64,000 nucleotides of DNA from Myxococcota bacterium (GTDB lineage Bacteria > Myxococcota_A > Bradymonadia > UBA4248 > JAVFAO01): positions 30 to 64,029 of the forward strand of contig JAVFAO010000002.1 in NCBI GenBank assembly GCA_034002465.1. The letters are read 5' to 3'. Made by a program: the position numbers and the translations under genes. The notes beneath the pieces were generated by a model. It saw only the letters and a list, made by a program, of their open reading frames with translations, was not told the origin of the DNA and searched no databases. Positions 1 through 64,000 of this stretch are shown here, one piece after another. Positions within the stretch are counted from its first letter, which is position 1. Every line of letters starts with the position of its first letter.

Positions 1-332
1 CTCTGTCCACGAGCTTCTTTGCCCAGGTCGGATCCATTGGTAGCTCCTCTACACAGGGCGACCGCGCCCTTCATTTCCATTGCACGATAGCCAGAGGTCC
101 CCCAAGTATCAAGTCTATCCCGCTTTCAGCGCTTTGAGTTTCGCGCCTCTATCAACGATCTGGAATTCGCCGAGAAACAAGCCACATGCAGTTCCGCGAA
201 TGCGCCAGACAGGGCCCCGTACGACTCGGCTGCTCGACAATGTTGTTGAGCACTCTCGGCTTGACGAGTGAGGCCGCTTGGTGCAAAGCGCAGACGAGAG
301 CGGCGCTTGCCCTCCCGACGACTGAGGCACAC

Positions 333-1970
333 ATGAGCACACGCAAACTGGGAGCCTACCGCTTGCTCGAACGCATTGGCCAAGGCGGCATGGGCGAGGT
401 TTGGCGGGCCGAGCACGAGAGCCTGGACAGCCCTGCTGCGGTCAAGCTCATTCGGCCCGAGGCGCTGGGCGCGCAGAACGAGGCCGAGCGCTCCCGCCTG
501 CTCAAGCGCTTCGAGCGCGAGGCCAGGATCACCGCTTCGCTCAGCTCCCCACACACCATCCGCCTCTTCGATTTTGGCACCGCCGAGGACGGCACCCTCT
601 ACTATGCCATGGAGCTGCTCGACGGGCTCGACACCAACAGCCTGGTCAGCCGCTTTGGTGCGCTGCCGCCGCCCCGCGCGGTGTCCCTGCTGCTGCAGGT
701 CTGCGACTCCCTGGCCGAGGCCCACCATCAGGGGATGATCCACCGGGATATCAAGCCCGCCAACATCTTCGCCTGCCGCATGGGCCTGCAGTACGACTTC
801 GTCAAGGTCCTCGATTTCGGGCTCGTCAAGAGCTTGGCCCGAGGCAAGGACGCAAGCCAGCTCACCGCCGACAACATCACCGCAGGCACTCCCGCCTTCA
901 TGGCCCCAGAGCTGGCCCTTTCGAAGCTCGAAATCGGCGTCCGCACCGACATTTATGCCTTCGGCTGCCTGGCCTATTGGCTACTCACGGGACAGCTCGT
1001 CTTCGAAGGCGAGACGGCCTTGGAGACCCTGCTCGGCCACTTGAATGCGCCAGCGCAAGCCCCTTCGGAGCGTCTTGGGCGCCCCCTGCCCCCGGGTATG
1101 GATACGCTGATCCTGAGCTGCCTGGCCAAGACCCCTGAGCAACGGCCGGCGAGCATCGCCGCCGTACGCAGTCAGCTCGCGGCCATTCCTCTGGGTGGTG
1201 CCTGGACCGAGGAGGACGCCACCCGCTGGTGGACAGCACAGCTCCCGGAGCTGGCCAAGCGTCCGCAGGAGCCAACGACCCCCAGTCCCTCTCAGGAGTT
1301 GGCGGCCACCGCCGAAGGGGTGGCCGTCGTCGATCCTCAGCTCTCGGCCGCCCGGGAGCGCGTCGTTTTGCAGTTGCGCAACCAGTTCGCCTACAGCGCG
1401 ATTGGCATGGACGAGTTCGAGCGTCGCGTCGAGGCAGCCGAAAATGCCAAGAACCAAAAGCAGTTGGATGCGGTGATGGAGGGCCTGCGGCCGATGGACA
1501 CCTTCGGCCACGCCATCGCCCTACCGGCGCCTGCGCAGCCCCCCGCAGCGCGACCCAGCACGGGACACGCCCTCGCTCCAACGAGCAGCGCCAACACCGG
1601 TCAAACCGGGATCGCAGTCTTCTCGGGCTTCATTCGTCGAGGCTACTGGGAGGTGCCCCCGCGGCTCGACCTGTTCACGGTCATGGGTGGTGCTGAGCTC
1701 GACTTCAGCTGCGCCAAGATGGACCGAGAAGAGGTGCACATCAGTGTCTTCGCGTTCATGGGGGGTGCCAAGCTGATCGTACCCAAGGACATGCACGTCA
1801 CCAGCGACATCGTCGGCATTCTTGGCGGCGTCGATCTGCCCACCTTCGACCAGCCCCCTCAGCCTGGACAGAAGCGCATTCATCTCACCGGCTTTGCCCT
1901 CTTTGGTGGTGTCGGGGTCGAGATTGCAGGTGCAGCCGAAGAGAAGAAGAAGAAGGCGCTACCCGAGTGA
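333..1970 (+). CDS. Hanks-type Ser/Thr protein kinase with C-terminal DUF1707-like helix and LiaF-C (DUF2154)-like beta-rich domain
   Basis: ORF 186..1970. ATG at 333 gives MSTRKLGAYRLLERIGQGGMGEVW (Gly loop). Also AAVKLI Lys, HRDIKPANIF catalytic loop, DFG and GTPAFMAPE. The C-terminal MGGAELDF/FMGGAKLIVPKDMHV repeats resemble the LiaF C-terminal domain. Confidence 0.88.
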   Translation: MSTRKLGAYRLLERIGQGGMGEVWRAEHESLDSPAAVKLIRPEALGAQNEAERSRLLKRFEREARITASLSSPHTIRLFDFGTAEDGTLYYAMELLDGLDTNSLVSRFGALPPPRAVSLLLQVCDSLAEAHHQGMIHRDIKPANIFACRMGLQYDFVKVLDFGLVKSLARGKDASQLTADNITAGTPAFMAPELALSKLEIGVRTDIYAFGCLAYWLLTGQLVFEGETALETLLGHLNAPAQAPSERLGRPLPPGMDTLILSCLAKTPEQRPASIAAVRSQLAAIPLGGAWTEEDATRWWTAQLPELAKRPQEPTTPSPSQELAATAEGVAVVDPQLSAARERVVLQLRNQFAYSAIGMDEFERRVEAAENAKNQKQLDAVMEGLRPMDTFGHAIALPAPAQPPAARPSTGHALAPTSSANTGQTGIAVFSGFIRRGYWEVPPRLDLFTVMGGAELDFSCAKMDREEVHISVFAFMGGAKLIVPKDMHVTSDIVGILGGVDLPTFDQPPQPGQKRIHLTGFALFGGVGVEIAGAAEEKKKKALPE

Positions 1971-2052
1971 GGGGAGCAGCGGGTTGACCCCTAGCTGTCG
2001 TTCGCTGCGCTCTCTCCAGCTCCTCCGCGCGTTGCGGGGGAACCCGCTCCGT

Positions 2053-2116
2053 GACTTCGGGTTTCGGGTTTCGGGTTTCGGGTTTCGGGCTTCGGGCTTC
2101 GGGTTTCGGGACCTCG
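2053..2116. repeat. tandem heptamer microsatellite (G[T/C]TTCGG) about 9 units
   Basis: Read directly: gacttcgg gtttcgg gtttcgg gtttcgg gtttcgg gcttcgg gcttcgg gtttcgg gacctcgg. Intergenic, between convergent genes. Confidence 0.9.
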
Positions 2117-2194
2117 GCAAGCGTGCGCTGGGCCTCGGGTGGCAGGCTGGAAAGCCTGCCCCACGCCTTGCTCTGCGCCTTCCGGCCGAACTTG

Positions 2195-2488
2195 GGCTTG
2201 CGCGCTGCGCGCGGCTCGCCCGCTAGGCTTGCGCACTGCGCGCGGCCCGCCGGCTCGTCTTGGCTTGCGCGCGGCGCGCGGCTCGCCCGCTAGGCTTGCG
2301 CGCTGCGCGCGGCCCGCCGGCTCGTCTTGGCTTGCGCGCGGCGCGCGGCGCGCCCGCTAGGCTTGCGCGCTGCGCGCGGCCCACCGGCTCGTCTTGGCTT
2401 GCGCGCGGCGCGCGGCGCGCCCGCTAGGCTTGCGCGCTGCGCGCGGCTCGCCCCCTCAGCTCGGCTTGCGCGCTGCGCGCGGCTCGCC
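2195..2488. repeat. tandem array, 67-nt period (two ~33-nt half units), about 4.4 copies
   Basis: The GGCTTGCGCGC[T/G]GCGCGCGGCNCGCC core recurs about 9 times with alternating linkers (cgctag / ggctcgtctt). The ORF-track starts 2327 and 2394 are exactly 67 nt apart with near-identical translations. Confidence 0.9.
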
Positions 2489-2495
2489 TTCTTTT

Positions 2496-2543
2496 TGGGG
2501 CGCTGCCCCAAACCCCGCCAAAGGGCTCGCCCTTTGGAATCCC
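2496..2543 (-). repeat. REP-A copy 1 (double-hairpin palindromic element)
   Basis: Reverse complement reads GGGATTCCAAAGGGCGAGCCCTTTGGCGGGGTTTGGGGCAGCGCCCCA. Two stem-loops (CCAAAGGGC/GCCCTTTGG and GGGGC/GCCCC). Lies 25 nt past the stop of the minus-strand ATPase gene. Confidence 0.85.
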
Positions 2544-2567
2544 TTTGATGGGCGTATTGAGGTGCGC

Positions 2568-4418
2568 TCAGACCTTGAGCTGCGCGAGCTGCTCTGCTGT
2601 GAGCTTACGCACCGAGCCCGTGATCCCGTGAATCAGCACCCCCCTCAGCGTCTGCTTGCTCTTGTGCCGCAGCCGACAGAGATAAAACGGCAAATGCAAC
2701 GCGTGACTGCTGATCACCTGCGCGTTGTCGATCAGCCCCTGCACCAAACTCGCGATGTTCTCCTCCCTCACCCGCATGTCGAGCACCTTCGCACCAGGCC
2801 GCGGAGCGCCCCGATCATAGCCAGGGATCTTCGTATCCAAATCCGAGAGGGAGAGCTTCTCAATCGCGACGATAGGCCGATACAGATGCGCCCGACCCGC
2901 CCTGCCCGCCGTCACGATCAGCTTGCGCTTCCTCAACCGCAACACCGCCGAACGCGTCGTCGACAGCTCGATTCCCGTGCGCGACGCCAAATCCTGAGCG
3001 CTCAAATCACTCGATCGCAGCTCGTCCAGAATACGAAGATGGTCCTGGCTCAACCCAATCAGACGCGGCTCGAAATGCGCCACCTCCTTGGCATCGACAC
3101 CATCGAAACGCAAGACCGTCGAGAACACCCCGTCCCAGGCGCTGTCCACCCGCACCACCTTGAGACCAAAGAAACCGCGCCGCGAGGTCTGCAGGTGACA
3201 ATGCAAGATCGGCCAGTACACCGCGTCGAAGCTCTCGACGCTCTCCTTGGGCTGCGAAGAAAACAAGGTCTTCGACACATGTCGCTCGGCGAGGTCCCGC
3301 GCCGCCGCCTCGGTCAGGGAGAACTCCAGACGCGCGATGACCGCCGCCTTCTCACGGGTCGTCACCTGTGGCAGCGTCTCCTCTTCGAGTTCGCCTTCTT
3401 CGTCTTCCTCCTCCAGCACCGGCGCGGCTTTGGGCGCCTTGGCCCGTTTGGCACTCGCAGGCTGCGTCGCCTTCTCGACCAGCTCAGACTCACTGAGCTC
3501 AACCTCCTCTGCGGTCTCGGTCTTTGGTGCCGCTTGCTCACGTGCTGGGCGCAGCGCTTCGGTCGCTTCGCTTGCAGGGCCACCATCGCCCGCCTGGATG
3601 TCCGTCACGAAGTCGTCGACATTGAAGCTCTGTGCCTCCCCCAGCTCTGGTGTTCGGCCTTGATGGGTGGTGTGTCTGCCGCGGGCCATGAACAGCTTGG
3701 ACGATTTGACGAAGTCGCCCATGGCGTAGAACTGGCCTCGCTCCAGCTCGGCAAGGCTTCGCAATCGCTCATTGTTTTCGAAGAAGAGCTTGACCGCGGC
3801 GAGGTCGTTTTGCGAGCGCAGCTTGCCGACGAGCTGGTTGGCGCACTGGGAGAGCACGTTTTTGTCGACCATGGCTGGCCGCTGCGTGGCGATGAGCAGG
3901 CCAATGCCACGTTTTCTGCCGCGGCGGCTGATCTCGAGCAGCTCAGGCACGCCGTTACCGGAGGATTGTGGGACGAAGCGATCTGCCTCCTCGACGATGA
4001 CGGCGAGGGGGCGCTTGACCTCTGAGGCCACCTCGTAGAGCTGGGAGAGGAAGGCCGAGGCGATGGCGAGCTCATCGTCGGAGTCGGAGGTGTCGAGGAT
4101 GAGCCTGCCGCCCTTCTCGGCCACCGCCTGCGCGAGTCCTTTGCACGCGTCGACCTTGAGCTTGACGTCTGCGCCTGTCCGTCGTGAAGCCCAGACCACC
4201 TCGTACTTTTCCTTGAGGCTCTGGTACTCGCCTTCTGGGTCGAGCACGACGAAGCTCAGGTTTGCCGCACAGAGCTCTTCACAGAGGACGCCGAGCAGGT
4301 GGCTCTTGCCAGAGCCGCTCATGCCGATGACGGCGCTGCGCCCCGTGAGCACGGCTGGCGCGGGGACGAGCAGCGCCTCGCCGTCGTACTCACCAAGATT
4401 GAGGAGGATCTCAGACAT
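2568..4418 (-). CDS. HerA/FtsK-type (DUF87-like) P-loop NTPase fused through an acidic linker to a C-terminal winged-helix-containing domain
   Basis: Walker A GMSGSGKSH, Walker B LAVIVEEADRF, ATQRP motif. Glu/Ala-rich linker at about aa 290-370. The C-terminal ~250 aa include a MarR/TrmB-like wHTH (LRILDELRSSDLSAQDLASRTGIELSTTRSAVLRLRKRKLI). GGGAG lies upstream of ATG 4418. Confidence 0.8.
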   Translation of the reverse strand: MSEILLNLGEYDGEALLVPAPAVLTGRSAVIGMSGSGKSHLLGVLCEELCAANLSFVVLDPEGEYQSLKEKYEVVWASRRTGADVKLKVDACKGLAQAVAEKGGRLILDTSDSDDELAIASAFLSQLYEVASEVKRPLAVIVEEADRFVPQSSGNGVPELLEISRRGRKRGIGLLIATQRPAMVDKNVLSQCANQLVGKLRSQNDLAAVKLFFENNERLRSLAELERGQFYAMGDFVKSSKLFMARGRHTTHQGRTPELGEAQSFNVDDFVTDIQAGDGGPASEATEALRPAREQAAPKTETAEEVELSESELVEKATQPASAKRAKAPKAAPVLEEEDEEGELEEETLPQVTTREKAAVIARLEFSLTEAAARDLAERHVSKTLFSSQPKESVESFDAVYWPILHCHLQTSRRGFFGLKVVRVDSAWDGVFSTVLRFDGVDAKEVAHFEPRLIGLSQDHLRILDELRSSDLSAQDLASRTGIELSTTRSAVLRLRKRKLIVTAGRAGRAHLYRPIVAIEKLSLSDLDTKIPGYDRGAPRPGAKVLDMRVREENIASLVQGLIDNAQVISSHALHLPFYLCRLRHKSKQTLRGVLIHGITGSVRKLTAEQLAQLKV

Positions 4419-4592
4419 CGGCTGCTCCCATCATAAGCAGGCGGCGAGCAGACTGTCAGAGCCGTGGAGGGGAATCAAGGTGCAAGTGGCGGCGGCATTC
4501 GTTTGGGCGCGGACTGGAAGCACTGGGCTCACCACCGTGCAGCTTGGCAACAAGCATGCGTGGCAGGCTCTACAGCCTGCCACAACGACGAG

Positions 4593-6203
4593 CTACTGCG
4601 CTCTGGGGTAGGAGATGATCCAGCGCGCTCCCCCGGGCAGAGGATTGAGGAACTCTAAACCCAACGGCGAAATGTAGGAGCACTGGGTGTAGTTGACCTT
4701 GAAATCGACCCCCTCGACCAGCGGGACCCGGCTGCCGTCGCTCAGCTCACTCTCGATGGTGACCGCGAAGCCGCTGCAGAGTCGGAAGGCGTAGTCGGTG
4801 CCTGCGAGGTATTCCGTTTCGGCGCAGCTCTCTCCGGTGGGGCAGTCTTCGTCCGTGTCGCAGGTCGCTGGTCGCCAGCGCAGGCAGATGGAGTCGATCG
4901 ACTTGCCGACGACAGTGGTGATTTCTTCCAATGCCTGAGCGAACGAAGTGGGCAGGTCGTTCTCGCAGATGGGGAAGACGATGCGGCGGTTGACCGGGAA
5001 CATCTCGGCAAAGAGCTGGTAGCGATAGCCTGCGGTGCCAGCGTCGCCACACACGGCGCCATCGATCTCCTCGGTCTCGAGGAAGCGACGGCCGCGGTCG
5101 GGGTTGATGATGGTGGCAACGATGACGTTCTGAGCGGCGAGGGCCAGGTCGAGGTCGGCAGCGTCGGCGGTCTGCCAGCTGCTCTGGTTGTCGACCTCAC
5201 ACGTTGCAGCGCCCTCTTTGCAGAGGCCATCGCGTCGCGCGACGAGCTCGGTGATGGCGTTGTAGTAGCTGCGCCGGGTTTTGAGCTTGTTGGTGCAGCC
5301 GCCGCTTGGGCAGAGCAGCTCGAGGGAGTCTTGGAGCGCGCTCACTGCGACGGGATCACCCTCGCTGCACCACTGACGCGCGCTCTTGCGCTCGTCGCCG
5401 TAGCTGAGCATGGGCCCCTCGTTGAGCAGACCGTCGTTGTCGTCGCGGGCGTAGAGACAGCTATCCTCGATATTTCGGTTGTATTCGCAGCCTGCGTCAC
5501 CTGTGCTGTAGACCTCGCCTGGCACCTGGCCAAAGGTGTTGTCCGAGCAGTCGTTTTCGTCGCTGACGAAGACGATGGCCAGGATGGAACCGCGCCGAAG
5601 GAAGTCGGGAGGGTTGACCCCGCTGGTGAGGGCGCGGCTCATCGTCTCGAGCCCCATCTCCACACCGTCGCCGTCGATGCCTGTCATGGCCATGCACGCG
5701 AAGTCTCGTTGCAGCATGGCTGCGTCGAGCTGCAAGCTTTGCGCCTCGCGGTAGTCTTCCGAGGAGAGGTACGGGGTCAGCGAGAGCTCGTCGCAGTAGC
5801 TCAACTCGGGCGCGGAGACACTGCAGCGCGAGATGTTGTCTTGATAGCTGCCCGGCCTCGTGCGAAAGCGCCCGACACCGCCAAGTGTATCGACCATGTC
5901 GGTGGTGACGACGGCGATATGAAAGTCGATGCCGAAGCTGGCGACGGTCTCGAGGAAGAGCTTGGAGGCCTCGAGCAAACTGGCCTGCTCCTCACACATC
6001 GAGCTCGAGTTGTCGACGACGAAGAGCAGATCGAGCGGTGGTCGGCCGTGCCCTTCGAGGACATACTCGGGCTCTGGACAGCGACCGTCGACGCAGCCAG
6101 CCGGGCAGTATTCCGGATTACACGGGGACGGGCCCTGTTGGTCGTCGCAGGCCGTCGCCAACAGGAGCAGTAGGCCTACGGTGGTCAGCGCGCTCTTCTT
6201 CAT
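4593..6203 (-). CDS. secreted lipoprotein with von Willebrand factor A (vWA) domain
   Basis: ORF 4593..6296. Internal ATG at 6203 is preceded by AAGGAGA. MKKSALTTVGLLLLLATAC lipobox, MIDAS-like DLLFVVDNSSSM, many paired Cys. Confidence 0.8.
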   Translation of the reverse strand: MKKSALTTVGLLLLLATACDDQQGPSPCNPEYCPAGCVDGRCPEPEYVLEGHGRPPLDLLFVVDNSSSMCEEQASLLEASKLFLETVASFGIDFHIAVVTTDMVDTLGGVGRFRTRPGSYQDNISRCSVSAPELSYCDELSLTPYLSSEDYREAQSLQLDAAMLQRDFACMAMTGIDGDGVEMGLETMSRALTSGVNPPDFLRRGSILAIVFVSDENDCSDNTFGQVPGEVYSTGDAGCEYNRNIEDSCLYARDDNDGLLNEGPMLSYGDERKSARQWCSEGDPVAVSALQDSLELLCPSGGCTNKLKTRRSYYNAITELVARRDGLCKEGAATCEVDNQSSWQTADAADLDLALAAQNVIVATIINPDRGRRFLETEEIDGAVCGDAGTAGYRYQLFAEMFPVNRRIVFPICENDLPTSFAQALEEITTVVGKSIDSICLRWRPATCDTDEDCPTGESCAETEYLAGTDYAFRLCSGFAVTIESELSDGSRVPLVEGVDFKVNYTQCSYISPLGLEFLNPLPGGARWIISYPRAQ

Positions 6204-6283
6204 GGCGGTGTTCTCCTTGCGGTGGAGGCATGGCTCTCGTCGGCGAGAATTGCAGCTTTGCCAGTGTAGTGGCACGTATCCAA

Positions 6284-6312
6284 GGAGGGCGGACACGCAG
6301 GTCCGCCCCTAC
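6284..6312. repeat. REP-D hairpin copy 1 (GGAGGGCGGAC-acgcag-GTCCGCCCCTAC), possible terminator-like element
   Basis: Perfect 8-bp GC stem with a 6-nt loop. Same architecture at 15734 and 37814. No U-tract follows. Confidence 0.6.
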
Positions 6313-6346
6313 TTCCTGTCGATTAGGCGCTTGGCCTATTGACGAG
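6311..6346 (-). repeat. 36-nt repeat family (B), single copy
   Basis: Reverse complement ctcgtcaatAGGCCAAGCGCCtAATCGACAgGAAG matches the unit of the arrays at 18.0, 45.2 and 52.3 kb. It abuts REP-D copy 1. Confidence 0.75.
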
Positions 6347-6542
6347 ACGACTGTGTCGCTGCGATGACTGCGCAGGATACGAGAGAAGCAGCGCATTGAG
6401 AGGCGGGTTGAACGGAGCACAGATGAGAGCCATATTCCACAATGCACGGAAGCGATGGACAAAGCAAGTGGCGTGCTCGTTTCGAAACGCTGAGCCGAGG
6501 CATCGGTCGAGCACATGTGGCCTTCGCTCACTGTCTATGGCC

Positions 6543-7076
6543 TCACCGAAGCAGCGCGAAGTGGCGCTCGATGAGGCCCGCCACGCGCTTGCCCTCTGCG
6601 GCTGTGAGCAAGGTCTGCGCGTGTCGTTCGAGCAGCGTCGGCAGGTCGAGCAGGCCGTGTTTGACCGCAGCTTCGAGAAAGCGGAGGTCTTTGTCTCGAG
6701 CCGCGACGTACTTGGCAATGGCGAGGTCGTGCAGCTCGAGGCACCAGCCGGTGGCACCGCGCGTGTTGGCGTTGTGTACGGGTACGAGGCGATGCTGCCA
6801 GCCTGTGGGCAAGGTTGCGGTCGTCTCGTCCACCCCTTGTGCGTAGTAGCCGAACGCTTCGTGGAACGGAGAGCCCTCGCCAATGGTGCCATCAATGAGG
6901 TCCCAACGCTCGGGGTGGTTGCGTGGAAACAGGTCGGCTTCCATCGACACGAGCAGCTCGCTCGGTGCCTCTGGGAATTGTCCCAGCACGGACTGGCTGC
7001 CGATGACGATGAGCTCGTCGTCGTCTGCAATGGTCGCGGCTGCTCGAATGAGGTGCTCGAGCTGAGCTCGGTTCAC
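6543..7076 (-). CDS. DUF6036-like nucleotidyltransferase-fold protein (large partner of a two-gene TA-like module)
   Basis: 177 aa. N-terminal LEHLIRAAATIADDDELIVIGSQSVLGQ and later HDLAIAKYVAARDKDLRF recall the DUF6036 family (from memory). The GTG start overlaps the upstream stop (GTGA). Confidence 0.6.
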   Translation of the reverse strand: MNRAQLEHLIRAAATIADDDELIVIGSQSVLGQFPEAPSELLVSMEADLFPRNHPERWDLIDGTIGEGSPFHEAFGYYAQGVDETTATLPTGWQHRLVPVHNANTRGATGWCLELHDLAIAKYVAARDKDLRFLEAAVKHGLLDLPTLLERHAQTLLTAAEGKRVAGLIERHFALLR

Positions 7077-7417
7077 GGTGCAGACTCCTCATCGAAGGCC
7101 TTGCGCGCTTGCCGCCAGATGCGCCAGCGCTCGCGTGGCTCCACGATTCCGGCGAAGGGCGTACACTGTCTCAAGGCACGAGCCTGCTCCCCAGGATCGA
7201 CGAGGACAGCAAACAGCTCCTCGGCGGGTCCACTGAGGAGCCGAGCCCAAGCTCGGGCGTATTCGGGGTGCACTGCTCCGGTCTTCAGCCACTCGGCCAC
7301 ACGAGCACTGGCTTTTTGCAGCAGAGAAGGCTGTGCACGGAGTCTGGCAACGAGCTCGCGATGCAAAGCAAGGCTGCGGCTCTCGGCAAGGCGATGCAGA
7401 TTTGGCTTCTCTGGCAA
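7073..7417 (-). CDS. small helical protein, putative cognate partner/antitoxin of the DUF6036-like gene
   Basis: 114 aa with a TTG start (no in-frame ATG). Stop overlaps the downstream start by 4 nt, as in a TA-like couple. No family recognised. Confidence 0.5.
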   Translation of the reverse strand: MPEKPNLHRLAESRSLALHRELVARLRAQPSLLQKASARVAEWLKTGAVHPEYARAWARLLSGPAEELFAVLVDPGEQARALRQCTPFAGIVEPRERWRIWRQARKAFDEESAP

Positions 7418-7420
7418 TGG

Positions 7421-7768
7421 TCACCTACGACCTGACGAAGTTGGGGGATCGACGAGGACAGCAAACAGCTCCTCGGCGGGTCCACTGAGCAGCCGAGCCC
7501 AAGCTCGGGCGTATTCGGGGTGCACTGCTCCGGTCTTCAGCCTCTCGGCCACACGAGCACTGGCTTTCTGCAGCAGAGCAGGCTGTGCACGGAGTCGGGC
7601 AACAAGTGAGCGAAGCGAGGCACGAGTCAGCGTCTGTCGCGGGCGCATCCGATGCGCCTGCGCAGCGCTGCGAGGGTCTCGCGAGAGCGAACGAATGCCA
7701 AAGAGCTCGCGATGCAAAGCAAGGCTGCGGCTCTCGGCAAGGCGATGCAAATTCGGCTTCTCTGGCAC
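7421..7768 (-). pseudogene. truncated, insertion-bearing duplicate of the 7073..7417 gene
   Basis: 115-aa ORF. The first 22 aa are identical to the intact copy, followed by a 33-codon insert. It resumes LVARLRAQPALLQKASARVAE...AVLVDP and ends at the duplication junction, so the C-terminal third is missing. Confidence 0.6.
7604..7702 (+). mobile_element. MITE-like repeat E copy 1 (99 nt, in frame) inserted in the duplicated gene copy
   Basis: Absent from the paralogous position in copy 1. The core cgcgGGCGCATCCGATGCGCctgcgCAGCGCTGCGAGGgtcTCGCGAGAgcg is shared with 46733-46803. Contains the palindromes GCGCATC/GATGCGC, CAGCGCTG and TCTCGCGAGA. Confidence 0.6.
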
Positions 7769-7906
7769 GTGTCACCCGCAAAATGACGAGATCCTGGACT
7801 GCTGGTCCATCGAGGCAACTCGCGCAGCGCGAGGCTGGCCAGCTATCTCATTGTAGCACAGCCGTGATGAGCACCAAACGGCGGTGCCCCTTTGGCGCAG
7901 GCGCCC

Positions 7907-8821
7907 TCAAAAATCGAGGTCCACACCGATCCTCGTGCCCACGCGCAGCACATGCCACGGCTCGCCGCCGTCTTCGGGAGGGTGCCACTCATAGCCAAGC
8001 TGCAGCACGATGGTGGGCATGAAGCCAGCGATGCGCGGCGTGACGACGCCTGCGCCAACGGCCACCCGTACGGCTGGCGGCCACTCGAAGGAGTCTGTGC
8101 TCAGCATCGAGAGGGGCGCCAGATCCAGGTCGTAGATCACGGTTTCATCGCGGAACCTGAGCAGGACCGGGAGTGCGGCGAAGGCGGTCGCGCTCAGGGT
8201 CGGGTTGTCGAAGTCATCGAGGGCAAAGGCGCCGCCACCTCCAAACTCGGCTCCTGCGGCCAGCGTCCACGAGGGGTCGAGCCCTGCGCCAGCGAGCAAG
8301 CGCCCAGCGCCGCCACCGCCAAAGCGCAGTGTCCCGTCCCTGATGAACATCGCGCCGCCGCCAGAGCTCTCGGCGAGCAGCACGAAGCGAGCTGCATTGC
8401 CGTGAACACCGGCGAAGTCGGCATCAGGGAGCAGGTAGAAGGGGCACTTCTCTTGGGCCACCGAATCTGCCCAGTCCAACGCCAGCAGTGTCCGCTCGAG
8501 TGAGAGCAAGCGCGAGATTGCCGAGAGCTCCCTCCCCTCTCGCTCCCAAGCTTCACGGGCAGGGCCGCCCTGCCGCTCGATTTCGCCTGACAGCCAAGCG
8601 CGCAGCGCCTGTCGTTGTGCAGGCTCCACCTGACAGACCGACTGCAGCACCGAGGGCGCGAGGTCTTGGATTTCGTACTCGTCGATGAGCCACTCGGTGG
8701 TCTCATGGCTCTGCACGATGATCCTGAGGTCGTCGTAGAGCGCGCGCTGCACGTCGTCCTGGGGAAAAGGACCGCACGCAGCCAGCAGCAGCGCTGCGAA
8801 CAGCGCCGCCACCTTGACCAG
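7907..8821 (-). CDS. hypothetical lipoprotein, possible outer-membrane protein
   Basis: ORF 7907..9232 is over-extended through REP-A copy 2. A lipobox LLLAAC sits at about 8770, so the start is probably CTG 8821 or GTG 8812 (uncertain; the next in-frame ATG is 8923). Gly/Ala beta-rich C-terminal half ends ...GVDLDF (terminal Phe). Confidence 0.55.
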   Translation of the reverse strand: MVKVAALFAALLLAACGPFPQDDVQRALYDDLRIIVQSHETTEWLIDEYEIQDLAPSVLQSVCQVEPAQRQALRAWLSGEIERQGGPAREAWEREGRELSAISRLLSLERTLLALDWADSVAQEKCPFYLLPDADFAGVHGNAARFVLLAESSGGGAMFIRDGTLRFGGGGAGRLLAGAGLDPSWTLAAGAEFGGGGAFALDDFDNPTLSATAFAALPVLLRFRDETVIYDLDLAPLSMLSTDSFEWPPAVRVAVGAGVVTPRIAGFMPTIVLQLGYEWHPPEDGGEPWHVLRVGTRIGVDLDF

Positions 8822-8862
8822 AAGCTGTTGTCGTTGGTGGTTTGGGGAATTGGAATACGATT

Positions 8863-8912
8863 GTGGGGCGCTGCACCACACCCCGCCAAAGGGCTGTGCC
8901 CTTTGGAATCCC
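8863..8912 (-). repeat. REP-A copy 2
   Basis: tgtggggcgctgcaccacaccccgccaaagggctgtgccctttggaatccc has the same double-hairpin consensus. Lies between two minus-strand genes. Confidence 0.85.
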
Positions 8913-9093
8913 TTTGAGTTCATATTATTGCCCGCATAGCTCAGGGCTACTCGAGCACGAGCTCGCATTGCCCGCAAGCGTTGCGCCTCAGTGTGGTTCT
9001 CAGTTGGCGATCGAGCTCTGCGCGAGACGTCGACCTGTGGAAAAACTACGCCCCTACGCCCAGCTTGGATCGAAAGCGAGCGAATGCAATCGC

Positions 9094-11313
9094 TCAGGCC
9101 TTTCGGCGCCGCCGCGAATGGCGCGCATCGAGGCGCCAGAAGCCCAGCGCCAACAACAAGAACCAGAGCGGCATCTGAGCACGTCCGCTGAAGAGCTGAC
9201 AGCCCTCGCCCTTGCAATCGCCGTTCTCGCATTTTTCGTCGCCGCCGCAGCGACGACCGCAGCTACCGCAGTTGTTGTTATCCGAGCTGAGGTTGAGACA
9301 AGCCCCACCGGGACAACAGCTCTGGCCGTTGCCGCAAGAGACACCACAAGCTCCACAGTTGTTGGTGTCCGAGCTGAGGTTGTAACAGGCCGCACTGCCC
9401 CCACCATCGGGGCAACAGTCCTCGCCGCTGCCGCAAGAGACGCCACAGGCACCACAGTGGTTGGGATCGCTGAGCAAATCGGGGGAGCAGCTCCCAGAGC
9501 AGCAGACAGGTGCCGTGCCTACGCAAGGCACATTGCAAGCCCCGCAATGCTCGAGGCTCTGGTTGCCATTGTGGCAGGTGGCACCGCAGCAGATGTGGTC
9601 CTGTGGGCAGGCTTGACCGCAACCACCGCAGTGGCTTGCTGAGGTCTGAAGGTCGGCGCAGTCCTCGTCGGCACAACACACCAGCGGAGAGACGCAGTCG
9701 GTGCAAACGCCGCAGCCCTGGCGGCAGACACCATCACAGCAGGCCCACCCGGCCTGGCAAGGAGTGTTGCACCCCCCGCAGTGCATCACGCTGTTCCGGG
9801 TGTCCACACAGACGCCGCCGCAGCACTTGCTTCCGGGAGCACAGGGCGTGCAATTCTGGCAAGCCTGATCGGTGCCAAGCGTCTTGCATTGCCCACTGCA
9901 GCACATTTGATTGCCAGCGCAGGGGGTCCCACAAGACCCGCAATGCGCTTCGTCATCGCTCAGGTTCACGCAAGCATTTCCACAATCAACCAGGTTCTCG
10001 GGGCATAGGCACTGACCATTGCTGCAGGTCTGGGTCGGCAAACAAACATTGCCACACGCCCCACAATTGTTGCTGTCGGCCAAGACATCGACACAGGCCC
10101 CACCACAGCAGTCCTGGCTCGAGCTGCATCCGTTGTAGCAGCTCCCGCAGTGATGCCGGTTGCTCTGCAGCTCCTCGGGCGACAAACACGTCCGTTCACA
10201 GCACAGAGCCCCGTCGGTGCAGGTGGTCCCGCACGCACCACAGTTGTCGTTGTCGTCCTTGACATTGACGCACACGCCATCGCAGTTGTTGGGCAGCTCT
10301 GCAGGACAGCGACACAAGTCGTACTCACAGACCATGTTCGGGTCTGGGCACATGCGGCAGCCTGGGCCACAGTGCTCAGTGGTGCTCTCCACGCACTGGT
10401 CTTGGTCCGCAACGTTGCAGCAGTAGGTCCCTCCTTCGCAGCGCTCGGTTCCGCCACACAGGCAGGGCTCCCCCTCATTCAAACAGCTCCCCAGGACGCC
10501 GCCATCCCCTGCCGCATCGGCACAACAATAGGTATTGGGCTGCGTGCAGAATGGCCCCTCGGCACCAGGCTGGTCACCACAGGTGCACTTCCCCTCAAAG
10601 CACACTTCACCTTCCCCGCACTCCACCCCACAGCCACCACAGTTGTAGGGATCCTCCTGCAGATTGAAGCAGATGAAGTCGTCGTTTGTGGGGTCGGTGT
10701 CTTTTCCAAGGGGATTTTCGCAACACTCCTGGGGCGGCACACAGTAGCCCTGTCCACAGCTACACACCGCTTGGTAGCAGTTGTAGTCGCAGCGCGTTTC
10801 GCAGTTTCCACAGTGTTCTTTGTTACTGAGCAGGTCGATGCACTTCTCTTCGCCACAGGTCTCAGTGCCTGCCGGACAGGTGCAAGCTCCGCCTAGGCAA
10901 ACCTCTCGTTCGCCACAGGGGTTGCCGCAGACCCCACAGTTGCGGGCGTCATTCTTGAGGTTCACGCAGACACCGTCGCAGCACTCCTCAGCGCTGCAGT
11001 AGGCGCAGGTCTCGGGCTTGTCGTCCTCGACGTCGAGCTCGAGCTCACTGTCCTCGACGCTGTCGAGCTCGGTCTCTGCCTCCTCGGTGTCGATTTCGGC
11101 GTCCCCCTTGGCCAAGCACACATTGAACTCGAGGTTGCAGTATTCGAAGTCAGCGCACTCGCTGTCGCTCGTGCAACGCTTCATCGCGCTGGCGTCGAAA
11201 GTACACCCTGCAACGAGCGAAAGCAGCAGGAGCGAGAGCAACAAGCCTCCACGTCGAGCCAGGTGCCAGAAAGCCAGTTGGAATGCGAATATGGCCTGTT
11301 GCTTCTGCTTCAT
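9094..11313 (-). CDS. large Cys-rich repeat lipoprotein (Stig1-like CxxCG repeats) with MYXO-CTERM-like C-terminal anchor
   Basis: MKQKQQ...LLLLSLVAGC lipobox. More than 12 repeats of the type CC.G.CV.L..D..NCG.CG..C. The C-terminus GCQLFSGRAQMPLWFLLLALGFWRLDARHSRRRRKA resembles a MYXO-CTERM sorting signal. Confidence 0.8.
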   Translation of the reverse strand: MKQKQQAIFAFQLAFWHLARRGGLLLSLLLLSLVAGCTFDASAMKRCTSDSECADFEYCNLEFNVCLAKGDAEIDTEEAETELDSVEDSELELDVEDDKPETCAYCSAEECCDGVCVNLKNDARNCGVCGNPCGEREVCLGGACTCPAGTETCGEEKCIDLLSNKEHCGNCETRCDYNCYQAVCSCGQGYCVPPQECCENPLGKDTDPTNDDFICFNLQEDPYNCGGCGVECGEGEVCFEGKCTCGDQPGAEGPFCTQPNTYCCADAAGDGGVLGSCLNEGEPCLCGGTERCEGGTYCCNVADQDQCVESTTEHCGPGCRMCPDPNMVCEYDLCRCPAELPNNCDGVCVNVKDDNDNCGACGTTCTDGALCCERTCLSPEELQSNRHHCGSCYNGCSSSQDCCGGACVDVLADSNNCGACGNVCLPTQTCSNGQCLCPENLVDCGNACVNLSDDEAHCGSCGTPCAGNQMCCSGQCKTLGTDQACQNCTPCAPGSKCCGGVCVDTRNSVMHCGGCNTPCQAGWACCDGVCRQGCGVCTDCVSPLVCCADEDCADLQTSASHCGGCGQACPQDHICCGATCHNGNQSLEHCGACNVPCVGTAPVCCSGSCSPDLLSDPNHCGACGVSCGSGEDCCPDGGGSAACYNLSSDTNNCGACGVSCGNGQSCCPGGACLNLSSDNNNCGSCGRRCGGDEKCENGDCKGEGCQLFSGRAQMPLWFLLLALGFWRLDARHSRRRRKA

Positions 11314-11384
11314 CACCCCACCCTGAGCGCAGTTGAAGTCACGCTCGGCTCTCCCTCAGGTCGCTCAACGCTGCTCATCAGCTC

Positions 11385-11430
11385 GACTTCTTGTCGATTG
11401 GGCACTTGGCCTGTTCCCCCAAGTTCAAGG
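11385..11430 (-). repeat. 36-nt repeat family (B), single copy
   Basis: cgacttcttgtcgattgggcacttggcctgttcccccaagttcaagg. Overlaps the slyD stop region, upstream of the Cys-rich gene. Confidence 0.8.
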
Positions 11431-11919
11431 ACGACACGCGGCACAGCCATTGTGCGCATAACCAGTCTGCAACTCGTCATCCGTGGCTGGTCGAATGGCG
11501 ACGACTTTCACATCGAAATACAGGGTTTGTCCGGCCAGCGGGTGGTTGGCATCGACGTAGACGGTCTTCTCTTCGAGCGCCGTCACCCACAGCGGAAAAG
11601 GATGTCCATCATCCGAGCGCGCCATGAACTTGTAACCCACGACGAGCTCAATATCGGCAGGGAACACGTCACGCGGCACCGCCTGCGGCTCGCCGTCACG
11701 CAGGCCATAGGCCTCCTCGGGCGGCACGGCGATACGCAGTCGCTGCCCTAGCTTGGCCCCTGCGAGCTGCCGCTCGAGGCCAGAGAGCAAATTGCCCGCT
11801 CCAAAGAGAAAGCGCAGGGGCTCCTCGGGCGGCGTCTGGTCGATCACGCGACCATCGGCGTCGGAAGCGGTGAAATCCACGCTGACCACACAACCTTCTC
11901 GTACCACATCAGTGTTCAT
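11425..11919 (-). CDS. slyD: FKBP-type peptidyl-prolyl cis-trans isomerase, SlyD-like
   Basis: 164 aa. VVSVDFTASDADGRVIDQT, LRFLFGAGNLLSGLERQLAG, PPEEAYG, an IF-domain-like insert, DANHPLAGQTLYFDVKVVAI, and a Cys/His-containing tail. Confidence 0.8.
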   Translation of the reverse strand: MNTDVVREGCVVSVDFTASDADGRVIDQTPPEEPLRFLFGAGNLLSGLERQLAGAKLGQRLRIAVPPEEAYGLRDGEPQAVPRDVFPADIELVVGYKFMARSDDGHPFPLWVTALEEKTVYVDANHPLAGQTLYFDVKVVAIRPATDDELQTGYAHNGCAACRP

Positions 11920-11928
11920 AGCTCTGTT

Positions 11929-14808
11929 TCAGTCTCTTGACGAGGCTTGCGCTCGGTGCGCCGCAGCGCGGCGCCGACGAAGCAACGCGAGCCCCAAGCT
12001 CAGCGCCAACACAACGGCCCACCCAGGGCGCGTTGCCTGCGTGCCAAGCACGCAGCCACAACCCGACTCGACCTGCGGCTGCAACGCCTCGGGCTGCAGC
12101 TCGCCTTCTGCCACATCCTCTGCAGGCTCGAGCTCAGCACCCTCAACGGTATCAAGCTCTTCACCATCCTCCACAGTCTCAGGCGACGCCTCCACCAGCT
12201 CGGCCTGCTCCAGCTCCTCGAGCTGCTCGACAGGTTCCACCTCATCCAGCTCCTCGAGCTCCTCGTCCTCGAGGAGCTCTTCCTCACAGACTTCATGCGA
12301 AGCCAGCGCTGGATTCAACAAGAGCGCAGAGAGAGCGCTAATCAAGGCCTTCCGCTGGCTCGGCTCGGCCACGCTCTCCAGCGGGAAGCCCACATTGATC
12401 ATTAGCCCACCCGCCGCCTGCACCGCCGCAGCGCCGCCGCCAGGGTAGTAGAGCAGCACGCTGCCACCGGCGAGGGGGGCGAGCACATCGGGATACTCCA
12501 CGCAAACCGCGTCGGCAGAGCAATCGCCGAAAGCGAGCGCCGACGGGAGCGATAGAGAGCTGGCGTCGACAGTGGTGCTGTTCGCGTCGTCATCAACGAA
12601 GCCCACGCCCAGCACCTGCTCGACGAAGAGGCGGTCTTGCTCGCCCGCCTGCGTCGCCAGGTGCCAGTAGAGCTCGGCACCACTCAAGAGGACGGGCACC
12701 TCTTGCTCGCGCAGCGCACGCAGCGCGCTCTGCTCGGCCGCGTCCAGCGAGCCATCACGCACCGAGGTCTCGCCAGTGGCCCAGACCACGAGGTCATAGT
12801 CCTGCGCTGCGGTGACCTGCGCGACCAGCTCGTCGGTGCAGGTGTCGATGCCGGCACCGGGCAAGGCGTCGGTGAGCGCTGGGCCGTAGATTCGGGCGTA
12901 GCTGCGGAGGTTGTTGGGGTCCTGCACCTGCTTGACCTCGCGATCGACGCCGTCGACGTAGAGGATGCGAGCGCCACCAGGGTGTGGGCGCTGCGCCACG
13001 AGCACCGCTGAATCGAGGCTCTCGCCGGCCTGGTTGAAGGCGCTGAGCTTGACGTAGAGCGGCGCGCAAGCGTCGAGTGGCAGCAGGATGCTGGTCTCGC
13101 TGGTCTCGACGGGGTCGCCGAAGAGCTCGCCGTCGTTGGAGCGATAGATACGGTAGCCGCTGGCCTCGGCTTGGGGCGCGAGCGCGTCGCTGCGGGGCTG
13201 CCAGCTCAAGCGCAGCCCTGCGGGCTCGACCTGGGCGGAGATGGCTTGCGGCGGCAAGGGGGGCAGGACGGCGTCGGGGCCACCGTAGAAGCGCAAGACG
13301 GCGACCAGCATGCCGCGGGCGATGTCCTCGCGGAAGCCCTGCTCCCTGATGAGCCGAGCGTCGTAGGCGGTGTCGTGGAAGGCGAACTCCATCAGGGCCG
13401 CAGGGATCGCCATGGGCGGGTCGATGTGGTGGGTGTTCACATCCTCGTACCAGGCGTTGCGAATGGCGCGCAGCTCCCCGAAATCGGCGCCTTGCAGGTT
13501 GGAGCCCATGGGCCAGTTGGCGTCGTAGCGGGCGCGCACGCGAGCGACCACCTCACGCTGCAGGCCCTTGGCGAGCTCGTAGGTGCCAGGGGGCAGGTTG
13601 GATGTGGCGTGGCCAGCGGCCCACGAAGGTTCGGAGACGTACATGGTGGGGTACCAGACCCAGGTCGAGGTGCCTGAGCTGTTGCAGCAATTGGTGTGCA
13701 TGCCGAGGTACATGTCGACGCCGCGGTAGATGGCGTAGAGCGGCCTGCTGGATACGTCGCCGACCTTCATCCACGCCGGCACGTCGAGCCACTGCAGGTA
13801 GGTGGCAGCAGACTCGGCCCAGCGCGCTTGGCCCGAGACCTGGCCACTGCCATTGGGCACCTCGCCCAGGCCGCCGCCGATGCGGATGGCGTCGGCGATG
13901 ACCACCTGCTCGGGGTCGAGGCCTTGGTTACTGAGCTCGACGCGGTAGCTGGTGTTGGCGCGGAAGGGGTAGCTGCCGAGGTAGCGCCAGAGTGCGGCGG
14001 GCTCGCGGTTGGCGTTGGAGTGGGGTGGGGTGTTGGGGTAGACCGCGGTGGCCCAGGTCTCGACCAGGACATCGGACTGGTCGAGGCTGCCCTCGCTGCG
14101 TCCAAAGGCATGCTCGATGGCGAATTGGGCGGCAGCGCTGCGGTTGGTGCCGGAGAGATAGAAGGCGTAGACCGGGTAGACGCCGCTCTCGGGGAGCTCG
14201 AAGCTCCAGGCGGCGCGGGCGTCGGCCTCGGCGGAGAGGTAGGCATAGCGGTAGCCGCCCTGGAAGCCAGCCGAGGCTCCATCGGCCCAGGTGCCGCTCT
14301 CGCTGTAGCCAGGGCCGCTGTTGTCGAGGACGACGGCGTGCTCCTGATAGCTGCGCTCACGCACGTTGATCACCTCGGCGCCAGCGCGCTCGAGCATGGG
14401 GATGAGAAAGTCGATGGCCCACTGGTTGTTGTGGATATCCTCGCGCAGGTTTTGGGTGAGGTCGCGCTGCCAGCCCCAGGAGCCGTTGTCCTGGATGGTG
14501 ATGCCGTGCCCTGGGCTGAGCGCGATGCGCTTGCCCGAGAGCGCACCGGGTCGCGCAGGTTGGAGCTCACGGGCGAAGGCGTTTCGACGCGCTGCGCGGC
14601 CGTGCTCGACAGCAAGGGAGAGCAGCGCCGGGGAGAGGTCCTCACCCATGACGCTGGGGTCACGGACAGGACAGTATGCATCCGGCCGTTGCAGCGGCTC
14701 GAGCTCGAGCGGATCGGCGTAGAGGACGGGCACGGACAAGAGCAAGAGCAGTGGCGCGACGCCAACCAGACGAAGCGAGCGGGCAAAGCGCGTACGGAGC
14801 TTGGGCAC
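11929..14808 (-). CDS. secreted N-acetylmuramoyl-L-alanine amidase (Amidase_3)-domain protein with FN3-like domain, acidic region and MYXO-CTERM
   Basis: ORF 11929..15225. GTG 14808 follows AAGGAGG and gives the signal peptide PKLRTRFARSLRLVGVAPLLLLLSVPVLYA (alternative ATG 14880). IALSPGHGI, NLREDIHNNQWAIDFLIPMLERAGAEVINVRE, GMHTNCC, ALMEFAFHD. C-terminus GCGC...WAVVLALSLGLALLRRRR. Confidence 0.8.
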   Translation of the reverse strand: MPKLRTRFARSLRLVGVAPLLLLLSVPVLYADPLELEPLQRPDAYCPVRDPSVMGEDLSPALLSLAVEHGRAARRNAFARELQPARPGALSGKRIALSPGHGITIQDNGSWGWQRDLTQNLREDIHNNQWAIDFLIPMLERAGAEVINVRERSYQEHAVVLDNSGPGYSESGTWADGASAGFQGGYRYAYLSAEADARAAWSFELPESGVYPVYAFYLSGTNRSAAAQFAIEHAFGRSEGSLDQSDVLVETWATAVYPNTPPHSNANREPAALWRYLGSYPFRANTSYRVELSNQGLDPEQVVIADAIRIGGGLGEVPNGSGQVSGQARWAESAATYLQWLDVPAWMKVGDVSSRPLYAIYRGVDMYLGMHTNCCNSSGTSTWVWYPTMYVSEPSWAAGHATSNLPPGTYELAKGLQREVVARVRARYDANWPMGSNLQGADFGELRAIRNAWYEDVNTHHIDPPMAIPAALMEFAFHDTAYDARLIREQGFREDIARGMLVAVLRFYGGPDAVLPPLPPQAISAQVEPAGLRLSWQPRSDALAPQAEASGYRIYRSNDGELFGDPVETSETSILLPLDACAPLYVKLSAFNQAGESLDSAVLVAQRPHPGGARILYVDGVDREVKQVQDPNNLRSYARIYGPALTDALPGAGIDTCTDELVAQVTAAQDYDLVVWATGETSVRDGSLDAAEQSALRALREQEVPVLLSGAELYWHLATQAGEQDRLFVEQVLGVGFVDDDANSTTVDASSLSLPSALAFGDCSADAVCVEYPDVLAPLAGGSVLLYYPGGGAAAVQAAGGLMINVGFPLESVAEPSQRKALISALSALLLNPALASHEVCEEELLEDEELEELDEVEPVEQLEELEQAELVEASPETVEDGEELDTVEGAELEPAEDVAEGELQPEALQPQVESGCGCVLGTQATRPGWAVVLALSLGLALLRRRRAAAHRAQASSRD

Positions 14809-14968
14809 GACCGGGTCCTCCTTGGGAACGCCAGCGCCTCGCCCGGCGTCTTTTGGAGTATGGCAGAATTGCCGCGCCATGTCAGGCGAGAGCTGCCGCT
14901 CGCTCACATTTGTGCTAGCCTCTCGGTTGGGGCATCGACAGGCGCTGATACCGACGCAGGGAGGCAGC

Positions 14969-15430
14969 ATGAAGTTGGCCGAAGCATTGACGATCCGCGC
15001 GGATTTGCAGAAGCGCCTCGAGCAGCTCAAGGCGCGGATGCTGCGAAACGCCAAAGTGCAGGATGGCGACACACCTGCCGAGGAACCACAGACGCTCCTG
15101 GCAGAATACGAATCGGGGGCCAGCGAGCTGGTCGAGCTCATCGTGCGCATCAACCTCACCAACGCCAGCGCGACGGTGCTGGGCATGCCCATGACCGCCG
15201 CCCTGGCCGAGCGAGACATGCTCAAGCAACGCCAAGCCGTCTACCGTGACCTCGCCCAGGCTGCCACCATTACCCAAGCGGTCAGCACCCGCTCCGAGAT
15301 TCGTTTCCGCAGCACCGTCTCCGTCGCCATGCTGCAACAGGAGGCAGACAAGCTGGCCAAAAAACTGCGCGAGCTCGACGCCCGCATCCAGGAGCAGAAC
15401 TGGATGATCGAGCTGCTCGAGGCGCACTGA
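14969..15430 (+). CDS. DIP1984-family protein (small coiled-coil cytoplasmic protein)
   Basis: ATG 14969 follows GGGAGG. MKLAEALTIRADLQKRLEQLKARMLRNAKVQDGDTPAEEP and the overall 153-aa helical pattern match my memory of the DIP1984 family. Confidence 0.65.
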   Translation: MKLAEALTIRADLQKRLEQLKARMLRNAKVQDGDTPAEEPQTLLAEYESGASELVELIVRINLTNASATVLGMPMTAALAERDMLKQRQAVYRDLAQAATITQAVSTRSEIRFRSTVSVAMLQQEADKLAKKLRELDARIQEQNWMIELLEAH

Positions 15431-15733
15431 GCGCCCCCTCGTGCTGGTGGCGAGTGCGAGCCCGCCGGCGGGCCAAGGCCGGCATGGTTGGCGGAAGGGG
15501 CTTCGTCAAGCAGGTTCAATTCCCGCACCCACAAGGCATGCCCAGCACCACCGACCATGTACTGCGCAGGTCAACAACGCACGACCACGCACTGAACCAG
15601 GCGAGGGGGTTGCACCCGGCGCGGGAAGGCGCAGACCCAAACGTGGGGCCGACTTCCAGCCAGCCGACCGAGGCCTTGGGCATCGTGCACGACACCGGGG
15701 TCAGGACTCGCACGAGGTGTATGCAGAATCCAT

Positions 15734-15762
15734 GGAGGGCGCACACGCAGGTGCGCCCCTAC
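15734..15762. repeat. REP-D hairpin copy 2 (GGAGGGCGCAC-acgcag-GTGCGCCCCTAC)
   Basis: 8-bp GC stem. Preceded by tgcagaatc, as in copy 3. Lies between convergent genes. Confidence 0.6.
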
Positions 15763-15862
15763 AGGTCAATATTGCGAATTCCTTATCTCTCTCTCCTCTG
15801 CTCTCCTCTGCGCTGCTCTGCCAGCTCGGCGGTTGAAATCCCCTTTCTCTTTGAGGTGCTCG

Positions 15863-17374
15863 TCAATCTTCGAGCTGGGTGAGTTGGTTGAGCCGCTCGG
15901 AGAGCCCTTCGCGAATACTGCGGGCGCGTGCGTTGTCGAGCTGAAGGTTGCGGGTAGCCGTGAGCAGCCGCACCAGGAGATCGCAACCCACCAAGGTCAT
16001 CAGGAAATACTTGGCCACGAAGTCGACGCTCATCTGCAGCAGACTGAAAGGACTCACGAACTCGAGCGCCTCGATGAGAGGCGAGTTGAAGACGAAGACG
16101 AGCAGCACCACCGCCGCGGCCAGGGCCAAGCTCAGCGCCAGGATGCGTACCCCGCGCACCGCGGGAAACACCTCCTCCGGGGCGAGTGGAGCGGCGAGCT
16201 GCTTGGCCTTGAGCAGATAGGCGAGGGGTGAGGCCGCGAGCAGCAGCAGGCCGAGCAGCATCAGAACATCACCAGCCATCTGGTTGAGCAGCGCGAAGAA
16301 AGCAAAGATGAGCATGACATAGAATACAGGCACCACAATGCTCACCCAGCCGGGAACAGGGCTCTGAGGCAGCAAGGTCTTGGTGTACAAGCCAGCGCGG
16401 ATCATCGCGGGAAAGATGGTGAGCACCGCCGGGGCAAGGATGACGAACATGTACAGACCATAGCCCAAGCCAATCTCCAGCTCCAGTCGGCTCATGAGCT
16501 CCTTGAACACACTCGGATCGATGGGCATGCCCAGGACATGGCTTGGTGGATCCACCTCGGCCAGGAGCAGGCGAATGGGCAGCAGCGAGATGAGGAAGGG
16601 GAGCAGAAATCCTATGGTCCAGCTCGCCAGCAGGAAGCGTCGTGACAGTTTGTGTCGGGACCAGAAGTGCAGCGCCAGCACGGCCAGGGAAAAGGAGATG
16701 ACGATCGCCACGATGCTGAGGAGCTTGATCATGGTGACGCCGGCGATCATTGGCTCGGTGCTCTCTTCGACGAGCGAGACCATCTCGCTGGCGAGCGCGG
16801 GGTGGAGCTGTTCGACGGGGAGCTTGGCGAGCTCCTCCTTGAAACGGGGCACGAACTGGGAGAGCTCGTAGATGTCGAGGAAGGCGCCGATGATGGAGAA
16901 GAGCGCCGTCAGTCCCAGGGGTACGATCATCAAGACCATGGCCGAGCGACGCCAGACCATGTAGCTCTGGGCGCATTGGCCCCGGACCTCACAGGCGTCT
17001 TCGAGGAACACCCGCTCGGGTGTGGAGGCGAGGGCACCGGCGAGGTTGCCTCTCAACACGCGCCTGAGGTGGGGAATGATGTTCTTGAGATAGTTGACGA
17101 ATCCTCTGGTCGCGACGTTCTGGATGAAGGCCAGATCGCTGGCCAGTGGGCTCTTCGACTCTGGACGGGCGTCATGGAAGGGCGAGTCGAAGGCGACCGT
17201 CTTGGGCGCGTCCTGTGCAGAGGGCAGAGGCTGCTGCGCTGGCTGCTCTGAAGCAAGGCGAGCAAACTCGGGCTGCGTTGCCCCCGCATCGCCAGCGTTT
17301 GGATTGACTTGGGCACCGCCCCCCGTCGATGACGCGTGGAGCTGCGCCTTTTCGTGTGCCTCTTGTGTCATCAT
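15863..17374 (-). CDS. polytopic inner-membrane protein, unknown function
   Basis: 503 aa. AGGAGG upstream of ATG 17374. Disordered N-terminal ~90 aa followed by about 8 hydrophobic helices. No family recognised. Confidence 0.65.
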   Translation of the reverse strand: MMTQEAHEKAQLHASSTGGGAQVNPNAGDAGATQPEFARLASEQPAQQPLPSAQDAPKTVAFDSPFHDARPESKSPLASDLAFIQNVATRGFVNYLKNIIPHLRRVLRGNLAGALASTPERVFLEDACEVRGQCAQSYMVWRRSAMVLMIVPLGLTALFSIIGAFLDIYELSQFVPRFKEELAKLPVEQLHPALASEMVSLVEESTEPMIAGVTMIKLLSIVAIVISFSLAVLALHFWSRHKLSRRFLLASWTIGFLLPFLISLLPIRLLLAEVDPPSHVLGMPIDPSVFKELMSRLELEIGLGYGLYMFVILAPAVLTIFPAMIRAGLYTKTLLPQSPVPGWVSIVVPVFYVMLIFAFFALLNQMAGDVLMLLGLLLLAASPLAYLLKAKQLAAPLAPEEVFPAVRGVRILALSLALAAAVVLLVFVFNSPLIEALEFVSPFSLLQMSVDFVAKYFLMTLVGCDLLVRLLTATRNLQLDNARARSIREGLSERLNQLTQLED

Positions 17375-17430
17375 CGCCTCCTGCTGTCAGGCTCTTGCCT
17401 CGCTCTGAGTTGCGCAGTGAGGCTCCATGA

Positions 17431-17964
17431 TCAGGCGCGAAAGAGGAGCTGTCGATAGTGCCGCAGCTCGGCGATGGATTCGTGGATGTCGTCGAGCGCG
17501 CGGTGGACGGAGTTCTTGTGGTAGACGTGCTCAGGATACCAGCGCCGCGCCAGCTCTTTGAGGGAGCTGACATCGATGAGGCGGTAGTGCAGGTAAGCGT
17601 TGAGCTCTGCCATCTCACGGCAGAGGAAGCGGCGATCTTGCCAGATCGAGTTGCCGCACAGGGGCGCTTTTCCCAAATCCACGTGCTGAGAAAGGAAATC
17701 GAGCGTGGCGAGCTCGGCGTCGCGGGTCTGCACGGTCGACTGGCGCACCTTCTCGAGCAAGCCAGAAGCCGTATGATGTTCCGTATTCCACTCGTCCATG
17801 CGGGCGAGCAGCGCCTCATCTTGGTGGATGACCAAGGACGGCCCCTCGGCAACCAAGCTCAGGTCGGCCTCGGTGACCAGGGTGGCCATCTCGATGATGG
17901 ACTCACGCTCCGGGTCGAGCCCGGTCATCTCTAGGTCCATCCATACCATTCGCAACGCGCGCAT
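17431..17964 (-). CDS. orn: oligoribonuclease
   Basis: ORF 17431..18300 is over-extended through the 36-nt array. ATG 17964 follows [64 protein letters not shown]. Confidence 0.9.
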
Positions 17965-18027
17965 CGTCACCCCCTCGTGCAAGCACTCGCCAATGGGGCG
18001 AGCGCTGTCCGAATCCCTGTCACTACA

Positions 18028-18182
18028 CCAACAAGTTGGGAAAAGCAGGCCAAGCGCCCAATCAACAAGAATTTGCGGAAACAGGCCAAGCGCCCAATCA
18101 GCAAGAACTTGCGGAAACAGGCCAAGCGCCCAATCGACAAGAAGTTGGGGGAACAGGCCAAGCGCCCAATCAACAAGAACTC
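18028..18182 (+). repeat. 36-nt repeat family (B), tandem array of about 4.3 units, no spacers
   Basis: caatcaacaagaatttgcggaaacaggccaagcgcc / caatcagcaagaacttgcggaaacaggccaagcgcc / caatcgacaagaagttgggggaacaggccaagcgcc / caatcaacaagaac, head to tail. Confidence 0.9.
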
Positions 18183-18336
18183 CGAACGCCAACGGCGCGC
18201 GGAGCAAGGGCCGGACAGTGAAGCAAGCTTCGAAGCGAAAGTCCATGCTCGGATGGAAAGTAGTGGAAAGCGAGGCCCTGCGCTCGGACACCAGGCTCAC
18301 ACCTCAGCCTTCGCTCGTCCCTCGTTCCTCTCCTGC

Positions 18337-18933
18337 CTATTCCATCCTCGTTCCTCGTTCCTCGCTCCTCGTTCCTACTCGGTACTCGCGGGCATGCACG
18401 CGCTGTTCGACCCAGGCCTCGGTCAGCACCCAGCCCCACTCCTCTTCGAGGCGAGGCCGTTTGTGCGGAGAGAGAATGAGCATACGGGGAGAGAGCGTAG
18501 CCAGCGCCCAACAAAGGCGCGGAAGCCAGGACTCCTCTATCAGATGCAGAGCGAAGCTGCAGATGATCATGCCAAATCGGTGCTGTTCCAAGGCCCCCTG
18601 CGCGATGTCCTCGAAGCTCAGCTCCTGCGCCTGCATTCCGGTCCGCTCCGAATACGCCTCGGCAGTGAATGGATCGACGCCCAGCACCTCCTTGACGCCA
18701 AGCTCTAGCAAGGCGAGGGTGACCTCACCGCTGCCGCAGGCCAGATCGAGGATGCTACCGCTCCAGGGCGACTGACGGGCAAAGTCCTGGACGATGGCGC
18801 GGATGATGGGCTCGTGAGGGTTTCGGTAGGCGCTGCCGTGTTGGCGATAGTACGGGACCACGCCGTGGCGCTGATAGGCGGCGTGCAGCGAGGACTGCGC
18901 CTGAGCCGCGCGAAACAGGCGTCGTCGCTTCAT
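18337..18933 (-). CDS. class I SAM-dependent methyltransferase
   Basis: ATG 18933 lies 2 nt after the tsaD stop. Motif I ILDLACGSGEVTLALLELG. The last ~15 codons run through the heptamer repeat, so the true C-terminus is uncertain. Confidence 0.75.
   Translation of the reverse strand: MKRRRLFRAAQAQSSLHAAYQRHGVVPYYRQHGSAYRNPHEPIIRAIVQDFARQSPWSGSILDLACGSGEVTLALLELGVKEVLGVDPFTAEAYSERTGMQAQELSFEDIAQGALEQHRFGMIICSFALHLIEESWLPRLCWALATLSPRMLILSPHKRPRLEEEWGWVLTEAWVEQRVHAREYRVGTRSEERGTRME
18344..18385. repeat. tandem heptamer (TTCCTCG-like) about 5-6 units at the 3' end of the methyltransferase ORF
   Basis: tccatcctcg ttcctcg ttcctcg ctcctcg ttcctac tcggtac. Encodes the GTRSEERGTR tail of ORF 18337..19047. 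Confidence 0.75.
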
Positions 18934-18935
18934 GC

Positions 18936-19958
18936 TCAGCCCAGCGGCCAGCTGGCTTGTGCGTTGAGCTCGAAGGCTTCGAAGCCGCTGAGACCTTGCA
19001 GGCGGTGATAGCCGAGGCCTGCGATCATCGCGGCGTTGTCGGTGCACAAGTTGCGGGGTGGTACGTGGAAGCAGAGCCCCTCTTGTTCACAGAGCTCAGC
19101 CATGCGTTGGCGCAGGCGGCGGTTGGCGCTGACCCCACCGGAGATGATGAGGTGCTCGACGCCGTGACGCTTCGCGGCGACGATGCTCTTACGAACGAGC
19201 ACGGCGACGACGGCCTCGAGGGTCGAGGCGCAGACATCGGCGAGGAGCTGCCCTTCTATCTGGGCTCCGAGCTTGGCGACCTGTTGAGCGACTGAGGTCT
19301 TGAGCCCACTGAAGGAGAATTCGAGGCTCTCTCGCTGTCGCATTCCCCTAGGAAAATCAAAGGCTTTGGGATCGCCAGTGGCGGCCAGCCGATCGATGTG
19401 CATACCGCCTGGGTAGCCCAAACCGAGCAGCTTGCCCACCTTGTCGAGGGCCTCTCCGGCGGCGTCGTCGCGGGTTTGTCCGAGCAGCTCGAGCTCTCCC
19501 CAGTCTTGGACCAAGTACAGGCTCGTGTGACCGCCCGAGACCACCAAGCCGACGAAGGGGAAAGTGAGCGGTGTGCTCGAGGAGCTGCTGGGATCGGTCT
19601 GGATGAGGGGCGCCATGAGGTGCGCCTCGACATGGTGCACGCCGACCAGCGGCACCTGGCGCTGGTAGGCCAGCGCTTTGGCCATCTCGATGCCGACGAG
19701 CAAAGAGCCGACCAAGCCGGGCCCTTTGGTCACGGCCACTGCGTCGATGGGCGCATCACCGGCGCTCAGCAGCGCCTCTCGCACGACCGGAACGATATCC
19801 AGCACATGAGCGCGCGAGGCGAGCTCGGGCACCACCCCACCGTACTTGGCGTGTACGGGGATCTGGCTGGAGACGACGTTGGACAGGACCTTGACGCCGT
19901 CTTCGACGACGGCAGCAGAGGTCTCATCGCAGGAGCTTTCGATACCCAAGACCTTCAA
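18936..19958 (-). CDS. tsaD: tRNA N6-adenosine threonylcarbamoyltransferase TsaD
   Basis: TTG 19958 (after GAGAGGAAC) gives (M)KVLGIESSCDETSAAVV. HAKYGGVVPELASRAH, VTKGPGLVGSLLVG, HHVEAHL, LVVSGGHT, and 340 aa fit TsaD. The longer ORF start has no support. Confidence 0.9.
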   Translation of the reverse strand: MKVLGIESSCDETSAAVVEDGVKVLSNVVSSQIPVHAKYGGVVPELASRAHVLDIVPVVREALLSAGDAPIDAVAVTKGPGLVGSLLVGIEMAKALAYQRQVPLVGVHHVEAHLMAPLIQTDPSSSSSTPLTFPFVGLVVSGGHTSLYLVQDWGELELLGQTRDDAAGEALDKVGKLLGLGYPGGMHIDRLAATGDPKAFDFPRGMRQRESLEFSFSGLKTSVAQQVAKLGAQIEGQLLADVCASTLEAVVAVLVRKSIVAAKRHGVEHLIISGGVSANRRLRQRMAELCEQEGLCFHVPPRNLCTDNAAMIAGLGYHRLQGLSGFEAFELNAQASWPLG

Positions 19959-20098
19959 GACTGTTCCTCTCTTTCGCGTTCGTTCTCGAAGCAGCGGACG
20001 CGCCCAGCGGTTGGGAGGGGGATTGCTGGGATGCGTGTTGTGTCGACCGACCGGCTGTGCGCCGACTGAGCTGGGGCTTCGGGGCGCGTGCGCGCGGC

Positions 20099-23000
20099 TC
20101 AGGACTTCGAGTCGACGTATTTTTGGAGCTTTTTTGCCCGGTCGTTGTCTGGCCCGAGCAGCTCGATGGCTTTCTTGTAAGCTTCGAGGCCCTGGCTCTC
20201 CTTGCGCAAGCGGATGTAGAGGGTTCCCAGCTCTTCCCAATACGAAGCGGAGCCGCCCTTGGCGTCGCGTACCTTCTCGAGGTGTTTGAGTGCACGGGCA
20301 GAATCGCCGCTCTTGATGTAGGCGAGCCCCAGTTGGTAGTTGGCCTCGACATGGCCACCGTTCTTGGCCACTGCCGCTTCGAGCTTGGCCACTGCTTCCG
20401 AAGCTTTACCTTTGGAGAGCAAGGCCTTGCCTTCCTTGACGAGGCTATCGACGGAGTCGCCTTGCTTCTCGATGCTGACCACGGGCTTCTCCTCGACGGG
20501 AGGCTTGGGCTTCTCCTCGACGGGAGGCTTGGGCTTCTCCTCGACGGGAGGCTTGGGCTTCTCCTCGACGGGAGGGGTGGGGTCGACGACGGGAGTACCT
20601 GAGCTGGGGTTGCTCTGGGTCGGAGGGTCGACATCGGGGAGCTCGTCTTCAGGGAAGGCGAGCTCATCGAAGTTCTGGGCAAACTCAGTGGCCCGCTCAT
20701 GGATGAGATCGGCCATGAACTGTGCGGCCATGCCCGTCGGGGAGTTGCGCGGATCGTCGAGCGGCACGGGCTCGACGTCGGCAGGAGCGGGGTCTGGCGC
20801 AGGGGTCTCGTTCTTCTCTGGGGCGACGGCGGCGATGCCTGGCGGCGCCTTCTCTGGTTCTTTGTCGGACTTGGCGTTGTTGAAGAGGAAAATGATGCTG
20901 ACGATGAGGCCGACGAAGAACGCGATGGCGAAGATGATGCCCCATGGCGGACCACGGCGCGCCGCTGGCGCATCATCCGAAGCGGCGAAGAAGGAGTCGT
21001 CGAAGGTGCCTGAGTTACGCTGCGTTCGCTGTGCGCCATCGAGCTGAGGAGAGCTCGTCGATTTGATGACAGGCTCGATGCGCTCCTTGCTTTGTCTGGC
21101 CTCGCTGGGCTGTGCAGATTCCGCGGTGGCGCTGGAGTCGAGGGGCTCGGGCGCAGAGACCTTGGTGGAAGAGCTTGGCGTACGCCTCGACCAGCCACGG
21201 GGCTCCTTCGGGCCTGCATCGATGCCGTTCTTGACGGGAATGGGCTGAGGAACAGAGGGCGATGGCGCGGACGGCGACGGAGTGGCCTTGGCCGCCGTCT
21301 CGGCGGCTGGCTGGGAAGGCTGCGGTGCTTCGCTGATGGAGCCGGCAGAGGGCTTCAGCTCTTGTCGATGGGGCGCTTGGCCTTCTTGTTGATGTGGCGT
21401 CTGGCCTGTTCCCTCGAGTTTTTGGAACTGCGCCGAGCTGCTCGACGGTTCGGAATCGGCACGCAGCGGGGATTCCGAGGCGGGCTCTGCGCTTGCAGGC
21501 TGCGCGGGGACGATGTTGGGCGTTGATGCGGCGCTTGGTGGTGGCGCGCTACTCGAGGTGGAGCTTGGCCCAATGGCGCTCGGCGAAGGCACCTCGAAGG
21601 TGTCCGTTATCTCGCGAGCATCAGCTCCCCCCGAAGATCGCTGGGGAGGTGTTGCGTCTCTCTCGCTCTCGAATGCCTCATCGCGGGCGGGAGCGAGCGG
21701 CGCACGAGGTGTATCGGAGTCCGAGGGCACTGGCTTGAGAGCGGGCATCCGTGGGCTGGAGCCGTACAAGCCCTCGCGAGCGGAGAAGCTGGGTGTGCTC
21801 AGCGGCGTCCCGAGCTCGATGTCGATACCGTCGACGTCCTCGCTGGGCCCAACGAGGCGCATGGGAAAGTCGAAATCGTCATCAAGGAAGCTGTCATGTA
21901 GGTCCTTCTCGAGCTTGCTTGGCTTGAGCACATGCTCGACGCTGATCACCTCGTATTGTTTTTCGGGCTGTTTGCGCAGGGCTCTCTGGCCGTTGGCCAG
22001 TTGCAGGGCGGCGACCACCTGCTCGCGCATGGAGCTTTGGGGTTCGGATGCAGGACGCTGTGGGGCGGGACGAGCGTCAGCAAAAGCGTCACTGGCGCGC
22101 CGCCGTCGGTCTTCGATTTCCTGTCGAGCACGGTTCTCGATGGCTCTCGCGCTCTGGGCTTCATTTCTCGCCAGCGCTTCGAGCACTGCAGCCTGGTCAT
22201 CACGCAGTCGCTGTCGCTCGGTATCCAAGCGACGTCTCTCCTGCTCCTGACGCACGGCTTGCTGGGTGAGCTGCGCCGCAGCATCGATGCGCACGCGACG
22301 CGAGAGATCTTCGTCGGTGATGGGGGCGGGTCCATCTGCAGGGGTGCGGTCAGCCGCAGGAACCTCGACAGCGGGTCGATTCTCTCGACGGAACTCATTG
22401 AGGGCTGGTCCCTCACGACCTCGCGCGGGGGCTCGCAGTGCATCACCACGCAGCTCGGGGCGCGGCTGCGTCCAATCATCGAAGCCACCGAGCCAATCGA
22501 GGACGGCGCGACGCTGCACGTCGTCCTCTTCCTCGAGCGAGGGCTCGATTTCGGTGGGGGCGCGCAGTAGGCCGCGTTGCACGAGTCGCTCAGAGACGAG
22601 CAAGACCTCGACATCAGGGAGTGGTGAATCGTCGAGCACCTCGGCGAGCTTGCGGACACCGTCGAAGAGGCGGAGCAAGGCCTCGATTTCGGGCGGGAGC
22701 TGCTGCGCGGCGTCGGCGAGGCGGCGCATATCGGCCTGGAAGACCTGGTCGAGCGCTCCGAGGCGGACGCTGACCTCGTCCCATTGCTCGGCTTGCTCGA
22801 TCGCCTCGACGAGCAGACTCGGCGTACTGCGTTTGACCCGCCGTTGACGGCGCAAGGCATCGACATACTTGAGCGAATAGCGGCCAGCGCTGAGACGCAT
22901 GAGGCGGAAGAACGCCGCTTCGCCCCGCTTTCTCCCGGAGCTCGCGTCGACGATGGCCCCATCTGCGAAGAAGACCTCGCCCTGCATGCCATCACTGGCG

Positions 23001-23503
23001 TTGAAGCCCAAGCTTCCGCTCTTGCCGCTGTCGAGCACGGTCTGCACGATTTCCAAGGGCGAGAGCTCATCCAAGCTGCCTTCGACCGGCTCCGCCTGAT
23101 CTTCAGCCAGCGCTTCCATGGCGCGTCGCTGCTGATGCAGCTCGATTCGTGTCGCCAGCTCTTTGGCAAAGACGGGCTTGGTGAGGAGCTCATCGAAGCC
23201 GAGCTCGAAGGCCTTCAGCTTCGTGGCGAGTTCCTTGTTGCTGCTCAGCGCGAGCAGAGTCATGCGGTCGTGGCGCGGTTCGACACGAATTCGCTCGGCG
23301 AGCTCGAAGCCGTCCATGGGCGACATCTCGAGCTCGATGAGGAGTGCACCATAGTCGGCGCCGTCCGCATCCAGCAGCTCGAGAGCACGAAATGCATCGT
23401 TGCAGGACTCGACGCCGAAGCCTGCTTTCTTCAGACTCACCGTCAGCACCCGCGACTCGCGCGGATCGGCGCTGACGATCAAGACACGTTTGCCGTCCGA
23501 CAC
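20099..23503 (-). CDS. response-regulator receiver + DUF4388 domain protein with long disordered region, one TM helix, PVEEKPKP repeats and C-terminal TPR
   Basis: GTG 23503 gives VSDGKRVLIVSADPRE (alternative GTG 23599). Receiver ...LIELEMSPMDGFEL. DUF4388-like LSPLEIVQTVLDSGKSGSL...GEAAFFRLM. TM WGIIFAIAFFVGLIVSIIFLF. TPR-like C-terminus. Confidence 0.8.
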   Translation of the reverse strand: MSDGKRVLIVSADPRESRVLTVSLKKAGFGVESCNDAFRALELLDADGADYGALLIELEMSPMDGFELAERIRVEPRHDRMTLLALSSNKELATKLKAFELGFDELLTKPVFAKELATRIELHQQRRAMEALAEDQAEPVEGSLDELSPLEIVQTVLDSGKSGSLGFNASDGMQGEVFFADGAIVDASSGRKRGEAAFFRLMRLSAGRYSLKYVDALRRQRRVKRSTPSLLVEAIEQAEQWDEVSVRLGALDQVFQADMRRLADAAQQLPPEIEALLRLFDGVRKLAEVLDDSPLPDVEVLLVSERLVQRGLLRAPTEIEPSLEEEDDVQRRAVLDWLGGFDDWTQPRPELRGDALRAPARGREGPALNEFRRENRPAVEVPAADRTPADGPAPITDEDLSRRVRIDAAAQLTQQAVRQEQERRRLDTERQRLRDDQAAVLEALARNEAQSARAIENRARQEIEDRRRRASDAFADARPAPQRPASEPQSSMREQVVAALQLANGQRALRKQPEKQYEVISVEHVLKPSKLEKDLHDSFLDDDFDFPMRLVGPSEDVDGIDIELGTPLSTPSFSAREGLYGSSPRMPALKPVPSDSDTPRAPLAPARDEAFESERDATPPQRSSGGADAREITDTFEVPSPSAIGPSSTSSSAPPPSAASTPNIVPAQPASAEPASESPLRADSEPSSSSAQFQKLEGTGQTPHQQEGQAPHRQELKPSAGSISEAPQPSQPAAETAAKATPSPSAPSPSVPQPIPVKNGIDAGPKEPRGWSRRTPSSSTKVSAPEPLDSSATAESAQPSEARQSKERIEPVIKSTSSPQLDGAQRTQRNSGTFDDSFFAASDDAPAARRGPPWGIIFAIAFFVGLIVSIIFLFNNAKSDKEPEKAPPGIAAVAPEKNETPAPDPAPADVEPVPLDDPRNSPTGMAAQFMADLIHERATEFAQNFDELAFPEDELPDVDPPTQSNPSSGTPVVDPTPPVEEKPKPPVEEKPKPPVEEKPKPPVEEKPVVSIEKQGDSVDSLVKEGKALLSKGKASEAVAKLEAAVAKNGGHVEANYQLGLAYIKSGDSARALKHLEKVRDAKGGSASYWEELGTLYIRLRKESQGLEAYKKAIELLGPDNDRAKKLQKYVDSKS
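20483..20578. repeat. coding 24-nt tandem repeat x4 (PPVEEKPK)
   Basis: gggcttctcctcgacgggaggctt repeated head to tail. Translated as PPVEEKPKPPVEEKPKPPVEEKPKPPVEEKP in the response-regulator protein. Confidence 0.9.
21361..21412 (-). repeat. degenerate 36-nt family (B) copy (about 1.5 units) embedded in frame in the response-regulator CDS
   Basis: cttgtcgatggggcgcttggccttcttgttgatgtggcgtctggcctgttccc. Translated as GTGQTPHQQEGQAPHRQE inside the disordered segment. Confidence 0.65.
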
Positions 23504-23883
23504 CTCGCCCCCCGGAGCTCCGAATCGTTGCCTCGTTCCTGCGCTCCTCCGGGCGAGCTTCCACCCAGACGAACGCCGAAGTCGTGCGCTGTTGCGCACA
23601 CGACCCCATTCGACTCATAGCACAGCAGGTGGTCGGAAAGCCAGCTTGCGGACTTCGACGTGTCGCTCCCTCGAGCACGCCAATCACCACCAACAGCACG
23701 CTTCGCTCATCACCCCGAGAAGCCGAGTCGGTTTGCGACACGGAATACGACGGTGGTGTCTGCAGCCCCCTGCAAAAGCTCGATGCTCTTGCTTATCCTT
23801 TCGCTTTCCGACTCTCGTCCGTGCAATGGCCATGGCTACCAGAGCCGTTCCCTGCTCCACCGTGCAGAGCGTGGCAACGGCTT

Positions 23884-25239
23884 TCAGTCGACGCCGATGC
23901 GCTGACGAATCGCGCGACCAATGTCCGAGGCGAGCGCCTCGATGGCCGCTTGCTCAGGTCCTTCGAGCATGACGCGACACTTCATCTCGGTTCCAGAATA
24001 GCGAACCAAGACACGCCCTTGCTCTCCCAAAGCCGCCTCGGCCCGGACGACTTGTGCCATGACCTCGGGCATCTCTTCGATGGGCAACTTTTCGCGAACT
24101 GGGAAATTGACCAGCACCTGCGGCAGCTTCTGCATCACCGCCACCAGCTCGTGCAGCGGCTTCCCGCTGCGCTGCATCGCCGCCAGCATTTGCAGCGCGG
24201 CGACGATGCCATCCCCAGTGGTGGCCAAGTCCAGGAAAACCAAGTGACCGCTCTGCTCACCACCAAAGGAGTAGCCATTGGCGCGCATCGCCTCAACCAC
24301 GTAACGGTCCCCCACCTGCGTGCGCAGGACCTGTATTCCGTGCTCGCGCATGGCGAGCTCGAGGCCAAGATTGCTCATGACCGTGGCAACCAGCGTGTGC
24401 CCGGTGAGCCGCCCTTGCGCATCGAGTTCGAGCGCCGTCGCCGCCATGACCTGGTCACCATCGACGATGTTGCCGAAGCGGTCCGCAAAGATCACCCGAT
24501 CGGCATCGCCATCGAGCGAGATCCCAAGGTCGGCCTCGTGCTCGCGAACCAGCGCCGCGCAGTGCTCTGGATGCAGGGCCCCTACACCATCATTGATGTT
24601 CAAGCCGTTGGGCTCATTGCCCGTCGCAATGATTTCTGCGCCGAGCTCCCAGAGGACCGCAGGTGCCACTTTGTAGGCCGCCCCGTGCGCACAATCCACC
24701 ACGATGCGCAGCCCATCGAGGCTCAACTCGCGGGGAAAGAGCATCTTCAAGAAGACGGTATAGCGCCCGCTCGCATCATCGAGCCGACGCGAGCGGCCGA
24801 TGCGCTCAGGACGGCACTCGCGCTCGAGAATGTCCGGGTCGTCGAGCAGCGCTTCGAGCTCCAGCTCCACCGAATCGGGCAGCTTGAAGCCATCGGCCCC
24901 AAAGATCTTGATACCGTTGTCAGAATACGGATTATGGCTGGCCGAAATCACGACTCCAGCACTGCATCGCATGGTCGTCGTGAGATATGCGATCCCAGGC
25001 GTTGGCAAAGGACCGGTATACAACACGTCACCGCCCATGGCGTTGATCCCGGCGGCCAGGGCCGACTCGAACATGTACCCCGAAAGCCGAGGATCTTTGC
25101 CAATCAAGAGCTTGGGACGCTTCCCTTCACGACCAAAGTGAAGGGCAATGGCTTTGCCCAAGCGCAGGGCAAACTCGACTGTCATGGGATGACGATTGGC
25201 CAAACCCCTCACGCCATCGGTACCAAAATAATGTCGCAT
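23884..25239 (-). CDS. glmM: phosphoglucosamine mutase
   Basis: MRHYFGTDGVRG. Active-site VVISASHNPYSDNGIK, DGDADR, GGEQSGH. The ATG at 25239 overlaps the upstream stop by 1 nt. Confidence 0.93.
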   Translation of the reverse strand: MRHYFGTDGVRGLANRHPMTVEFALRLGKAIALHFGREGKRPKLLIGKDPRLSGYMFESALAAGINAMGGDVLYTGPLPTPGIAYLTTTMRCSAGVVISASHNPYSDNGIKIFGADGFKLPDSVELELEALLDDPDILERECRPERIGRSRRLDDASGRYTVFLKMLFPRELSLDGLRIVVDCAHGAAYKVAPAVLWELGAEIIATGNEPNGLNINDGVGALHPEHCAALVREHEADLGISLDGDADRVIFADRFGNIVDGDQVMAATALELDAQGRLTGHTLVATVMSNLGLELAMREHGIQVLRTQVGDRYVVEAMRANGYSFGGEQSGHLVFLDLATTGDGIVAALQMLAAMQRSGKPLHELVAVMQKLPQVLVNFPVREKLPIEEMPEVMAQVVRAEAALGEQGRVLVRYSGTEMKCRVMLEGPEQAAIEALASDIGRAIRQRIGVD

Positions 25240-26234
25240 CACTGCATCTCTTCTACGACATCTGCCTCTTGCACCTCTTCAACCGGCACAGGCGGCGGAT
25301 CATCGGGGATGGTTCGCAAAAAAATGGTGGGAAGACGCTGCTCGTCGACGGCCACACCCGGCGGAAGGTTGTGCACGTTGTTGGCGCCGATTGTCAACTG
25401 CTGCGTGCGGGCGGGGGCCTCCTGCTCGTCGCTGCCATCGATGGTCACCACCAAGCGCGCCGGCTCGATCTGCGCAAGCGCATCCTCCTCACCCACCAAC
25501 ACCAGGTCCACCGCCGAGGGCAAGAGCTCGAAGCGGCGGCTCAGCTCCAACACCAGGATCGGCACCCCCAAGACCACCCGCTCGGTCGCCTTGGGCACCA
25601 CATCCACTCGAACGGTCACCTTTGCAGACCCAGACACACTGACCAGACGCCGATCCGGCACCACCCAGCGCTCTTCGCTGAATGCGGCTGTGCGCCCGGT
25701 GACATCGATGGGCTCCACCAGAACGTGGTTGACCGTCTCGATCACCGAGCGAGGCCCTGTGATCTCGACCATGTCGGGACGAAACGAGACGGCTCCAATC
25801 TGATGACCCGGAGAGGGTTTGCCGCTGAGGGCCTTCTCCGCGGCAATCGGCACTCGGCGGCTGGCTTGCTCTTCGAGGGTGAGGCTGATCGAAGACGGAG
25901 ACACGGAATCGATCTCAACCCCGGCGGGCAGCAAGAGTGAGTCGGTGCGTACGGTAAACTTGGCTCTGCCGCTGCTCGGCGCAGGAGAAATCGAGATGCT
26001 GCCCAGCTCGTCCACGTGCACCGCCCTCAGCGCGCTCTCCCGCCCGCGCAACCGAACGCTGACACTCTCGGGCACCTCCTCGGTCAGAACATAGCCACTC
26101 GGAAGCCGCAGCACCAAAGGCACCTCGACACTGATCACCGTCCCAGCATCTTGGCGAACCAAGACGAAGAGCACCACGCTGACGATCAACGCGATGATTT
26201 TCAAGCCAAGGTTTTCGAGCAGCCATGACTTCAT
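25239..26234 (-). CDS. cdaR: YbbR-domain protein, CdaA regulator CdaR
   Basis: ORF 25239..26645 is over-extended through an Arg/Pro frame. ATG 26234 follows GAGGGAGAA. MKSWLLENLGLKIIALIVSVVLFVLVRQD is a typical YbbR N-terminus, followed by repeated YbbR-like beta modules. Position between cdaA and glmM. Confidence 0.8.
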   Translation of the reverse strand: MKSWLLENLGLKIIALIVSVVLFVLVRQDAGTVISVEVPLVLRLPSGYVLTEEVPESVSVRLRGRESALRAVHVDELGSISISPAPSSGRAKFTVRTDSLLLPAGVEIDSVSPSSISLTLEEQASRRVPIAAEKALSGKPSPGHQIGAVSFRPDMVEITGPRSVIETVNHVLVEPIDVTGRTAAFSEERWVVPDRRLVSVSGSAKVTVRVDVVPKATERVVLGVPILVLELSRRFELLPSAVDLVLVGEEDALAQIEPARLVVTIDGSDEQEAPARTQQLTIGANNVHNLPPGVAVDEQRLPTIFLRTIPDDPPPVPVEEVQEADVVEEMQ

Positions 26235-26277
26235 GGGTTCTCCCTCGCTGCCTGGCCGAATCTTCGCGTTCTCGTCA

Positions 26278-27549
26278 TCACGCCTCGCCTTCAGGCTCAG
26301 CCTGCGGCGCGCCGAGCTCAGCCTCAGTCGCCTCGCCTTCGCCCGCCCCCTCTGTTGGACGAACCCGCTCCAAGCGCGAACGAGAGCTGCGCTTCTCGAG
26401 CTTCTCGGCCCGCGCGAGGCGACCCTCACTAGCGCAAGCCTCTCTGGTCTGGGACACCACCTTCTCAGCCTTCTCGGCCTTCTCGGCCTTCTCGGCCTTC
26501 TCGGCCTTCTCGGCCTTCTCGGTTGTCTCGGCCTTCTCGGGCTTCTCGGCCTTCTCGGTTGTCTCGGCCTTCTCGGCCTTCTCGGGCTTCTCGAGCTTCT
26601 CGGCCTTCTCGAGCTTCTCCAGCTTGTGAACACTCTCTGGAGCATCGAGAATCAGTGGAGAAGCGGCCCTGGGCTCCTCGCTCAAGCGCCGTTTGCTGCG
26701 CGGCAAGCGCAGACGCAGGCGTTTGAGCAGCGCCGAGTTCCCCTCCTGCTCCTGCATCAGCTTCTCGTTGAACAGCTTCTGCAGCAGATCTCGGAGCTCC
26801 TCGGTCGACAGGCGCCGCGTGAGCTCCTCCTGGAATGCGACCGAGATGATCCCTGTCTCTTCCGAGACCACCACGACCGCAGCATCGGTGCTCTCGCTCA
26901 GACCGAGTGCGGCCCGATGGCGAGTGCCCAAACTCTTGTCGAGGTGGGTGTTGGTGGTCAAGGGAAGGAATACGCCCGCCGCGGCCACCCTCCCAGAATG
27001 GATGATCACCGCGCCGTCATGGGTGGGATTGGCCTTCTGCGGTACGAAGAGGGAGACCAGCAGCTCCTTGGTCACCCGAGCATCAACCAGGATGCCATCG
27101 CTCATGTAGCTCTCGAGGCTGGCGAGTCGCTCGATGACAATGAGCGCACCGATGCGTCGCTCGGCCAAGAAAGCGCAGGCCTTGACCACGTCCTCGAGGA
27201 TGGCGCTCTGCTCGGGAACCGAGGTCGCTGCCAGCCGCCCGGAGCGCCCCACCTCGCCCAGTCCGCGCCGGATGTCCTCCTGGAAAATGATGACCAGAAT
27301 GACCACGAAAGAGGCGATGAACTTGTCGAGCAACCAATTCAAAGTGGGCAAGCCCAGGTACTCACGTTCGGAGACGACGTAGAGGATCACCAGGAAGAGC
27401 AAGCCGGCCAAGACCTGTACCGCCTTGGTGCCCTTGATCATCAGCAGCACGCGGTAGAGCACATAGAACACCAAGGCGATATCGGCCACAGCAATCAGGG
27501 CGTTTTCGCCACTGAAGACTGCAAAGGCCTGTTTCAGAACCTCGCCCAT
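26278..27549 (-). CDS. cdaA: diadenylate cyclase CdaA (DisA_N/DAC domain) with ~150-aa low-complexity EKAEK C-terminal extension
   Basis: ATG 27549 follows GAGAGGG. Three N-terminal TM helices. DAC motifs RIGALIVIE, HDGAVII, GTRHRAALGLSE, VVVVSEETG. The tail is EKLEKAEKLEKPEKAEKAETTEKAEK... Confidence 0.88.
   Translation of the reverse strand: MGEVLKQAFAVFSGENALIAVADIALVFYVLYRVLLMIKGTKAVQVLAGLLFLVILYVVSEREYLGLPTLNWLLDKFIASFVVILVIIFQEDIRRGLGEVGRSGRLAATSVPEQSAILEDVVKACAFLAERRIGALIVIERLASLESYMSDGILVDARVTKELLVSLFVPQKANPTHDGAVIIHSGRVAAAGVFLPLTTNTHLDKSLGTRHRAALGLSESTDAAVVVVSEETGIISVAFQEELTRRLSTEELRDLLQKLFNEKLMQEQEGNSALLKRLRLRLPRSKRRLSEEPRAASPLILDAPESVHKLEKLEKAEKLEKPEKAEKAETTEKAEKPEKAETTEKAEKAEKAEKAEKAEKAEKVVSQTREACASEGRLARAEKLEKRSSRSRLERVRPTEGAGEGEATEAELGAPQAEPEGEA
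26461..26630. repeat. coding 9-nt tandem repeat (CTTCTCGGC-like, about 19 units)
   Basis: cttctcagc cttctcggc cttctcggc ... cttctcgag cttctccag. Encodes the (E/P)KAEK tail of CdaA. Confidence 0.9.
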
Positions 27550-28670
27550 GACCCTCTCTCGCTCTGCTCGCTCACTGCGCTCGACAGCAGGAGCGCGTCC
27601 CTCGCCCCCGCTACATCGTGTACCCGTAACACCGAAGCGCCAGAGAGCAACGCCGCCGTGACCGCAGCGCAGCTCGCAGCGTCCCGATGCTGAACCTCCC
27701 GCCCCGTCAGCTCGCCGAGAAAGCGCTTGCGACTCGGCCCAATGAGCACACCGCGCCCAAGACAAGCAAAGTGCCGTGAGCCCACCAACAATGCCGTGTT
27801 CTGTCGCATGTCCTTGCCGAAGCCCAGACCCGGATCAATCAGGATGCGGCGCAAATCCACGCCAGCAGAGTACGCTCGCAGGAGCGCCGACTCAAGGTAT
27901 TCGATGAGCTCCCCAAAGAGATCGGCGTAGTGCGTGTCCCTCTGCATGGTCTGAGGCTGGCCACGCATATGCATCGCAACCCACGAAGCGCGGCGTTCTG
28001 CGACGAGCGGCAGCATCTCAGGATCAGCACCAGCGCTGACGTCGTTGACCACCGATGCCCCCAGCTCCAGTGCACGCCGCGCCACCTCTGCCTTGCGCGT
28101 ATCCACGCTGAGCGGAACAGCATGCCGCTTGGCCAGCGCCTCGATCACCGGAAGCACACGACGACACTCTTCTTCCACGTCCACAGCGTCCGCGCCAGGT
28201 CGCGTCGACTCCCCACCCACGTCCAAGACCTGCGCGCCCTCCTCAATCAATCGCTGCGCATGCGCCAAGGCCGCGTCGAGATGCGTATAGCGTGCCCCAT
28301 CGCTGAACGAATCGGGGGTGCAGTTGAGAATGCCCATCAGCAAAGGAAAACGATGTTCCTGCTCCCCAATGCGCCACGACGCAGGGCGCAGTTGCTGCAG
28401 CGCCGCGCGCATCTCCTGCTCCAACGGTGAACCGCCAAGCTGGCGCCATGCCTCGGCTCGCCGCGCAAAAAGCAGGCTTCCCCCCTCCGCTACAGAGAGA
28501 GGCTGCTCCACTGGCAAAGCATTGAGCTCGGACGCGCTCAGCTCGAGGCGTTCGAACGCGTGGGGAGCGGGTATGGAAACAGCAGGAGCGAAGAAGACAG
28601 GCCAAGGCGGCAAGCTGACGCCCTGGACAATCGTTTCACGATACAGGGTGAACGCTGTACTTGTGGCCAT
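27534..28670 (-). CDS. folP: dihydropteroate synthase with ~100-aa N-terminal extension
   Basis: MGILNCTPDSFSDG, VLDVGGESTRPGA, SVDT, VNDVS, GLGFGK. ATG 28670 (after GAGGGA) lies 29 nt after the ftsH stop. The alternative ATG 28412 would give a canonical-length protein. Confidence 0.85.
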   Translation of the reverse strand: MATSTAFTLYRETIVQGVSLPPWPVFFAPAVSIPAPHAFERLELSASELNALPVEQPLSVAEGGSLLFARRAEAWRQLGGSPLEQEMRAALQQLRPASWRIGEQEHRFPLLMGILNCTPDSFSDGARYTHLDAALAHAQRLIEEGAQVLDVGGESTRPGADAVDVEEECRRVLPVIEALAKRHAVPLSVDTRKAEVARRALELGASVVNDVSAGADPEMLPLVAERRASWVAMHMRGQPQTMQRDTHYADLFGELIEYLESALLRAYSAGVDLRRILIDPGLGFGKDMRQNTALLVGSRHFACLGRGVLIGPSRKRFLGELTGREVQHRDAASCAAVTAALLSGASVLRVHDVAGARDALLLSSAVSEQSERGSWARF

Positions 28671-28698
28671 TCCCTCGCTCTCGCCGCGGCATCGCTCC

Positions 28699-30666
28699 CT
28701 AGGACTCTGGAACCTTTGAGGGCACCAGCTCGATGGGAGGGGCGTCCGACTTCGACCCGCGCCGACCTTTGAGCTTCGAAGAGAAGGCCGCTTTCGGCAA
28801 GCGGGCCTTGGCCTCGGCACGGCGCTTTTCGAGATGCGTGCGCAGTGACTCGGGCCCCTGCTCGATGAGCACATCGAGTTGTTCGCCGTCCAAGACCTCG
28901 TACTCGAGCAAGGCTTCCGCGGTCAGCTTGAGGAGGTCCAGATTGTCCTCGAGCAAGGTCTTGCAGAGATCGTATTGCTCAACCACGATGCGACGGATCT
29001 CGCCATCGATGAGCTGCGCCGTCTGTTCGGAGTAGTCTTTGGGCTGTGCCATGTCCCGGCCGATGAAGGGTTGATCATCGTGCCGCCCCACCGCGATGGG
29101 GCCCATCGCCGGGCTCATCCCCCACTCACGGACCATCTTGCGCGCGATCCCCGTGGCCTGCTCGAGGTCGTTGCCAGCTCCAGTGGTCACCTCGTTGAAA
29201 ATGATTTCCTCTGCAGCGCGACCAGCAAGCGCAATGGTGATGCGGTTGAGAGCCCACTGCTTGGTCACGTTGAGGCGGTCTTCATCGGGCAATTGCTGCA
29301 CCAATCCCAGCGCGCGGCCGCGCGGGATGATGGTGACCTTGTGAACCTGGTCGACCTCGCCGGATGGCAGCAACTTGGCCACCAACGCGTGGCCCGCTTC
29401 GTGGAATGCAGTCAGGCGCTTGTCCTTTTCACTGATGAACATGCTACGCCGCTCGCGCCCCATCAGCACCTTGTCCTTGGCCTCCTCGAAGTCTTCGTTT
29501 TCGAGACGATCGGCACCACGCTGTGCCGCGATGAGCGCCGCTTCGTTGACCAAGTTCTCAAGGTCGGCCCCGGAGAAGCCAGGCGTGCCTCTGGCGATGC
29601 TCTCGAGGTCGACATCCTGCGCCAAAGGCGTCTTGCGGGTGTGCACCTTCAGAATGCCAACACGGCCCCGCACATCGGGGTTGGGAACGACCACCCGGCG
29701 ATCGAAACGACCGGGACGCAGCAAAGCCGGGTCGAGAACGTCCGGACGGTTGGTCGCCGCCACCAAGATGACCCCCTCGTTGGACTCGAAGCCATCCATC
29801 TCGACGAGCAGCTGATTCAAGGTCTGCTCACGCTCGTCATGGCCACCCCCGAGCCCGGCGCCGCGATAGCGCCCGACCGCATCGATTTCATCGATGAAGA
29901 TGATACATGGCGCCGTCTTCTTGCCCTGCTCGAAGAGGTCACGCACGCGGCTTGCGCCCACACCGACGAACATCTCCACGAAGTCGGAGCCAGAAATCGA
30001 GAAGAACGGCACGCCTGCTTCGCCCGCCACACCTCGGGCGAGCAAAGTCTTGCCCGTACCAGGTCCACCCATCAGCAGCACACCCTTCGGGATGCGCCCT
30101 CCCAAGCGGGTAAACTTCTTCGGATCTTTCAGGAACTCAACGATCTCGTAGAGCTCGGACTTGGCCTCTTCAATGCCTGCAATGTCCTCGAAAGTGACCT
30201 TGTTGTCATGCTCGCTGACAATGCGCGCCTTGCTCTTGCCGAAGCTCATGGCCTTGCCACCACCCGACTGCAGCTGACGCATGAAAAAGAAGAAGAGCAG
30301 GAAGAGGAAGAGCATCGGCAGCCAGTAGATAATGATACCCTGCCACCAACCACCGCTGTCTTCAGGCTGAAAGTCGTAGACCACAGCACGCTCGTCGAGC
30401 AGATCCCGGGTGTCCGCGTCGACGGTGCCGTAGCTCTCGAACTCATCCTTGCTGAACTCGCGCTTCCCCTCCTCGTTGAAGGTACCCCGCAGCTCCATGC
30501 CTTTGACTTCGACCGTCTCGACCTGTCCGCTGCGAACCGCCTCGAGGAACTCGCTGTACTTGATCTTCTCTGCATTGCTCGAAGGGGTGACCATAATCTG
30601 GTAGATCAGCACCAGAATCAGGACGAACACCACCCAGAGCAAGATCGTCTTGTGACCACTTTTCAC
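28699..30666 (-). CDS. ftsH: ATP-dependent zinc metalloprotease FtsH
   Basis: GTG 30666 follows GGAGA and gives (M)[58 protein letters not shown] zinc site. Confidence 0.95.
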
Positions 30667-30731
30667 ATCGTTCTCCGTTCGCGGTCCAGCTTTCCAGGGC
30701 CGAAGCCGGACACCACCCGCACCCACGCCGT

Positions 30732-32189
30732 CTATGGTAAGACCGCCTTGCCTCGCGCCAAGGGCGAATTGTGCGCTTCCTGGCCCGGAACTCGCCCGGG
30801 TGTCGCATACCATGGAAGACTGAGCAGCTCAATACGCATTCCTGCCTCGTCGGCGTTGGGGCGGCGCGCCCGAGCATCCCGGGCATCTGCCAGGACCCAG
30901 AGTGGCCCGTGCCGATCACACAGGACCGGATGTCCTGGCCGCCAAGCCTCAGGGACGCCGCGCCGCTGCAACAGCGCCTCAGCAGCCTCGGGCTGCGTAT
31001 GGCCCACCCCGAGCAGCGCTCCCGCTGCCTGGGCAGGGAGGAGACGCAGCTCTCCAAGATCCCTACAAAGATGCAGAGATTTCAATGTGTTGGGTGGCGC
31101 TTCAGCGCCCTCCACCAGGCTCGCCTCGAGCACGAAGCCCCGCCATTCGTGCTGCTCTCCAGGACGCAACACCACCGGCTCAGGGCTCGGGGGCTCGCCC
31201 CGCTGCAGCGGGGCGAGTCGCCAAAAGCGCCCGTCTCGCTGAGCGCGCAGCAGACCGTTCTGCCAGCCACCGCGCTGACCAAGAAAGACCTCGCAGACCG
31301 CGCTCACCGAACGCTCGTCGAGCAGCAGCCCCGGACACAAGCGCCACGCAACGCGACGAAGCAAGCGAATCAAGAGCCGCCCCGAAATCGTGCACACCTG
31401 CTCCAGCGGAAGATAGGCCGCAGGCTCCTCAGTGAAGGTGAAGACCCGGAGCTGCTCCTCGAGCAGCGCCCCGAGCAGCGCCGCATCCTCCCGCAACAGA
31501 CGCAGCGAACGCAGCAACGCCCGCTGCTCACCCTCGCCGAGTAGCTCGAGCCAAACCGGGATGACCCTCTGGCGCAAGCGATTGCGCGGATGGCGCAGCT
31601 CATGGTTGCTCGGATCCTCGACGTGCAACAGCGGCGCCTGAGCTTGTGCTTGCTCCAAGCGCGAACGATAGAGCTGCAGCATCGGGCGGACGAGCCGCAG
31701 CCCCGACGGCAACACCCGCAGCGCTTGCATGCCGGCTATCCCTTCCAAGGCAGCGCCACGCTGCAACCGCATCAGCAGGGTTTCGAGCGCGTCGTTGGCG
31801 TGGTGTGCCACCGCCACCGCGCCCACCCCAGCGCGCAGCGCCTCCCGTTCGAGGGCAGCGTAGCGTGCCTCACGCGCCCAAGCCTCGACGCCGCTCGCCG
31901 TCTTCTCCTCGGGCTTCAAGGTGCTGAGCACGAAGTCAATGCCCAAGCGTTCGGCATGCTCCCTTGCCAGCAGCGCATCTTTCTCATCGTCCCGCAAGCC
32001 ATGACGCACATGATGAGCACGCAACACCCAAGCATGCTTGGGCGCAAGGCGAGCGAGCAGGTGCAACAACGCCACCGAGTCGAGGCCCCCAGAGAGGGCG
32101 ACATCCACCCGCTCTCCGGGCTTCAGCAATTGCTGCCCGAGCACCGCGTCTTCCAACTCGAGCTCGAGCTGCGACCACAACGTGCTCAT
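30732..32189 (-). CDS. tilS: tRNA(Ile)-lysidine synthetase
   Basis: ATG 32189 gives MSTLWSQLE...ERVDVALSGGLDSVALLHLL (PP-loop SGGxDS). HHANDALET. Located upstream of ftsH, as in many bacteria. Confidence 0.85.
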   Translation of the reverse strand: MSTLWSQLELELEDAVLGQQLLKPGERVDVALSGGLDSVALLHLLARLAPKHAWVLRAHHVRHGLRDDEKDALLAREHAERLGIDFVLSTLKPEEKTASGVEAWAREARYAALEREALRAGVGAVAVAHHANDALETLLMRLQRGAALEGIAGMQALRVLPSGLRLVRPMLQLYRSRLEQAQAQAPLLHVEDPSNHELRHPRNRLRQRVIPVWLELLGEGEQRALLRSLRLLREDAALLGALLEEQLRVFTFTEEPAAYLPLEQVCTISGRLLIRLLRRVAWRLCPGLLLDERSVSAVCEVFLGQRGGWQNGLLRAQRDGRFWRLAPLQRGEPPSPEPVVLRPGEQHEWRGFVLEASLVEGAEAPPNTLKSLHLCRDLGELRLLPAQAAGALLGVGHTQPEAAEALLQRRGVPEAWRPGHPVLCDRHGPLWVLADARDARARRPNADEAGMRIELLSLPWYATPGRVPGQEAHNSPLARGKAVLP

Positions 32190-32283
32190 CGAAATCGCTC
32201 TGACCAAGTTGGGGCTTCTGCAAGGCGCGCGTCGAACGTAGGCCTGCGCTGCCCTTCGCTCAGTACTGGTGGTTTTCTCGGCG

Positions 32284-33060
32284 TCATGGGCGCGACGCGC
32301 TCCAGTCGGGCGCGCGAGCCGGGGCACGCTCTTCGGGAGCCTCCAGGAAGCTGGCGATCAGAGGCCATCCAATGGCGAGGCCCTCGCTCCCATCTCTTCG
32401 GGCGTGCAGGGCGATCAGTTCCAAATCCGCGCTGAACATGGGGTATCCATTGATGGCAGCGAGGGAGGTAGCCCACATCGTCGCCTCGCTGAGGCGCTCT
32501 GCCCGCACGCTCACCGTGGCGAGCTGCTCGTACAGAGTCTGCGGAGAAAGGAGCGCATAGCTGAGCATGGGCGTCGACTGGGAGAGCGTCATCGGTCGAA
32601 GGTCTTCGACAGGGGTCGAAGCGCGCAACAACGCAAGGTCATTGCGCTCGTCACAGCGCTCGAGCTCGAGCTGCACCCGCTGCTCTGCATCGAGCAGCTC
32701 GATGCGCTCGGCCCCAAGCAACCATGAGCAGGTGCTCAAGAACGCAGGGCCCTCGTACTCGATGGCGACCACCGCGCCGTCGTAGACCATGGCTCTCTGT
32801 TCGTAGGGCAGTGGCGGCATGTGCGCTGCTTCAGCGCGGAAGACCGCTCGTTTTGCAGCGTCTCTGAGCGCCTCGAGCTCGCGCTGCTCGACCAAGACCT
32901 TGCCCTGAACCAGCTGATGGGGGGCCGCTTCGCCCGCTTTGAGGGTTGTGAGCCCATCTTGTGCGCTGGCCACGACTGGCGACAGAGCGAGACCAACAAG
33001 GAGCAAGAGTGGTGCCCGAGAGCGAACATATGCGATCGACAACAATGCTTCTCTTCGCAT
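32284..33060 (-). CDS. secreted protein with degenerate trypsin-like (Trypsin_2) fold features
   Basis: MRREALLSIAYVRSRAPLLLLVGLALSPVVASA signal. NDLALLRAS resembles the Asp motif of S1C proteases, but the expected GxSGGP is INGYPMF (no Ser). Weak assignment. Confidence 0.5.
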   Translation of the reverse strand: MRREALLSIAYVRSRAPLLLLVGLALSPVVASAQDGLTTLKAGEAAPHQLVQGKVLVEQRELEALRDAAKRAVFRAEAAHMPPLPYEQRAMVYDGAVVAIEYEGPAFLSTCSWLLGAERIELLDAEQRVQLELERCDERNDLALLRASTPVEDLRPMTLSQSTPMLSYALLSPQTLYEQLATVSVRAERLSEATMWATSLAAINGYPMFSADLELIALHARRDGSEGLAIGWPLIASFLEAPEERAPARAPDWSASRP

Positions 33061-33217
33061 GGCAACAGGCCTGCCATCGAGTGCTCGACACCAAGGCAAA
33101 GCCATGGCTCGCCGCAACTCAGCCCGTCAGTAGACTGGCGCTGCTGCTCGAGCGAAGCAAGTTTTCACGCTCTCTGCCGAAACGCGACGCAGACCGAATG
33201 CAGGCAGGGCCAGGCCC

Positions 33218-33733
33218 CTATCCTCGGTTACAGACCAGCTTCTTGGTGCCCTCGGAGAAGAGGACATCGACTTTCTGCGGCGAGAGCTCGGCAAAAACGA
33301 TGCCCACTCCGAACTTGGGATGCACGATTTTGTCTTGGACCTTGAGGCGCGCCCGAATGTCATAGCGAGGAAGCTCGGCCTCGACCACGTTCTCGGTGAG
33401 CTTCTTCCAGGTGGCACGCGCCGCCTCGGCAGAATGCAGCTCATCCACATTCACCAGGCCCTTGGCACCGCCTCCCGAACGCGCTCTGGAGCGCGGCTCC
33501 TTGTCGAGAGAGTGCTCCTCGTTGCATTCGGAGCAGATGACGATGGGGACATCCTCATCCTCAATCAAGGTATGCTGTCGGTTGGCGTTGCAGGATGGGC
33601 ACCAAGTGACGATGTTGGTAACCTTCTCAATCTCCTCGTCGGGCAGAAATTCATCGTCTCCCTCGAAATCGAGCACGTCGTTGTCGTCGATCTCGTCGGG
33701 ATCCAGGCTAGGTTCGTCCAAGTCTTTGGCCAC
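33218..33733 (-). CDS. acidic zinc-ribbon protein with C-terminal DUF3553/tudor-like domain
   Basis: GTG 33733 is preceded by AGGAGA at 5 nt (alternative ATG 33865). Acidic N-terminus, CPSC...CSEC zinc ribbon, C-terminal VHPKFGVGIVFAELSPQKVDVLF. Confidence 0.6.
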   Translation of the reverse strand: MAKDLDEPSLDPDEIDDNDVLDFEGDDEFLPDEEIEKVTNIVTWCPSCNANRQHTLIEDEDVPIVICSECNEEHSLDKEPRSRARSGGGAKGLVNVDELHSAEAARATWKKLTENVVEAELPRYDIRARLKVQDKIVHPKFGVGIVFAELSPQKVDVLFSEGTKKLVCNRG

Positions 33734-33946
33734 GCTGATCTCCTGTCTCGATGATTGAGCCCAAGGGCTGCACACGAACACGCTCGCAGCCTCGGGTGCC
33801 GTTTCCGCTTGCCCTATAACTGCATTCGCCCAGAGCGACAAGTTTCTTGTCGCCTCCTGTGTCATTTTCCGCGGCCGCTTGGAGGCTCGACTCGTCACCT
33901 GCACATGATCATCGATGATGAGTTCGCCAACTGATACAAAAAACAA

Positions 33947-33993
33947 GGGATTCCAGAGGGCTAGCCCTTTGGCGGGGTGGGGCAGCGCCCCAC
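33947..33993 (+). repeat. REP-A copy 3
   Basis: gggattccagagggctagccctttggcggggtggggcagcgccccac. Lies in a divergent intergenic region, followed by B and C modules. Confidence 0.85.
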
Positions 33994-34018
33994 GAAGCCA
34001 AACCATGCATCCTGCCTT

Positions 34019-34063
34019 CGACTTCTTGTTGATTGGGCACTTGGCCAGTTCCCCAAGTTGTTG
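34019..34063 (-). repeat. 36-nt repeat family (B), single copy
   Basis: cgacttcttgttgattgggcacttggccagttccccaagttgttg. Confidence 0.8.
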
Positions 34064-34103
34064 CGTGCCTAGCACGCACCCTTTCGGGCCTGCTTCGCAG
34101 CGA

Positions 34104-34130
34104 TTCTTCGCCTCCTGGCTTCGACTTGTC
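34104..34130 (+). repeat. repeat module C copy 1 (TCTTCGCCTCCTGGCTTCGACTTGTC)
   Basis: Same 20+ nt motif in inverse orientation at 49901-49936. Both copies adjoin B-family sequence. Confidence 0.6.
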
Positions 34131-34206
34131 TCTTGCCCGGCTGGGAGACGCCCCTACCCTTGCGGCGGCGAACTGTGCTGGGCTCCGTCCCCGCCAAGGA
34201 GAGAAA

Positions 34207-35121
34207 ATGTCAGAACCCCACGAAATCGAAGGGCAAGTCTACTGGTCGCATGACGAAGGGCACGCCTACGGTCACTTTCACACCTATGATGCCTTTCTGC
34301 TCCCCGGCATGGCTGCCCCGCGAAAGCTGCACCTGCTCCTGCCGCGCCACGCGCCAGCGGGGGTTCGCCTGCCGGTGCTCTATTTCAACGATGGCAACAC
34401 CACTTTCTGGCCTGGTGGACTTGCCATGCAGTCCTGGAACGTGGCGCAGACCCTCTCTGAGCCCGAGCTCCTGGGCTCCCTGCCCCCCCACATCGTCGTC
34501 GCCGTTTGCCCCGTCGACCGCGATCGTGACTACACCGATGTGGAGTGGGCACCTGAACGCAGCTGCTGCGGTCTGCGCGAGTACTGTCGAGAGCTGAGCC
34601 TCATCAAGGGCTTTGTCGACAGTCATTACCCTGCGGCATCTGAGTCGCGAAAGAATACGATTGTGGGCTCCTCCCACGGTGGCACTGCCGCCTTCTTCAT
34701 CGCCACCAGGCTGCCGCAGCTCTTCGGCACAGCCGTGATGATGTCCCCGGCCTTCTGGGTCGCGACGGGCTACGACTACGCCATAGAGGGCAGCCCTTTG
34801 GCCGAAGCAGGGCTCATCCTCGAGGTGGCCGAGCTGCTTCGCAGCCCCACCCAGAGGCCACGCTTCTGGCTCGACTGGGGAATGGTGCATCATGGTGGCT
34901 TCCACAATGAAGTCATCGAACGCCTTGGTATGCTGCGCGGTCGAGAGCTGCAAGCGCTGCTGGTTCAGCACTACGGCTATCACCTCGGTCAGGACCTGTG
35001 GGTAGAAGAAGACCCTGAGGGCGCCCATGACGAAGCGTCATGGGGCCGCCGTTTTGCGCGTCTGCTGCCTGTTATCCTGGGCGTTGGCGCCTCCGAGCAA
35101 TCCCTCGACTCAGCACGCTGA
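34207..35121 (+). CDS. alpha/beta hydrolase, putative esterase family
   Basis: ATG 34207 follows AAGGAGAGAAA. PVLYFNDGN, nucleophile elbow VGSSHGG, 304 aa. Confidence 0.7.
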   Translation: MSEPHEIEGQVYWSHDEGHAYGHFHTYDAFLLPGMAAPRKLHLLLPRHAPAGVRLPVLYFNDGNTTFWPGGLAMQSWNVAQTLSEPELLGSLPPHIVVAVCPVDRDRDYTDVEWAPERSCCGLREYCRELSLIKGFVDSHYPAASESRKNTIVGSSHGGTAAFFIATRLPQLFGTAVMMSPAFWVATGYDYAIEGSPLAEAGLILEVAELLRSPTQRPRFWLDWGMVHHGGFHNEVIERLGMLRGRELQALLVQHYGYHLGQDLWVEEDPEGAHDEASWGRRFARLLPVILGVGASEQSLDSAR

Positions 35122-35492
35122 GCTGGATTTCGCCCGCAGCGGCCATCTGCTGAGCCCCCTCCCTACGTCGAGACAAGTGCAACTCGTGCCTTGCATCCGC
35201 ACGGCGGACGACTATGCTGCTCTCGGGAGACGAACGCCGACTGCTGAGCGTGATGTGGGCACGGACGAACGAGGCGCGCCGGTTTAGCCTCGACGCGTCC
35301 CCGATTCGAGGAGCAACTGCTCGAGAGCTCGCATTGCCCCTTTTGGCATCGCGCAGTCGTGCCCATGCAGAACGAACTCGCTCTCGGACGTGTATTCTCT
35401 CGCCACTACCACAATTGGGTAGCTGGCCACAGCGCGATGCCCGAACAAAGACGAAAGCCATTCAGGAACAAGACCGACGTTGAGGAGGAATC

Positions 35493-37652
35493 ATGCGCTT
35501 GCGCCTCGTGCTCTTGCTGTCGACCCTAAGCATCATGTTGGCCTGTCAAAAGGAGAAGCCTGCGGAAAGCGAGAAGCCTGCCGAGCCACCTGCAGCCGAG
35601 ACCATCCAGCCAGACGAGAGTCCTGCACCTGTCGTCGCGGTCGCCGAGCCTGATGTGGTCGTCGAGGAGGAACTCCCCGCACCGGTCGAGGAGCCTGGCC
35701 CCAAAGTGCTCAAGCTCCCCGTCAAGCCGCTCGAAGCCCGTCAAGAAGCGAAGGTGCAGGCCGTCTGGTTCCAGGGTGAGCCGGGGACCGAGAAGGCCAA
35801 AGGTGGCACCAGTGACATGACCGTGCGGGTCGAAGCCAACGCCGCTGCTGAACCAGCAGTCGGTGTCATGGAAGAGTTCGCCGAAGGCACAGGCAAGCAA
35901 TGGCGCTCTTCTGCCTGGCTCGCCGCCTTCAACGCTTCACAGGCGCTTGGCCTGTCCATCACCGACCACGAGTTCATGGTCAAGGTCGGTGGACACATCG
36001 ACGGGCCCTCCGCTGGCATGTTGATGACCGCCACCATGATGGCGCTCATCACCGCCACACCACTGCTGCCCGACACCACCATGACAGGAACCATCAACCC
36101 CGACGGTACCGCGGGTCCCGTTGGCGGCATCCCTCAGAAAATGTCGGGTGCAAAGGACAAGGGCATCAAGCGCTTCGGCTACCCCCTCGGCAGCAGAAAC
36201 TCTACGGATCTCAAGACCATGCAGATCGTCGACGTCGACGAGGTGGGCCGCAAGCTCGGCCTCGAGGTCATGGAAATCCGAGACATCTGGGATGCCTACA
36301 CCTTCCTCACGGGTGTCGAGGTCGAACGTCCCGAGGCCCTCTCCGAGAGCGAGATGGAGCTCAACGGCGAGATGCGCACCCAACTCAACGCCAAGGTGCT
36401 CTCCTGGAAAGGACGCATCCGTGGCGACATGCCCAAACTCGAGCAGCTCATCACCCAACTCGAAGCCCAAGGCAGCAATGCGCAGCTCAACAAACTGCAG
36501 CTGGGTGACTTCGTCTCCCACGGCAACCACCTCGAGAGCGTCAAGCAACTCCAGAAAACTGCCGACGAGCTCGCCACCCAAGCCGAAAACTATGAGAAAA
36601 ATGGCTTGATTTCAGCCGCATATGTCACCTGGGTACAGCTCGCTTTCGTCGTGCGCCTGCTCCAATACGAAGCCGAGTTCAGCAAGGCCGCCATCGCCCT
36701 CGACCTCGCCCCCATCGACACCCTCATCACGGGCCTCTCCGCGGTCGATGCCCGCGTCGAGTCCCTCGCCATGGAAGCAAAGGTCCAAGCCCAGAAGAAG
36801 ACCATCGGCGGTCGCGTCAACGCCATCTACGCCCTCACCTCCTACGCCCAGGCCTACACCTACCTGCGCCTTGCCAGCGCCAGCTTGAGCGAAGCCAACA
36901 ACATGTTCGCCGACTTCCAAAGCGGCAAGCGCAACGCCAACGATGCGAAAGCCCTCGCCGAGTTCTTCACCACACTGCGACGCCCCATCCTCTTCTACGC
37001 AGGCGCCGACGCGATGGTCGACGTCGCCAAGGAGATGATGTCCCTCGGCGCCGAGGAAGGCACCGCCCTGCAAGGAGACCTCTCCGATGCCGCCGCCCTC
37101 GCCAAAGGTCTCTGCTCCGCCGCTGGCGCCAACATCGCCTACTTCGATTCGCTCGTCACCGACGAAATCGCCCGCCACTACCAGCTCACCGCAGAGGTGG
37201 CACAGAATGTCGTCGGAGAGCTCGAGTTCGACTACCCCATCATCCGCTTCTCCAGTGATTATGCATCCTACGCCGACCACCTCTTCGCAGAGGAAAAGGA
37301 CTCGGTTGCACCCTTCCAGCTCGCCTTCGGGGTGTATGCCTACATTGGTGCTTCCACCCTGGTGAACAAGTACTACTCCCTCGGCGCCAACATGAAAGAC
37401 GATGGCAGCATCGACATCGGCAACGTGCGCGCGCTCACCTACCAGCTCGACAGCGCCAAGACGCGTGCACTGCAGTCTGCCGCTCAAGCCAAACGCGAGC
37501 TCGGCTTCGTGCCCGCTGCCGCGCTGCGCAGCTACCAGCTCGCCGTCGCCCTGCGTGAGGGCTCCGACCAAGATAAGCTCTCGGCACTCGAGGCCTTCTG
37601 GTACGCCACCTTCTGGTCGCAGATCGCCATCGACTTCGGCCGCGAGCGCTAG
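35493..37652 (+). CDS. lipoprotein with S16 (Lon C-terminal-like) peptidase domain and long helical C-terminal region
   Basis: GAGGAGG precedes the ATG. LLLSTLSIMLAC lipobox. KVGGHIDGPSAGMLMTATMMALIT (Ser site) and GTINPDGTAGPVGGIPQKMSGAKDKG (Lys site) are typical of the Lon_C/S16 dyad. Confidence 0.75.
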   Translation: MRLRLVLLLSTLSIMLACQKEKPAESEKPAEPPAAETIQPDESPAPVVAVAEPDVVVEEELPAPVEEPGPKVLKLPVKPLEARQEAKVQAVWFQGEPGTEKAKGGTSDMTVRVEANAAAEPAVGVMEEFAEGTGKQWRSSAWLAAFNASQALGLSITDHEFMVKVGGHIDGPSAGMLMTATMMALITATPLLPDTTMTGTINPDGTAGPVGGIPQKMSGAKDKGIKRFGYPLGSRNSTDLKTMQIVDVDEVGRKLGLEVMEIRDIWDAYTFLTGVEVERPEALSESEMELNGEMRTQLNAKVLSWKGRIRGDMPKLEQLITQLEAQGSNAQLNKLQLGDFVSHGNHLESVKQLQKTADELATQAENYEKNGLISAAYVTWVQLAFVVRLLQYEAEFSKAAIALDLAPIDTLITGLSAVDARVESLAMEAKVQAQKKTIGGRVNAIYALTSYAQAYTYLRLASASLSEANNMFADFQSGKRNANDAKALAEFFTTLRRPILFYAGADAMVDVAKEMMSLGAEEGTALQGDLSDAAALAKGLCSAAGANIAYFDSLVTDEIARHYQLTAEVAQNVVGELEFDYPIIRFSSDYASYADHLFAEEKDSVAPFQLAFGVYAYIGASTLVNKYYSLGANMKDDGSIDIGNVRALTYQLDSAKTRALQSAAQAKRELGFVPAAALRSYQLAVALREGSDQDKLSALEAFWYATFWSQIAIDFGRER

Positions 37653-37813
37653 ACCTTCACGCCGTGAAATCGAGGGGATTGTCCCTTGCGATCCCCTGCA
37701 ACTCCTCATCTTGCGTGACGCTGGTCAGCGCGAGACAGTCGGAGATGCGACAGCGCGAGACCAAGTCTGGCCGTGGTTTGGCACAGAGCCCTCTGGGTGT
37801 CTGCAGAATCAGG

Positions 37814-37841
37814 GGAGGGCGACCACAAGGGTCGCCCCTAC
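37814..37841. repeat. REP-D hairpin copy 3 (GGAGGGCGACC-acaag-GGTCGCCCCTAC)
   Basis: 8-bp GC stem. Preceded by tgcagaatc, as in copy 2. Lies between convergent genes. Confidence 0.6.
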
Positions 37842-37923
37842 TGCCGCACAATTCGTCGGCATTGCGTAGCCTCGAGCTCAGCACGAACAGCCTCACCGAG
37901 CGCTGTGTAGGCTCAGGCTCAGT

Positions 37924-38637
37924 TCAGTTCACCTTGACGCTGTCAAAAACACTCTGGCACAGGGCTTTGCGCTCGGAGAGGCGCGACTGATCGATGGTGC
38001 AGGTGGCGAGCACGGTGTAGCTGGAGCCAGGGATGAGGGTCTGCCAGACAAAGCCCTTGGCTCCTGTGGCGGTATCGGCGATGCGCCATTGCAGATCGAA
38101 GCTCGGCGCGCCGTTGTGGCTCGACACCTCACTGGAGACCAAGGTTGCGACGTTGAACAGGGTCTTGAGCACGGGCTCTAGCGAGAGCGCCAGCGACGGC
38201 CCAAGGCTCTCGTCGATGACCGGCATGGCGGGCACGACCACGAAGACCACGCTGTCTTGAAACGAGGCTCTGGGTGTCGCTGGCTCGCCAGCTTCGACCT
38301 CTGCAGGGGCATCGGTAGCGTCTTCCGCGGCAGGCTCGGCAGGCGGCGCTTCGGCAGGAGGCTCCTCTGCTGTCTCAGCAGGCGGTGTGGGATCAAAGAA
38401 GATCGCATCGAAGGGGAAAACCCCATCGTCTCCCTTGTTGGTGGATTGCTTCAGAATCTCTGGCAATTTCTCGAGCTGGACAGCGTAGTTGGCCGCGTCG
38501 ACCATGCCCCAGTTCTCGGGCAAGGTGACGGTGTAGCCGAAGCTGGAGGTGTACTCAGACTCATCGAGGGTGCCCGCCCACACAGGGGAGACGGCACCGA
38601 GTGTGAGTAGCACCAGCACGGCTTTGGTCCAACGCAT
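37924..38637 (-). CDS. secreted hypothetical protein
   Basis: ATG 38637 gives the signal peptide MRWTKAVLVLLTLGAVSPVWAG. Internal Pro/Ala/Glu-rich linker. No family recognised. Confidence 0.6.
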   Translation of the reverse strand: MRWTKAVLVLLTLGAVSPVWAGTLDESEYTSSFGYTVTLPENWGMVDAANYAVQLEKLPEILKQSTNKGDDGVFPFDAIFFDPTPPAETAEEPPAEAPPAEPAAEDATDAPAEVEAGEPATPRASFQDSVVFVVVPAMPVIDESLGPSLALSLEPVLKTLFNVATLVSSEVSSHNGAPSFDLQWRIADTATGAKGFVWQTLIPGSSYTVLATCTIDQSRLSERKALCQSVFDSVKVN

Positions 38638-38813
38638 CGAAGCCCCCCAAGCAAAGTCACCAACCAAGGATGCACAGGGCCAGCAACCGGCACACCGTAG
38701 CGCAGCCGCGAGCGCTCATCAAGACTCGAAGGCAAGGCGCCCTCGAAGGGTGAATCGCCACCAGCTCCCACGGTGTGCGCCTGCGCAGGGATTTTGCGAA
38801 CAGAAGCGATGGC

Positions 38814-39593
38814 TCAAAGGCCTCGGACCAACCAGCGCTTGCTGAAGGTGTCATCGGCCACGTTCTCGTCGACCTTCTCATCGAGCACGAGGTTCTCGGT
38901 CATATGGTCGGTGCTCAGGTCCGTCATCGTGATGCGAGTGTAGATCTCGGCCGTCCCGCCCACCTTTTTGCAATCGAAGCGCTCTTGACGTTTGACCATC
39001 TTGCCGTCGTCGTCAAAGTACTCGAGCTTGTCGATGAGGATCTTTGACTTGTCGAGATAAATCGTCAGCTTGGGGTAGATGAGGTCAACCCCTTCGTTGC
39101 GAACGAGGCTCATGACCACATGGGAGTCCGTCTGGCTCTCGATGGTGGCGGTGTAGTCTTTGGCGAGTCGAATCATGGACATCTCGTCCATGTTCCAGTC
39201 GGAGCCATTGAAGCTCTGACGACGTGCATGTGAGCCCACACGGCGCACCTTGTCGGTGTCGGGCAAGCGCACGTAAATCTCGTCGCGTCCTTTGATGACG
39301 ATGCCCATGCCTTTCATGTCTGCCGGGGCCTCGAAGCGCAGGGCGCGCATGTTATCGCCCTTGGTGATGGTGACGAATTGGTATTCGTTGCCGTCGTTGG
39401 CGCCACCATGCAGCACCATCTTGACCTGGATGGTCTGGTCTTTGAAATCGTTGTGTCGCTTGTCAGCTTCTTCGAGCAGGGACTGGGCCCCTTTCTGCAC
39501 CAGACCGTCAAAGGCAGGATCTGGATCGGCAGCGCTCGCAGCGAGCGGGAACAACAGAGCCAACAACAACAAAGCAAACGAACAGGATCTCAT
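38814..39593 (-). CDS. outer-membrane lipoprotein-sorting (LolA-like) protein
   Basis: Signal MRSCSFALLLLALLFPLAASA. APADMKGMGIVIKGRDEIYVRLPDTDKVRRVGSHARRQSFNGSDWNMDE matches the LolA_like pattern I remember. The start overlaps the MMPL stop (ATGA). Confidence 0.7.
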   Translation of the reverse strand: MRSCSFALLLLALLFPLAASAADPDPAFDGLVQKGAQSLLEEADKRHNDFKDQTIQVKMVLHGGANDGNEYQFVTITKGDNMRALRFEAPADMKGMGIVIKGRDEIYVRLPDTDKVRRVGSHARRQSFNGSDWNMDEMSMIRLAKDYTATIESQTDSHVVMSLVRNEGVDLIYPKLTIYLDKSKILIDKLEYFDDDGKMVKRQERFDCKKVGGTAEIYTRITMTDLSTDHMTENLVLDEKVDENVADDTFSKRWLVRGL

Positions 39594-42490
39594 GGTGCTG
39601 TCCTTTTGGTCGCGAGCCGAGACGCCAGCGCGCGCGTCAGGCCCGGAAGCAGAGTGAGGGTACAGATGGCGCTGATGAGCATGGCGGCGCCGGTCAAGAG
39701 GCCGAAGTTCTTCATGGGCAAGACCGTGCCGAAAACAAGTACGCTAAGCCCCAGCCCCACTTCCAGGGCGTTGATGACGATACCCCAGCCGGTGGCACCC
39801 AGGGTCTTTTGCAGTGCATCTTGCGCTTCATCCTTCGCGGGTAATCCAAAGTTCCAGAGGAAGTGTACCGCATAGTCGATGCCGACCCCCAATGCGATGC
39901 CGGCGATCATGGACGTACCCACATCCATGGGTATTCGCCCCAATCCCATGATGGCGAAGGTCAACAACAAGGTGAGGCCCGCAGGGAGCAGCGCCACCAG
40001 CGCCACCAGCGGACTGCGGAAAAAGAACGCGAGGATGATGAAGACGGCCAATGCGCTGGCGGCGAGGCTATTCCACTGGTTGCGCGCGACGCTGAGGTTC
40101 ATGGCTTCGTAGATCATGGGGTAGCCGCTGACCTGCATGCTCATCTGCTGGCGCTCCAGGATGGCCGCCCCAGCGACAGCGCCTTCGGGCAGGAAGACCA
40201 CAGGATCCGAGAGGTTCCAGAGCACGCGTTGGACGCCGTCACGCAGCTTCTTCGGCGCGTCCTCACCAATGAGCTCGAGCACCTTCGCCGAGCGCTTCTC
40301 GCGGCTCGCCTCCTGGACCACATCCATCACTGAGGTGAACACCGCAGCCACGCCTGCCTTCATCCCCTCGGGGTTCTCGAGCTCCGAAGGCTCCGCATAG
40401 CGCGAGATGATGGCCAAGAGCTCATCCCGACTCAAGCCGTCGCCCTCGAGCGCGGCGAGGACCTCGGCCCCCAGCGCTGGCAGGGCGGTCGCGTCCTTGA
40501 GGTAGACCAGCTCGTCTTCAATGAGGCTGAGCTCGAGCGCCTTGAGGACGCCCTCGCGAGGCAGCGCGACTTGGATGTCCTCGAAGACGTGTTGCAGCTG
40601 CTCGTCGCTGACCTTCACCTCATAGGCAGCCAGCAGCCAACGCAGGTGCTCGCTGAGCTCCTCCTGCTCGATGCGTCGCCCTTCGTCATCAAGGGAAGTG
40701 CGCAGAACTGCCACTCTCGGTTGCCAGAGATGCGCAGCCCGCTGGCCAATGCGATGCCCCACCTCGGCGGCGCGTCCCATGTCGGAACCCTTCACCTTGA
40801 TCTGGACCAGGGTGTGCTGCCAGTCACGGTCAACGAGGAGTCGAACGGTGTCGTCGGAATACGCAAACGCGGCCAATCCTCCCATGGTCTCACGCGCCGA
40901 CGGGACTCGCTTTTCACCGAGCATCGTCTCTCCAACGATGGCGATGATACTGGCCAGGGTCTGGGCGTTGACCACGTCGGGCTCCGACTCCGCGATAGCC
41001 CCGAGGCGATCGAGCTGGCGCATCACCATGGGGCTACGGATATCGCCCGAGACCTCGATCTGCACGAAGAGGGAACCGCCAAAACGCTCCTCCATGAAGA
41101 GGTCCGCCAAGACCGGCTCACTGTCCGGTGAGAAGAGCGTGCGGTTCTCGGTGTGGGTACGCACGGTGCTCGCAAAATAGAGCGCACCGCCTGCCAGCAG
41201 AACGATGAGCACAGCAGCACGCCAACCAGCGCGACTCACCCCAGCCGCAGCCGAGAGCATCGCCGCCAGGGCCCACTTCGGCGCCCGTCCCTCTGCGCGG
41301 GCGCGCACGGGCAGGACCATACAGATTGCGGGCACCACCAAGAGCGTAAGCAACAACACCACCGCGGTGGCCGTCGCCATCAGGACCCCAAACTCCGACA
41401 TTGGCAGCACGTCCATCACCAGGAACGACAGAAAACCGGCGATGGTGGTCAAACCAGCCAGGAGAATGGGGGGCCCCGTATGTTCCAATGCGCGATACAC
41501 AGCCTCTTCACGGCTCGCACCAGAATCCAACGCATGCAGCACCGAAGCCACGAGGTGCACGCTGTAGGCGCTACCCAAGGCGACCAAGAGCGCTGGCAAG
41601 GACGAGGAAACCAGGGTCAAGCTGCGCCCCGATAGGCCAATCCCAGCAAGCACCCACACGATGCCGATGCCCACCGAGGCGAGCACCACCAGCACGGCCA
41701 AGAAGCTGCGCGCGGTCAGGACCATGATCAACAAGACCACGAGCGCCACGAACGGCGACAGCCGCAGCAGGTCTTCCCTCGTCTGCTCGGCAGCAAAGGA
41801 GCCAATGAAAGGCGCACCAGCATAGTGGAGCGTCACCTGCGCTTCGTGCGCCTGCTCCAACGCCGAGGCCTTCGCCCGGATCGCGTCGGCGGTCTTCTTC
41901 ACGTCGGCGTCGGGGTGAAGCTGACAGAGCACCAACGCCGCGTGGCCTTCCCTCGACACCAAGTTGTCGACGATGTGCTCTCGCGACAGCACACGCGCAC
42001 GAATGGCTGCCATCGCCGCGTCAATCTCCGCGGTGGAGCGCTCGCCAGGTTTCGGCAGATCGCCCACCAACTCCCTGACATCACTCATCTCTTCGCCGCG
42101 CTCGGTGACCGACTCGGTGACGTCCACCAGCTCCGTGAAGCCCGTCACCGCAGCCACACCATCGACCGCGCGCAGCTGCTGTGCCAGACTACGCAGCAGG
42201 CCGAGGCGCGAGACCGTGAAGACGTCTCCCTCCAAGGCCTCGACCCCTACGATGGCAATCGACAAGCCATGGAAACGCTCCCCCAACTCCCGAAACAGAA
42301 GAACCGACTCATCGTCGTCGGGCAGAAAGCGAAGGACATCATCGTCTTGTTCAACCTTGGCGAAGGGCGCGAGCAGCGCCGTGCTCAGCACGACCACCGC
42401 CAACACCAAATAGCGATGACGTACCGCCACTCCACCCACAGCTCTCGACAGCGAACGCAACAGCGGATTGCGCGACTCGAATGGGCTCAT
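39590..42490 (-). CDS. MMPL/RND-superfamily exporter (two 6-TM bundles with periplasmic loops)
   Basis: 966 aa. GGGAG upstream. Two hydrophobic blocks (about aa 240-420 and 790-950), each preceded by a large soluble loop, which is typical MMPL/SSD architecture. Confidence 0.75.
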   Translation of the reverse strand: MSPFESRNPLLRSLSRAVGGVAVRHRYLVLAVVVLSTALLAPFAKVEQDDDVLRFLPDDDESVLLFRELGERFHGLSIAIVGVEALEGDVFTVSRLGLLRSLAQQLRAVDGVAAVTGFTELVDVTESVTERGEEMSDVRELVGDLPKPGERSTAEIDAAMAAIRARVLSREHIVDNLVSREGHAALVLCQLHPDADVKKTADAIRAKASALEQAHEAQVTLHYAGAPFIGSFAAEQTREDLLRLSPFVALVVLLIMVLTARSFLAVLVVLASVGIGIVWVLAGIGLSGRSLTLVSSSLPALLVALGSAYSVHLVASVLHALDSGASREEAVYRALEHTGPPILLAGLTTIAGFLSFLVMDVLPMSEFGVLMATATAVVLLLTLLVVPAICMVLPVRARAEGRAPKWALAAMLSAAAGVSRAGWRAAVLIVLLAGGALYFASTVRTHTENRTLFSPDSEPVLADLFMEERFGGSLFVQIEVSGDIRSPMVMRQLDRLGAIAESEPDVVNAQTLASIIAIVGETMLGEKRVPSARETMGGLAAFAYSDDTVRLLVDRDWQHTLVQIKVKGSDMGRAAEVGHRIGQRAAHLWQPRVAVLRTSLDDEGRRIEQEELSEHLRWLLAAYEVKVSDEQLQHVFEDIQVALPREGVLKALELSLIEDELVYLKDATALPALGAEVLAALEGDGLSRDELLAIISRYAEPSELENPEGMKAGVAAVFTSVMDVVQEASREKRSAKVLELIGEDAPKKLRDGVQRVLWNLSDPVVFLPEGAVAGAAILERQQMSMQVSGYPMIYEAMNLSVARNQWNSLAASALAVFIILAFFFRSPLVALVALLPAGLTLLLTFAIMGLGRIPMDVGTSMIAGIALGVGIDYAVHFLWNFGLPAKDEAQDALQKTLGATGWGIVINALEVGLGLSVLVFGTVLPMKNFGLLTGAAMLISAICTLTLLPGLTRALASRLATKRTAP

Positions 42491-42752
42491 CGAAGAGCAC
42501 TCCCATGACGAGCAGCAGGGTCATTCGCCCTAACCACCCAGAATCAAAGAAAAAAGCAGCGCAACACAGCGCCGTGCACAGCGCCGCCCTCGCGCCAAGT
42601 GAGCGCTCGGACGAGGCATATTGCCCGAAACGCCATCCGTGCGGAAGGCTCCCCACGCCTCACCAGCGTGCTACACTTGTTCGGAATACGATTGAAGCAG
42701 CCAACCCAGAGCTCGGCGCGGCCCAACACAACCTGACGCGCTCCTGGCAACG

Positions 42753-43547
42753 ATGATCTCAACCATGCTCTCAACCTCGATCGATAGCCCTCTTCGGATT
42801 TCGAGACGCACCCACCTGTGCATCATCGGGCTGGGGCTCGCCTTCAGCGCCTGCGCTTGCCGCGACACAGCGACACGACCCAGCGAGCCCCCTTCGACGA
42901 CGACTTCGAACACCGTATCGGAACCGGCAGCGCCACGCTGTGACTACCCCATCGACAAAGTGCGCACACGATGGACCAAGGACATCGAAGGCTGCGGCGA
43001 GTTGCTGGCCATCATCGAGACCTCGGCAGGAGCGCTGCGTTGCACCCTGTATGAGCTCGAGGTACCGCGAACCGTCGACCACTTCGTGGCCCTCGCCCTC
43101 GGACTCAAGTCCTGGAAGGACCCGCTCACAGGCGAGCAGGTCCAGCGTCCGCTGTACCAGGACCTCGTCTTCCATCGGTTGATACCCGGCCTCATTATCC
43201 AAACCGGTGATCCCACGAATACAGGAGAGGGGCACCCTGGCTACTTCATCGATGACGAAATCGTCGATGGCCTCTCCCACGATGCGGTCGGCGTGCTCTC
43301 GATGGCGCAGACCCAGCCCAACGGCAACGGCAGCCAGTTCTTCATCACTGACGGCAAAGCCAAGCAGCTCGACGGCCGCTACACCATCTTCGGGCGATGT
43401 GAGCCTGAGGACCTCATCCACGCCATCGCGAACGCAGAAAGCGACGGCAACGGCCGTCCTCTCTCTCCAACCCGCTTGATTCGCATTCGCATCGAGCGCG
43501 CTCCTTCGGAGGAAGGCGCTGAAGCGCTCCCTGATGAAGAGCAGTAG
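42753..43547 (+). CDS. cyclophilin-type peptidyl-prolyl isomerase, lipoprotein
   Basis: Lipobox GLAFSAC. VFHRLIPGLIIQTGDP, GVLSMAQTQPNGNGSQFFIT, GRYTIFGR. Start could be 42753 or 42765. Confidence 0.85.
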   Translation: MISTMLSTSIDSPLRISRRTHLCIIGLGLAFSACACRDTATRPSEPPSTTTSNTVSEPAAPRCDYPIDKVRTRWTKDIEGCGELLAIIETSAGALRCTLYELEVPRTVDHFVALALGLKSWKDPLTGEQVQRPLYQDLVFHRLIPGLIIQTGDPTNTGEGHPGYFIDDEIVDGLSHDAVGVLSMAQTQPNGNGSQFFITDGKAKQLDGRYTIFGRCEPEDLIHAIANAESDGNGRPLSPTRLIRIRIERAPSEEGAEALPDEEQ

Positions 43548-43550
43548 GGC

Positions 43551-44321
43551 TCACTGCGGCTGGTTCAGCGGACGAATCAACATGTCGTGCACCTGCATGT
43601 ACGGTGGCGCGGCGAGGGAAAAACAAACCGCGTCGGCCAGGTCTTCGGGCTTGAGCACCTCGTACTTCTGGTAAAAGTCGAAGTTGTGGCTCTTGCGCTT
43701 GTGGTAGTGCTCGGCAAACTCGGTCTCGATGAAGCCCGGCGATATCGAGCTCACACGGATGGGACTCGCGATGGCGCGCAGCTCTTGGCGCAAGGCCTCA
43801 GTCAGCGCACGAACCGCAAACTTCGATGCGGAATACACACCGCCGTCAGTGGGCACCCTGTGCGCCGCCATCGCGGAGATGTGGATGACATGACCTGCCA
43901 CGTTGCGTCGCAACATGTCCTGCACCGCCTCCCGTGTGCAGACGCTGAGGGAAATCACGTTGAGCTCGAGCATCTCACGCCAGTGTTCGGTGCGTCCCGA
44001 GAGCAACGGCGCCAGATGCCCATGACCTGCGGCGTTGACCAGCACGTCGACACCGCCCCAACGCTCGCGCACACTGCGGAAAGCCGCCAAGATCTGATCT
44101 TCGTCGAGCAGATCGACCTGCAGGACCATCATCTCTCCCGGCAGCTCGTCCATGGTGACATCGCGAAGCAGGCCGTCCAGACGCTTGCTGCGACGCGCCA
44201 CCGCGACCACACGCATACCTTCCGCTGCCAGTCGATAGGCCACAGCCCGCCCAACCCCACTGGACGCTCCGGTGACGAAAGCGACCTTTTGCGCCCACCT
44301 CTGCATGCCGTGCTCTTCCAT
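43551..44321 (-). CDS. SDR-family oxidoreductase
   Basis: ATG 44321 lies 4 nt after GGAGG. VAFVTGASSGVGRA (TGxxxGxG), NAAG, YSASK catalytic motif. Confidence 0.85.
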   Translation of the reverse strand: MEEHGMQRWAQKVAFVTGASSGVGRAVAYRLAAEGMRVVAVARRSKRLDGLLRDVTMDELPGEMMVLQVDLLDEDQILAAFRSVRERWGGVDVLVNAAGHGHLAPLLSGRTEHWREMLELNVISLSVCTREAVQDMLRRNVAGHVIHISAMAAHRVPTDGGVYSASKFAVRALTEALRQELRAIASPIRVSSISPGFIETEFAEHYHKRKSHNFDFYQKYEVLKPEDLADAVCFSLAAPPYMQVHDMLIRPLNQPQ

Positions 44322-44394
44322 CACTCCTCCGCTGCTGTATGCTCCCGCTCACCGGGGCGATGCAGCTTAGCATGGCCCTCCAGCTGCGACCACC

Positions 44395-45045
44395 ATGAGC
44401 CTCGAACGACAACTCCGCCTCGGCAGGCAAATCCGAAGCATCGGCTTTGACGACGCCCCTTTCGACAAGGCGCGCGACGCGCAGGTCCCCATCGCCGGCG
44501 TGGTCTGCGCCAACACCCGCTTCGAAGGTCTGCTCTGGGGGCGAGTCGAGCGCGATGGCTTGGACGCCACCGAGCAGCTCCTTGCCCTACTGAAGGCCAG
44601 TAAGTTCTTGGCCCAGCTCCACCTCATCCTGCTCGATGGCATCGCCTTCGGCGGCTTCAACGTCGTCGACCTCGCCGCATTGTCTCAGGAGACCGGCCTG
44701 CCAGCCGTCGCCGTCATGCGCAAACAACCGCGACTCGAACGGGTCATCGCCGCCATCCATCGCCTCCCTGACGCGGAACTTCGAACACAGCGATTGCGTC
44801 TTGCTGGCAGCATCCACCAAGGACAGACTGATTCACCTTCCCCATTGAACAGCAACACAGAACACGAATCCAGTCGCCAGCTCGGTAGCCGAAAACTCTT
44901 CTTCCAGGTCCAAGGCACGAACCCCGAATTGGCAGCACGCGCACTTGCGCAACTCTGTGACCGAGGACAGGTTCCGGAGTGCCTGCGACTCGCCCACCTG
45001 ATCGGCTCTGCAGTGATCACCGGGCAGAGTTCGAAGCGGGCCTAA
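44395..45045 (+). CDS. DUF99-family (endonuclease V-like fold, UPF0215) protein
   Basis: IRSIGFDDAPFDK, VPIAGVVC, RVERDGLDATEQLL and LILLDGIAFGGFNVVDL fit the DUF99 pattern I remember, a family mainly known from archaea. Confidence 0.65.
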   Translation: MSLERQLRLGRQIRSIGFDDAPFDKARDAQVPIAGVVCANTRFEGLLWGRVERDGLDATEQLLALLKASKFLAQLHLILLDGIAFGGFNVVDLAALSQETGLPAVAVMRKQPRLERVIAAIHRLPDAELRTQRLRLAGSIHQGQTDSPSPLNSNTEHESSRQLGSRKLFFQVQGTNPELAARALAQLCDRGQVPECLRLAHLIGSAVITGQSSKRA

Positions 45046-45139
45046 GCGGTTGTTTTGTTTTGGCTTCTGGCGTGTCCCCAGGAGCAGCGCTGGGAGGGGC
45101 TCGCGAGAGCGAGAGAAATCTTGATTGTTGAAGATGATT

Positions 45140-45189
45140 GTGGGGCTCTGCCCCACACCCCGCCAAAGGACTGCGCCCTTTGGAATCCC
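45140..45189 (-). repeat. REP-A copy 4
   Basis: gtggggctctgccccacaccccgccaaaggactgcgccctttggaatccc. Confidence 0.85.
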
Positions 45190-45222
45190 TTTCATTTCAA
45201 GATGTTGCTGACACACTCTCCA

Positions 45223-45404
45223 CAACTTGGGGGAACAGGCCGAGCGCCCAATGGACAAAAACTTGGGAGAACAGGCCGAGCGCCCAATGGACAAAAACTT
45301 GGGGAACAGGCCGAGCGCCCAATGGACAAAAACTTGGGGGAACAGGACAACTTGGGGAAACAGGCCAAGCGCCCAATGGACAAGAAGTGCACAATCAACA
45401 AAAA
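45223..45404 (+). repeat. 36-nt repeat family (B), tandem array of about 5 units, no spacers
   Basis: acttgggggaacaggccgagcgcccaatggacaaaa appears three times, then a shortened unit, a further unit and a partial one. Array-specific variants (ccGagcgcccaatGgacaaAa). Confidence 0.9.
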
Positions 45405-46657
45405 AGCCCCAGGATCCATCCCTCCTCGTCCAGCACCGCACGGAGCTGAGCAGCCGGCAGCGCCGCCATCCCAGCAAAGTCGCCGCGCAACGCAGCTTCC
45501 TGGTCACGTTGTCGTAGGGCCAGCACCAAGCCCCTGAGCGAAGCCTCCTCACGAAGCAGCTTGCGCCCTTGCGCCGTCTGCTCCACTTCTTCCGCCTCGA
45601 AGCGAAGAGCAGGCAGCTCCGCATAGGCCTCGGCAATGACGATATTCCCCTTGCCACACTCAGCCAGGCCAGCCCCGGTTTCGAAGGGCCACACCAGAGT
45701 CTTGTCGGCGAGCTCTGGAGCGAAGCGCAAGCGATGAAGATAGGGAATGCCCAGAATGGCCTTGGAGGCGTGTGATGGCGCACCGTAGAGCTTCCAAGCG
45801 AGGCCGGAGGCTTCACGCAAACGATCGACCAAGCGCTGTTCCTCGAGTGCCGAAGCCACCCGCTCGGCACCAAGCCCAGCGCTCAGCTCGCGTGATGGCG
45901 CCCCCCAAAACACCCGCTCTTTCCCTCTGCGTTCGAGCTCGAGGTTGAGCTCGGCAGCCAAGGCGTAGAGGTTGTTCCACTTTCTCCCCGCCTGCTCATC
46001 TTGCACGCGCGCCTCGAAGAGCGCCCAGCTTGCCAACCAAGGCCTAGCCTCCAAGCCCAACGCCGCTGCAAAGCCTCGAGGGAAGCCAAGCGCGAAATCC
46101 ATACACAGCAACACGCGTGCACCCGCCTCGCTCAGGGTGCGCAACCGTGCGCGCAGCGCCTCGAAGGCAGTCAGTCGCGTGCTGGGATTGTGGGTCTCGA
46201 GAGAACCCTCTGCGCTCAGCTCAGCCCACCACACCCCATCCCGCCCCTGCTTCGGTTTCTGCAGGCTGCTCCAGTGCACGGCGAGGTAGCTGTCGAAGAC
46301 TGGACCGCAATCGGGCGGCGCCTCCGCTGCGGCTGGCGACGGTGCACTGACGCTGTGGAGCACCGGCTCGGTACCCGTCTCCAAGCGCTCCTGGCCAATC
46401 GAGGGGGCTGCTTCGAGCTCAGCGGGGCTCGCCTGCTCTGGATTGAAGGTAGCGTCAACCACATGCCAACGCAGCTCTCCCAGCGGCACGGAGCCGATAC
46501 CCTTGAACAAGGCCCGCCACCCCCGCTGTGCCGAGCCAGTGACGTAGCTCACGAGCCGAACACGCGTCTCACCCTCGATCCAAACGCGCTGGCCCACGCT
46601 CAGCTTCGTGTTCCCAGTGTTGAGAGCAACAGAGTCTTGATTGTTGGTGATGGGCAT
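45395..46657 (-). CDS. hypothetical protein, possibly DUF429-like (RNase H-fold) with N-terminal SH3/tudor-like segment
   Basis: ATG 46657 follows AAGGAG. LAVHWSSLQKPKQGRDGVWWAEL and the C-terminal DEEGWILG recall a DUF429-like family (low certainty). The 3' end runs into the 36-nt array. Confidence 0.5.
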   Translation of the reverse strand: MPITNNQDSVALNTGNTKLSVGQRVWIEGETRVRLVSYVTGSAQRGWRALFKGIGSVPLGELRWHVVDATFNPEQASPAELEAAPSIGQERLETGTEPVLHSVSAPSPAAAEAPPDCGPVFDSYLAVHWSSLQKPKQGRDGVWWAELSAEGSLETHNPSTRLTAFEALRARLRTLSEAGARVLLCMDFALGFPRGFAAALGLEARPWLASWALFEARVQDEQAGRKWNNLYALAAELNLELERRGKERVFWGAPSRELSAGLGAERVASALEEQRLVDRLREASGLAWKLYGAPSHASKAILGIPYLHRLRFAPELADKTLVWPFETGAGLAECGKGNIVIAEAYAELPALRFEAEEVEQTAQGRKLLREEASLRGLVLALRQRDQEAALRGDFAGMAALPAAQLRAVLDEEGWILGLFC

Positions 46658-46732
46658 GGCTGCTCCTTGTCGCGAGTGGCGTTGCGCTGCCTTCGACAGC
46701 CTAGCGCAAAGCAGCCCCAGGCGCGACAAGAC

Positions 46733-46803
46733 AGCGCTCGCATTCGCTCGGTCGCGCGCATCCGATGCGCACGAGCAGCGCTGCGAGGTGTTCGCGAGAA
46801 AGC
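46733..46803 (+). mobile_element. MITE-like repeat E copy 2
   Basis: agcgctcgcattcgctcggtcGCGCGCATCCGATGCGCacgagCAGCGCTGCGAGGtgtTCGCGAGAaagc shares a ~55-nt core with 7604-7702. Intergenic. Confidence 0.55.
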
Positions 46804-46985
46804 CGCTGACTTCAGTCGCGGTTGTTCGCAATCTCTCGGACTGGCACTGTGAGGGCGTATGAACACGCGAGGCAGCCACCGGGATGGGGGCTTCTCATCC
46901 TACGATGCGCTCACCCACGTCAAGATGACCCGCGCCTTGGTTCTGAGGCGCTCATCACGCTGCGGCGTCGCGTTCGCCGCAGAGC

Positions 46986-47798
46986 TCATTTCGGACGGGG
47001 CCGACACAGATAGCGCTCGGGTCCAATGAGTCCACACTTCTCACACCGAAAACCTGTACCCAAGTCGGCACACAGCCCGGCTCGACGTTCGGGCTCGAGC
47101 TTGCAGAGGCGCTGCTTGCGCACACGCCGCTGCTCGGCGTGCTGCGGCGAGCTCGGCTCGCTCACAGAGCTATCGAAAGGCAGCGATGGGCACGCAGCCT
47201 CGCGCGATTCCCAAGGAAGCGCAGCTGGCACTAAGTCGAACTGAGGCGGCTGGGAAAGTGCAGGAAAAGCGAGCGTTTTGAGGGCCTTGCGCAAGGCGCG
47301 CAGCTGGCCCTCCAGCCTCTTGAGCTGCCTCAGCTCGCCGAGTGGCTGCTCCTGTCGCTCGAGCAGCTTCCGGTGCGCGCGCAGCGCCTGCCTGGCGAGC
47401 TTCAAGCGTTCACGACAGTCGCTGCGCTCTGCCGGCTCGACAGCAGCAAGGGGCGTCGACACGAGGCCGATGGCGCGCTCAATTTCCAAATTCGCACCCT
47501 CTAGCAGTGACGCGGCCTGCGCATCTCGAGACAGAAAAGCCATGGCGTGCGGTACTGACTCGGAGAACGCAATGAGTAGACGCTTCAAGCATCGCCGCCG
47601 CTCGCCCATCAAGCGTTCCTGCTCTTTGAGCTGCCGTGCATGCAGGGCAGCATCTGGCTGTGCGCTGCGTTCGAGTCGCTTTCGCAGGGCCCGAAGCAGA
47701 CTGCGCTCTGCTTTGAGCTGGGCTCGCTCACGACACAAGGCCTCTAGGAGCTCCATCATTGCCATTGCCTCCAGCGCGAATGCGCGCGCTGAGAGCAT
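46986..47798 (-). CDS. coiled-coil protein with C-terminal zinc-ribbon-like CxxC pair
   Basis: 270 aa, Arg/Leu/Glu-rich heptad-like sequence. Ends CADLGTGFRCEKCGLIGPERYLC. ATG lies 3 nt after the upstream stop (operon). Confidence 0.55.
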   Translation of the reverse strand: MLSARAFALEAMAMMELLEALCRERAQLKAERSLLRALRKRLERSAQPDAALHARQLKEQERLMGERRRCLKRLLIAFSESVPHAMAFLSRDAQAASLLEGANLEIERAIGLVSTPLAAVEPAERSDCRERLKLARQALRAHRKLLERQEQPLGELRQLKRLEGQLRALRKALKTLAFPALSQPPQFDLVPAALPWESREAACPSLPFDSSVSEPSSPQHAEQRRVRKQRLCKLEPERRAGLCADLGTGFRCEKCGLIGPERYLCRPRPK

Positions 47799-47801
47799 GC
47801 C

Positions 47802-48491
47802 TCAGCGCTGCTTCTCCATCTCCTCGAGGAGCCTCTTCTGCTCGGCTTCGATACGTCGCAGCTCCTCTTGCAGCGCCTCCACTTCTTCAGGGGTGGCTTG
47901 CAGGAAGTTGGCCGGGAAGACGTGCTGCTCGACGACCTTGTCGTTCTCATACACGGTGAGCGTCTCGAGCTTGCCCTCGCGGTTCCAGATTTTGGCCACC
48001 CCGTTGAGCTTGCCTTTGGAGAAATGCGACTCGTTCTGTCGAAGCTGTCCGCCGGGATAGAATCGGACGTACAGGCCGTCGTATTCTCCCTCGCCATAGA
48101 CCGTGTAGCCCTCGAGGCTGCCGTCGTCGCGGAAACTCCACCAAGCCCCCTGCCGTTTGTTGTCTTGGTAGTGTCCCTGCTGTTCCAAGCTACCGTTCTC
48201 GTGAAACCACAGCGCTGGCCCGTCCTTGGGTGGAATTCCGGCCTTGTGCTCCGGTGGTCGTCGACAGACGAGGGCACCATCCTCGACGGACTGAGTGCTG
48301 CCCGAAGGGCAGGGAAGCTGAGATTGAAGGTTGGCATCAGAGACGATTGGAACGTATTCAGGTATTGGGCTGGGAGCCTCCTGCTCTTTGGTCGGCAGGG
48401 ACTCCTCGCCGAGGGCCTGTGCGGTCAAAGCGAGCAGGCTGATGAGGCTTACGAACGAAAGGACGAAATGGCTCTTTGACGCGATCCACAT
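47802..48491 (-). CDS. MORN-variant repeat (YwqK-like) secreted protein
   Basis: ATG 48491 gives the signal MWIASKSHFVLSFVSLISLLALTAQA. Repeats of the type ENGSLEQQGHYQDNKRQGAWWSF / GKLNGVAKIWNREGKLE. Confidence 0.7.
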   Translation of the reverse strand: MWIASKSHFVLSFVSLISLLALTAQALGEESLPTKEQEAPSPIPEYVPIVSDANLQSQLPCPSGSTQSVEDGALVCRRPPEHKAGIPPKDGPALWFHENGSLEQQGHYQDNKRQGAWWSFRDDGSLEGYTVYGEGEYDGLYVRFYPGGQLRQNESHFSKGKLNGVAKIWNREGKLETLTVYENDKVVEQHVFPANFLQATPEEVEALQEELRRIEAEQKRLLEEMEKQR

Positions 48492-48513
48492 GAAACGCAC
48501 TCCATCAATGGTG

Positions 48514-49281
48514 TCACCGCATTGCCGCGGTGGGTACGCTCTGGGGCAACTCGGCTCGCACTGAGTTTCGAGGCATACGAAGCGCCCTGAGCTCGTCACG
48601 GATCTCGCGAAGGCGCTGAAGATGCTCGGCTCGAAACGCAGAAGACTGCTCTTCGTGTTCGGGCTCATCGCCGAGGCCAGTGTTTTGGCTCTGCCGCAGC
48701 TTGCCCAAGATGGTGGCCCGCAGCCGCTCTGGCTGCTCGATGCCCTCGAGCAGGGGACGAGCTGGGGCCAGGCCCGTCTTGGGGTCGACGGGGGCGCCCC
48801 CTGCGGTCTCGATGAGCAGCTTGGAGATGCCGAAGTAGCGCTCCACAGGCCCCTGAACGATCTTGAGGTTCTGCACATTTTCAAAGGTCACCGTCATCTC
48901 GTGGATGGTCCAGATGCCGCGCCGCAGAGTCAAGCTGCGTTCACCCATCACATACCAGGTGCTGTCGTATCGGAGCTGCGCAGCGACCCAAAGCAGGAGC
49001 GCAGGGGGTGCGACAAGCAGGAAGAGCACCGGCAGCAGCAAGAGCACGTACAGCGGTTCGAGCATCAACGCGAGCAAGAGCAGGGGTACAGAGAGCAACA
49101 CGGACACGAACACAGCCAACCAGAAAGGTATTCTGAGGACCTTCAAGAAGCCTGGAGCCGGCCTGAACTGCTGGCACTGCTCCCCAGGCCCCAAGGCCAT
49201 CCTGGGGGGGCGGTCGGGCACCTTGAAGAAGCGCACGAGCAGGGCCCAGAGCGCGGCGTAGAACGACGTTCCCACGCTCAT
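48514..49281 (-). CDS. membrane bPH_2 (YdbT/YdbS-like PH) domain protein
   Basis: Two TM helices, then SLTLRRGIWTIHEMTVTFENVQNLKIVQGPVERYFGISKLLIETAGG. The start overlaps the upstream stop (ATGA). Confidence 0.7.
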   Translation of the reverse strand: MSVGTSFYAALWALLVRFFKVPDRPPRMALGPGEQCQQFRPAPGFLKVLRIPFWLAVFVSVLLSVPLLLLALMLEPLYVLLLLPVLFLLVAPPALLLWVAAQLRYDSTWYVMGERSLTLRRGIWTIHEMTVTFENVQNLKIVQGPVERYFGISKLLIETAGGAPVDPKTGLAPARPLLEGIEQPERLRATILGKLRQSQNTGLGDEPEHEEQSSAFRAEHLQRLREIRDELRALRMPRNSVRAELPQSVPTAAMR

Positions 49282-49865
49282 CCCTTTGCTCCGTCAGGCT
49301 GTGACTGCATACGCGCTGTCTCGGCAAGCGTCATCTCGACGGCTGTCGGCGACTCGCCAAGTCCGCGCTCTGCGCGCAGTCCCCGCAACTCGTCCCTGAT
49401 CTCGGTGAGCAGCAGCAAGGCGTCATCCGAGGTGTCGGCGGGCTTCTCCTGCGCTGCTCCTCGCATCTGTCGATAGAGGAAGTCGCGCAGAGCTTCGTAC
49501 TGAGGGATGCCTTCGATGCTCATCTCGGCACCAGCGCTTGCGGATGCGGTCTGGAGGTTGATGGTGGCCAGCCCCAACCAACGCTGCAGGATATTGCGGG
49601 AGAGGTGGATGTCCTGAATTCGACGGTAGGTCAGCGAGATCTCGCGCCGAAACAGGATGCCCCAGCTCATCGAGACGCCCTTGCTATCGAAGGAGTAGCG
49701 CAAGCTATGGTATTTGAAGTAGAGAGCAAGCATGACGAAGGGCGCGCCTGCCACAGTCAGCAGCGCCGTCAAGACATAGTAGCGCCACAGCAGCGGGCTT
49801 GGACGGCGGATGCTGCTGGGATCAAAGTCACTGTTCTCGCCGGGCCCCTGCTCTTGGTCTGTCAT
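49278..49865 (-). CDS. membrane bPH_2 (YdbS-like PH) domain protein
   Basis: ATG 49865 follows GGAGG. LLWRYYVLTALLTVAGAPFVMLALYF, then ISLTYRRIQDIHLSRNILQRWLGLATINLQTAS. Confidence 0.72.
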   Translation of the reverse strand: MTDQEQGPGENSDFDPSSIRRPSPLLWRYYVLTALLTVAGAPFVMLALYFKYHSLRYSFDSKGVSMSWGILFRREISLTYRRIQDIHLSRNILQRWLGLATINLQTASASAGAEMSIEGIPQYEALRDFLYRQMRGAAQEKPADTSDDALLLLTEIRDELRGLRAERGLGESPTAVEMTLAETARMQSQPDGAKG

Positions 49866-49900
49866 GTGTGCCTCCGACGTTGCTCCTGGAAACTCGCAGC

Positions 49901-49936
49901 CAATCGACAAGAAGCCAAAGCCAGGAGGCGAAGACT
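49901..49936 (-). repeat. partial B unit + repeat module C copy 2
   Basis: caatcgacaagaag (B fragment) followed by ccaaagccaggaggcgaagac, which is the reverse complement of module C at 34104. Confidence 0.6.
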
Positions 49937-50153
49937 CGCTGCGAAGGCAGCCCGAAGCTTGCGTACCACGGCTGGCACGCAACAACTGAAGATAGCAGAT
50001 CCGAGAGCAGTGCAGAACACTGAGAGAGATGCGCTTTCGGCTGAGCTGTGCTAGGGAAGCGTACGGCTCGACTGCCACCGAGATGGCTCGACGGCAACTA
50101 TCCTCGAGGGCTGCGCAGCATACACGCTGCCACCACAACAAAAGGATCTGACG

Positions 50154-50909
50154 ATGTCCAGATTGGTCTTCTCGAAAAACAGATTGCTGCTCACCTATTT
50201 GCTTCTCCTGCTCTGCCTGGGTCTTGGTGTGAGCGCTTGCTCCGATGATGAGCCCAAGCCCACGACAGACACCGAAATCGTTGACAGCACTGACGCTACT
50301 GATACTGACGACAACGCAGAGACCACCGACACCCCAAACGACAGCGAGCTCGGCGACGACATTGAGCTCACCGTGAACTGTGACGAAAAGGCCGCAGCCT
50401 GCGCTGCAGAAGAGGACTTTGGCTCAGCGTTCACCAAGTCCAACGGGCGCGCCGACGGCACCCTCGTCGCCATCGTGCGCCCTACCGACCTCGACTGTGC
50501 ATGGCCCAACAGCTCTCACATCACCGTCCAGCTCGCGATCAATGGCGGCGTTCAGCGCTTGGTCGTCTCTGCAGAGGACATCTCCATCACCAGCGTCTCG
50601 CACCCCCTGATTGGGCCTCCCTACGCTGAAGGCTGGCACGAGGGGCAGCAACTCGATTACTGGATGGACCTCGGCGTGCACAGCACCGACATGACCGCCG
50701 CTTCACCTGATGAGGTCGTGGACTTCGTTTGCTCGCACCTCGAGCTTGGCGAAGAGGTCTCCGTCTTCGCATACTCCGACGGCAGCAAGCCGAGCAGCGC
50801 ACATCAGATCCATCGCAACGACAAGTACCCAGACGGCGCCATCGTCGCGCAACCCAACTCCGACAATCCTACCTGGCTGCTCTTCCGCTACGCGGACCAG
50901 AGCTTCTGA
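50154..50909 (+). CDS. hypothetical lipoprotein
   Basis: MSRLVFSKNRLLLTYLLLLLCLGLGVSAC lipobox. Acidic Asp/Thr-rich linker. No family recognised. Confidence 0.65.
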   Translation: MSRLVFSKNRLLLTYLLLLLCLGLGVSACSDDEPKPTTDTEIVDSTDATDTDDNAETTDTPNDSELGDDIELTVNCDEKAAACAAEEDFGSAFTKSNGRADGTLVAIVRPTDLDCAWPNSSHITVQLAINGGVQRLVVSAEDISITSVSHPLIGPPYAEGWHEGQQLDYWMDLGVHSTDMTAASPDEVVDFVCSHLELGEEVSVFAYSDGSKPSSAHQIHRNDKYPDGAIVAQPNSDNPTWLLFRYADQSF

Positions 50910-50944
50910 GCCTTGCAAGACGACTTCAAGATCATGAATTAAAA

Positions 50945-50993
50945 GGGATTTCAAAGGGCGAGCCCTTTGGCGGGGTGTGGGGCAGAGCCCCAC
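50945..50993 (+). repeat. REP-A copy 5
   Basis: gggatttcaaagggcgagccctttggcggggtgtggggcagagccccac. Lies between convergent genes. Confidence 0.85.
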
Positions 50994-51027
50994 GAAGCCC
51001 TTCCCTTCCAAATCCAAATTCCCCAAG

Positions 51028-52263
51028 CTAGAGCACCAAGACGCCCCACTCCACCGCCGTGAAGCCATCACGAACGAAGGGTGCAATGGGTGCTTCGCGC
51101 AGGACTGGTGGAGCGGGCAGGGGCCGAATCAGGAAGAGCGCGCGCATCAGACTCTGGGGGGCGGGTGAAATCTGCAGCGTCACCAGGGATGCGGCGTCTT
51201 GCGGATACACGGCATAGACGGCGGCAGGAGGCAGCACAGGCAGCCACCATGCAATGAAGTCGTCGATCTCTCTGCCCACGAAACCGAGCTCGCCGAGCAG
51301 TCTACGCAGCTCTGCTTCGAGCGCGCCGCCGTCCAAGACCCAACCCTCTTCGGTCTGGAATTGCTCGGGAAGGCTGGCCTCGTAGAAGAGATAGCCGTAG
51401 TCCTGCTCGATGATACCGTCGGGCTCGACCCACACGCTCCACCCATCACCGTATTCGGGCTCGGACAGAATCACCGCGCCTCCCTGGGGGAAGCCAAGCT
51501 GCACCGAGACCTGTGTGGCCTGCTCGGGGTAGAGGTAGAGGTTGGGCGCCGCCGCCTGCATGGGCTCGTTGAACACCAGATCTTGGTAGTCCATGCCCGC
51601 GGCGTTGACCAAAGCGAGCTGTATGGGCATGCCCTGATAGTCAAAGCGAACCACGAACTGTCCGAGCGGTAGCCCATCAACGGCGAAGCGCCCATTGGCG
51701 TCGGTGCTCAGAATGCCGACATAGCCGTTGGGCCCCTCGAGCCGCAGCTCCTGGTTGGGCACCACACAGTCGGCGAAGTAGGACTGAGTCCCAATGAGCA
51801 CGCCCGCGACCCCCTGCGTCGCCGGCGGCACCGCATCCAGATCGACGTCGAAGGGGACCGCCTTGCCCGCTCTGTAGATTTCGGTAAAGAAGCCCTCGGC
51901 ACGGGCATAGACATAGTAGCTCGGCGGGTCGGTGTAGGGCTGCTCTTCGAAGATGTCGAAGCTGACCGAGCCCTCGGTATCGAGGGTACGGGTCTCGAGC
52001 AGCGTTCCCCAACCATCGGAGTAAGCCTTGAGCTCGATCTGGGTGGCCACCCCCTCGAGCGGCTGCAAGAGCGCGAGGTCCTCCACATCGCTCTCATCGG
52101 CGCTGTCAGTATCTTCAATGGTTTCAGTCTGTTCTGTGGTATCAACCAGATCGACCAGATCGACCGCATCCGCGTCGGCATCGACCTTCTCTTCCTCCTC
52201 CTCGCAACTCCAGAGCAGGAAAGCACCCAACAACACGACCCAAGTCACCCTCGAGAATCTCAT
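51028..52263 (-). CDS. hypothetical lipoprotein with carboxypeptidase-regulatory-like beta domain
   Basis: ORF is over-extended through the 36-nt array. ATG 52263 follows AGGAGG. MRFSRVTWVVLLGAFLLWSC lipobox. GILSTDANGRFAVDGLPLGQFVVRF is CarboxypepD_reg-like. Confidence 0.65.
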   Translation of the reverse strand: MRFSRVTWVVLLGAFLLWSCEEEEEKVDADADAVDLVDLVDTTEQTETIEDTDSADESDVEDLALLQPLEGVATQIELKAYSDGWGTLLETRTLDTEGSVSFDIFEEQPYTDPPSYYVYARAEGFFTEIYRAGKAVPFDVDLDAVPPATQGVAGVLIGTQSYFADCVVPNQELRLEGPNGYVGILSTDANGRFAVDGLPLGQFVVRFDYQGMPIQLALVNAAGMDYQDLVFNEPMQAAAPNLYLYPEQATQVSVQLGFPQGGAVILSEPEYGDGWSVWVEPDGIIEQDYGYLFYEASLPEQFQTEEGWVLDGGALEAELRRLLGELGFVGREIDDFIAWWLPVLPPAAVYAVYPQDAASLVTLQISPAPQSLMRALFLIRPLPAPPVLREAPIAPFVRDGFTAVEWGVLVL

Positions 52264-52332
52264 CCGCTCCTCCTGTTTGGCACAGCTCGGGGGACTGCCC
52301 CGATGACTGGCTTTTCGTTGAGCTCGTCTACT

Positions 52333-52448
52333 CCAAGAACTTCGGGGAACAGGCCAAGCGCCCAATCGACAAGAACTTCGGGGAACAGGCCAAGCGCCCA
52401 ATCGACAAGAACTTCGGGGAACAGGCCAAGCGCCCAATCAACAAAAAG
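52333..52448 (+). repeat. 36-nt repeat family (B), tandem array of about 3.2 units, no spacers
   Basis: caagaacttcggggaacaggccaagcgcccaatcga appears three times nearly perfectly, then caatcaacaaaaag. Confidence 0.9.
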
Positions 52449-52642
52449 TCTGGCGGAAATGCAAGCAGGATTCAAGAGCCTTGGCGACAGCCCTTTGTTG
52501 CTGCACCTGCCGCTCTTCTACACGTGATGCACAAAGGACGTGCCACACTTGCCGCAGCAGAGCGCTGCTCCTTGGCGAAGCTCGGTGCGTGAAGCGCAAC
52601 AAGAGCTTGATTTCGGTCCGAGCCTTCGCTAGATTCCGCTCC

Positions 52643-52727
<85 letters not shown>

Positions 52728-52852
52728 TTCGTGATTCCGCTGCTGCTCAAGTGCTTGCGAGACAGCCTCGTTGCAGGCCTTGCCTGTCTCGAGCCACGAA
52801 TCGGCAGCACTCGACAAGCTCTGAGCTGCGCCAGCAAGCTCTCGAAATCAAA

Positions 52853-52901
52853 GGGATTCCAAAGGGCATTGCCCTTTGGCGAGGCGCGGAGCAGAGCCCG
52901 C
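52853..52901 (+). repeat. REP-A copy 6 (second hairpin diverged)
   Basis: gggattccaaagggcattgccctttggcgaggcgcggagcagagcccgc. Lies 126 nt after tRNA-Ser. Confidence 0.75.
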
Positions 52902-52985
52902 ATTCGTATTCCACCATACAGCCCTCACGAAGCTCTATCCAAGGCCGGCACTCGCGCGCTCGCGCTCCGGCCACCGAGACCAGCC

Positions 52986-53831
52986 ATGGCGAAGTATCCG
53001 GGACGGTGCCCAAGCAACCAGGCGCTCGACCTCTACTCTGGCTGCAGCTTTGGCTGCCTCTACTGCATTGGACATCGTCGCCACAGCGCTCAGCCTGCGC
53101 CCGCGACGACGAGGGCGACGCTGCTCGAGCAGCTCGACTGTGCTGGTCCAAACAGTGACCCCTACTACCTGTCACCCTGGACAGACGCCTACCAAGCGCT
53201 CGAGGCCCACCACTGCCTCACCCAAGCGGCGCTCGAGCGGCTCGCCAAACGTCGAGCGCCCTGCTTCGTCATCACCCGTAGCCCCCTGGTTGTGCGCGAC
53301 GCAGCCCACCTCGCCCATCGCGAAGACGCCTTCGTTGCCCTCTCCATCAACACCCTCGACCACAGCCTGACGCACCGCCTCGAGCCGACTGCGCCCTGCC
53401 CTGCCAGCCGCCTGGAAGCAGCCGTGCAGCTCCGAGAGGCTGGCGTGCGCGTCGTCTTCAAGCTCGACCCCATCCTCCCAGGCCTCACCGACGCAGACGC
53501 CCTCGAGACGCTGATGGACGCCATCGTCGCCGTGCGCCCAGTCGCCGTCACCGCAGACACGCTGCGCCTCACCGACGCCATCGCCACCCGCCTACGGCAG
53601 GGGCTCTCCCAAGAGGAGCTCGGCCAATTGAGCTCTTTCTACCCAGCCTTGACGAGCGAGCCCATTCACCCCCATCTGCCCTACCGCCAAGCGCTCTTCG
53701 AGCGCATTGCCGCTCGCTTTGAAGCTGAGCGCATTCGCGCCTGCTTCTGTCGCGCTTCACTGCCCCAGGCAGTGACGCCCTGGGATTGTCGGGGCGGCTT
53801 TTCCTGCGACGACCTCCCACACGGAGCCTGA
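52986..53831 (+). CDS. radical SAM protein (SplB/COG1533-like)
   Basis: ATG 52986 gives MAKYPGRCPSNQALDLYSGCSFGCLYCIG (CxxxCxxC). 281 aa. TIM-barrel-like alternating pattern. Confidence 0.75.
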   Translation: MAKYPGRCPSNQALDLYSGCSFGCLYCIGHRRHSAQPAPATTRATLLEQLDCAGPNSDPYYLSPWTDAYQALEAHHCLTQAALERLAKRRAPCFVITRSPLVVRDAAHLAHREDAFVALSINTLDHSLTHRLEPTAPCPASRLEAAVQLREAGVRVVFKLDPILPGLTDADALETLMDAIVAVRPVAVTADTLRLTDAIATRLRQGLSQEELGQLSSFYPALTSEPIHPHLPYRQALFERIAARFEAERIRACFCRASLPQAVTPWDCRGGFSCDDLPHGA

Positions 53832-53835
53832 GCCG

Positions 53836-54807
53836 ATGTTGCGCTCCCTTTACCTGATGCCGACACACCAATGTAACGGTGCCTGTAGCTACTGCTATCT
53901 GCCTGAACGAGAGGCCGACGCAGACGCCGCGCTCTTCGTCCGCGCCGTTTCGCTCTTCATCGCTCAGATGCAAGCCGCCGGCGTAGACGGTACGTCGCTG
54001 CAGCTCCGCTTCTCTGGCGGCGAGCCTTGTCTGCGCCCAGAACTGCTCGTGGAGCTGAGCACCCGTTTCCTTAGCGCACTGCCAGGCAGCGTCGTGCGCA
54101 TCAACTCGAACGGCACGCTCGTCGACGAAGCGCTCACGTCGCGGCTGCGCCCCTTCGCCCAGCGTGTGGCCTTCATCGTCTCGCTGGATGGCCCACCTGC
54201 CATCCACAACGCCCGCAGACGTCTCAAGAACGGCAACGACGCCCACGCCGCCGCTGTCCGCGGCATCGAGACGCTGCAACGCGACGGCATCCCTGTTTAC
54301 CTGAACGCCGTTCTGGACCGCTTCTCACTCGACGGGCTTGGCGAGCTGATGGACTTCATCGCCGACCGCTTCGGGATGCGCGACCTTGGTGTCTCGCTGC
54401 TGGATGCTCCGCAACACCCACTCTCAGCCGCTGACAAACTCGACCTGCTACGTCAGGCCTATGCTCTCGCCGCAGCGCGCGGGGTGCGCTTGGGCGGCCA
54501 CCACCGACTGCTGCTCGGAGAGCTCATCCCCGAGCTCTACTGCCGCGCAGGGCGTCAGACCATCGTCATCGGTGCCACTGGCGAAATGGCCGCCTGCCAA
54601 CGCTTTGTGGGCAAAGGCTACGGCCCCGTCAGACGCTTCGACGATGACGTCGACTTCCACACCGTCAAAGCACACACCTGCAGCTCGCGCTGCTATGCTG
54701 GCGACGTCCCCCAGCTCGCCCAGGGTCTCTACGAGCTGTACCAACAACACTACCCCGAATACTGCATGGTGAACGCGCTCGATCGCGTTCTTTTCGGCGT
54801 CATCTGA
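53836..54807 (+). CDS. radical SAM protein with SPASM/twitch-like Cys-containing C-terminal region
   Basis: Starts 4 nt after the upstream stop. MLRSLYLMPTHQCNGACSYCYLPE (CxxxCxxC), FSGGEPCL. C-terminal Cys cluster (YCRAG...AACQRF...CSSRCY). Confidence 0.75.
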   Translation: MLRSLYLMPTHQCNGACSYCYLPEREADADAALFVRAVSLFIAQMQAAGVDGTSLQLRFSGGEPCLRPELLVELSTRFLSALPGSVVRINSNGTLVDEALTSRLRPFAQRVAFIVSLDGPPAIHNARRRLKNGNDAHAAAVRGIETLQRDGIPVYLNAVLDRFSLDGLGELMDFIADRFGMRDLGVSLLDAPQHPLSAADKLDLLRQAYALAAARGVRLGGHHRLLLGELIPELYCRAGRQTIVIGATGEMAACQRFVGKGYGPVRRFDDDVDFHTVKAHTCSSRCYAGDVPQLAQGLYELYQQHYPEYCMVNALDRVLFGVI

Positions 54808-54827
54808 GGCGCTGACGAGGTGTTCCA

Positions 54828-56351
54828 ATGAAAGTGAGCGAAGGGCACGCATCCTCTCGACATTCCGGAGGAATTGTCGCTGGCGCGAGGTCGGTGCCCG
54901 AGAGCGAGCGAATGCAATCGAAAGGCGAGCTCTCGGGGCAGCGCGTGCTGGTGATGGGCCTGGGTATCAAAGACGGCGGAGTGGGCGCGACGCTCTTTGC
55001 AGCAAACCGGGGGGCCTCGGTCACCGTGACAGACCTGCGTGGCCCCGAGGCGCTCGCAGACTCCCTCGCCGAGCTGGCACCGCTCGAGCTCCAACTGCGT
55101 CTCGGTGGCCACGACGAGGAGGACTTCCGAAACGCAGACCTGGTCATCCGCAACGAGACCATCCGCCGCGACAACCACTTCCTCCGCATCGCCGCCGCGC
55201 ACGGCGCTCGCATCGAGAGCCCAATCAGCCTGTTCATGGCCGAATACGACAGGCCTTTCCTCGGCGTCACAGGAACCAAGGGCAAGAGCTTCACGACGCA
55301 GCTCCTTCAACACCTCATCGCCGCCTCGGGTGAACGGGCCGTGGCCGCTGGAAACAACTGCGTCTCGCCGCTGCGCTGGCTCGACGCGTCCTCGACGACC
55401 CTGGTGCTCGAGCTGTCGGCCCAACAACTGGCTGAAGCCGCAGCGCACCGCCGCTCACCCCATATCGCCTGCTGGCTCAACTTCTTCGAGGACCACCTCG
55501 ACAGCTATGCGTCCATGGCCGCCTACCATGCCGACAAAGCCGTGATTGCCCGCTTCCAGAGCACCTCGGACGTGCTCGTGCTGCCTTTCGGCAAGCCGAC
55601 CTTCGCGCAGCTCGATTCGCCAGCCCAACGCAGATACTTCGCGCTCTCCGAGCCGCCTGGCGTCGATGGCGTGTTTCTCGCCGACGGCGCCATCACCCTC
55701 GTCGTCGATGGACGCCGCACTGCAGTACTTCCGCTTCGCGAGCTTCCTCCCACGCTACGCGTACCACACCACCTCGAGCTCGCCCTTGCCGCTGTCGCCT
55801 GCGCCCACGCGCACGGCGTCAGCCCAACCGCAATTGCCACTGGGCTGAAGAGCTTCCCAGGCCTGCCGCATCGCTTCGAACACGTCGCCAGCTCCCGCGG
55901 AATCAGCTTCATCAACGATTCGGCGGCGAGCACCCCCGAGTCGGTGGAGCTCGCCCTACGGGCCATTGCCGCCGATGAAGGTCACGCGCTGTCATTCGCG
56001 GGCCCCATCGCCCTGATTGTCGGTGGTGGTGGCGACAAGAAGCTCTGCTACACGCAGCTCGCGCAGAGCATCTGCGAGCGCGTGGCACAGCTCATCCTGT
56101 TCGAGGACGATCCCATCGCCGCCCTTCTGCGCCCATTGCTGGCAGACTTTCGCGGGCCTATCTCGACGGTGCGCTGCATGCGGGAGGCGGTTGCCGAAGG
56201 TCGGCGCGCGCTCGAAACCAGTGGCGGCGGAACGCTACTCCTGTCGCCCGGCTGCTGCGGCTGGCCTCGCTTTCCGGACATGTTCGTGCGTGGTCGCGTC
56301 TTTTGCGAGGCCGTCCGCGAAGGCTTGACCTTGACCCAAGGAACGCCATGA
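54828..56351 (+). CDS. Mur ligase family protein, MurD-like (UDP-MurNAc-L-Ala:D-Glu ligase paralogue or orthologue)
   Basis: GQRVLVMGLGIKDGGVG Rossmann motif, GVTGTKGKSFTT P-loop, NFFEDHLD, PHRFEHV, FINDSAASTPES, LIVGGGGDKK. ATG 54828 follows GAGGTG. The alternative ATG 54912 (MQSKGELSGQRV) lies inside a dispersed 19-nt motif. Confidence 0.8.
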   Translation: MKVSEGHASSRHSGGIVAGARSVPESERMQSKGELSGQRVLVMGLGIKDGGVGATLFAANRGASVTVTDLRGPEALADSLAELAPLELQLRLGGHDEEDFRNADLVIRNETIRRDNHFLRIAAAHGARIESPISLFMAEYDRPFLGVTGTKGKSFTTQLLQHLIAASGERAVAAGNNCVSPLRWLDASSTTLVLELSAQQLAEAAAHRRSPHIACWLNFFEDHLDSYASMAAYHADKAVIARFQSTSDVLVLPFGKPTFAQLDSPAQRRYFALSEPPGVDGVFLADGAITLVVDGRRTAVLPLRELPPTLRVPHHLELALAAVACAHAHGVSPTAIATGLKSFPGLPHRFEHVASSRGISFINDSAASTPESVELALRAIAADEGHALSFAGPIALIVGGGGDKKLCYTQLAQSICERVAQLILFEDDPIAALLRPLLADFRGPISTVRCMREAVAEGRRALETSGGGTLLLSPGCCGWPRFPDMFVRGRVFCEAVREGLTLTQGTP

Positions 56352-56950
56352 TCCTCCGCGCACTCGACCTGCTCGGTGCCAGCGCTGGCCTGGCCGTTGG
56401 CTGGCCGCTGCTGCTGGCCTCGTCAGTGATTTCAGCCGTCGGCGTGGGCTTTCCGCCATGGTACGCATCCCGACGCGTTGGCCAGGGCGGCCGGGAGTAC
56501 CTCCACGTCAAAATCAAGACCATGAGACCCGGTCGCTCTGTCGGGCGAGTCTTCTTCGAACAACACCGAATCAACACCGTTGGTCGGATGCTGCGCCGCT
56601 ATCACCTCGACGAGTTGCCCGAGCTGGTGCACATTTTGCGCGGCCAAATGAGCCTGGTCGGACCACGACCGCTGCCGCGAGAGCTGCTCGCAGGCCTCGA
56701 CACCACAGTGCGCGAGTCGGTCCGCCCCGGCTGGACCGGCCCAGCACAGCTCCACCTGTTGCGCCATGGCAAGCTCGACAAGCACACACAGCTCGCGCTC
56801 GACAACGCCTACGTGGCCGAGCGCTGTCTCGCCCTGAACCTGCGCATCCTTGCCCAAACCCTGGCGGCGGCGCTGTACGCCAAGCCTCTCGACCTGCGCC
56901 CCGACGCGACAGCCGCTCGCCGACGCTTCGGTGAGGGCAATCAAAAGTGA
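56348..56950 (+). CDS. small bacterial sugar transferase (PglC/WbaP C-terminal type phosphoglycosyl transferase)
   Basis: ATG 56348 overlaps the upstream stop (ATGA). One N-terminal hydrophobic helix. RRVGQGGREYLHVKIKTMRPG and DELPELVHILRGQMSLVGPRPLP are Bac_transf hallmarks. Confidence 0.8.
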   Translation: MILRALDLLGASAGLAVGWPLLLASSVISAVGVGFPPWYASRRVGQGGREYLHVKIKTMRPGRSVGRVFFEQHRINTVGRMLRRYHLDELPELVHILRGQMSLVGPRPLPRELLAGLDTTVRESVRPGWTGPAQLHLLRHGKLDKHTQLALDNAYVAERCLALNLRILAQTLAAALYAKPLDLRPDATAARRRFGEGNQK

Positions 56951-58413
56951 GAGCAGCGCTGCGAGGGTCTGGCGAACGAATGTCGATCACAACGCTGCAC
57001 AGTTTGCTCGCCCGCCACGAACACCAGGCAGTGGTCCGCCGCCTCAGCCCTGCGCGCAGCGACCGCGAGCTTGAGCTGCTGGCACACGCCCTACGCAAGC
57101 TAGGCGAGGACGACGAAGCAGCACGGCTCATCGAGGCTCGGCTGGCGACGGGGCTGGCGAGTCATCCGCGCTCGCTGCGCTTGTTGGCGCGCATCCGCTG
57201 TGCCCGCAAAGACTACGACGGCGCCTGCGCGCTGTTCCGGCTCGCTTTGCAGGCCCGCCCCGAGCAGAGCTGGTATCGGCTGGCGATGGGCGATGTCTAT
57301 CGCTTCCATGCCGACGAACCCGAGCGCGCGCTCGCCATCTACCGCGCGGCGCTTCCAGCCCCAGCGCAGCTCAGGGGCGACAAGGAGCAGACCGACCGCT
57401 ATCTTCTGCGGCGGATAAGCCACATCCTCGATGAGCTCGACCGCCCCGAGGAGGCCATTGCGGCCTTCGAAGCCTTCCTCCGCCTCGCCCCGGCCAAGTT
57501 CTACGAATCCGACTGGGCCAGGCTGGGCCGCTGCTACGAGCGAATCGGCCAACTCGACCGCGCTCTCGCGCTCTGGCTGCAGGGCACGACCAAGCGGCGC
57601 GGCACCAAATGCCTGCGCGAGCTGGAGCGTGCAGCACCGGAGCTTGCGGCGACGGTGCTGCTGCCAGAGGCGCCGAAGGCACCGCCTGAGGCCCTGCGCA
57701 TCCCCGTGAAGACCCGCCTCTTGACTGAGGAGGACGAAGCCCCGAAGGTCATCGCCGAGGCCGTCGCAGGGGTGGCGCGGGCGGGTGATGTGCTGACCTT
57801 CGCCTCGGCCCCCGCAGCCATCACCGAGGGACGCGCGGTCTCGGCAGAGTGTATCGACGCTGGGCTGCTCGCCCGCTTCCTCAAGCGCTACGTGAAGAAG
57901 CCTGCCTACAACCCCCACCAGTCAGACGCCCCGCTGGCCAGCGCCGTCTCGTTTCAGCTTGCCATCGAGCTCGCTGGCGCGCCGAGGATTGTGGCCGCCG
58001 CCGCCGCCGGGGCAGCCGGCAAGCTGGTGGGCCAGAAGGGCTGGTTCTACACCGTCGCTGGCGACACCATCCGCATGATCGACGGTCTCTGCGGCGCGCT
58101 CGCGCCCTACGACTTCTGCGTCACGCCTGGTCCCTACGACGCCGACTGCCTGGCTGAGCTCATCTGCGAGGCAACGGGGCATCAGGCCGCGATCGTCGAC
58201 GCCCACGACCTGGGTCTCGCCTGGGTGGTCGGCGCCAGCGCAGGTGTCGACCGCGCCCAAGTCGCGAGCTTCATGGTCGACAACCCCGCCGGCAACGAGG
58301 ACAACCAGACGCCGATCATTCTTCTCAGGGATGCGGGCGCTGCGGCGGGTTCGGAGGCAGGCTTGCCTGGAAGCCCTTCGATACGAAAAAGAGAAGGGAT
58401 TCCAAAGGGCTAG
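56947..58413 (+). CDS. TPR-repeat protein fused to an F420-0:gamma-glutamyl ligase (CofE)-like domain
   Basis: GTG 56947 overlaps the upstream stop (GTGA); alternative ATG 56980. The N-terminal ~230 aa are TPR-like. The C-terminal DVLTFASAPAAITEGRAV ... VDNPAGNEDNQTPIILLR resembles the PF01996 family (from memory). The stop codon lies inside REP-A copy 7. Confidence 0.65.
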   Translation: MRAALRGSGERMSITTLHSLLARHEHQAVVRRLSPARSDRELELLAHALRKLGEDDEAARLIEARLATGLASHPRSLRLLARIRCARKDYDGACALFRLALQARPEQSWYRLAMGDVYRFHADEPERALAIYRAALPAPAQLRGDKEQTDRYLLRRISHILDELDRPEEAIAAFEAFLRLAPAKFYESDWARLGRCYERIGQLDRALALWLQGTTKRRGTKCLRELERAAPELAATVLLPEAPKAPPEALRIPVKTRLLTEEDEAPKVIAEAVAGVARAGDVLTFASAPAAITEGRAVSAECIDAGLLARFLKRYVKKPAYNPHQSDAPLASAVSFQLAIELAGAPRIVAAAAAGAAGKLVGQKGWFYTVAGDTIRMIDGLCGALAPYDFCVTPGPYDADCLAELICEATGHQAAIVDAHDLGLAWVVGASAGVDRAQVASFMVDNPAGNEDNQTPIILLRDAGAAAGSEAGLPGSPSIRKREGIPKG

Positions 58414-58444
58414 CCCTTTGGCGGGGTGTGGGGCGGCGCCCCAC
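58396..58444 (+). repeat. REP-A copy 7
   Basis: gggattccaaagggctagccctttggcggggtgtggggcggcgccccac. The TAG in the first loop terminates the upstream ORF. Confidence 0.85.
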
Positions 58445-58627
58445 GAAAACCAGACCAACGAAAGCCCGAGCCGCTCGCAGAGCGCGAGCAATGTCGACGT
58501 GGTCAACAATGATGGGGTGCAATCACCGCCACCGCCAAGGGGCAACTTCCGCGCCTGATGGATGAAAGTCGTTTTCTATGATTACAACCAGTTGCACCCC
58601 AACTTTCATCATCGCTCGATGCGTTGC

Positions 58628-59773
58628 TTAGAGACAGACACCCTCGGCGCAGGTCCCTAGACAACAGTCCTGGTCGCTGCGACAGCCATCGCTGAGCAGG
58701 GTGCAGACGCCATTCTGGCAGCTCGTCCCGGCCATGCAGCCGCAGCTCGAGAGGCAGGCTGCGTCGCGTTGCTTGCCCGCCGCCGCCACAGCTGGGCGCA
58801 ACGAAGCCAAAGGACGGGGCTCGGTGGTGTACGGCTCGAGCATGGGATAGCCCTCGCGTAGCTCGATCTCTGCTGGCTGCGTTTGCAGCTCATCCACCAC
58901 CAGTACCGTCCCCTCGACGACTGCCGACATCACATAGCTGACAAAGCGTCCGCCTGCCCGGACCTGCTCGCCATCATGAAAAACGAAGCGATGCGCCATG
59001 AGCTCGTCCGTCAGCTCCGCCATGCGCTGCTCGGCCAACGGCTCGAGGCGAATCGTCTGCGCAGCATAGTCGAGCCACTGCAGCTCCTCGAGGGAAGCAA
59101 GCCGTGGGCTGAGGAAGGAGAGCGCATCGACTGGCGCCCCAGGTTCAGGTGGCTCCCCGGTCATCTCGAGACGTTCGAGGAAGAGCCGCGGCAGCTCCCC
59201 CCAGAGCGTGAAGGCGGCAATCTCAGCACACTCCGAGGAGAGCTCGACGGAATACGAAGGATGTTGCGCGAAAGGCAGGTCGATGGTCCGGAGCGGCAGC
59301 TCGAGGAGGCTGCCCCCTACTGGCTCGGCTCCGCTGAGCGCGCAGTAATCCGCCAGCGTGATGTTGCCTCGGGGGATGACCGCTGACAACACGCACTGCT
59401 CGAGGTCGAGGATACCATCTCCCTGGCGATCGGCGAGCTCGCACAAACAGCGGGCGAGAGCTTCGCAGCCAAGCATGCTGCGCGGATCAATCTCGCAGTG
59501 GTCCACCTCGCTTCCCTGGGTAAGCAGCGACACCCGACATGCGGACAAGCTCGGCTCGACACTATCAAGCTCTTGAGGGAGGTCCTGGAGCTCGGCGAGG
59601 TCGTCGGAGAGCTCCACATCAAGCTCGTCGAGCTCGAGCTGAGCGTCAGATGCCGCATCGAGCTGGTCGACGAGCTCGCTTGGCGTCTCGCTCGCTCCAG
59701 GGTCCTCGGACACCGACGCGTCGCAGCCCCAGACCGCTACCACTAAGAACATGACCATCCCAAGTTTGCCCAT
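58628..59773 (-). CDS. hypothetical lipoprotein with Cys-rich C-terminal knot
   Basis: ATG 59773 follows GGAGGGG. MGKLGMVMFLVVAVWGC lipobox. Acidic N-terminal region. C-terminus CLSSCGCMAGTSCQNGVCTLLSDGCRSDQDCCLGTCAEGVC. Confidence 0.6.
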   Translation of the reverse strand: MGKLGMVMFLVVAVWGCDASVSEDPGASETPSELVDQLDAASDAQLELDELDVELSDDLAELQDLPQELDSVEPSLSACRVSLLTQGSEVDHCEIDPRSMLGCEALARCLCELADRQGDGILDLEQCVLSAVIPRGNITLADYCALSGAEPVGGSLLELPLRTIDLPFAQHPSYSVELSSECAEIAAFTLWGELPRLFLERLEMTGEPPEPGAPVDALSFLSPRLASLEELQWLDYAAQTIRLEPLAEQRMAELTDELMAHRFVFHDGEQVRAGGRFVSYVMSAVVEGTVLVVDELQTQPAEIELREGYPMLEPYTTEPRPLASLRPAVAAAGKQRDAACLSSCGCMAGTSCQNGVCTLLSDGCRSDQDCCLGTCAEGVCL

Positions 59774-59999
59774 TGCCCCTCCGAAGCGGCGAGCTCGAGC
59801 TGCCACTCTAGCAAGTGAGGGGAACGAAACCAAATGGGAGAACGCAACCCCAGGCGCCGCAAGACAGGCAGCACGCGCAGCCAGGATGGCGAAGCATCGC
59901 TGCGAAGCAAGGCCGAGAAGTGCGCGTCACGGATGGGCCACAACAACACGGGGTGGTGTGCGCGGCAGAAGTCTTGGGAGTACGCGTGCGGCTCGCGAG

Positions 60000-60611
60000 C
60001 TACGGCAGGAAGGGGATGAGCTCGTCCTCTTGTTTCGTAGCGGGCAGCCCGAAGCCCAGCATACGTCGCGCCAAGGTCCGGGACTCCGAAACCCCTGCAT
60101 CGTGCAGCCAAGCGTTCAGCGTCAGAGCGAGGAGAACGGAGAGCGGCTCGGTGCTCTCGTCTCGCCGTAGTTCGGCGAGCTCGTCCTCGCTAAGGAGCGC
60201 AGCGAGCTGGCAGCTCTCGACAAGCAGGCCGAAGGCCTCATCCCGCGACGAGGTCCCGATTGCTTCGAGGGTCGAGCGCGCATCGCCACAGGCCCGCGCC
60301 ACGGTGTCCAGGGAAGAGGCAAGCCCCCTGGCAACCATCATTGCGCGTTTGTCGGGAGCAACCGACGAGAACGCCTCCGCAGCACTTTGGATTCCGTCGG
60401 GCAGCCCCGGACAGGCGTAGGCCACGCCCTGCCAGGTGACGGCCTTCTGCGACTCGACGCTGGTCATCCCTGCTGCTGCGTCGAGGGTGGCTTGAATGTC
60501 TTCGGCTCGACAATCCTCTGCGAAGGCCGAGGTCGAAGCGAAGAGGCAACACAGGCTGGGCGCGATGAGCAGCAGGCCAAGAAGCGCGGCGAAGTGCGGT
60601 TCGTGATTCAT
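60000..60611 (-). CDS. secreted hypothetical helical protein
   Basis: MNHEPHFAALLGLLLIAPSLCCLFASTSAFA signal peptide. 203 aa. No family recognised. Confidence 0.55.
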   Translation of the reverse strand: MNHEPHFAALLGLLLIAPSLCCLFASTSAFAEDCRAEDIQATLDAAAGMTSVESQKAVTWQGVAYACPGLPDGIQSAAEAFSSVAPDKRAMMVARGLASSLDTVARACGDARSTLEAIGTSSRDEAFGLLVESCQLAALLSEDELAELRRDESTEPLSVLLALTLNAWLHDAGVSESRTLARRMLGFGLPATKQEDELIPFLP

Positions 60612-60702
60612 GTTTGCAGTCGCCTTTTCAGGAAGTGGAATGCGAATGCAGGACCGATCCCGTCACGGATAGCTCTCGAGTGTTTGCTTCTCCATGCCAG
60701 CC

Positions 60703-62628
60703 TCAAACATCCAAGGTGGACACGTCCGCCGTATACTGGGTGATCATCCGCTGTCGGGGCTCACTGTCCTTGCCCATCAGCTCGCTGAAGACCACCTCAG
60801 TCTCGACACTCTCTTCATCGGCAATCGCCACGCGCAACAAACGACGGGTCCGCGGATCCAAAGTGGTCTCGAACAAGGTCGCTGGAGGCATCTCGCCTAA
60901 GCCCTTGAATCGGGTGAGCTTGACGTTCTCGCGCGAGCGGCGGTGACGCTTGATGATGCGCTTCTGGTCCGCCTCGTCCAGCGCCCAGTAGGTGTGCTTG
61001 CCAATGTCCACGCGAAACAAAGGCGGCTGCGCCAAATAGACATGCCCCTTCTCGATCAAGGGCCGCAAAAAACGATAAAAGAAGGTCAACAACAAGGTCG
61101 AGATGTGGTGCCCATCGCTGTCGGCATCCATCAACAAGACCACCTTATGATAGCGCAGACGCGATAGGTCGAACTTGTCCCCCATGCCACAACCCAAGGC
61201 CGAGACAATGTCCCCAAGCTCCTTGTTGCTCGCGATCTTCGAAAAAGTCGCCTGCTCAGAGTTCAGTACCTTTCCCCGCAAGGGCAAGATCGCCTGTATT
61301 CTACGATCTCTACCTTGCTTTGCAGAGCCACCTGCGGAGTCGCCCTCGACGATGAAGAGCTCACAGTCGGCGGGCGTATGCGAAGAACAATCAGCGAGCT
61401 TTCCAGGAAGGTTGAGGCGCTGGTGGCTCGACGCAGGCCGACGCGCGCTCTGCTCCGCTGCCCGCGATGCCTGGCGGGCGCGAGCGGCTTGTAAGACGCG
61501 CTGACTGATGGCCTGTCCAATGGTGGGATGCGTATTCAAGAAGCTCTCGAGCTCATTGCGAACTGACGAGGCAACCCATGAGCGCAGCCAGGGGTTGTTC
61601 AAACGCTCCTTGGTCTGTCCTTGAAATTGTGGGTCCGGCATGAACACGCTGATGAGCGCCAACAAACCCTCTCGCATGTCTTCCGGCGTCACCGTCAGGT
61701 TCCGCGGCACCGCGTTGTGGGTCGTCAAATAGGCCTGCAACGAGCGCATGATGCCCTCGCGCAGACCCTGCTCATGGGTGCCGCCGTCCGCGGTTGGGAT
61801 GGCGTTCACAAAACTGCGCACCCGCTCTTTGGTCCCCTCTGTCCAAACGAAAACCACGTCGAGTCGGGTGTTGCTGCTCTCCTCGCGCGTACGCAATACG
61901 AAAGGCTCGGCGTGGATCTTTCCATTGCCTGCTTGGCTCAAGGTCGCATCGAGCATGTCGACAATGCCACCGGCGAAGCAAAACGAGGCCTTGCTCTTCG
62001 ACTGCTCGTCGACGAACTCGATGTTCAGCCCATCGATCAGGTAGGCCTTCGCCTCAAGCCATTCGTGAATACGTCCAGAGTCGAAGCGGATATCTTCGAA
62101 GATCTGCTCGTCGGGGCGAAAGAAGACCTGCGTCCCATGTCCTCGGCGCTCTGCGACACGCGCTACCGAAGCCAAGGGTACGCCTCGCACATAGTTCTGC
62201 TCGAAGACCCCACCCTCTCGGGTCACGGTCACGCACAGGCGCGAAGAGAGCGCGTTGACCACACTCGCCCCCACGCCGTGCAAACCACCGCTGGTGTGAT
62301 AGCTGTTCTGATCGAACTTGGCCCCAGCGTGCAGCTTCGTGAAGACCACCTCCAAGACGCTGCGCTTCTCGGTCGGATGCTCATCGACAGGGATACCGCG
62401 ACCGTCATCTCGCACGGTCACGCTCTGTCCATCTTGATGCAGTGTGACCCAGATACGCTTGGCGAAACCGTTCATCGCCTCGTCGACTGCATTGTCCACC
62501 AGCTCCCAAAGCAAGTGATGAAGCCCATCCTTGCCCGTTCCGCCAATGTACATGCCGGGGCGCAAGCGAACCGGTTCAAGCCCCTCCAAGACCTGAATAT
62601 CTTTGGCAGAATAGCTGGACTCACTCAT
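60703..62628 (-). CDS. parE: type IIA DNA topoisomerase subunit B (ParE-like; a GyrB paralogue is not excluded)
   Basis: ATG 62628 gives MSESSYSAKDIQVLEGLEPVRLRPGMYIGGT. HHLLWELVDNAVDE, GGLHGVG, the Toprim motif LFIVEGDSAGGSAKQGRDR, and PLRGKVLN. The 641-aa length and coupling to an A subunit favour topo IV. Confidence 0.85.
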   Translation of the reverse strand: MSESSYSAKDIQVLEGLEPVRLRPGMYIGGTGKDGLHHLLWELVDNAVDEAMNGFAKRIWVTLHQDGQSVTVRDDGRGIPVDEHPTEKRSVLEVVFTKLHAGAKFDQNSYHTSGGLHGVGASVVNALSSRLCVTVTREGGVFEQNYVRGVPLASVARVAERRGHGTQVFFRPDEQIFEDIRFDSGRIHEWLEAKAYLIDGLNIEFVDEQSKSKASFCFAGGIVDMLDATLSQAGNGKIHAEPFVLRTREESSNTRLDVVFVWTEGTKERVRSFVNAIPTADGGTHEQGLREGIMRSLQAYLTTHNAVPRNLTVTPEDMREGLLALISVFMPDPQFQGQTKERLNNPWLRSWVASSVRNELESFLNTHPTIGQAISQRVLQAARARQASRAAEQSARRPASSHQRLNLPGKLADCSSHTPADCELFIVEGDSAGGSAKQGRDRRIQAILPLRGKVLNSEQATFSKIASNKELGDIVSALGCGMGDKFDLSRLRYHKVVLLMDADSDGHHISTLLLTFFYRFLRPLIEKGHVYLAQPPLFRVDIGKHTYWALDEADQKRIIKRHRRSRENVKLTRFKGLGEMPPATLFETTLDPRTRRLLRVAIADEESVETEVVFSELMGKDSEPRQRMITQYTADVSTLDV

Positions 62629-64000
62629 CCTGCGACTCCCTGTCTGCATCACTGTCAGCATCACTGTCTGCGCTCGATTGGCGCTTCACCGCAACGAAGC
62701 GCCCCAAGGCGAAGGGGAGCTCGAGCTCGTCTCCACGCTCTTCCTCATCGTGTGTGGTCGCCTGCGGCGCCGGTCTGGCATCGGACTTCTCGCTCTTTTC
62801 CGCAGCAGGCGGTTCGAGTACGACCACCTTCGTCGACACTTTGACCACTTTGCCTCTGGGCTCGATGACTTTGCCCTTCCCCCCTCGACCGATGGGAGGA
62901 TATCGGCGCGCCGTCACCATCACGTTTCGCCCGCGCTGCGTGTTCACCTCGAAGCCATCGCTCGCGTCCCGAGCCAGACACAAGGTATGAACCACATCCT
63001 TGCCCTCGAGCTGCACGGCACGCACCCCTCGGCCTGCGCTCTTGAGCACCGGCACCTCCTCCACCACGAAGCAAAGCGCCCTCGCGTTCTCTGTTGCCAG
63101 ACACACGTACTCACCACCGCCAGACACAAAGACCGAGAGCACCCGATCATCGCCAGTCAGGCGCATATAGGTGCGCCCATTCACCGTCGACGGCGCTTCA
63201 AAGGCCTGCAACGGCAAACGCAGAACCATGCCGCGCTTGCTCATGGCAAGCAGACAATGGGAGGGCTTCTCCGATGCATCAAGCTCTTCGTCGGATTCCG
63301 GCTCAAAGGGTAGTTGGTTCTTTGGAATACTGACACATTCCACACAGGGCGGCAAACTGCGCTCGTCGGAGACCGCTGCCCCCACGATGCGCTCCCCATC
63401 CTCGAACTCGAAGCGGGCCTGCACCGGCTCGCCGTAGCCTGTGGTGGCGTTGACGGAATCAACGCGCATCGTATACGCTTTTCCGCGATCGGTGAAGAGA
63501 ATCAGGCTCTTTCGGGTAGAGGCCCACATGCTCCAACCGACGCTGTCTCCCTCGCGCACCCGAATCGCAGCGAGGTCGGTGTAGCTGCGCTGTCGCTTGA
63601 GCCATCCGTCACGGCTGACGATGACGTACACGTCTTCATCGATGATGAAGTCCTCAGCGCTATACTGGGCCTTGATATCCGGCCCGCCAAGGGTGGTGCG
63701 TCTTCCATCGGCGAAGCGTTTGGAGAGGTTGGAGAGCTCGCTGCGCACCAGCTTCCAGCGGCCGGGAGCATCGGCGAGTAGGGCCTCGAGCTGCTCGGCC
63801 TCGGCGCGCTTGCTGGCGAGGTCCGCGCGGATTTCTTCGATCTCGAGTTGAGCCAAGCGATAGAGGCGCGTGTCGAGGATGGCGTTGCTCTGGAGTACGA
63901 CGAGGACTAAGCGCACACGCAAACGCATACCCGCCACAGCCCGGACACTAGAAGCACGGATGAACGCTAACGCCACTACTATGGCGACGAAGAAACGCAC
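62621..64000 (-). CDS. parC: type IIA DNA topoisomerase subunit A, C-terminal part (ParC-like), 5' end outside the window
   Basis: AILDTRLYRLAQLEIEEI (GyrA/ParC coiled-coil motif), FADGRRTTLGG, then beta-pinwheel-like repeats and an acidic tail DSDADSDADRESQDE. The stop overlaps the subunit B start by 8 nt. Confidence 0.8.
   Translation of the reverse strand: MRFFVAIVVALAFIRASSVRAVAGMRLRVRLVLVVLQSNAILDTRLYRLAQLEIEEIRADLASKRAEAEQLEALLADAPGRWKLVRSELSNLSKRFADGRRTTLGGPDIKAQYSAEDFIIDEDVYVIVSRDGWLKRQRSYTDLAAIRVREGDSVGWSMWASTRKSLILFTDRGKAYTMRVDSVNATTGYGEPVQARFEFEDGERIVGAAVSDERSLPPCVECVSIPKNQLPFEPESDEELDASEKPSHCLLAMSKRGMVLRLPLQAFEAPSTVNGRTYMRLTGDDRVLSVFVSGGGEYVCLATENARALCFVVEEVPVLKSAGRGVRAVQLEGKDVVHTLCLARDASDGFEVNTQRGRNVMVTARRYPPIGRGGKGKVIEPRGKVVKVSTKVVVLEPPAAEKSEKSDARPAPQATTHDEEERGDELELPFALGRFVAVKRQSSADSDADSDADRESQDE

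Follow-up and report, generated by a model that had tools for sequence, protein, structure and literature searches.

A probable interspersed minisatellite with a 36-nt unit in a Myxococcota bacterium, found between genes and in frame within conserved genes

Two described systems stand close to the repeat family treated here: the Rickettsia RPE, reportedly the work of Ogata et al. in 2000, and the MIRU-VNTR loci, which are said to go back to Supply et al. in 1997. RPE are palindromes of 105-146 nt with terminal inverted repeats and long stem-loops, each insertion being a single copy (PMC2229807). MIRU are 40-100 bp long and essentially intergenic, and contain imperfect inverted repeats as well as internal GC-rich inverted repeats (PMC3184786). 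BrickBuilt of Porphyromonas gingivalis has a 23-nt unit, a leader and a tail with small inverted-repeat ends, and promoter elements, and is always intergenic (PMC4596501). The pneumococcal BOX (A-Bn-C) and the Neisseria intergenic mosaic elements (NIME) are modular mosaic repeats (PMC3184786). PARCEL consist of 25-residue amphipathic domains, which are encoded by dyad-symmetric DNA in proteins of unknown function and have spread horizontally across phyla (PMC2996958). Finally, the products of DRT2 are head-to-tail, stop-free and of variable length, and have fixed junctions (PMC12039810, PMC11100668).

In this study, we describe a repeat family with a 36-nt unit in a 64,000-nt stretch of DNA (hereafter, the window) from a Myxococcota bacterium. 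We consider it probable that the family is a lineage-restricted, non-autonomous interspersed minisatellite, that is, selfish or neutral DNA and not a regulatory site or an RNA gene. As judged by GC3 phasing, ORF lists and Pfam scans, the window is an ordinary chromosomal region. Its genes encode a Ser/Thr kinase, GlmM, CdaA, FolP, FtsH, TilS, an MMPL transporter, a PPIase, Endo_dU, radical-SAM proteins, a Mur ligase, and GyrB/ParE- and GyrA/ParC-type topoisomerase subunits; Pfam scans of ~40 ORFs of the window found only housekeeping genes and no transposase, integrase, reverse transcriptase or cas genes.

Copies and anatomy of the 36-nt unit in the window

A first-pass annotation of the window had described dispersed copies in both orientations and flagged the 45-kb region, which consists of head-to-tail AACTTGGGGGAACAGGCCGAGCGCCCAATGGACAAA. 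A search with nhmmer, using a profile of ten units, recovers each of the loci that were listed there, which bears out the dispersed family, and refines their bounds (Table 1). Two details needed correction: positions 45390-45404 do not belong to array 2, and the unit string that had been quoted is 35 nt long, not 36. Three of the loci are head-to-tail arrays without spacers, all of them on the + strand. Tandem Repeats Finder, with a period of 36, delimits these arrays as 18046-18181, 45224-45346 (continuing to 45368) and 52334-52444. Beyond the arrays, the window contains three copies that are single or truncated, one that is partial and one that lies inside a CDS; by chance, none would be expected. 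When up to three mismatches are allowed, a 29-nt core of the unit has 11 matches in the window and none in 100 dinucleotide-preserving shuffles.

Array 1 occupies the spacer between a methyltransferase gene (stop at 18337, - strand) and orn (start at 17964, - strand), and is antisense to both. Array 2 lies between convergent genes, namely that of Endo_dU (stop at 45045) and the gene at 45395-46657, the stop of which is 5 nt away. Array 3 is located in the divergent spacer between a lipoprotein gene (ATG at 52263, - strand) and tRNA-Ser(UGA) (52642-52728, + strand), ~190 nt upstream of the tRNA. Both array 1 and array 3 are situated 74-77 nt upstream of start codons. The first base of the copy at 11385-11425 overlaps the TGA stop of an FKBP gene (11425-11427), and the next gene starts ~70 nt downstream. 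The intragenic copy lies inside the CDS of a response-regulator/DUF4388/TPR protein (20099-23599), where it is read as ..LEGTGQTPHQQEGQAPHRQEL.. in frame F1 and falls in a long, low-complexity, disordered linker.

Some copies adjoin other repeated modules. Module C (GCCAGGAGGCGAAGAMTCGCTGCGAAG..GCACGCAACAACTT) is found next to a unit in the window, and also in the order unit-C-unit in metagenome contig L003, where the 72-nt "spacer" between the units is itself the repeated module C; the translated form of this order is found in P0008, P0024 and P0027. The B element, which is co-resident in the window, forms two hairpins, in contrast to the 36-nt unit. Module C is present at some loci only, and most arrays contain neither module C nor module B.

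Table 1. Copies of the 36-nt unit and of module C in the window, and in-frame insertions in proteins encoded outside it
Feature	Position in window	Strand	Structure or profile aligned	Description
Array 1	18034-18182	+		four 36-nt units plus 5 nt
Array 2	45224-45389	+		units of 36, 36 and 35 nt, then an internally deleted 18-nt unit, then a last unit of 41 nt
Array 3	52334-52450	+		three nearly identical units plus 9 nt
Single copy	11385-11425	-		co-oriented with flanking genes
Single copy	34020-34060	-		module C directly before, B hairpin element 25 nt after (order C-A-B)
5'-truncated copy	6305-6340	-		9 nt upstream of the first in-frame start codon of ORF 4593-6296
Intragenic copy	21357-21424	-		full unit plus 24-nt partial duplicate; E=1e-4
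19-nt partial copy (3' unit fragment)	49897-49915	+		E=0.12 alone (weak); fused to module C
Module C	34060-34123	-		~64-72 nt; adjoins a unit
Module C, second copy	49916-49988	+		adjoins the 19-nt partial unit
Module C, diverged third copy	59868-59950	+		~75% identical to the L003 copy
P0011, mannose-1-P guanylyltransferase (ManC)			PDB 2x5s	query 1-158 and 212-392 align to chain 2-157 and 164-332; 53 versus 6 residues
P0006, HgdC/BadF-type ATPase			PDB 4eht	63 versus 1 residues; antisense frame
P0022, RlmL-like methyltransferase			PDB 3v8v	76 versus 17 residues
P0009, histidine kinase			PDB 9jfj	71 versus 6 residues; within HisKA/DHp region
P0173, Ser/Thr kinase (N-lobe)			Pfam Pkinase	match starts at profile position 22, right after the array, which comes behind the first ~21 positions
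P0212, AroB-AroA				four units in AroB loop; 48-residue insert

The unit can be written as (AAC)TT-GGGGGAACAGGCCAAGCGCCCAATCGACAAGAAG and has the same ends at many unrelated loci, at which it is repeated head-to-tail from 1 to at least 8 times. All the window loci share one phase: they start within ..ACAA(GA)ACTT|GGGGG, and their last bases are ..GACAAGAAGT(C/G). On other contigs, dozens of arrays have this 3' end as well, as ..NRQE| where they are read in frame F1 and as ..IDKK| where they are read in F2. The shared phase and the recurrent 3' end together indicate that the element has defined ends.

Units of the same window array are more similar to each other (identity 0.904) than are units of different arrays (0.842; permutation p=0.0009), in agreement with the earlier observation. 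The permutation test also supports the local amplification or concerted evolution that had been suggested on that basis. In array 3, the internal identity reaches 96%, and arrays on other contigs carry private variants, for example IDKH, IDKE, IDNN, PNHQ and PNGQ. The likeness within arrays and the private variants form a pattern that points to local slippage or unequal exchange as the probable cause.

With a total of 166 nt, the length of array 2 is not divisible by 3, and in view of this length and of its 35-nt and 18-nt units, the array keeps no reading frame; a coding repeat was therefore dropped as an explanation of the window arrays. The first-pass annotation had stated that all frames stay open. 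This is true of the consensus, but one unit of array 1 has a stop in one of the reverse frames. Moreover, 13-15% of random 36-mers of the same composition are also stop-free in all six frames, so that openness is not statistically unusual and was dropped as a signal. The arrays had also been held to inflate neighbouring ORF calls. The gene call of orn indeed runs through array 1 in JGI (271 aa, versus 177 aa in NCBI), and in the case of the lipoprotein only the mechanical ORF is inflated; for the 45395 gene the claim is wrong, because array 2 lies past the stop of that gene.

RNA folding of the arrays and the single copies on both strands gives z-scores of -2.0 to +1.2 and no stable fold, in keeping with the hairpin-free unit described earlier, and there is no dyad or half-site structure in the unit. 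Terminal inverted repeats were found neither by a repeat search nor by folding, the ends AACTT...AAGTC sharing at most four complementary bases. The flanks of the eight loci contain no locus-specific target-site duplication; a short terminal redundancy is identical at every locus, and hence is a part of the element rather than a target duplication. In the Rfam search, only a tRNA reached the gathering score, and no array had a match at E<=1.

Several signals were considered as candidates and dropped. A sigma-70 promoter or an intrinsic terminator was discarded since no sigma-70-like promoter or terminator-like site occurs in or adjoining the arrays, a known RNA family for want of an Rfam match, and a CsrA-type GGA sponge RNA for want of hairpins and of transcript support. 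By eye, a sigma-54-like TGG-N9-TTG in array 2 is absent from arrays 1 and 3, and a hairpin formed by UUGGG/CCCAA or CTTGG-N9-CCAAG is broken in each array by an uncompensated change.

The statement that the family has no spacers, terminal inverted repeats or target duplication, and fits none of CRISPR, REP/BIME and the classical MITE, agrees with these results. A CRISPR array contains spacers, whereas here the units follow each other directly, with a period identical to their length (36 nt); neither cas genes nor a leader were found in the window (Pfam, ~40 ORFs). REP/BIME are GC-rich stem-loop palindromes and are extragenic, whereas the 36-nt unit has no stable fold and is also found in frame inside conserved genes. 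A MITE has terminal inverted repeats and target duplications that differ from locus to locus, and the 36-nt family has neither.

Spread beyond the window and insertions in conserved genes

To collect further copies, a consensus array was translated in all six frames and searched against protein databases, which yielded 32 proteins; a second query, P0005, which is one of these proteins and contains the sense frames only, gave 96 hits in a full HMMER scan. According to motif counts over both hit sets, there are 100 ORFs with ~389 units, including 43 proteins of at least 250 aa and 25 ORFs with at least 60 ORF residues on each side of the array. The family is thus not confined to this one region, a possibility that the first-pass annotation had raised: about 100 further loci that overlap ORFs are located on other contigs.

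All ten of the HMMER hits that were checked, and the named hits of the six-frame search, come from a single MAG at NCBI, labelled "Myxococcota bacterium" (locus tags RBU37_), and the window's own proteins are present in the same sources (NCBI, JGI and Logan) as this MAG. From the shared sources, and from the fact that the family occurs nowhere else, the window appears to be a contig of the RBU37_ MAG; if it is, we infer that the family is genome-wide and yet observed in essentially one lineage. Copies of the unit are also found on two small contigs of the JGI metagenome Ga0116164 and in an ENA contig. On contig L004, a single copy fills a stop-to-start spacer, directly upstream of a gene with a ParB-like product (by eye).

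An exact-pattern scan of the GTDB representative genomes did not find the 29-mer core, and when the same genomes were scanned with a 19-mer and a degenerate pattern, the matches listed included only single chance hits that cover the seed alone. A scan of viral contigs gave one chance hit only, and blastn found no match to the unit-C-unit composite among the records of plasmids and phages. The genome with the most similar orn protein (67% identical) has no copy of the unit.

In-frame insertion in conserved genes is abundant, and could not be seen from the window alone. Note that the intragenic cases outside the window are translated ORFs of short-read MAG contigs, in which copy numbers may be assembly-collapsed. 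Alignment to structures or homologues reveals clean in-frame insertions in five enzymes, namely ManC, an HgdC-type ATPase, an RlmL-like methyltransferase, a histidine kinase and AroB-AroA (Table 1). In the type of test that applies to RPE, homology is continuous across the insert in P0011, P0006, P0022, P0009 and P0212, and in P0173 as compared with the Pfam profile.

For example, the ManC protein P0011 has 62 residues between the invariant I153 and F216, where 74 of 77 homologues have 14-22. An AlphaFold2 model of this protein, calculated with the homologue alignment, has a mean pLDDT of 89.6 and a pTM of 0.87, with values of 43-58 in the insert blocks and of at least 81 elsewhere. In P0212, the flanks with the array removed line up, by eye, with the E. 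coli AroB sequence. Other carriers include CheA, a B12-binding protein, a TonB-dependent receptor, a DnaJ-like protein, a UvrD helicase and an O-antigen ligase, in which the arrays lie in linkers or terminal extensions. In these alignments, the insert replaces nothing and adds 12-residue repeats in loops and linkers.

The junctions of the window arrays were compared with an independent Logan assembly (run SRR25572339), the contigs of which show 100% identity to the window and contain two of the flank/array junctions. These contigs end at 45165 (inside a B element), 45361 (L092, inside array 2) and 52363 (L091, inside array 3). The match therefore confirms the junctions and the multi-copy repeats, and not the unit number, since the contigs stop inside the arrays. 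A strain that is 96% identical exists (SRR32001354, contig L090); its contig reaches no array.

In this context, we consider the alternative that the arrays are a degenerate or spacer-less CRISPR array or a short-read assembly artefact, which we regard as extremely improbable. A length of 36 nt is typical of CRISPR repeats, and the contigs of two assemblies do break at arrays. However, the window contains no spacers, repeat hairpin or cas genes, and some copies are located inside genes. The unique flanks and junctions that recur at 100% identity in the Logan assembly, the presence of the unit in a different JGI metagenome and in the ENA contig, and the fact that the halves of the split genes rejoin at adjacent homologue residues also argue against an artefact. 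The finding is confirmed as real.

The reading frames of the genic copies bear on whether the primary object is the DNA or the peptide. In the six-frame search, the units in ORFs are distributed as F1 63, F2 31, F3 12 and antisense 22, and the arrays with coding sequence on both sides as F1 7, F2 2 and antisense 1. The sense frames encode hydrophilic peptides (GRAVY -1.4 to -1.7), the antisense frames peptides with values of 0.0 to +1.2. The excess of sense frames fits a selection filter on frames, although it is partly confounded by gene calling and by the sense-only second query. The kinases P0167 and P0169 each contain two arrays that are read in two different frames, and non-genic ORFs switch frame from unit to unit.

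These data can be set against the alternative that the primary object is a peptide repeat of 12 residues, which would be under selection as a flexible linker or binding motif and be shuffled from gene to gene, and that the intergenic copies have decayed. Many arrays do lie in long ORFs and are predicted to be disordered, F1 predominates, and PARCEL is an earlier example of a coding repeat moving from gene to gene (PMC2996958). On the other hand, two unrelated peptides and an antisense one are in use, sometimes within one protein; the GC3 of F1, the commonest frame, is 0.33, which is foreign to the codon usage of the host, where genes have ~0.75-0.8; nucleotide identity is high at every codon position; and the intergenic copies are as well conserved as the genic ones, as in the case of array 3. 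We thus consider the peptide alternative quite improbable. On the basis of the mixed frames, the frame switches and the GC3 of F1, the element appears to spread as DNA, not as a peptide motif.

Another alternative is that the arrays are cis-acting protein-binding sites, such as iteron- or centromere-like sites, landing pads of nucleoid proteins or copy-number-variable promoter spacers; the first-pass annotation had proposed protein-binding arrays or a contingency promoter spacer. In their head-to-tail, spacer-less form, the arrays are similar to plasmid centromeres and iterons, and the distance of arrays 1 and 3 from the start codons and the L004 copy next to the ParB-like gene would fit such sites. 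The contexts are, however, inconsistent, comprising an antisense operon spacer, convergent gene ends, a stop overlap and at least 25 coding sequences, and binding sites have no reason to occupy enzyme loops in two frames. With positions upstream of genes, at convergent ends, in operon spacers and in coding sequences in at least three frames, the family is hard to square with one cis-regulatory job. As there is also no dyad symmetry, sigma-70-like promoter or terminator, the proposal was not upheld, and we judge binding sites to be decidedly unlikely. More generally, the sequence comparisons give no support for a function at the regulatory, RNA or peptide level, although single loci may have one; an intergenic array, for instance, may bind a protein that is encoded elsewhere.

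Possible origin and relation to known systems

The minisatellite that we consider probable may have arisen in two steps. A founder copy would reach a new site by a mechanism that respects the fixed ends, and this dispersal would act in trans, because no transposase, integrase or reverse transcriptase is encoded in the window. The number of units at the site would then rise or fall by replication slippage or unequal recombination, which would homogenise each array. Insertions in coding sequences would survive owing to their length of 12 codons, their stop-free sense frames and their very hydrophilic peptides, while selection would remove the insertions that shift the frame and most of the antisense (hydrophobic) ones. 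Intergenic arrays would be free to gather indels, as array 2 shows. Both the mobility and the VNTR behaviour of the 36-nt family are presumed.

A more specific possibility is that the family is an active mobile element of an undescribed kind, with fixed ends and without hairpin, inverted repeats or target duplication. A dedicated enzyme, such as a telomerase- or DRT2-like reverse transcriptase or a site-specific nickase/recombinase, would copy the unit to new sites and add further units in tandem, and dozens of housekeeping genes would have been colonised in frame. Such an element would supply disordered 12-residue repeats to loops and linkers throughout the genome in one Myxococcota lineage. 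We consider this unlikely.

In a related alternative, a reverse transcriptase would copy a short RNA over and over, in a telomerase-like or DRT2/Neo-like rolling-circle manner, and the arrays would be the resulting concatemeric cDNA, captured by patching into chromosomal breaks. The arrays are head-to-tail, stop-free and variable in length with fixed junctions, as are the DRT2 products (PMC12039810, PMC11100668). The fixed ends of the element across dozens of sites and the lack of inverted repeats and of a target duplication also speak for this alternative. However, the adjacent reverse transcriptase and template RNA of a DRT2/Neo-type system were not found in the window (no reverse transcriptase domain, no Rfam hit), and random capture predicts random end phases, whereas the 3' end is constant. 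To our knowledge, DRT2 products do not integrate, and we regard captured cDNA as very improbable.

If the family is an interspersed minisatellite as proposed, it would provide a second example of the RPE phenomenon, independent of the first and larger, that is, of selfish DNA inside essential genes, in a free-living host with a large genome and with an element that does not have the palindromic structure thought typical of such repeats. It would further represent minisatellite expansion inside catalytic domains (kinase N-lobe, AroB, ManC and the DHp region of a histidine kinase) with the reading frame intact, and thus a natural experiment on loop tolerance and on the origin of disordered linkers. 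Fixed ends without a known transposition signature make the mechanism of dispersal a concrete question. From a practical point of view, the family breaks assemblies and misleads gene callers, dozens of "hypothetical proteins" being translated arrays, and it could serve as a VNTR marker for strain typing in the lineage.

The modular mosaic repeats and the coding repeats share some of these features. In BOX and NIME, the modules form hairpins or inverted repeats, and an IS-encoded transposase is believed to mobilise BOX. Like BOX and NIME, the unit joins other modules (unit-C-unit in L003 and C-unit-B in the window), and the tandem number of one module varies, as that of boxB does; unlike BOX, the 36-nt family has no known mobilising IS partner, and modules C and B are missing from most of its arrays. 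Like PARCEL, the family is a tandem coding repeat in many unrelated ORFs and is apparently mobile within genomes, but it has 12 residues per unit, is hydrophilic and non-palindromic, is largely intergenic too, and occurs in one lineage.

The likeness to BrickBuilt lies in a species-restricted tandem repeat of a short unit, without spacers, at many loci in one genome; unlike in BrickBuilt, no conserved leader or tail, inverted-repeat ends or promoter elements were found in the 36-nt family, and intragenic copies are common. With MIRU-VNTR, the family shares dispersed short direct repeats, tandem arrays at tens of loci and units with open reading frames, and, as with MIRU, some copies are located in operon spacers and overlap gene ends, for example that on the FKBP stop and that in the stop-to-start spacer of L004. 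It differs from MIRU in the absence of inverted repeats and in being common inside coding sequences. The hallmark of MIRU is copy-number polymorphism among strains, and the likeness here rests on the dispersed-array form.

Like RPE, the 36-nt family is a short non-coding repeat family that is found between genes and also fused in frame in conserved genes, where the fold is apparently tolerated. At least 25 ORFs with coding sequence on both sides are affected here, versus 19 for RPE. Unlike RPE, the unit is 36 nt long, unstructured and free of inverted repeats, and is tandem-amplified at each site; its host, a Myxococcota bacterium with a large genome, is not a reduced intracellular parasite. 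The family differs from MIRU, BrickBuilt and RPE in having no palindrome, inverted repeat or leader/tail, and from RPE also in its tandem amplification inside genes. The first-pass annotation had set it apart from REP/BIME, CRISPR and the classical MITE; the in-frame gene insertions place it beside the Rickettsia RPE and the MIRU-type minisatellites. Its form resembles that of MIRU and BrickBuilt, and its invasion of genes that of the Rickettsia RPE.

Module C and the surroundings of the 36-nt unit

A 64-72-nt repeat that we call module C is regularly joined to the 36-nt unit, a dispersed minisatellite without spacers. Copies of this module are found in the window and on a small JGI metagenome contig (L003) that has the order unit-C-unit. 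The four copies share small conserved putative hairpins, namely GCGA-AGAC-TCGC and a terminal hairpin of variable length.

The public annotations disagree on orn (region 17431-18300) because of array 1, the tandem array of 36-nt units between the methyltransferase gene and orn. The NCBI call has 177 aa and starts at 17964, whereas the JGI call has 271 aa, starts at 18246 and passes through the array in an antisense frame.

Judged from the sequences of two strains, the spacer 5' of the PPIase gene is variable: it spans about 150 nt in the window (42669-42821) versus about 300 nt (2027-2326) on a contig of a 96%-identical strain (SRR32001354), and identity falls to 87-88% on the MMPL side. The 36-nt family is not involved in this spacer.

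Repeats within genes and a local duplication

A perfect 24-nt repeat (20483-20575, 3.9 copies) codes for (KPPVEEKP)n in the response-regulator/TPR protein that also bears an in-frame copy of the 36-nt unit. The 9-nt repeat CCTTCTCGG (26460-26619, 17.8 copies) lies within the C-terminal tail of a CdaA-like ORF (26278-27765) and, when the minus strand is read by eye, would encode an (E/K/A/P)-rich tail. In a 740-aa protein (9094-11316, minus strand), a cysteine-rich repeat of the Stig1-like type (PF04885, E=2e-46) occurs seven times; the Stig1 family takes its name from a plant stigma protein, and such repeats are therefore unusual in a bacterium. Amid uncertain gene calls, two segment pairs with 87-93% identity make up a local duplication, about 250-350 nt in size.

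Locations of repeat copies and duplicated segments (window coordinates unless a contig is named)
Feature	Location	Strand
Module C	34060-34123	-
Module C	49916-49988	+
Module C	59868-59950	+
Module C	L003 165-243	
Local duplication, first pair	7194-7370 / 7446-7622	
Local duplication, second pair	7345-7438 / 7696-7789	
B element	2496-2546	+
B element	8863-8920	+
B element	45140-45196	+
B element	33938-33990	-
B element	50937-50997	-
B element	52830-52899	-
B element	58387-58444	-

The B element family

Besides the 36-nt unit, the window contains a second dispersed family, B, of about 55 nt, with the layout GTGGGGCNCTGCCCCAC-ACCCCGCCAAAGGGC-NNN-GCCCTTTGGAATCCCTTT and two hairpins (7 bp and 9 bp) predicted by folding. 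Its copies are located mostly at convergent gene ends or 3' of the tRNA gene. One is entered directly from a further minisatellite (2128-2529), which occupies the convergent spacer between a kinase gene and a HerA-like gene. The unit of this minisatellite is GC-rich, measures 67 nt, is built of alternating 31- and 36-nt sub-repeats and recurs about 4.4 times.

An Rfam search with the B element gave no match at the gathering score; the sole match, to Clostridiales-2, was full-length but weak (19.8 bits). The 29-base core of B has exact matches in distant phyla, among others in Oscillospiraceae, Methylobacterium, Devosia, Chlamydiales and Desulfovibrio. Such an identical core across phyla is unusual for a REP-like element.

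Follow-up and report, generated by a model that had tools for sequence, protein, structure and literature searches.

Four adjacent genes in a 64,000-nucleotide stretch of a Myxococcota genome (the whole stretch analysed, hereafter the window) constitute a rare operon that is undescribed in the literature searched. They encode two radical-SAM enzymes (G1 and G2), a MurD-like ligase (G3) and a PglC-type phosphoglycosyl transferase (G4), and they form a real functional cluster rather than a set of chance neighbours. Our main reading, to which we assign a probability of about 0.4, is that G1–G4 encode a single pathway branching from nucleotide-sugar/peptidoglycan-precursor metabolism, in which a UDP-sugar-carboxylate would be aminoacylated, tailored by the radical-SAM enzymes and put on polyprenyl phosphate without MraY. 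The product would probably be an unusual sugar-amino-acid unit, linked to a lipid and destined for the cell envelope, and the guess of a preliminary description of this DNA, a lipid-linked or nucleotide-linked sugar-amino-acid conjugate, is kept as the leading hypothesis.

A conserved four-gene unit

As first described, five tightly packed, co-directional open reading frames (ORFs) lie on the plus strand of the window, with a 4-nt gap between G1 and G2 and an ATGA overlap between G3 and G4 at 56348; the junctions reported for G3 and for the fifth gene (G5, encoding TPR repeats and a CofE-like domain) both vary with the start codon chosen. Database gene calls begin G3 at ATG 54912 (P0001, 479 aa) and G5 at ATG 56980 (P0128, 477 aa); Shine–Dalgarno sequences are better at the starts of the preliminary description, where GAGG lies 7 nt before G3 and GAGGG 9 nt before G5. 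Profile searches bore out the proposed Radical_SAM (G1 and G2), Mur ligase (G3), Bac_transf (G4) and TPR (G5) domains, with the CofE-like domain of the single G5 protein falling below threshold (see below).

The conserved unit has four genes, not the five of the cassette originally proposed. Outside the window, G1, G2, G3 and G4 recur in 12 independent loci, in the same order and on the same strand, with abutting or overlapping ORFs, which upholds the earlier expectation of co-conserved rather than coincidental neighbours; none of the 12 has the TPR/CofE-like gene. These loci range in GC content from 32% to 66%, and the cassette is distributed patchily across phyla, in unrelated uncultured bacteria. 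The G1 subfamily is rare, a search of 1.84 billion proteins yielding only 9 representatives at E ≤ 1e-30, and among 78 other MurD loci only 0–1 had a G1-, G2- or G4-like neighbour. Of the other loci, 11 allowed a judgement on the transferase, and all 11 have it, making 12 once the window is counted. One cassette locus (L016) retains G1–G3 and has no transferase, an observation that counts against the proposed pathway.

Beyond the four genes, we found no further co-conserved neighbours, the other shared families being antisense shadows of cassette genes or one-off pairs. No riboswitch was found for the cassette, and no defence-system match emerged beyond generic radical-SAM similarity. In keeping with the initial remark that no nameable pathway fits, no curated family (NCBIfam), named pathway or paper explaining the cassette was found in the literature searched. 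Glycan-type genes do accompany some copies: directly upstream of the cassette, L016 and the P0057 locus encode an EpsG-like 11-TM protein; L014 and L098 have an upstream gene for a Wzy_C protein; and L010 has one for a Wzx-like flippase. The window has no such genes, and those of different loci are not orthologous to one another, which also counts against the pathway.

A diverged MurD paralogue

G3 (54828..56351, plus strand; alternative start 54912), a predicted ATP-dependent amide ligase, shares the three-domain architecture of the MurD of dcw clusters and scores above the TIGR01087 murD equivalog cut-off (281 versus 212 bits), with about 134 bits against solved MurDs; Pfam matches Mur_ligase_M and Mur_ligase_C, and MurD-like_N, at 25.5 bits, is just short of its 27-bit cut-off. 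Unlike dcw MurD, the cassette ligases (clade A) always adjoin G1/G2 and never lie in a dcw cluster in the loci examined, and, consistent with the earlier account, no dcw genes occur within about 6 kb of the cassette in the window. Clade A is monophyletic, separating from clade B in 50 of 50 neighbour-joining bootstraps, with a mean identity of 51% within clade A and 34% between clades A and B. The nearest outgroup MurDs, checked in two loci (L018 and L020), lie within MraY-MurD-FtsW-MurG(-MurC) clusters. Judged by its sequence, G3 is a non-dcw MurD relative, a diverged paralogue.

The claim that G3 has all MurD hallmarks holds for the UDP-substrate, P-loop, histidine and lysine motifs. Invariant or nearly so in clade A are the Rossmann-loop Asp, NPG, GTKGKS, GN, LELSSWQL, DH, the Lys of DK, PHRF and the Lys after GGGG, which line up with the motifs of solved MurD for UDP-MurNAc-Ala, ATP and catalysis; the Lys that aligns with the carbamylated lysine is presumably carbamylated too. 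Three other hallmarks are replaced: the adenine motif HNxxNALAA by xHLxL, DSKATN by DSAATTPxS, with its lysine gone, and the D-Glu loop SPACAS(L)D by SPGCSGAP. In this loop Ala414 and Leu416 sit near D-Glu, and the DSKATN lysine (K319) is tied to Glu stereospecificity, the E. coli K319T mutant accepting L-Glu (PMC8788868). Clade B MurDs located in dcw clusters share two changes with clade A, a GLGxxxGG insertion and the missing DSKATN lysine, and neither is therefore diagnostic of a new function. The two-Asn adenine motif, lost in clade A, is retained even by divergent dcw MurDs.

These features bear on an alternative that we consider unlikely, namely that G3 is the cell's own MurD in a housekeeping peptidoglycan route, attaching L-Glu, or a different L-amino acid, to UDP-MurNAc-L-Ala, with a radical-SAM enzyme then epimerising the residue to the D-form in place of glutamate racemase. 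Radical-SAM enzymes that epimerise peptides are known, and the score over the equivalog cut-off, the conserved UDP-MurNAc-Ala contacts, the lost DSKATN lysine with its L-Glu-accepting E. coli counterpart and the transferase-free G1–G3 locus all fit such a route. It leaves no role, however, for a dedicated PglC-type transferase in 11 of 11 judgeable other loci, and a housekeeping function sits poorly with so rare and patchy a family, never found in a dcw cluster, or with the loss of an adenine motif that divergent dcw MurDs keep. The precedent would be MurD2/MurL of Xanthomonas (PMC8788868), likewise a MurD paralogue whose amino-acid recognition is altered, encoded beside a possible residue-modifying enzyme; yet the MurD2 signature (Glu197, Arg358, Pro433 and Phe435) is absent from clade A, which has Asp and Lys at the defining Glu197 and Arg358 positions (for Asp182 and Lys348), like D-Glu MurD, and the partners of G3 are radical-SAM and phosphoglycosyl transferase genes, not MurL.

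A PglC-type transferase and two radical-SAM enzymes

The proposal of a lipid-linked product draws on G4 (56348..56950, plus strand; 200 aa), a small monotopic phosphoglycosyl transferase of PglC type and size (PF02397; compare 8e37 and 8g1n). It matches Bac_transf PF02397 with 126 bits, and its alignment with PglC 8e37 (4e-18) covers the whole length, the DE dyad included. Like PglC, it has a single N-terminal membrane-associated helix (one hydrophobic segment, from residue 13), and the Asp-Glu dyad (LDELPEL) and PRP motif (GPRP) are kept in all orthologues. The catalytic motifs are intact and of the type typical of envelope glycan initiation. Its operon differs from those of PglC-type enzymes in pairing it with a Mur ligase and radical-SAM enzymes, with no sugar-modifying dehydratase, aminotransferase or acetyltransferase and no glycosyltransferase among its partners.

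G1 (52986..53831, plus strand; 281 aa; Radical_SAM PF04055, 37.9 bits) has the SplB-like/PA0069/Rv2578c (COG1533) fold and belongs to a cassette-specific subfamily, which scores at least 174 bits internally versus at most 106 bits outside. The top Foldseek matches of its AF2 model (mean pLDDT 95) are the spore photoproduct lyase (SPL) structures 4fhc and 4fhf (TMq 0.67), with which it shares a CX3CX2C motif (CxxxCxxC), and its best NCBIfam matches are PA0069 and Rv2578c. Its match to NF033668 has E = 1.2e-27 yet lies far under the cut-off, as do its scores against these relatives generally (97 versus 360 bits; SPL 17.6 versus 400). Set against these relatives it is about 60 residues shorter, with only 15% identity, carries YLSPWTDAYQ and a C-terminal CRGG that set it apart from SPL, PA0069 and Rv2578c, and stands in a genomic context that is not one of DNA repair.

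G2 (53836..54807, plus strand; 323 aa; PF04055, 48.4 bits, plus Fer4_12) is a radical-SAM enzyme of the SPASM/twitch group. Its cluster motif is CNGACSYC. As to the SPASM/twitch-like cysteine cluster originally proposed, Pfam SPASM gave no match, and three further cysteines (C236, C254 and C286) are invariant in six orthologues. The orthologue profile aligns with CteB 5wgg (1.2e-17, residues 2–291) and next with anSME, and more weakly with SkfB, BlsE and MoaA. Radical-SAM function is not readable from sequence, the nearest solved or curated relatives of G2 are peptide maturases and the nearest fold to G1 acts on DNA, all of which count against the pathway.

The maturase kinship of G2, whose best curated or solved relatives are GrrM/OscB, AmcB, PapB, CteB and SkfB, could indicate a RiPP-like system in which the radical-SAM enzymes modify a ribosomal peptide and the other two enzymes ligate or glycosylate it. 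This reading is very improbable: every maturase score of G2 is far under its family cut-off, no conserved small ORF (18–100 aa) was found within 2 kb of any cassette, and no RRE/PqqD domain, protease or exporter was found with it. The weak similarity of G2 to BlsE, a radical-SAM enzyme acting on a nucleoside sugar acid, could instead suggest a diffusible secondary metabolite of the uridyl-sugar-peptide or nucleoside type, such as a MraY- or Mur-directed antibiotic, with the transferase serving self-resistance or export priming. A MurD-like ligase paired with radical-SAM tailoring does recall nucleoside-antibiotic logic, and the rare, patchy distribution is compatible with it. We nonetheless regard this as improbable: co-conservation does not extend to any transporter, regulator, NRPS/PKS or resistance gene (only the four genes recur), the cassette is set among ordinary chromosomal genes, and G4 keeps catalytic motifs typical of envelope glycan initiation.

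Proposed pathway

Under the lipid-linked envelope pathway, the substrates, order of steps and product fate that we infer are as follows. With ATP, G3 would activate a UDP-linked sugar acid at its carboxylate, the substrate being most likely UDP-MurNAc-L-Ala or something of similar size, and join to it an amine or amino acid that is probably not the canonical D-Glu. G1 (SPL fold) and G2 (SPASM/twitch) would then act by C–H chemistry, either tailoring the UDP-sugar-aminoacyl intermediate or producing the unusual component of it; this chemistry could include epimerisation, oxidation or C–C/C–X bond formation. G4 would transfer the phospho-sugar-aminoacyl unit to polyprenyl phosphate, yielding a lipid-linked envelope building block without MraY. 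Flippase, polymerase and ligase functions might be supplied by neighbours that are not conserved (Wzx, Wzy_C or EpsG-like proteins in some genomes) or by housekeeping machinery. G5, appended in this genome, may add a further amide-linked residue or be functionally unrelated.

Flanking elements and the fifth gene

A tRNA-Ser(UGA) gene (52642..52728, plus strand; anticodon tga; ARAGORN, Rfam tRNA 59.7 bits) lies in the upstream context, outside the conserved cassette; G1 starts 257 nt downstream of it, not 259 nt as first stated. A REP-type hairpin (GGATTCCAAAGGGC-N3-GCCCTTTGGCG; 52854..52881, plus strand) occupies the spacer between them, and a second (58397..58423, plus strand) overlaps the 3' end of G5. 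The reported REP copies at both ends, in the same orientation, are thus present, and together with the adjoining tRNA gene and a GC content slightly above that of the window (0.656 for G1–G4 and 0.684 for G5 versus 0.631) they might suggest a five-gene mobile cassette integrated at tRNA-Ser, as had been hinted. That history is highly doubtful. The REP family is dispersed through the window in 7 copies on both strands (0 expected by chance), so the pair at 52854 and 58397 is not a cassette boundary; the tRNA-Ser 3' end has no duplicate anywhere in the window, a span of about 6 kb around the cassette showed no integrase, neither the gene calls nor the Rfam matches for the other cassette loci include a tRNA, and G5 is outside the conserved set.

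G5 (56947..58413, plus strand; alternative start 56980) is a lineage-specific addition to the operon, outside its conserved core. Pfam supports its TPR repeats (residues ~1–235), which are followed by the CofE-like domain (~250–465) and, in the window, by a C-terminal tail with no counterpart in homologues. The single protein is sub-threshold against PF01996 (E = 0.009; 16 bits versus a Pfam threshold of 25), and the CofE-like assignment stands at the family level: 32 of 32 members match PF01996 (best E = 5e-9), and CofE is the only PDB family matched by the domain profile (E = 0.13). The domain shares with CofE/FbiB (PF01996; 2g9i, 2phn and 7uld) the N-terminal motif DD...GD-hhh-hsE/SKhhS-x-xEGR, and differs in being only remotely similar (as that E value indicates) and fused to TPR repeats. 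This remoteness, with the remodelled D-Glu loop of G3, weakens the proposal of two glutamate-adding ligases. No F420 genes were seen near any of the loci examined. G5 has relatives in Caldisericia and picocyanobacteria, in unrelated surroundings; in Caldisericia they sit in a different operon, beside DUF4388, GTPase, TldD/PmbA and Alr genes. In the window, the stop codon of G5 (TAG, 58411–58413) falls in the loop of the downstream REP hairpin.

Gene layout and conservation

Five plus-strand open reading frames follow the sole tRNA gene that ARAGORN found in the window, tRNA-Ser(tga) (52642–52728): G1 (52986–53831), a SplB-like radical-SAM enzyme gene that begins 257 nt after the tRNA; G2 (53836–54807), encoding a radical-SAM enzyme putatively of the SPASM group, 4 nt from G1; G3 (54828–56351; alternative ATG at 54912), encoding a MurD-like ligase; G4 (56348–56950), a PglC-type transferase gene that shares an ATGA overlap with G3; and G5 (56947–58413; alternative ATG at 56980), encoding a TPR protein with a CofE-like domain. 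The 4-nt G1/G2 gap and the ATGA overlap of the preliminary description were borne out by these coordinates, and its tRNA adjacency stood, with the spacing corrected from 259 nt. Its approximately 20-nt G2/G3 gap and its GTGA overlap between G4 and G5 hold with the starts that it had chosen, which are preceded by better Shine-Dalgarno matches, but not with the public gene calls (G3 from ATG 54912, P0001, 479 aa; G5 from ATG 56980, P0128, 477 aa). Terminator-like sites above chance expectation were not found inside the five-gene block. Neighbouring genes on either side code for bPH_2 and MORN proteins, for hypothetical secreted proteins and for a gyrB/gyrA-like pair, with no cell-wall gene or integrase among them.

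Look-ups of the closest G3 relatives, together with one metagenome scan, yielded 12 further independent loci (L010, L013, L014, L015, L016, L017, L078, L097, L098, L099, L100 and the P0057 locus; L010, L011 and L012 represent one organism and were counted once, and the P0057 locus is known from gene calls alone), with GC contents from 32% to 66%. G2 lies directly upstream of G3 in every locus whose contig reaches that far, G1 is present wherever the upstream sequence suffices, and the small transferase gene follows downstream in all loci except L016, being cut by the contig end in L099 and separated from G3 in L097 by an inserted class-I SAM methyltransferase gene (5071–5820). Within this cassette (G1–G4), successive genes overlap or stand a few bases apart. 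When flanking open reading frames were compared all against all, no other family was common to three or more loci, except antisense shadows of the cassette genes. The metagenome scan, run with an alignment of G3-type relatives from cassettes (clade A), returned 80 loci, 78 of them outside clade A because its degenerate patterns also matched ordinary MurDs; kept as controls, these 78 gave one weak G1-like match, no G2-like match and one weak transferase match, and the two that were annotated are classical MraY–MurD–FtsW–MurG(–MurC) clusters. Conservation of the five-gene set, which the preliminary description had put up for checking, was upheld for G1–G4 in the 12 further loci (with the transferase missing in L016) but not for G5, which accompanies them only in the window.

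The MurD-like ligase

G3 scores 281 bits against the murD model TIGR01087 (curated cut-off 212), and its Mur-ligase domains pass for PF08245 and PF02875 and fall slightly short for PF21799 (25.5 versus 27). Its best 63 database matches (37–52% identical to G3) share the motifs GLGTKDGG, GNNCVSPL, NDSAATTPxS and SPGCSGAPFF; from match 64 onward, where MurDs named from Chloroflexi, Planctomycetes and Thermomicrobiales appear, these give way to GLGxHGGG, HNxxN and SPGCASFG. The split between clade A and the nearest outgroup MurDs (clade B) was recovered in 50 of 50 neighbour-joining bootstraps, with mean identities of 51% within group and 34% between groups. Compared with solved MurD, clade A has kept the UDP-binding Asp, NPG, GN, LELSSxQL, the P-loop, DH and PHRF, as well as the Lys aligned with the carbamylated lysine and the Lys after GGGG; GTKGKS, DH, DK, D41, NPG, GN and LELSSWQL show little or no variation across 49 clade members. 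Lost throughout clade A are the two-Asn adenine motif HNxxN, the Lys of DSKATN and the SPACAS(L)D loop, whereas HNxxN and an SPGCASFG loop are retained in clade B members located in dcw, the cell-wall cluster with mraY, murD, ftsW and murG. None of the 13 clade-A loci has dcw neighbours within the sequenced flank (up to 10 kb, and less in several loci where the contig stops short). The earlier statement that G3 carries all MurD hallmarks therefore needs qualifying: it stands for the TIGR01087 match and the P-loop, catalytic and UDP-contact motifs, but HNxxN, the DSKATN Lys and SPACAS(L)D are replaced. Because the UDP, ATP and catalytic motifs are kept while HNxxN, the DSKATN Lys and SPACAS(L)D are lost, we read clade A as ligases in which the UDP-sugar-carboxylate side of the reaction would be conserved and the incoming-amine side changed.

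In MurD, the D-Glu neighbours in the SPACAS(L)D loop are Ala414 and Leu416, an E. coli K319T MurD accepts L-Glu, and the positions at which MurD2 departs from MurD include Asp182 and Lys348 (PMC8788868). MurD2 has Glu and Arg at these E. coli positions, whereas clade A has an invariant Asp (of DH) and Lys (after GGGG). With both MurD2-defining positions in the MurD state and no MurL-like neighbour, G3 does not fit the MurD2 of a MurD2/MurL pathway, and a housekeeping route resembling that pathway, in which a radical-SAM enzyme would do the epimerisation, seems to us rather unlikely. We consider it probable that the four genes work jointly and that G3 has become a neofunctionalised paralogue and is not the housekeeping MurD. 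As a separate observation, one clade-B-type MurD (NDSAATMPDA; locus L024, 9959–11368) also has no dcw cluster around it; its neighbours are a TyrRS/TrpRS-like gene on one side and a UDP-sugar pyrophosphorylase-like gene on the other.

Radical-SAM enzymes and transferase

The radical-SAM assignment of both G1 and G2 was confirmed by PF04055 scores above the gathering threshold of 29.5 bits (37.9 and 48.4 bits, respectively) and by CX3CX2C motifs (CSFGCLYC in G1, CNGACSYC in G2); G2 also matches Fer4_12. For G1, NCBIfam ranks the PA0069 and Rv2578c families highest, with scores far under their cut-offs, and the best match of its AlphaFold2 model (pLDDT 95) is spore photoproduct lyase (TMq 0.67, 15% identity). 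This likeness is in fold only: G1 reaches 17.6 bits with the family model of that enzyme (TIGR04070), whose cut-off is 400. The cassette-type G1 proteins form a sharply bounded and rare subfamily: its members score at least 174 bits and proteins beyond it no more than 106 bits, and a search of 1.84 billion proteins gave just 9 representatives (50% identity) at E ≤ 1e-30, compared with 3,624 at E ≤ 0.001 for the wider superfamily. The SPASM/twitch-like Cys cluster proposed for one of the two enzymes was sought in G2, with mixed results: three extra Cys are invariant across six orthologues, whose profile best matches CteB (1.2e-17, residues 2–291) and anSME and, more weakly, SkfB, BlsE, MoaA, viperins and BtrN, but the Pfam SPASM model PF13186 gave no match.

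G4 is, as proposed, a PglC-type small monotopic phosphoglycosyl transferase: its 200 aa score 126 bits against Bac_transf, contain one hydrophobic segment and align end to end with PglC (residues 11–197), and its orthologues conserve the Asp-Glu dyad (LDELP) and the PRP motif.

A RiPP-like system is in our estimate very unlikely, with no conserved precursor-sized open reading frame (18–100 aa) found near the cassettes in eight loci. Rfam matched no riboswitch or leader RNA in the six cassette loci searched, and in the window it matched the tRNA alone. A defence role gained no support, the only PADLOC match being that of G2 to pVip (generic radical-SAM, 41.7 bits), with none for the other four proteins. 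Defence-like genes do occur nearby as single cases: a Gabija-like pair (UvrD-helicase and OLD-family TOPRIM ATPase) (8780–12935) roughly 2.8 kb downstream of the L013 cassette, and an AbiEi-like gene after the cassette in L017.

G5 and the tRNA-adjacent setting

G5 combines TPR repeats with a C-terminal domain that by itself stays below the PF01996 threshold (16 bits versus 25; profile positions 2–72 of 218). Across the G5 family, 32 of 32 members match PF01996 at E ≤ 0.01 (best 5e-9), and a profile of the C-terminal domain searched against the PDB matched CofE alone (E = 0.13). With the full-length AlphaFold2 model (pLDDT 79), the 50 Foldseek matches listed were to TPR proteins only, swamping the C-terminal domain. 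Because G5's own score is sub-threshold and the label draws on family-level matches and the PDB hit, the CofE-like assignment of the preliminary description, which those matches favour and that score does not, is a remote-homology call on sequence profiles, not family membership.

Full-length G5 homologues (45–49% identical) occur in Caldisericia (L001–L003; for example, L003 8816–15191), between DUF4388 and Ras-like GTPase genes on one side and TldD/PmbA and alanine racemase genes on the other, and the C-terminal domain stands alone in picocyanobacteria (marine Synechococcus, Prochlorococcaceae) and one actinobacterium. A genome-collection scan with G5 found no MurD or transferase gene near its homologues. 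G5 was ruled out as a cassette member, its full-length Caldisericia homologues sitting in another operon and G5 itself accompanying the cassette only in the window; because of this distribution, we regard it as a lineage-specific addition whose sole link to the cassette is adjacency in the window genome.

The REP-like hairpin GGATTCCAAAGGGC-N2-3-GCCCTTTGGCG occurs on both strands of the window, seven times in all (2516, 8884, 33948, 45161, 50946, 52854 and 58397), with 0 expected by chance. In the stretch 58394–58423, the copy at 58397 encodes the last eight G5 codons (KREGIPKG) and places the stop TAG in the hairpin loop; G5 also has a C-terminal tail of approximately 20 aa that is missing from homologues, which suggests that a REP insertion remodelled the 3′ end of the gene. 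The tRNA and two bracketing REP copies had been taken as a hint of a cassette-like unit, a hint that finds no support here: the REPs are dispersed, and no second copy of the tRNA-Ser 3′ end (an att duplicate) was found in the window. The accompanying remarks on native GC and a lacking integrase did hold, with GC only slightly raised (0.656 for G1–G4 and 0.684 for G5, versus 0.631 for the window) and no Pfam integrase match among ten flanking open reading frames, four of which had a domain match. On these grounds a tRNA island or REP-bounded cassette was rejected, and we give very little credence to a mobile five-gene island. Directly upstream of the tRNA, in the spacer between it and a divergent open reading frame (51028–52437), lies a perfect 36-nt tandem repeat (52334–52462) of three copies, the third 84% identical.

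Proposed pathway and novelty

The best supported reading of the cassette, to which we assign a probability of about 0.4, runs in three steps, for which we infer the substrates, the step order and the product alike. G3 would activate the carboxylate of a UDP-linked sugar acid the size of UDP-MurNAc-L-Ala and join a non-canonical amine or amino acid onto it; G1 and G2 would tailor this intermediate, or make its unusual part; and G4 would move the phospho-sugar-aminoacyl unit onto polyprenyl phosphate without MraY. More tentatively, the cassette may be a hitherto unrecognised, MraY-independent entry into lipid-linked cell-wall precursors, yielding a second and chemically distinct lipid-I-like unit, a proposal that we find possible but somewhat doubtful. 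Under it, a non-canonical UDP-MurNAc-peptide or a different UDP-sugar-amino-acid would be assembled by the neofunctionalised MurD together with the radical-SAM pair and put onto undecaprenyl phosphate by the PglC-type transferase, and the resulting unit would decorate or remodel the envelope of anaerobic uncultured bacteria.

The neighbours in other loci lend weak support to a lipid-linked glycan fate. An EpsG-like protein with 11 TM segments is encoded directly upstream of G1 in L016 (6563–8050) and in the P0057 locus, a Wzy_C protein upstream of the cassette in L014 (1620–3476) and L098 (3032–4906), and a Wzx-type flippase (Polysacc_synt) upstream of it in L010 (5000–6517); in L015, a weak methyltransferase match (12066–12764) follows G4 and is not orthologous to the L097 methyltransferase. 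All four kinds of neighbour are absent from the window. That the pathway ends in a diffusible uridyl-peptide metabolite is, in our judgement, improbable. A Peptidase_M6 gene adjoins the cassette in the related Fermentibacteria-like loci L014, L098 and L097 (convergent downstream in two, divergent upstream in one), its L097 product having a weak match to the T9SS Por_Secre_tail; T9SS-tagged proteins are encoded in several cassette loci. As recurrent accessory members of the cassette, the methyltransferase, Wzy_C, EpsG-like, Wzx-like and Peptidase_M6 genes were ruled out, being orthologous only between closely related genomes.

Every enzyme of the cassette belongs to a known family, and their combination is without description in the full-text literature searched; nor is any NCBIfam model specific to a cassette protein, in keeping with the earlier remark that the set fitted no nameable pathway. 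To our knowledge, few Mur ligases work outside the synthesis of peptidoglycan, folate, F430, cyanophycin and poly-gamma-glutamate, and we know of no radical-SAM enzyme acting on a Mur-ligase product and of no monotopic phosphoglycosyl transferase taking aminoacylated nucleotide sugars. A conserved operon joining a Mur ligase, radical-SAM enzymes and a transferase would define new chemistry where peptidoglycan-precursor and glycoconjugate biosynthesis meet. Within the uncharacterised COG1533 (SplB-like) radical-SAM family, one branch would gain a function, and automatic "MurD" labels in Fermentibacterota/Aegiribacteria, Spirochaetia and related MAGs would become suspect. The few source names among homologues in the cassette subfamilies are Candidatus Aegiribacteria, Candidatus Fermentibacteria, Spirochaetia and "Desulfuromonas sp. 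SDB", all labelled as MAGs with no cultured isolate among them. Besides the genome of the window, the cassette is carried by assemblies GCA_030634805.1, GCA_964419695.1 and GCA_024449685.1 and by Mb-scale JGI contigs encoding P0063, one of them 1.45 Mb long (sample 3300071510). Finally, GyrB/ParE-like and GyrA/ParC-like genes lie on the minus strand of the window (60703–64000), approximately 2–4 kb downstream of the cassette, and L016 likewise has a gyrA-like gene 2.3 kb downstream.
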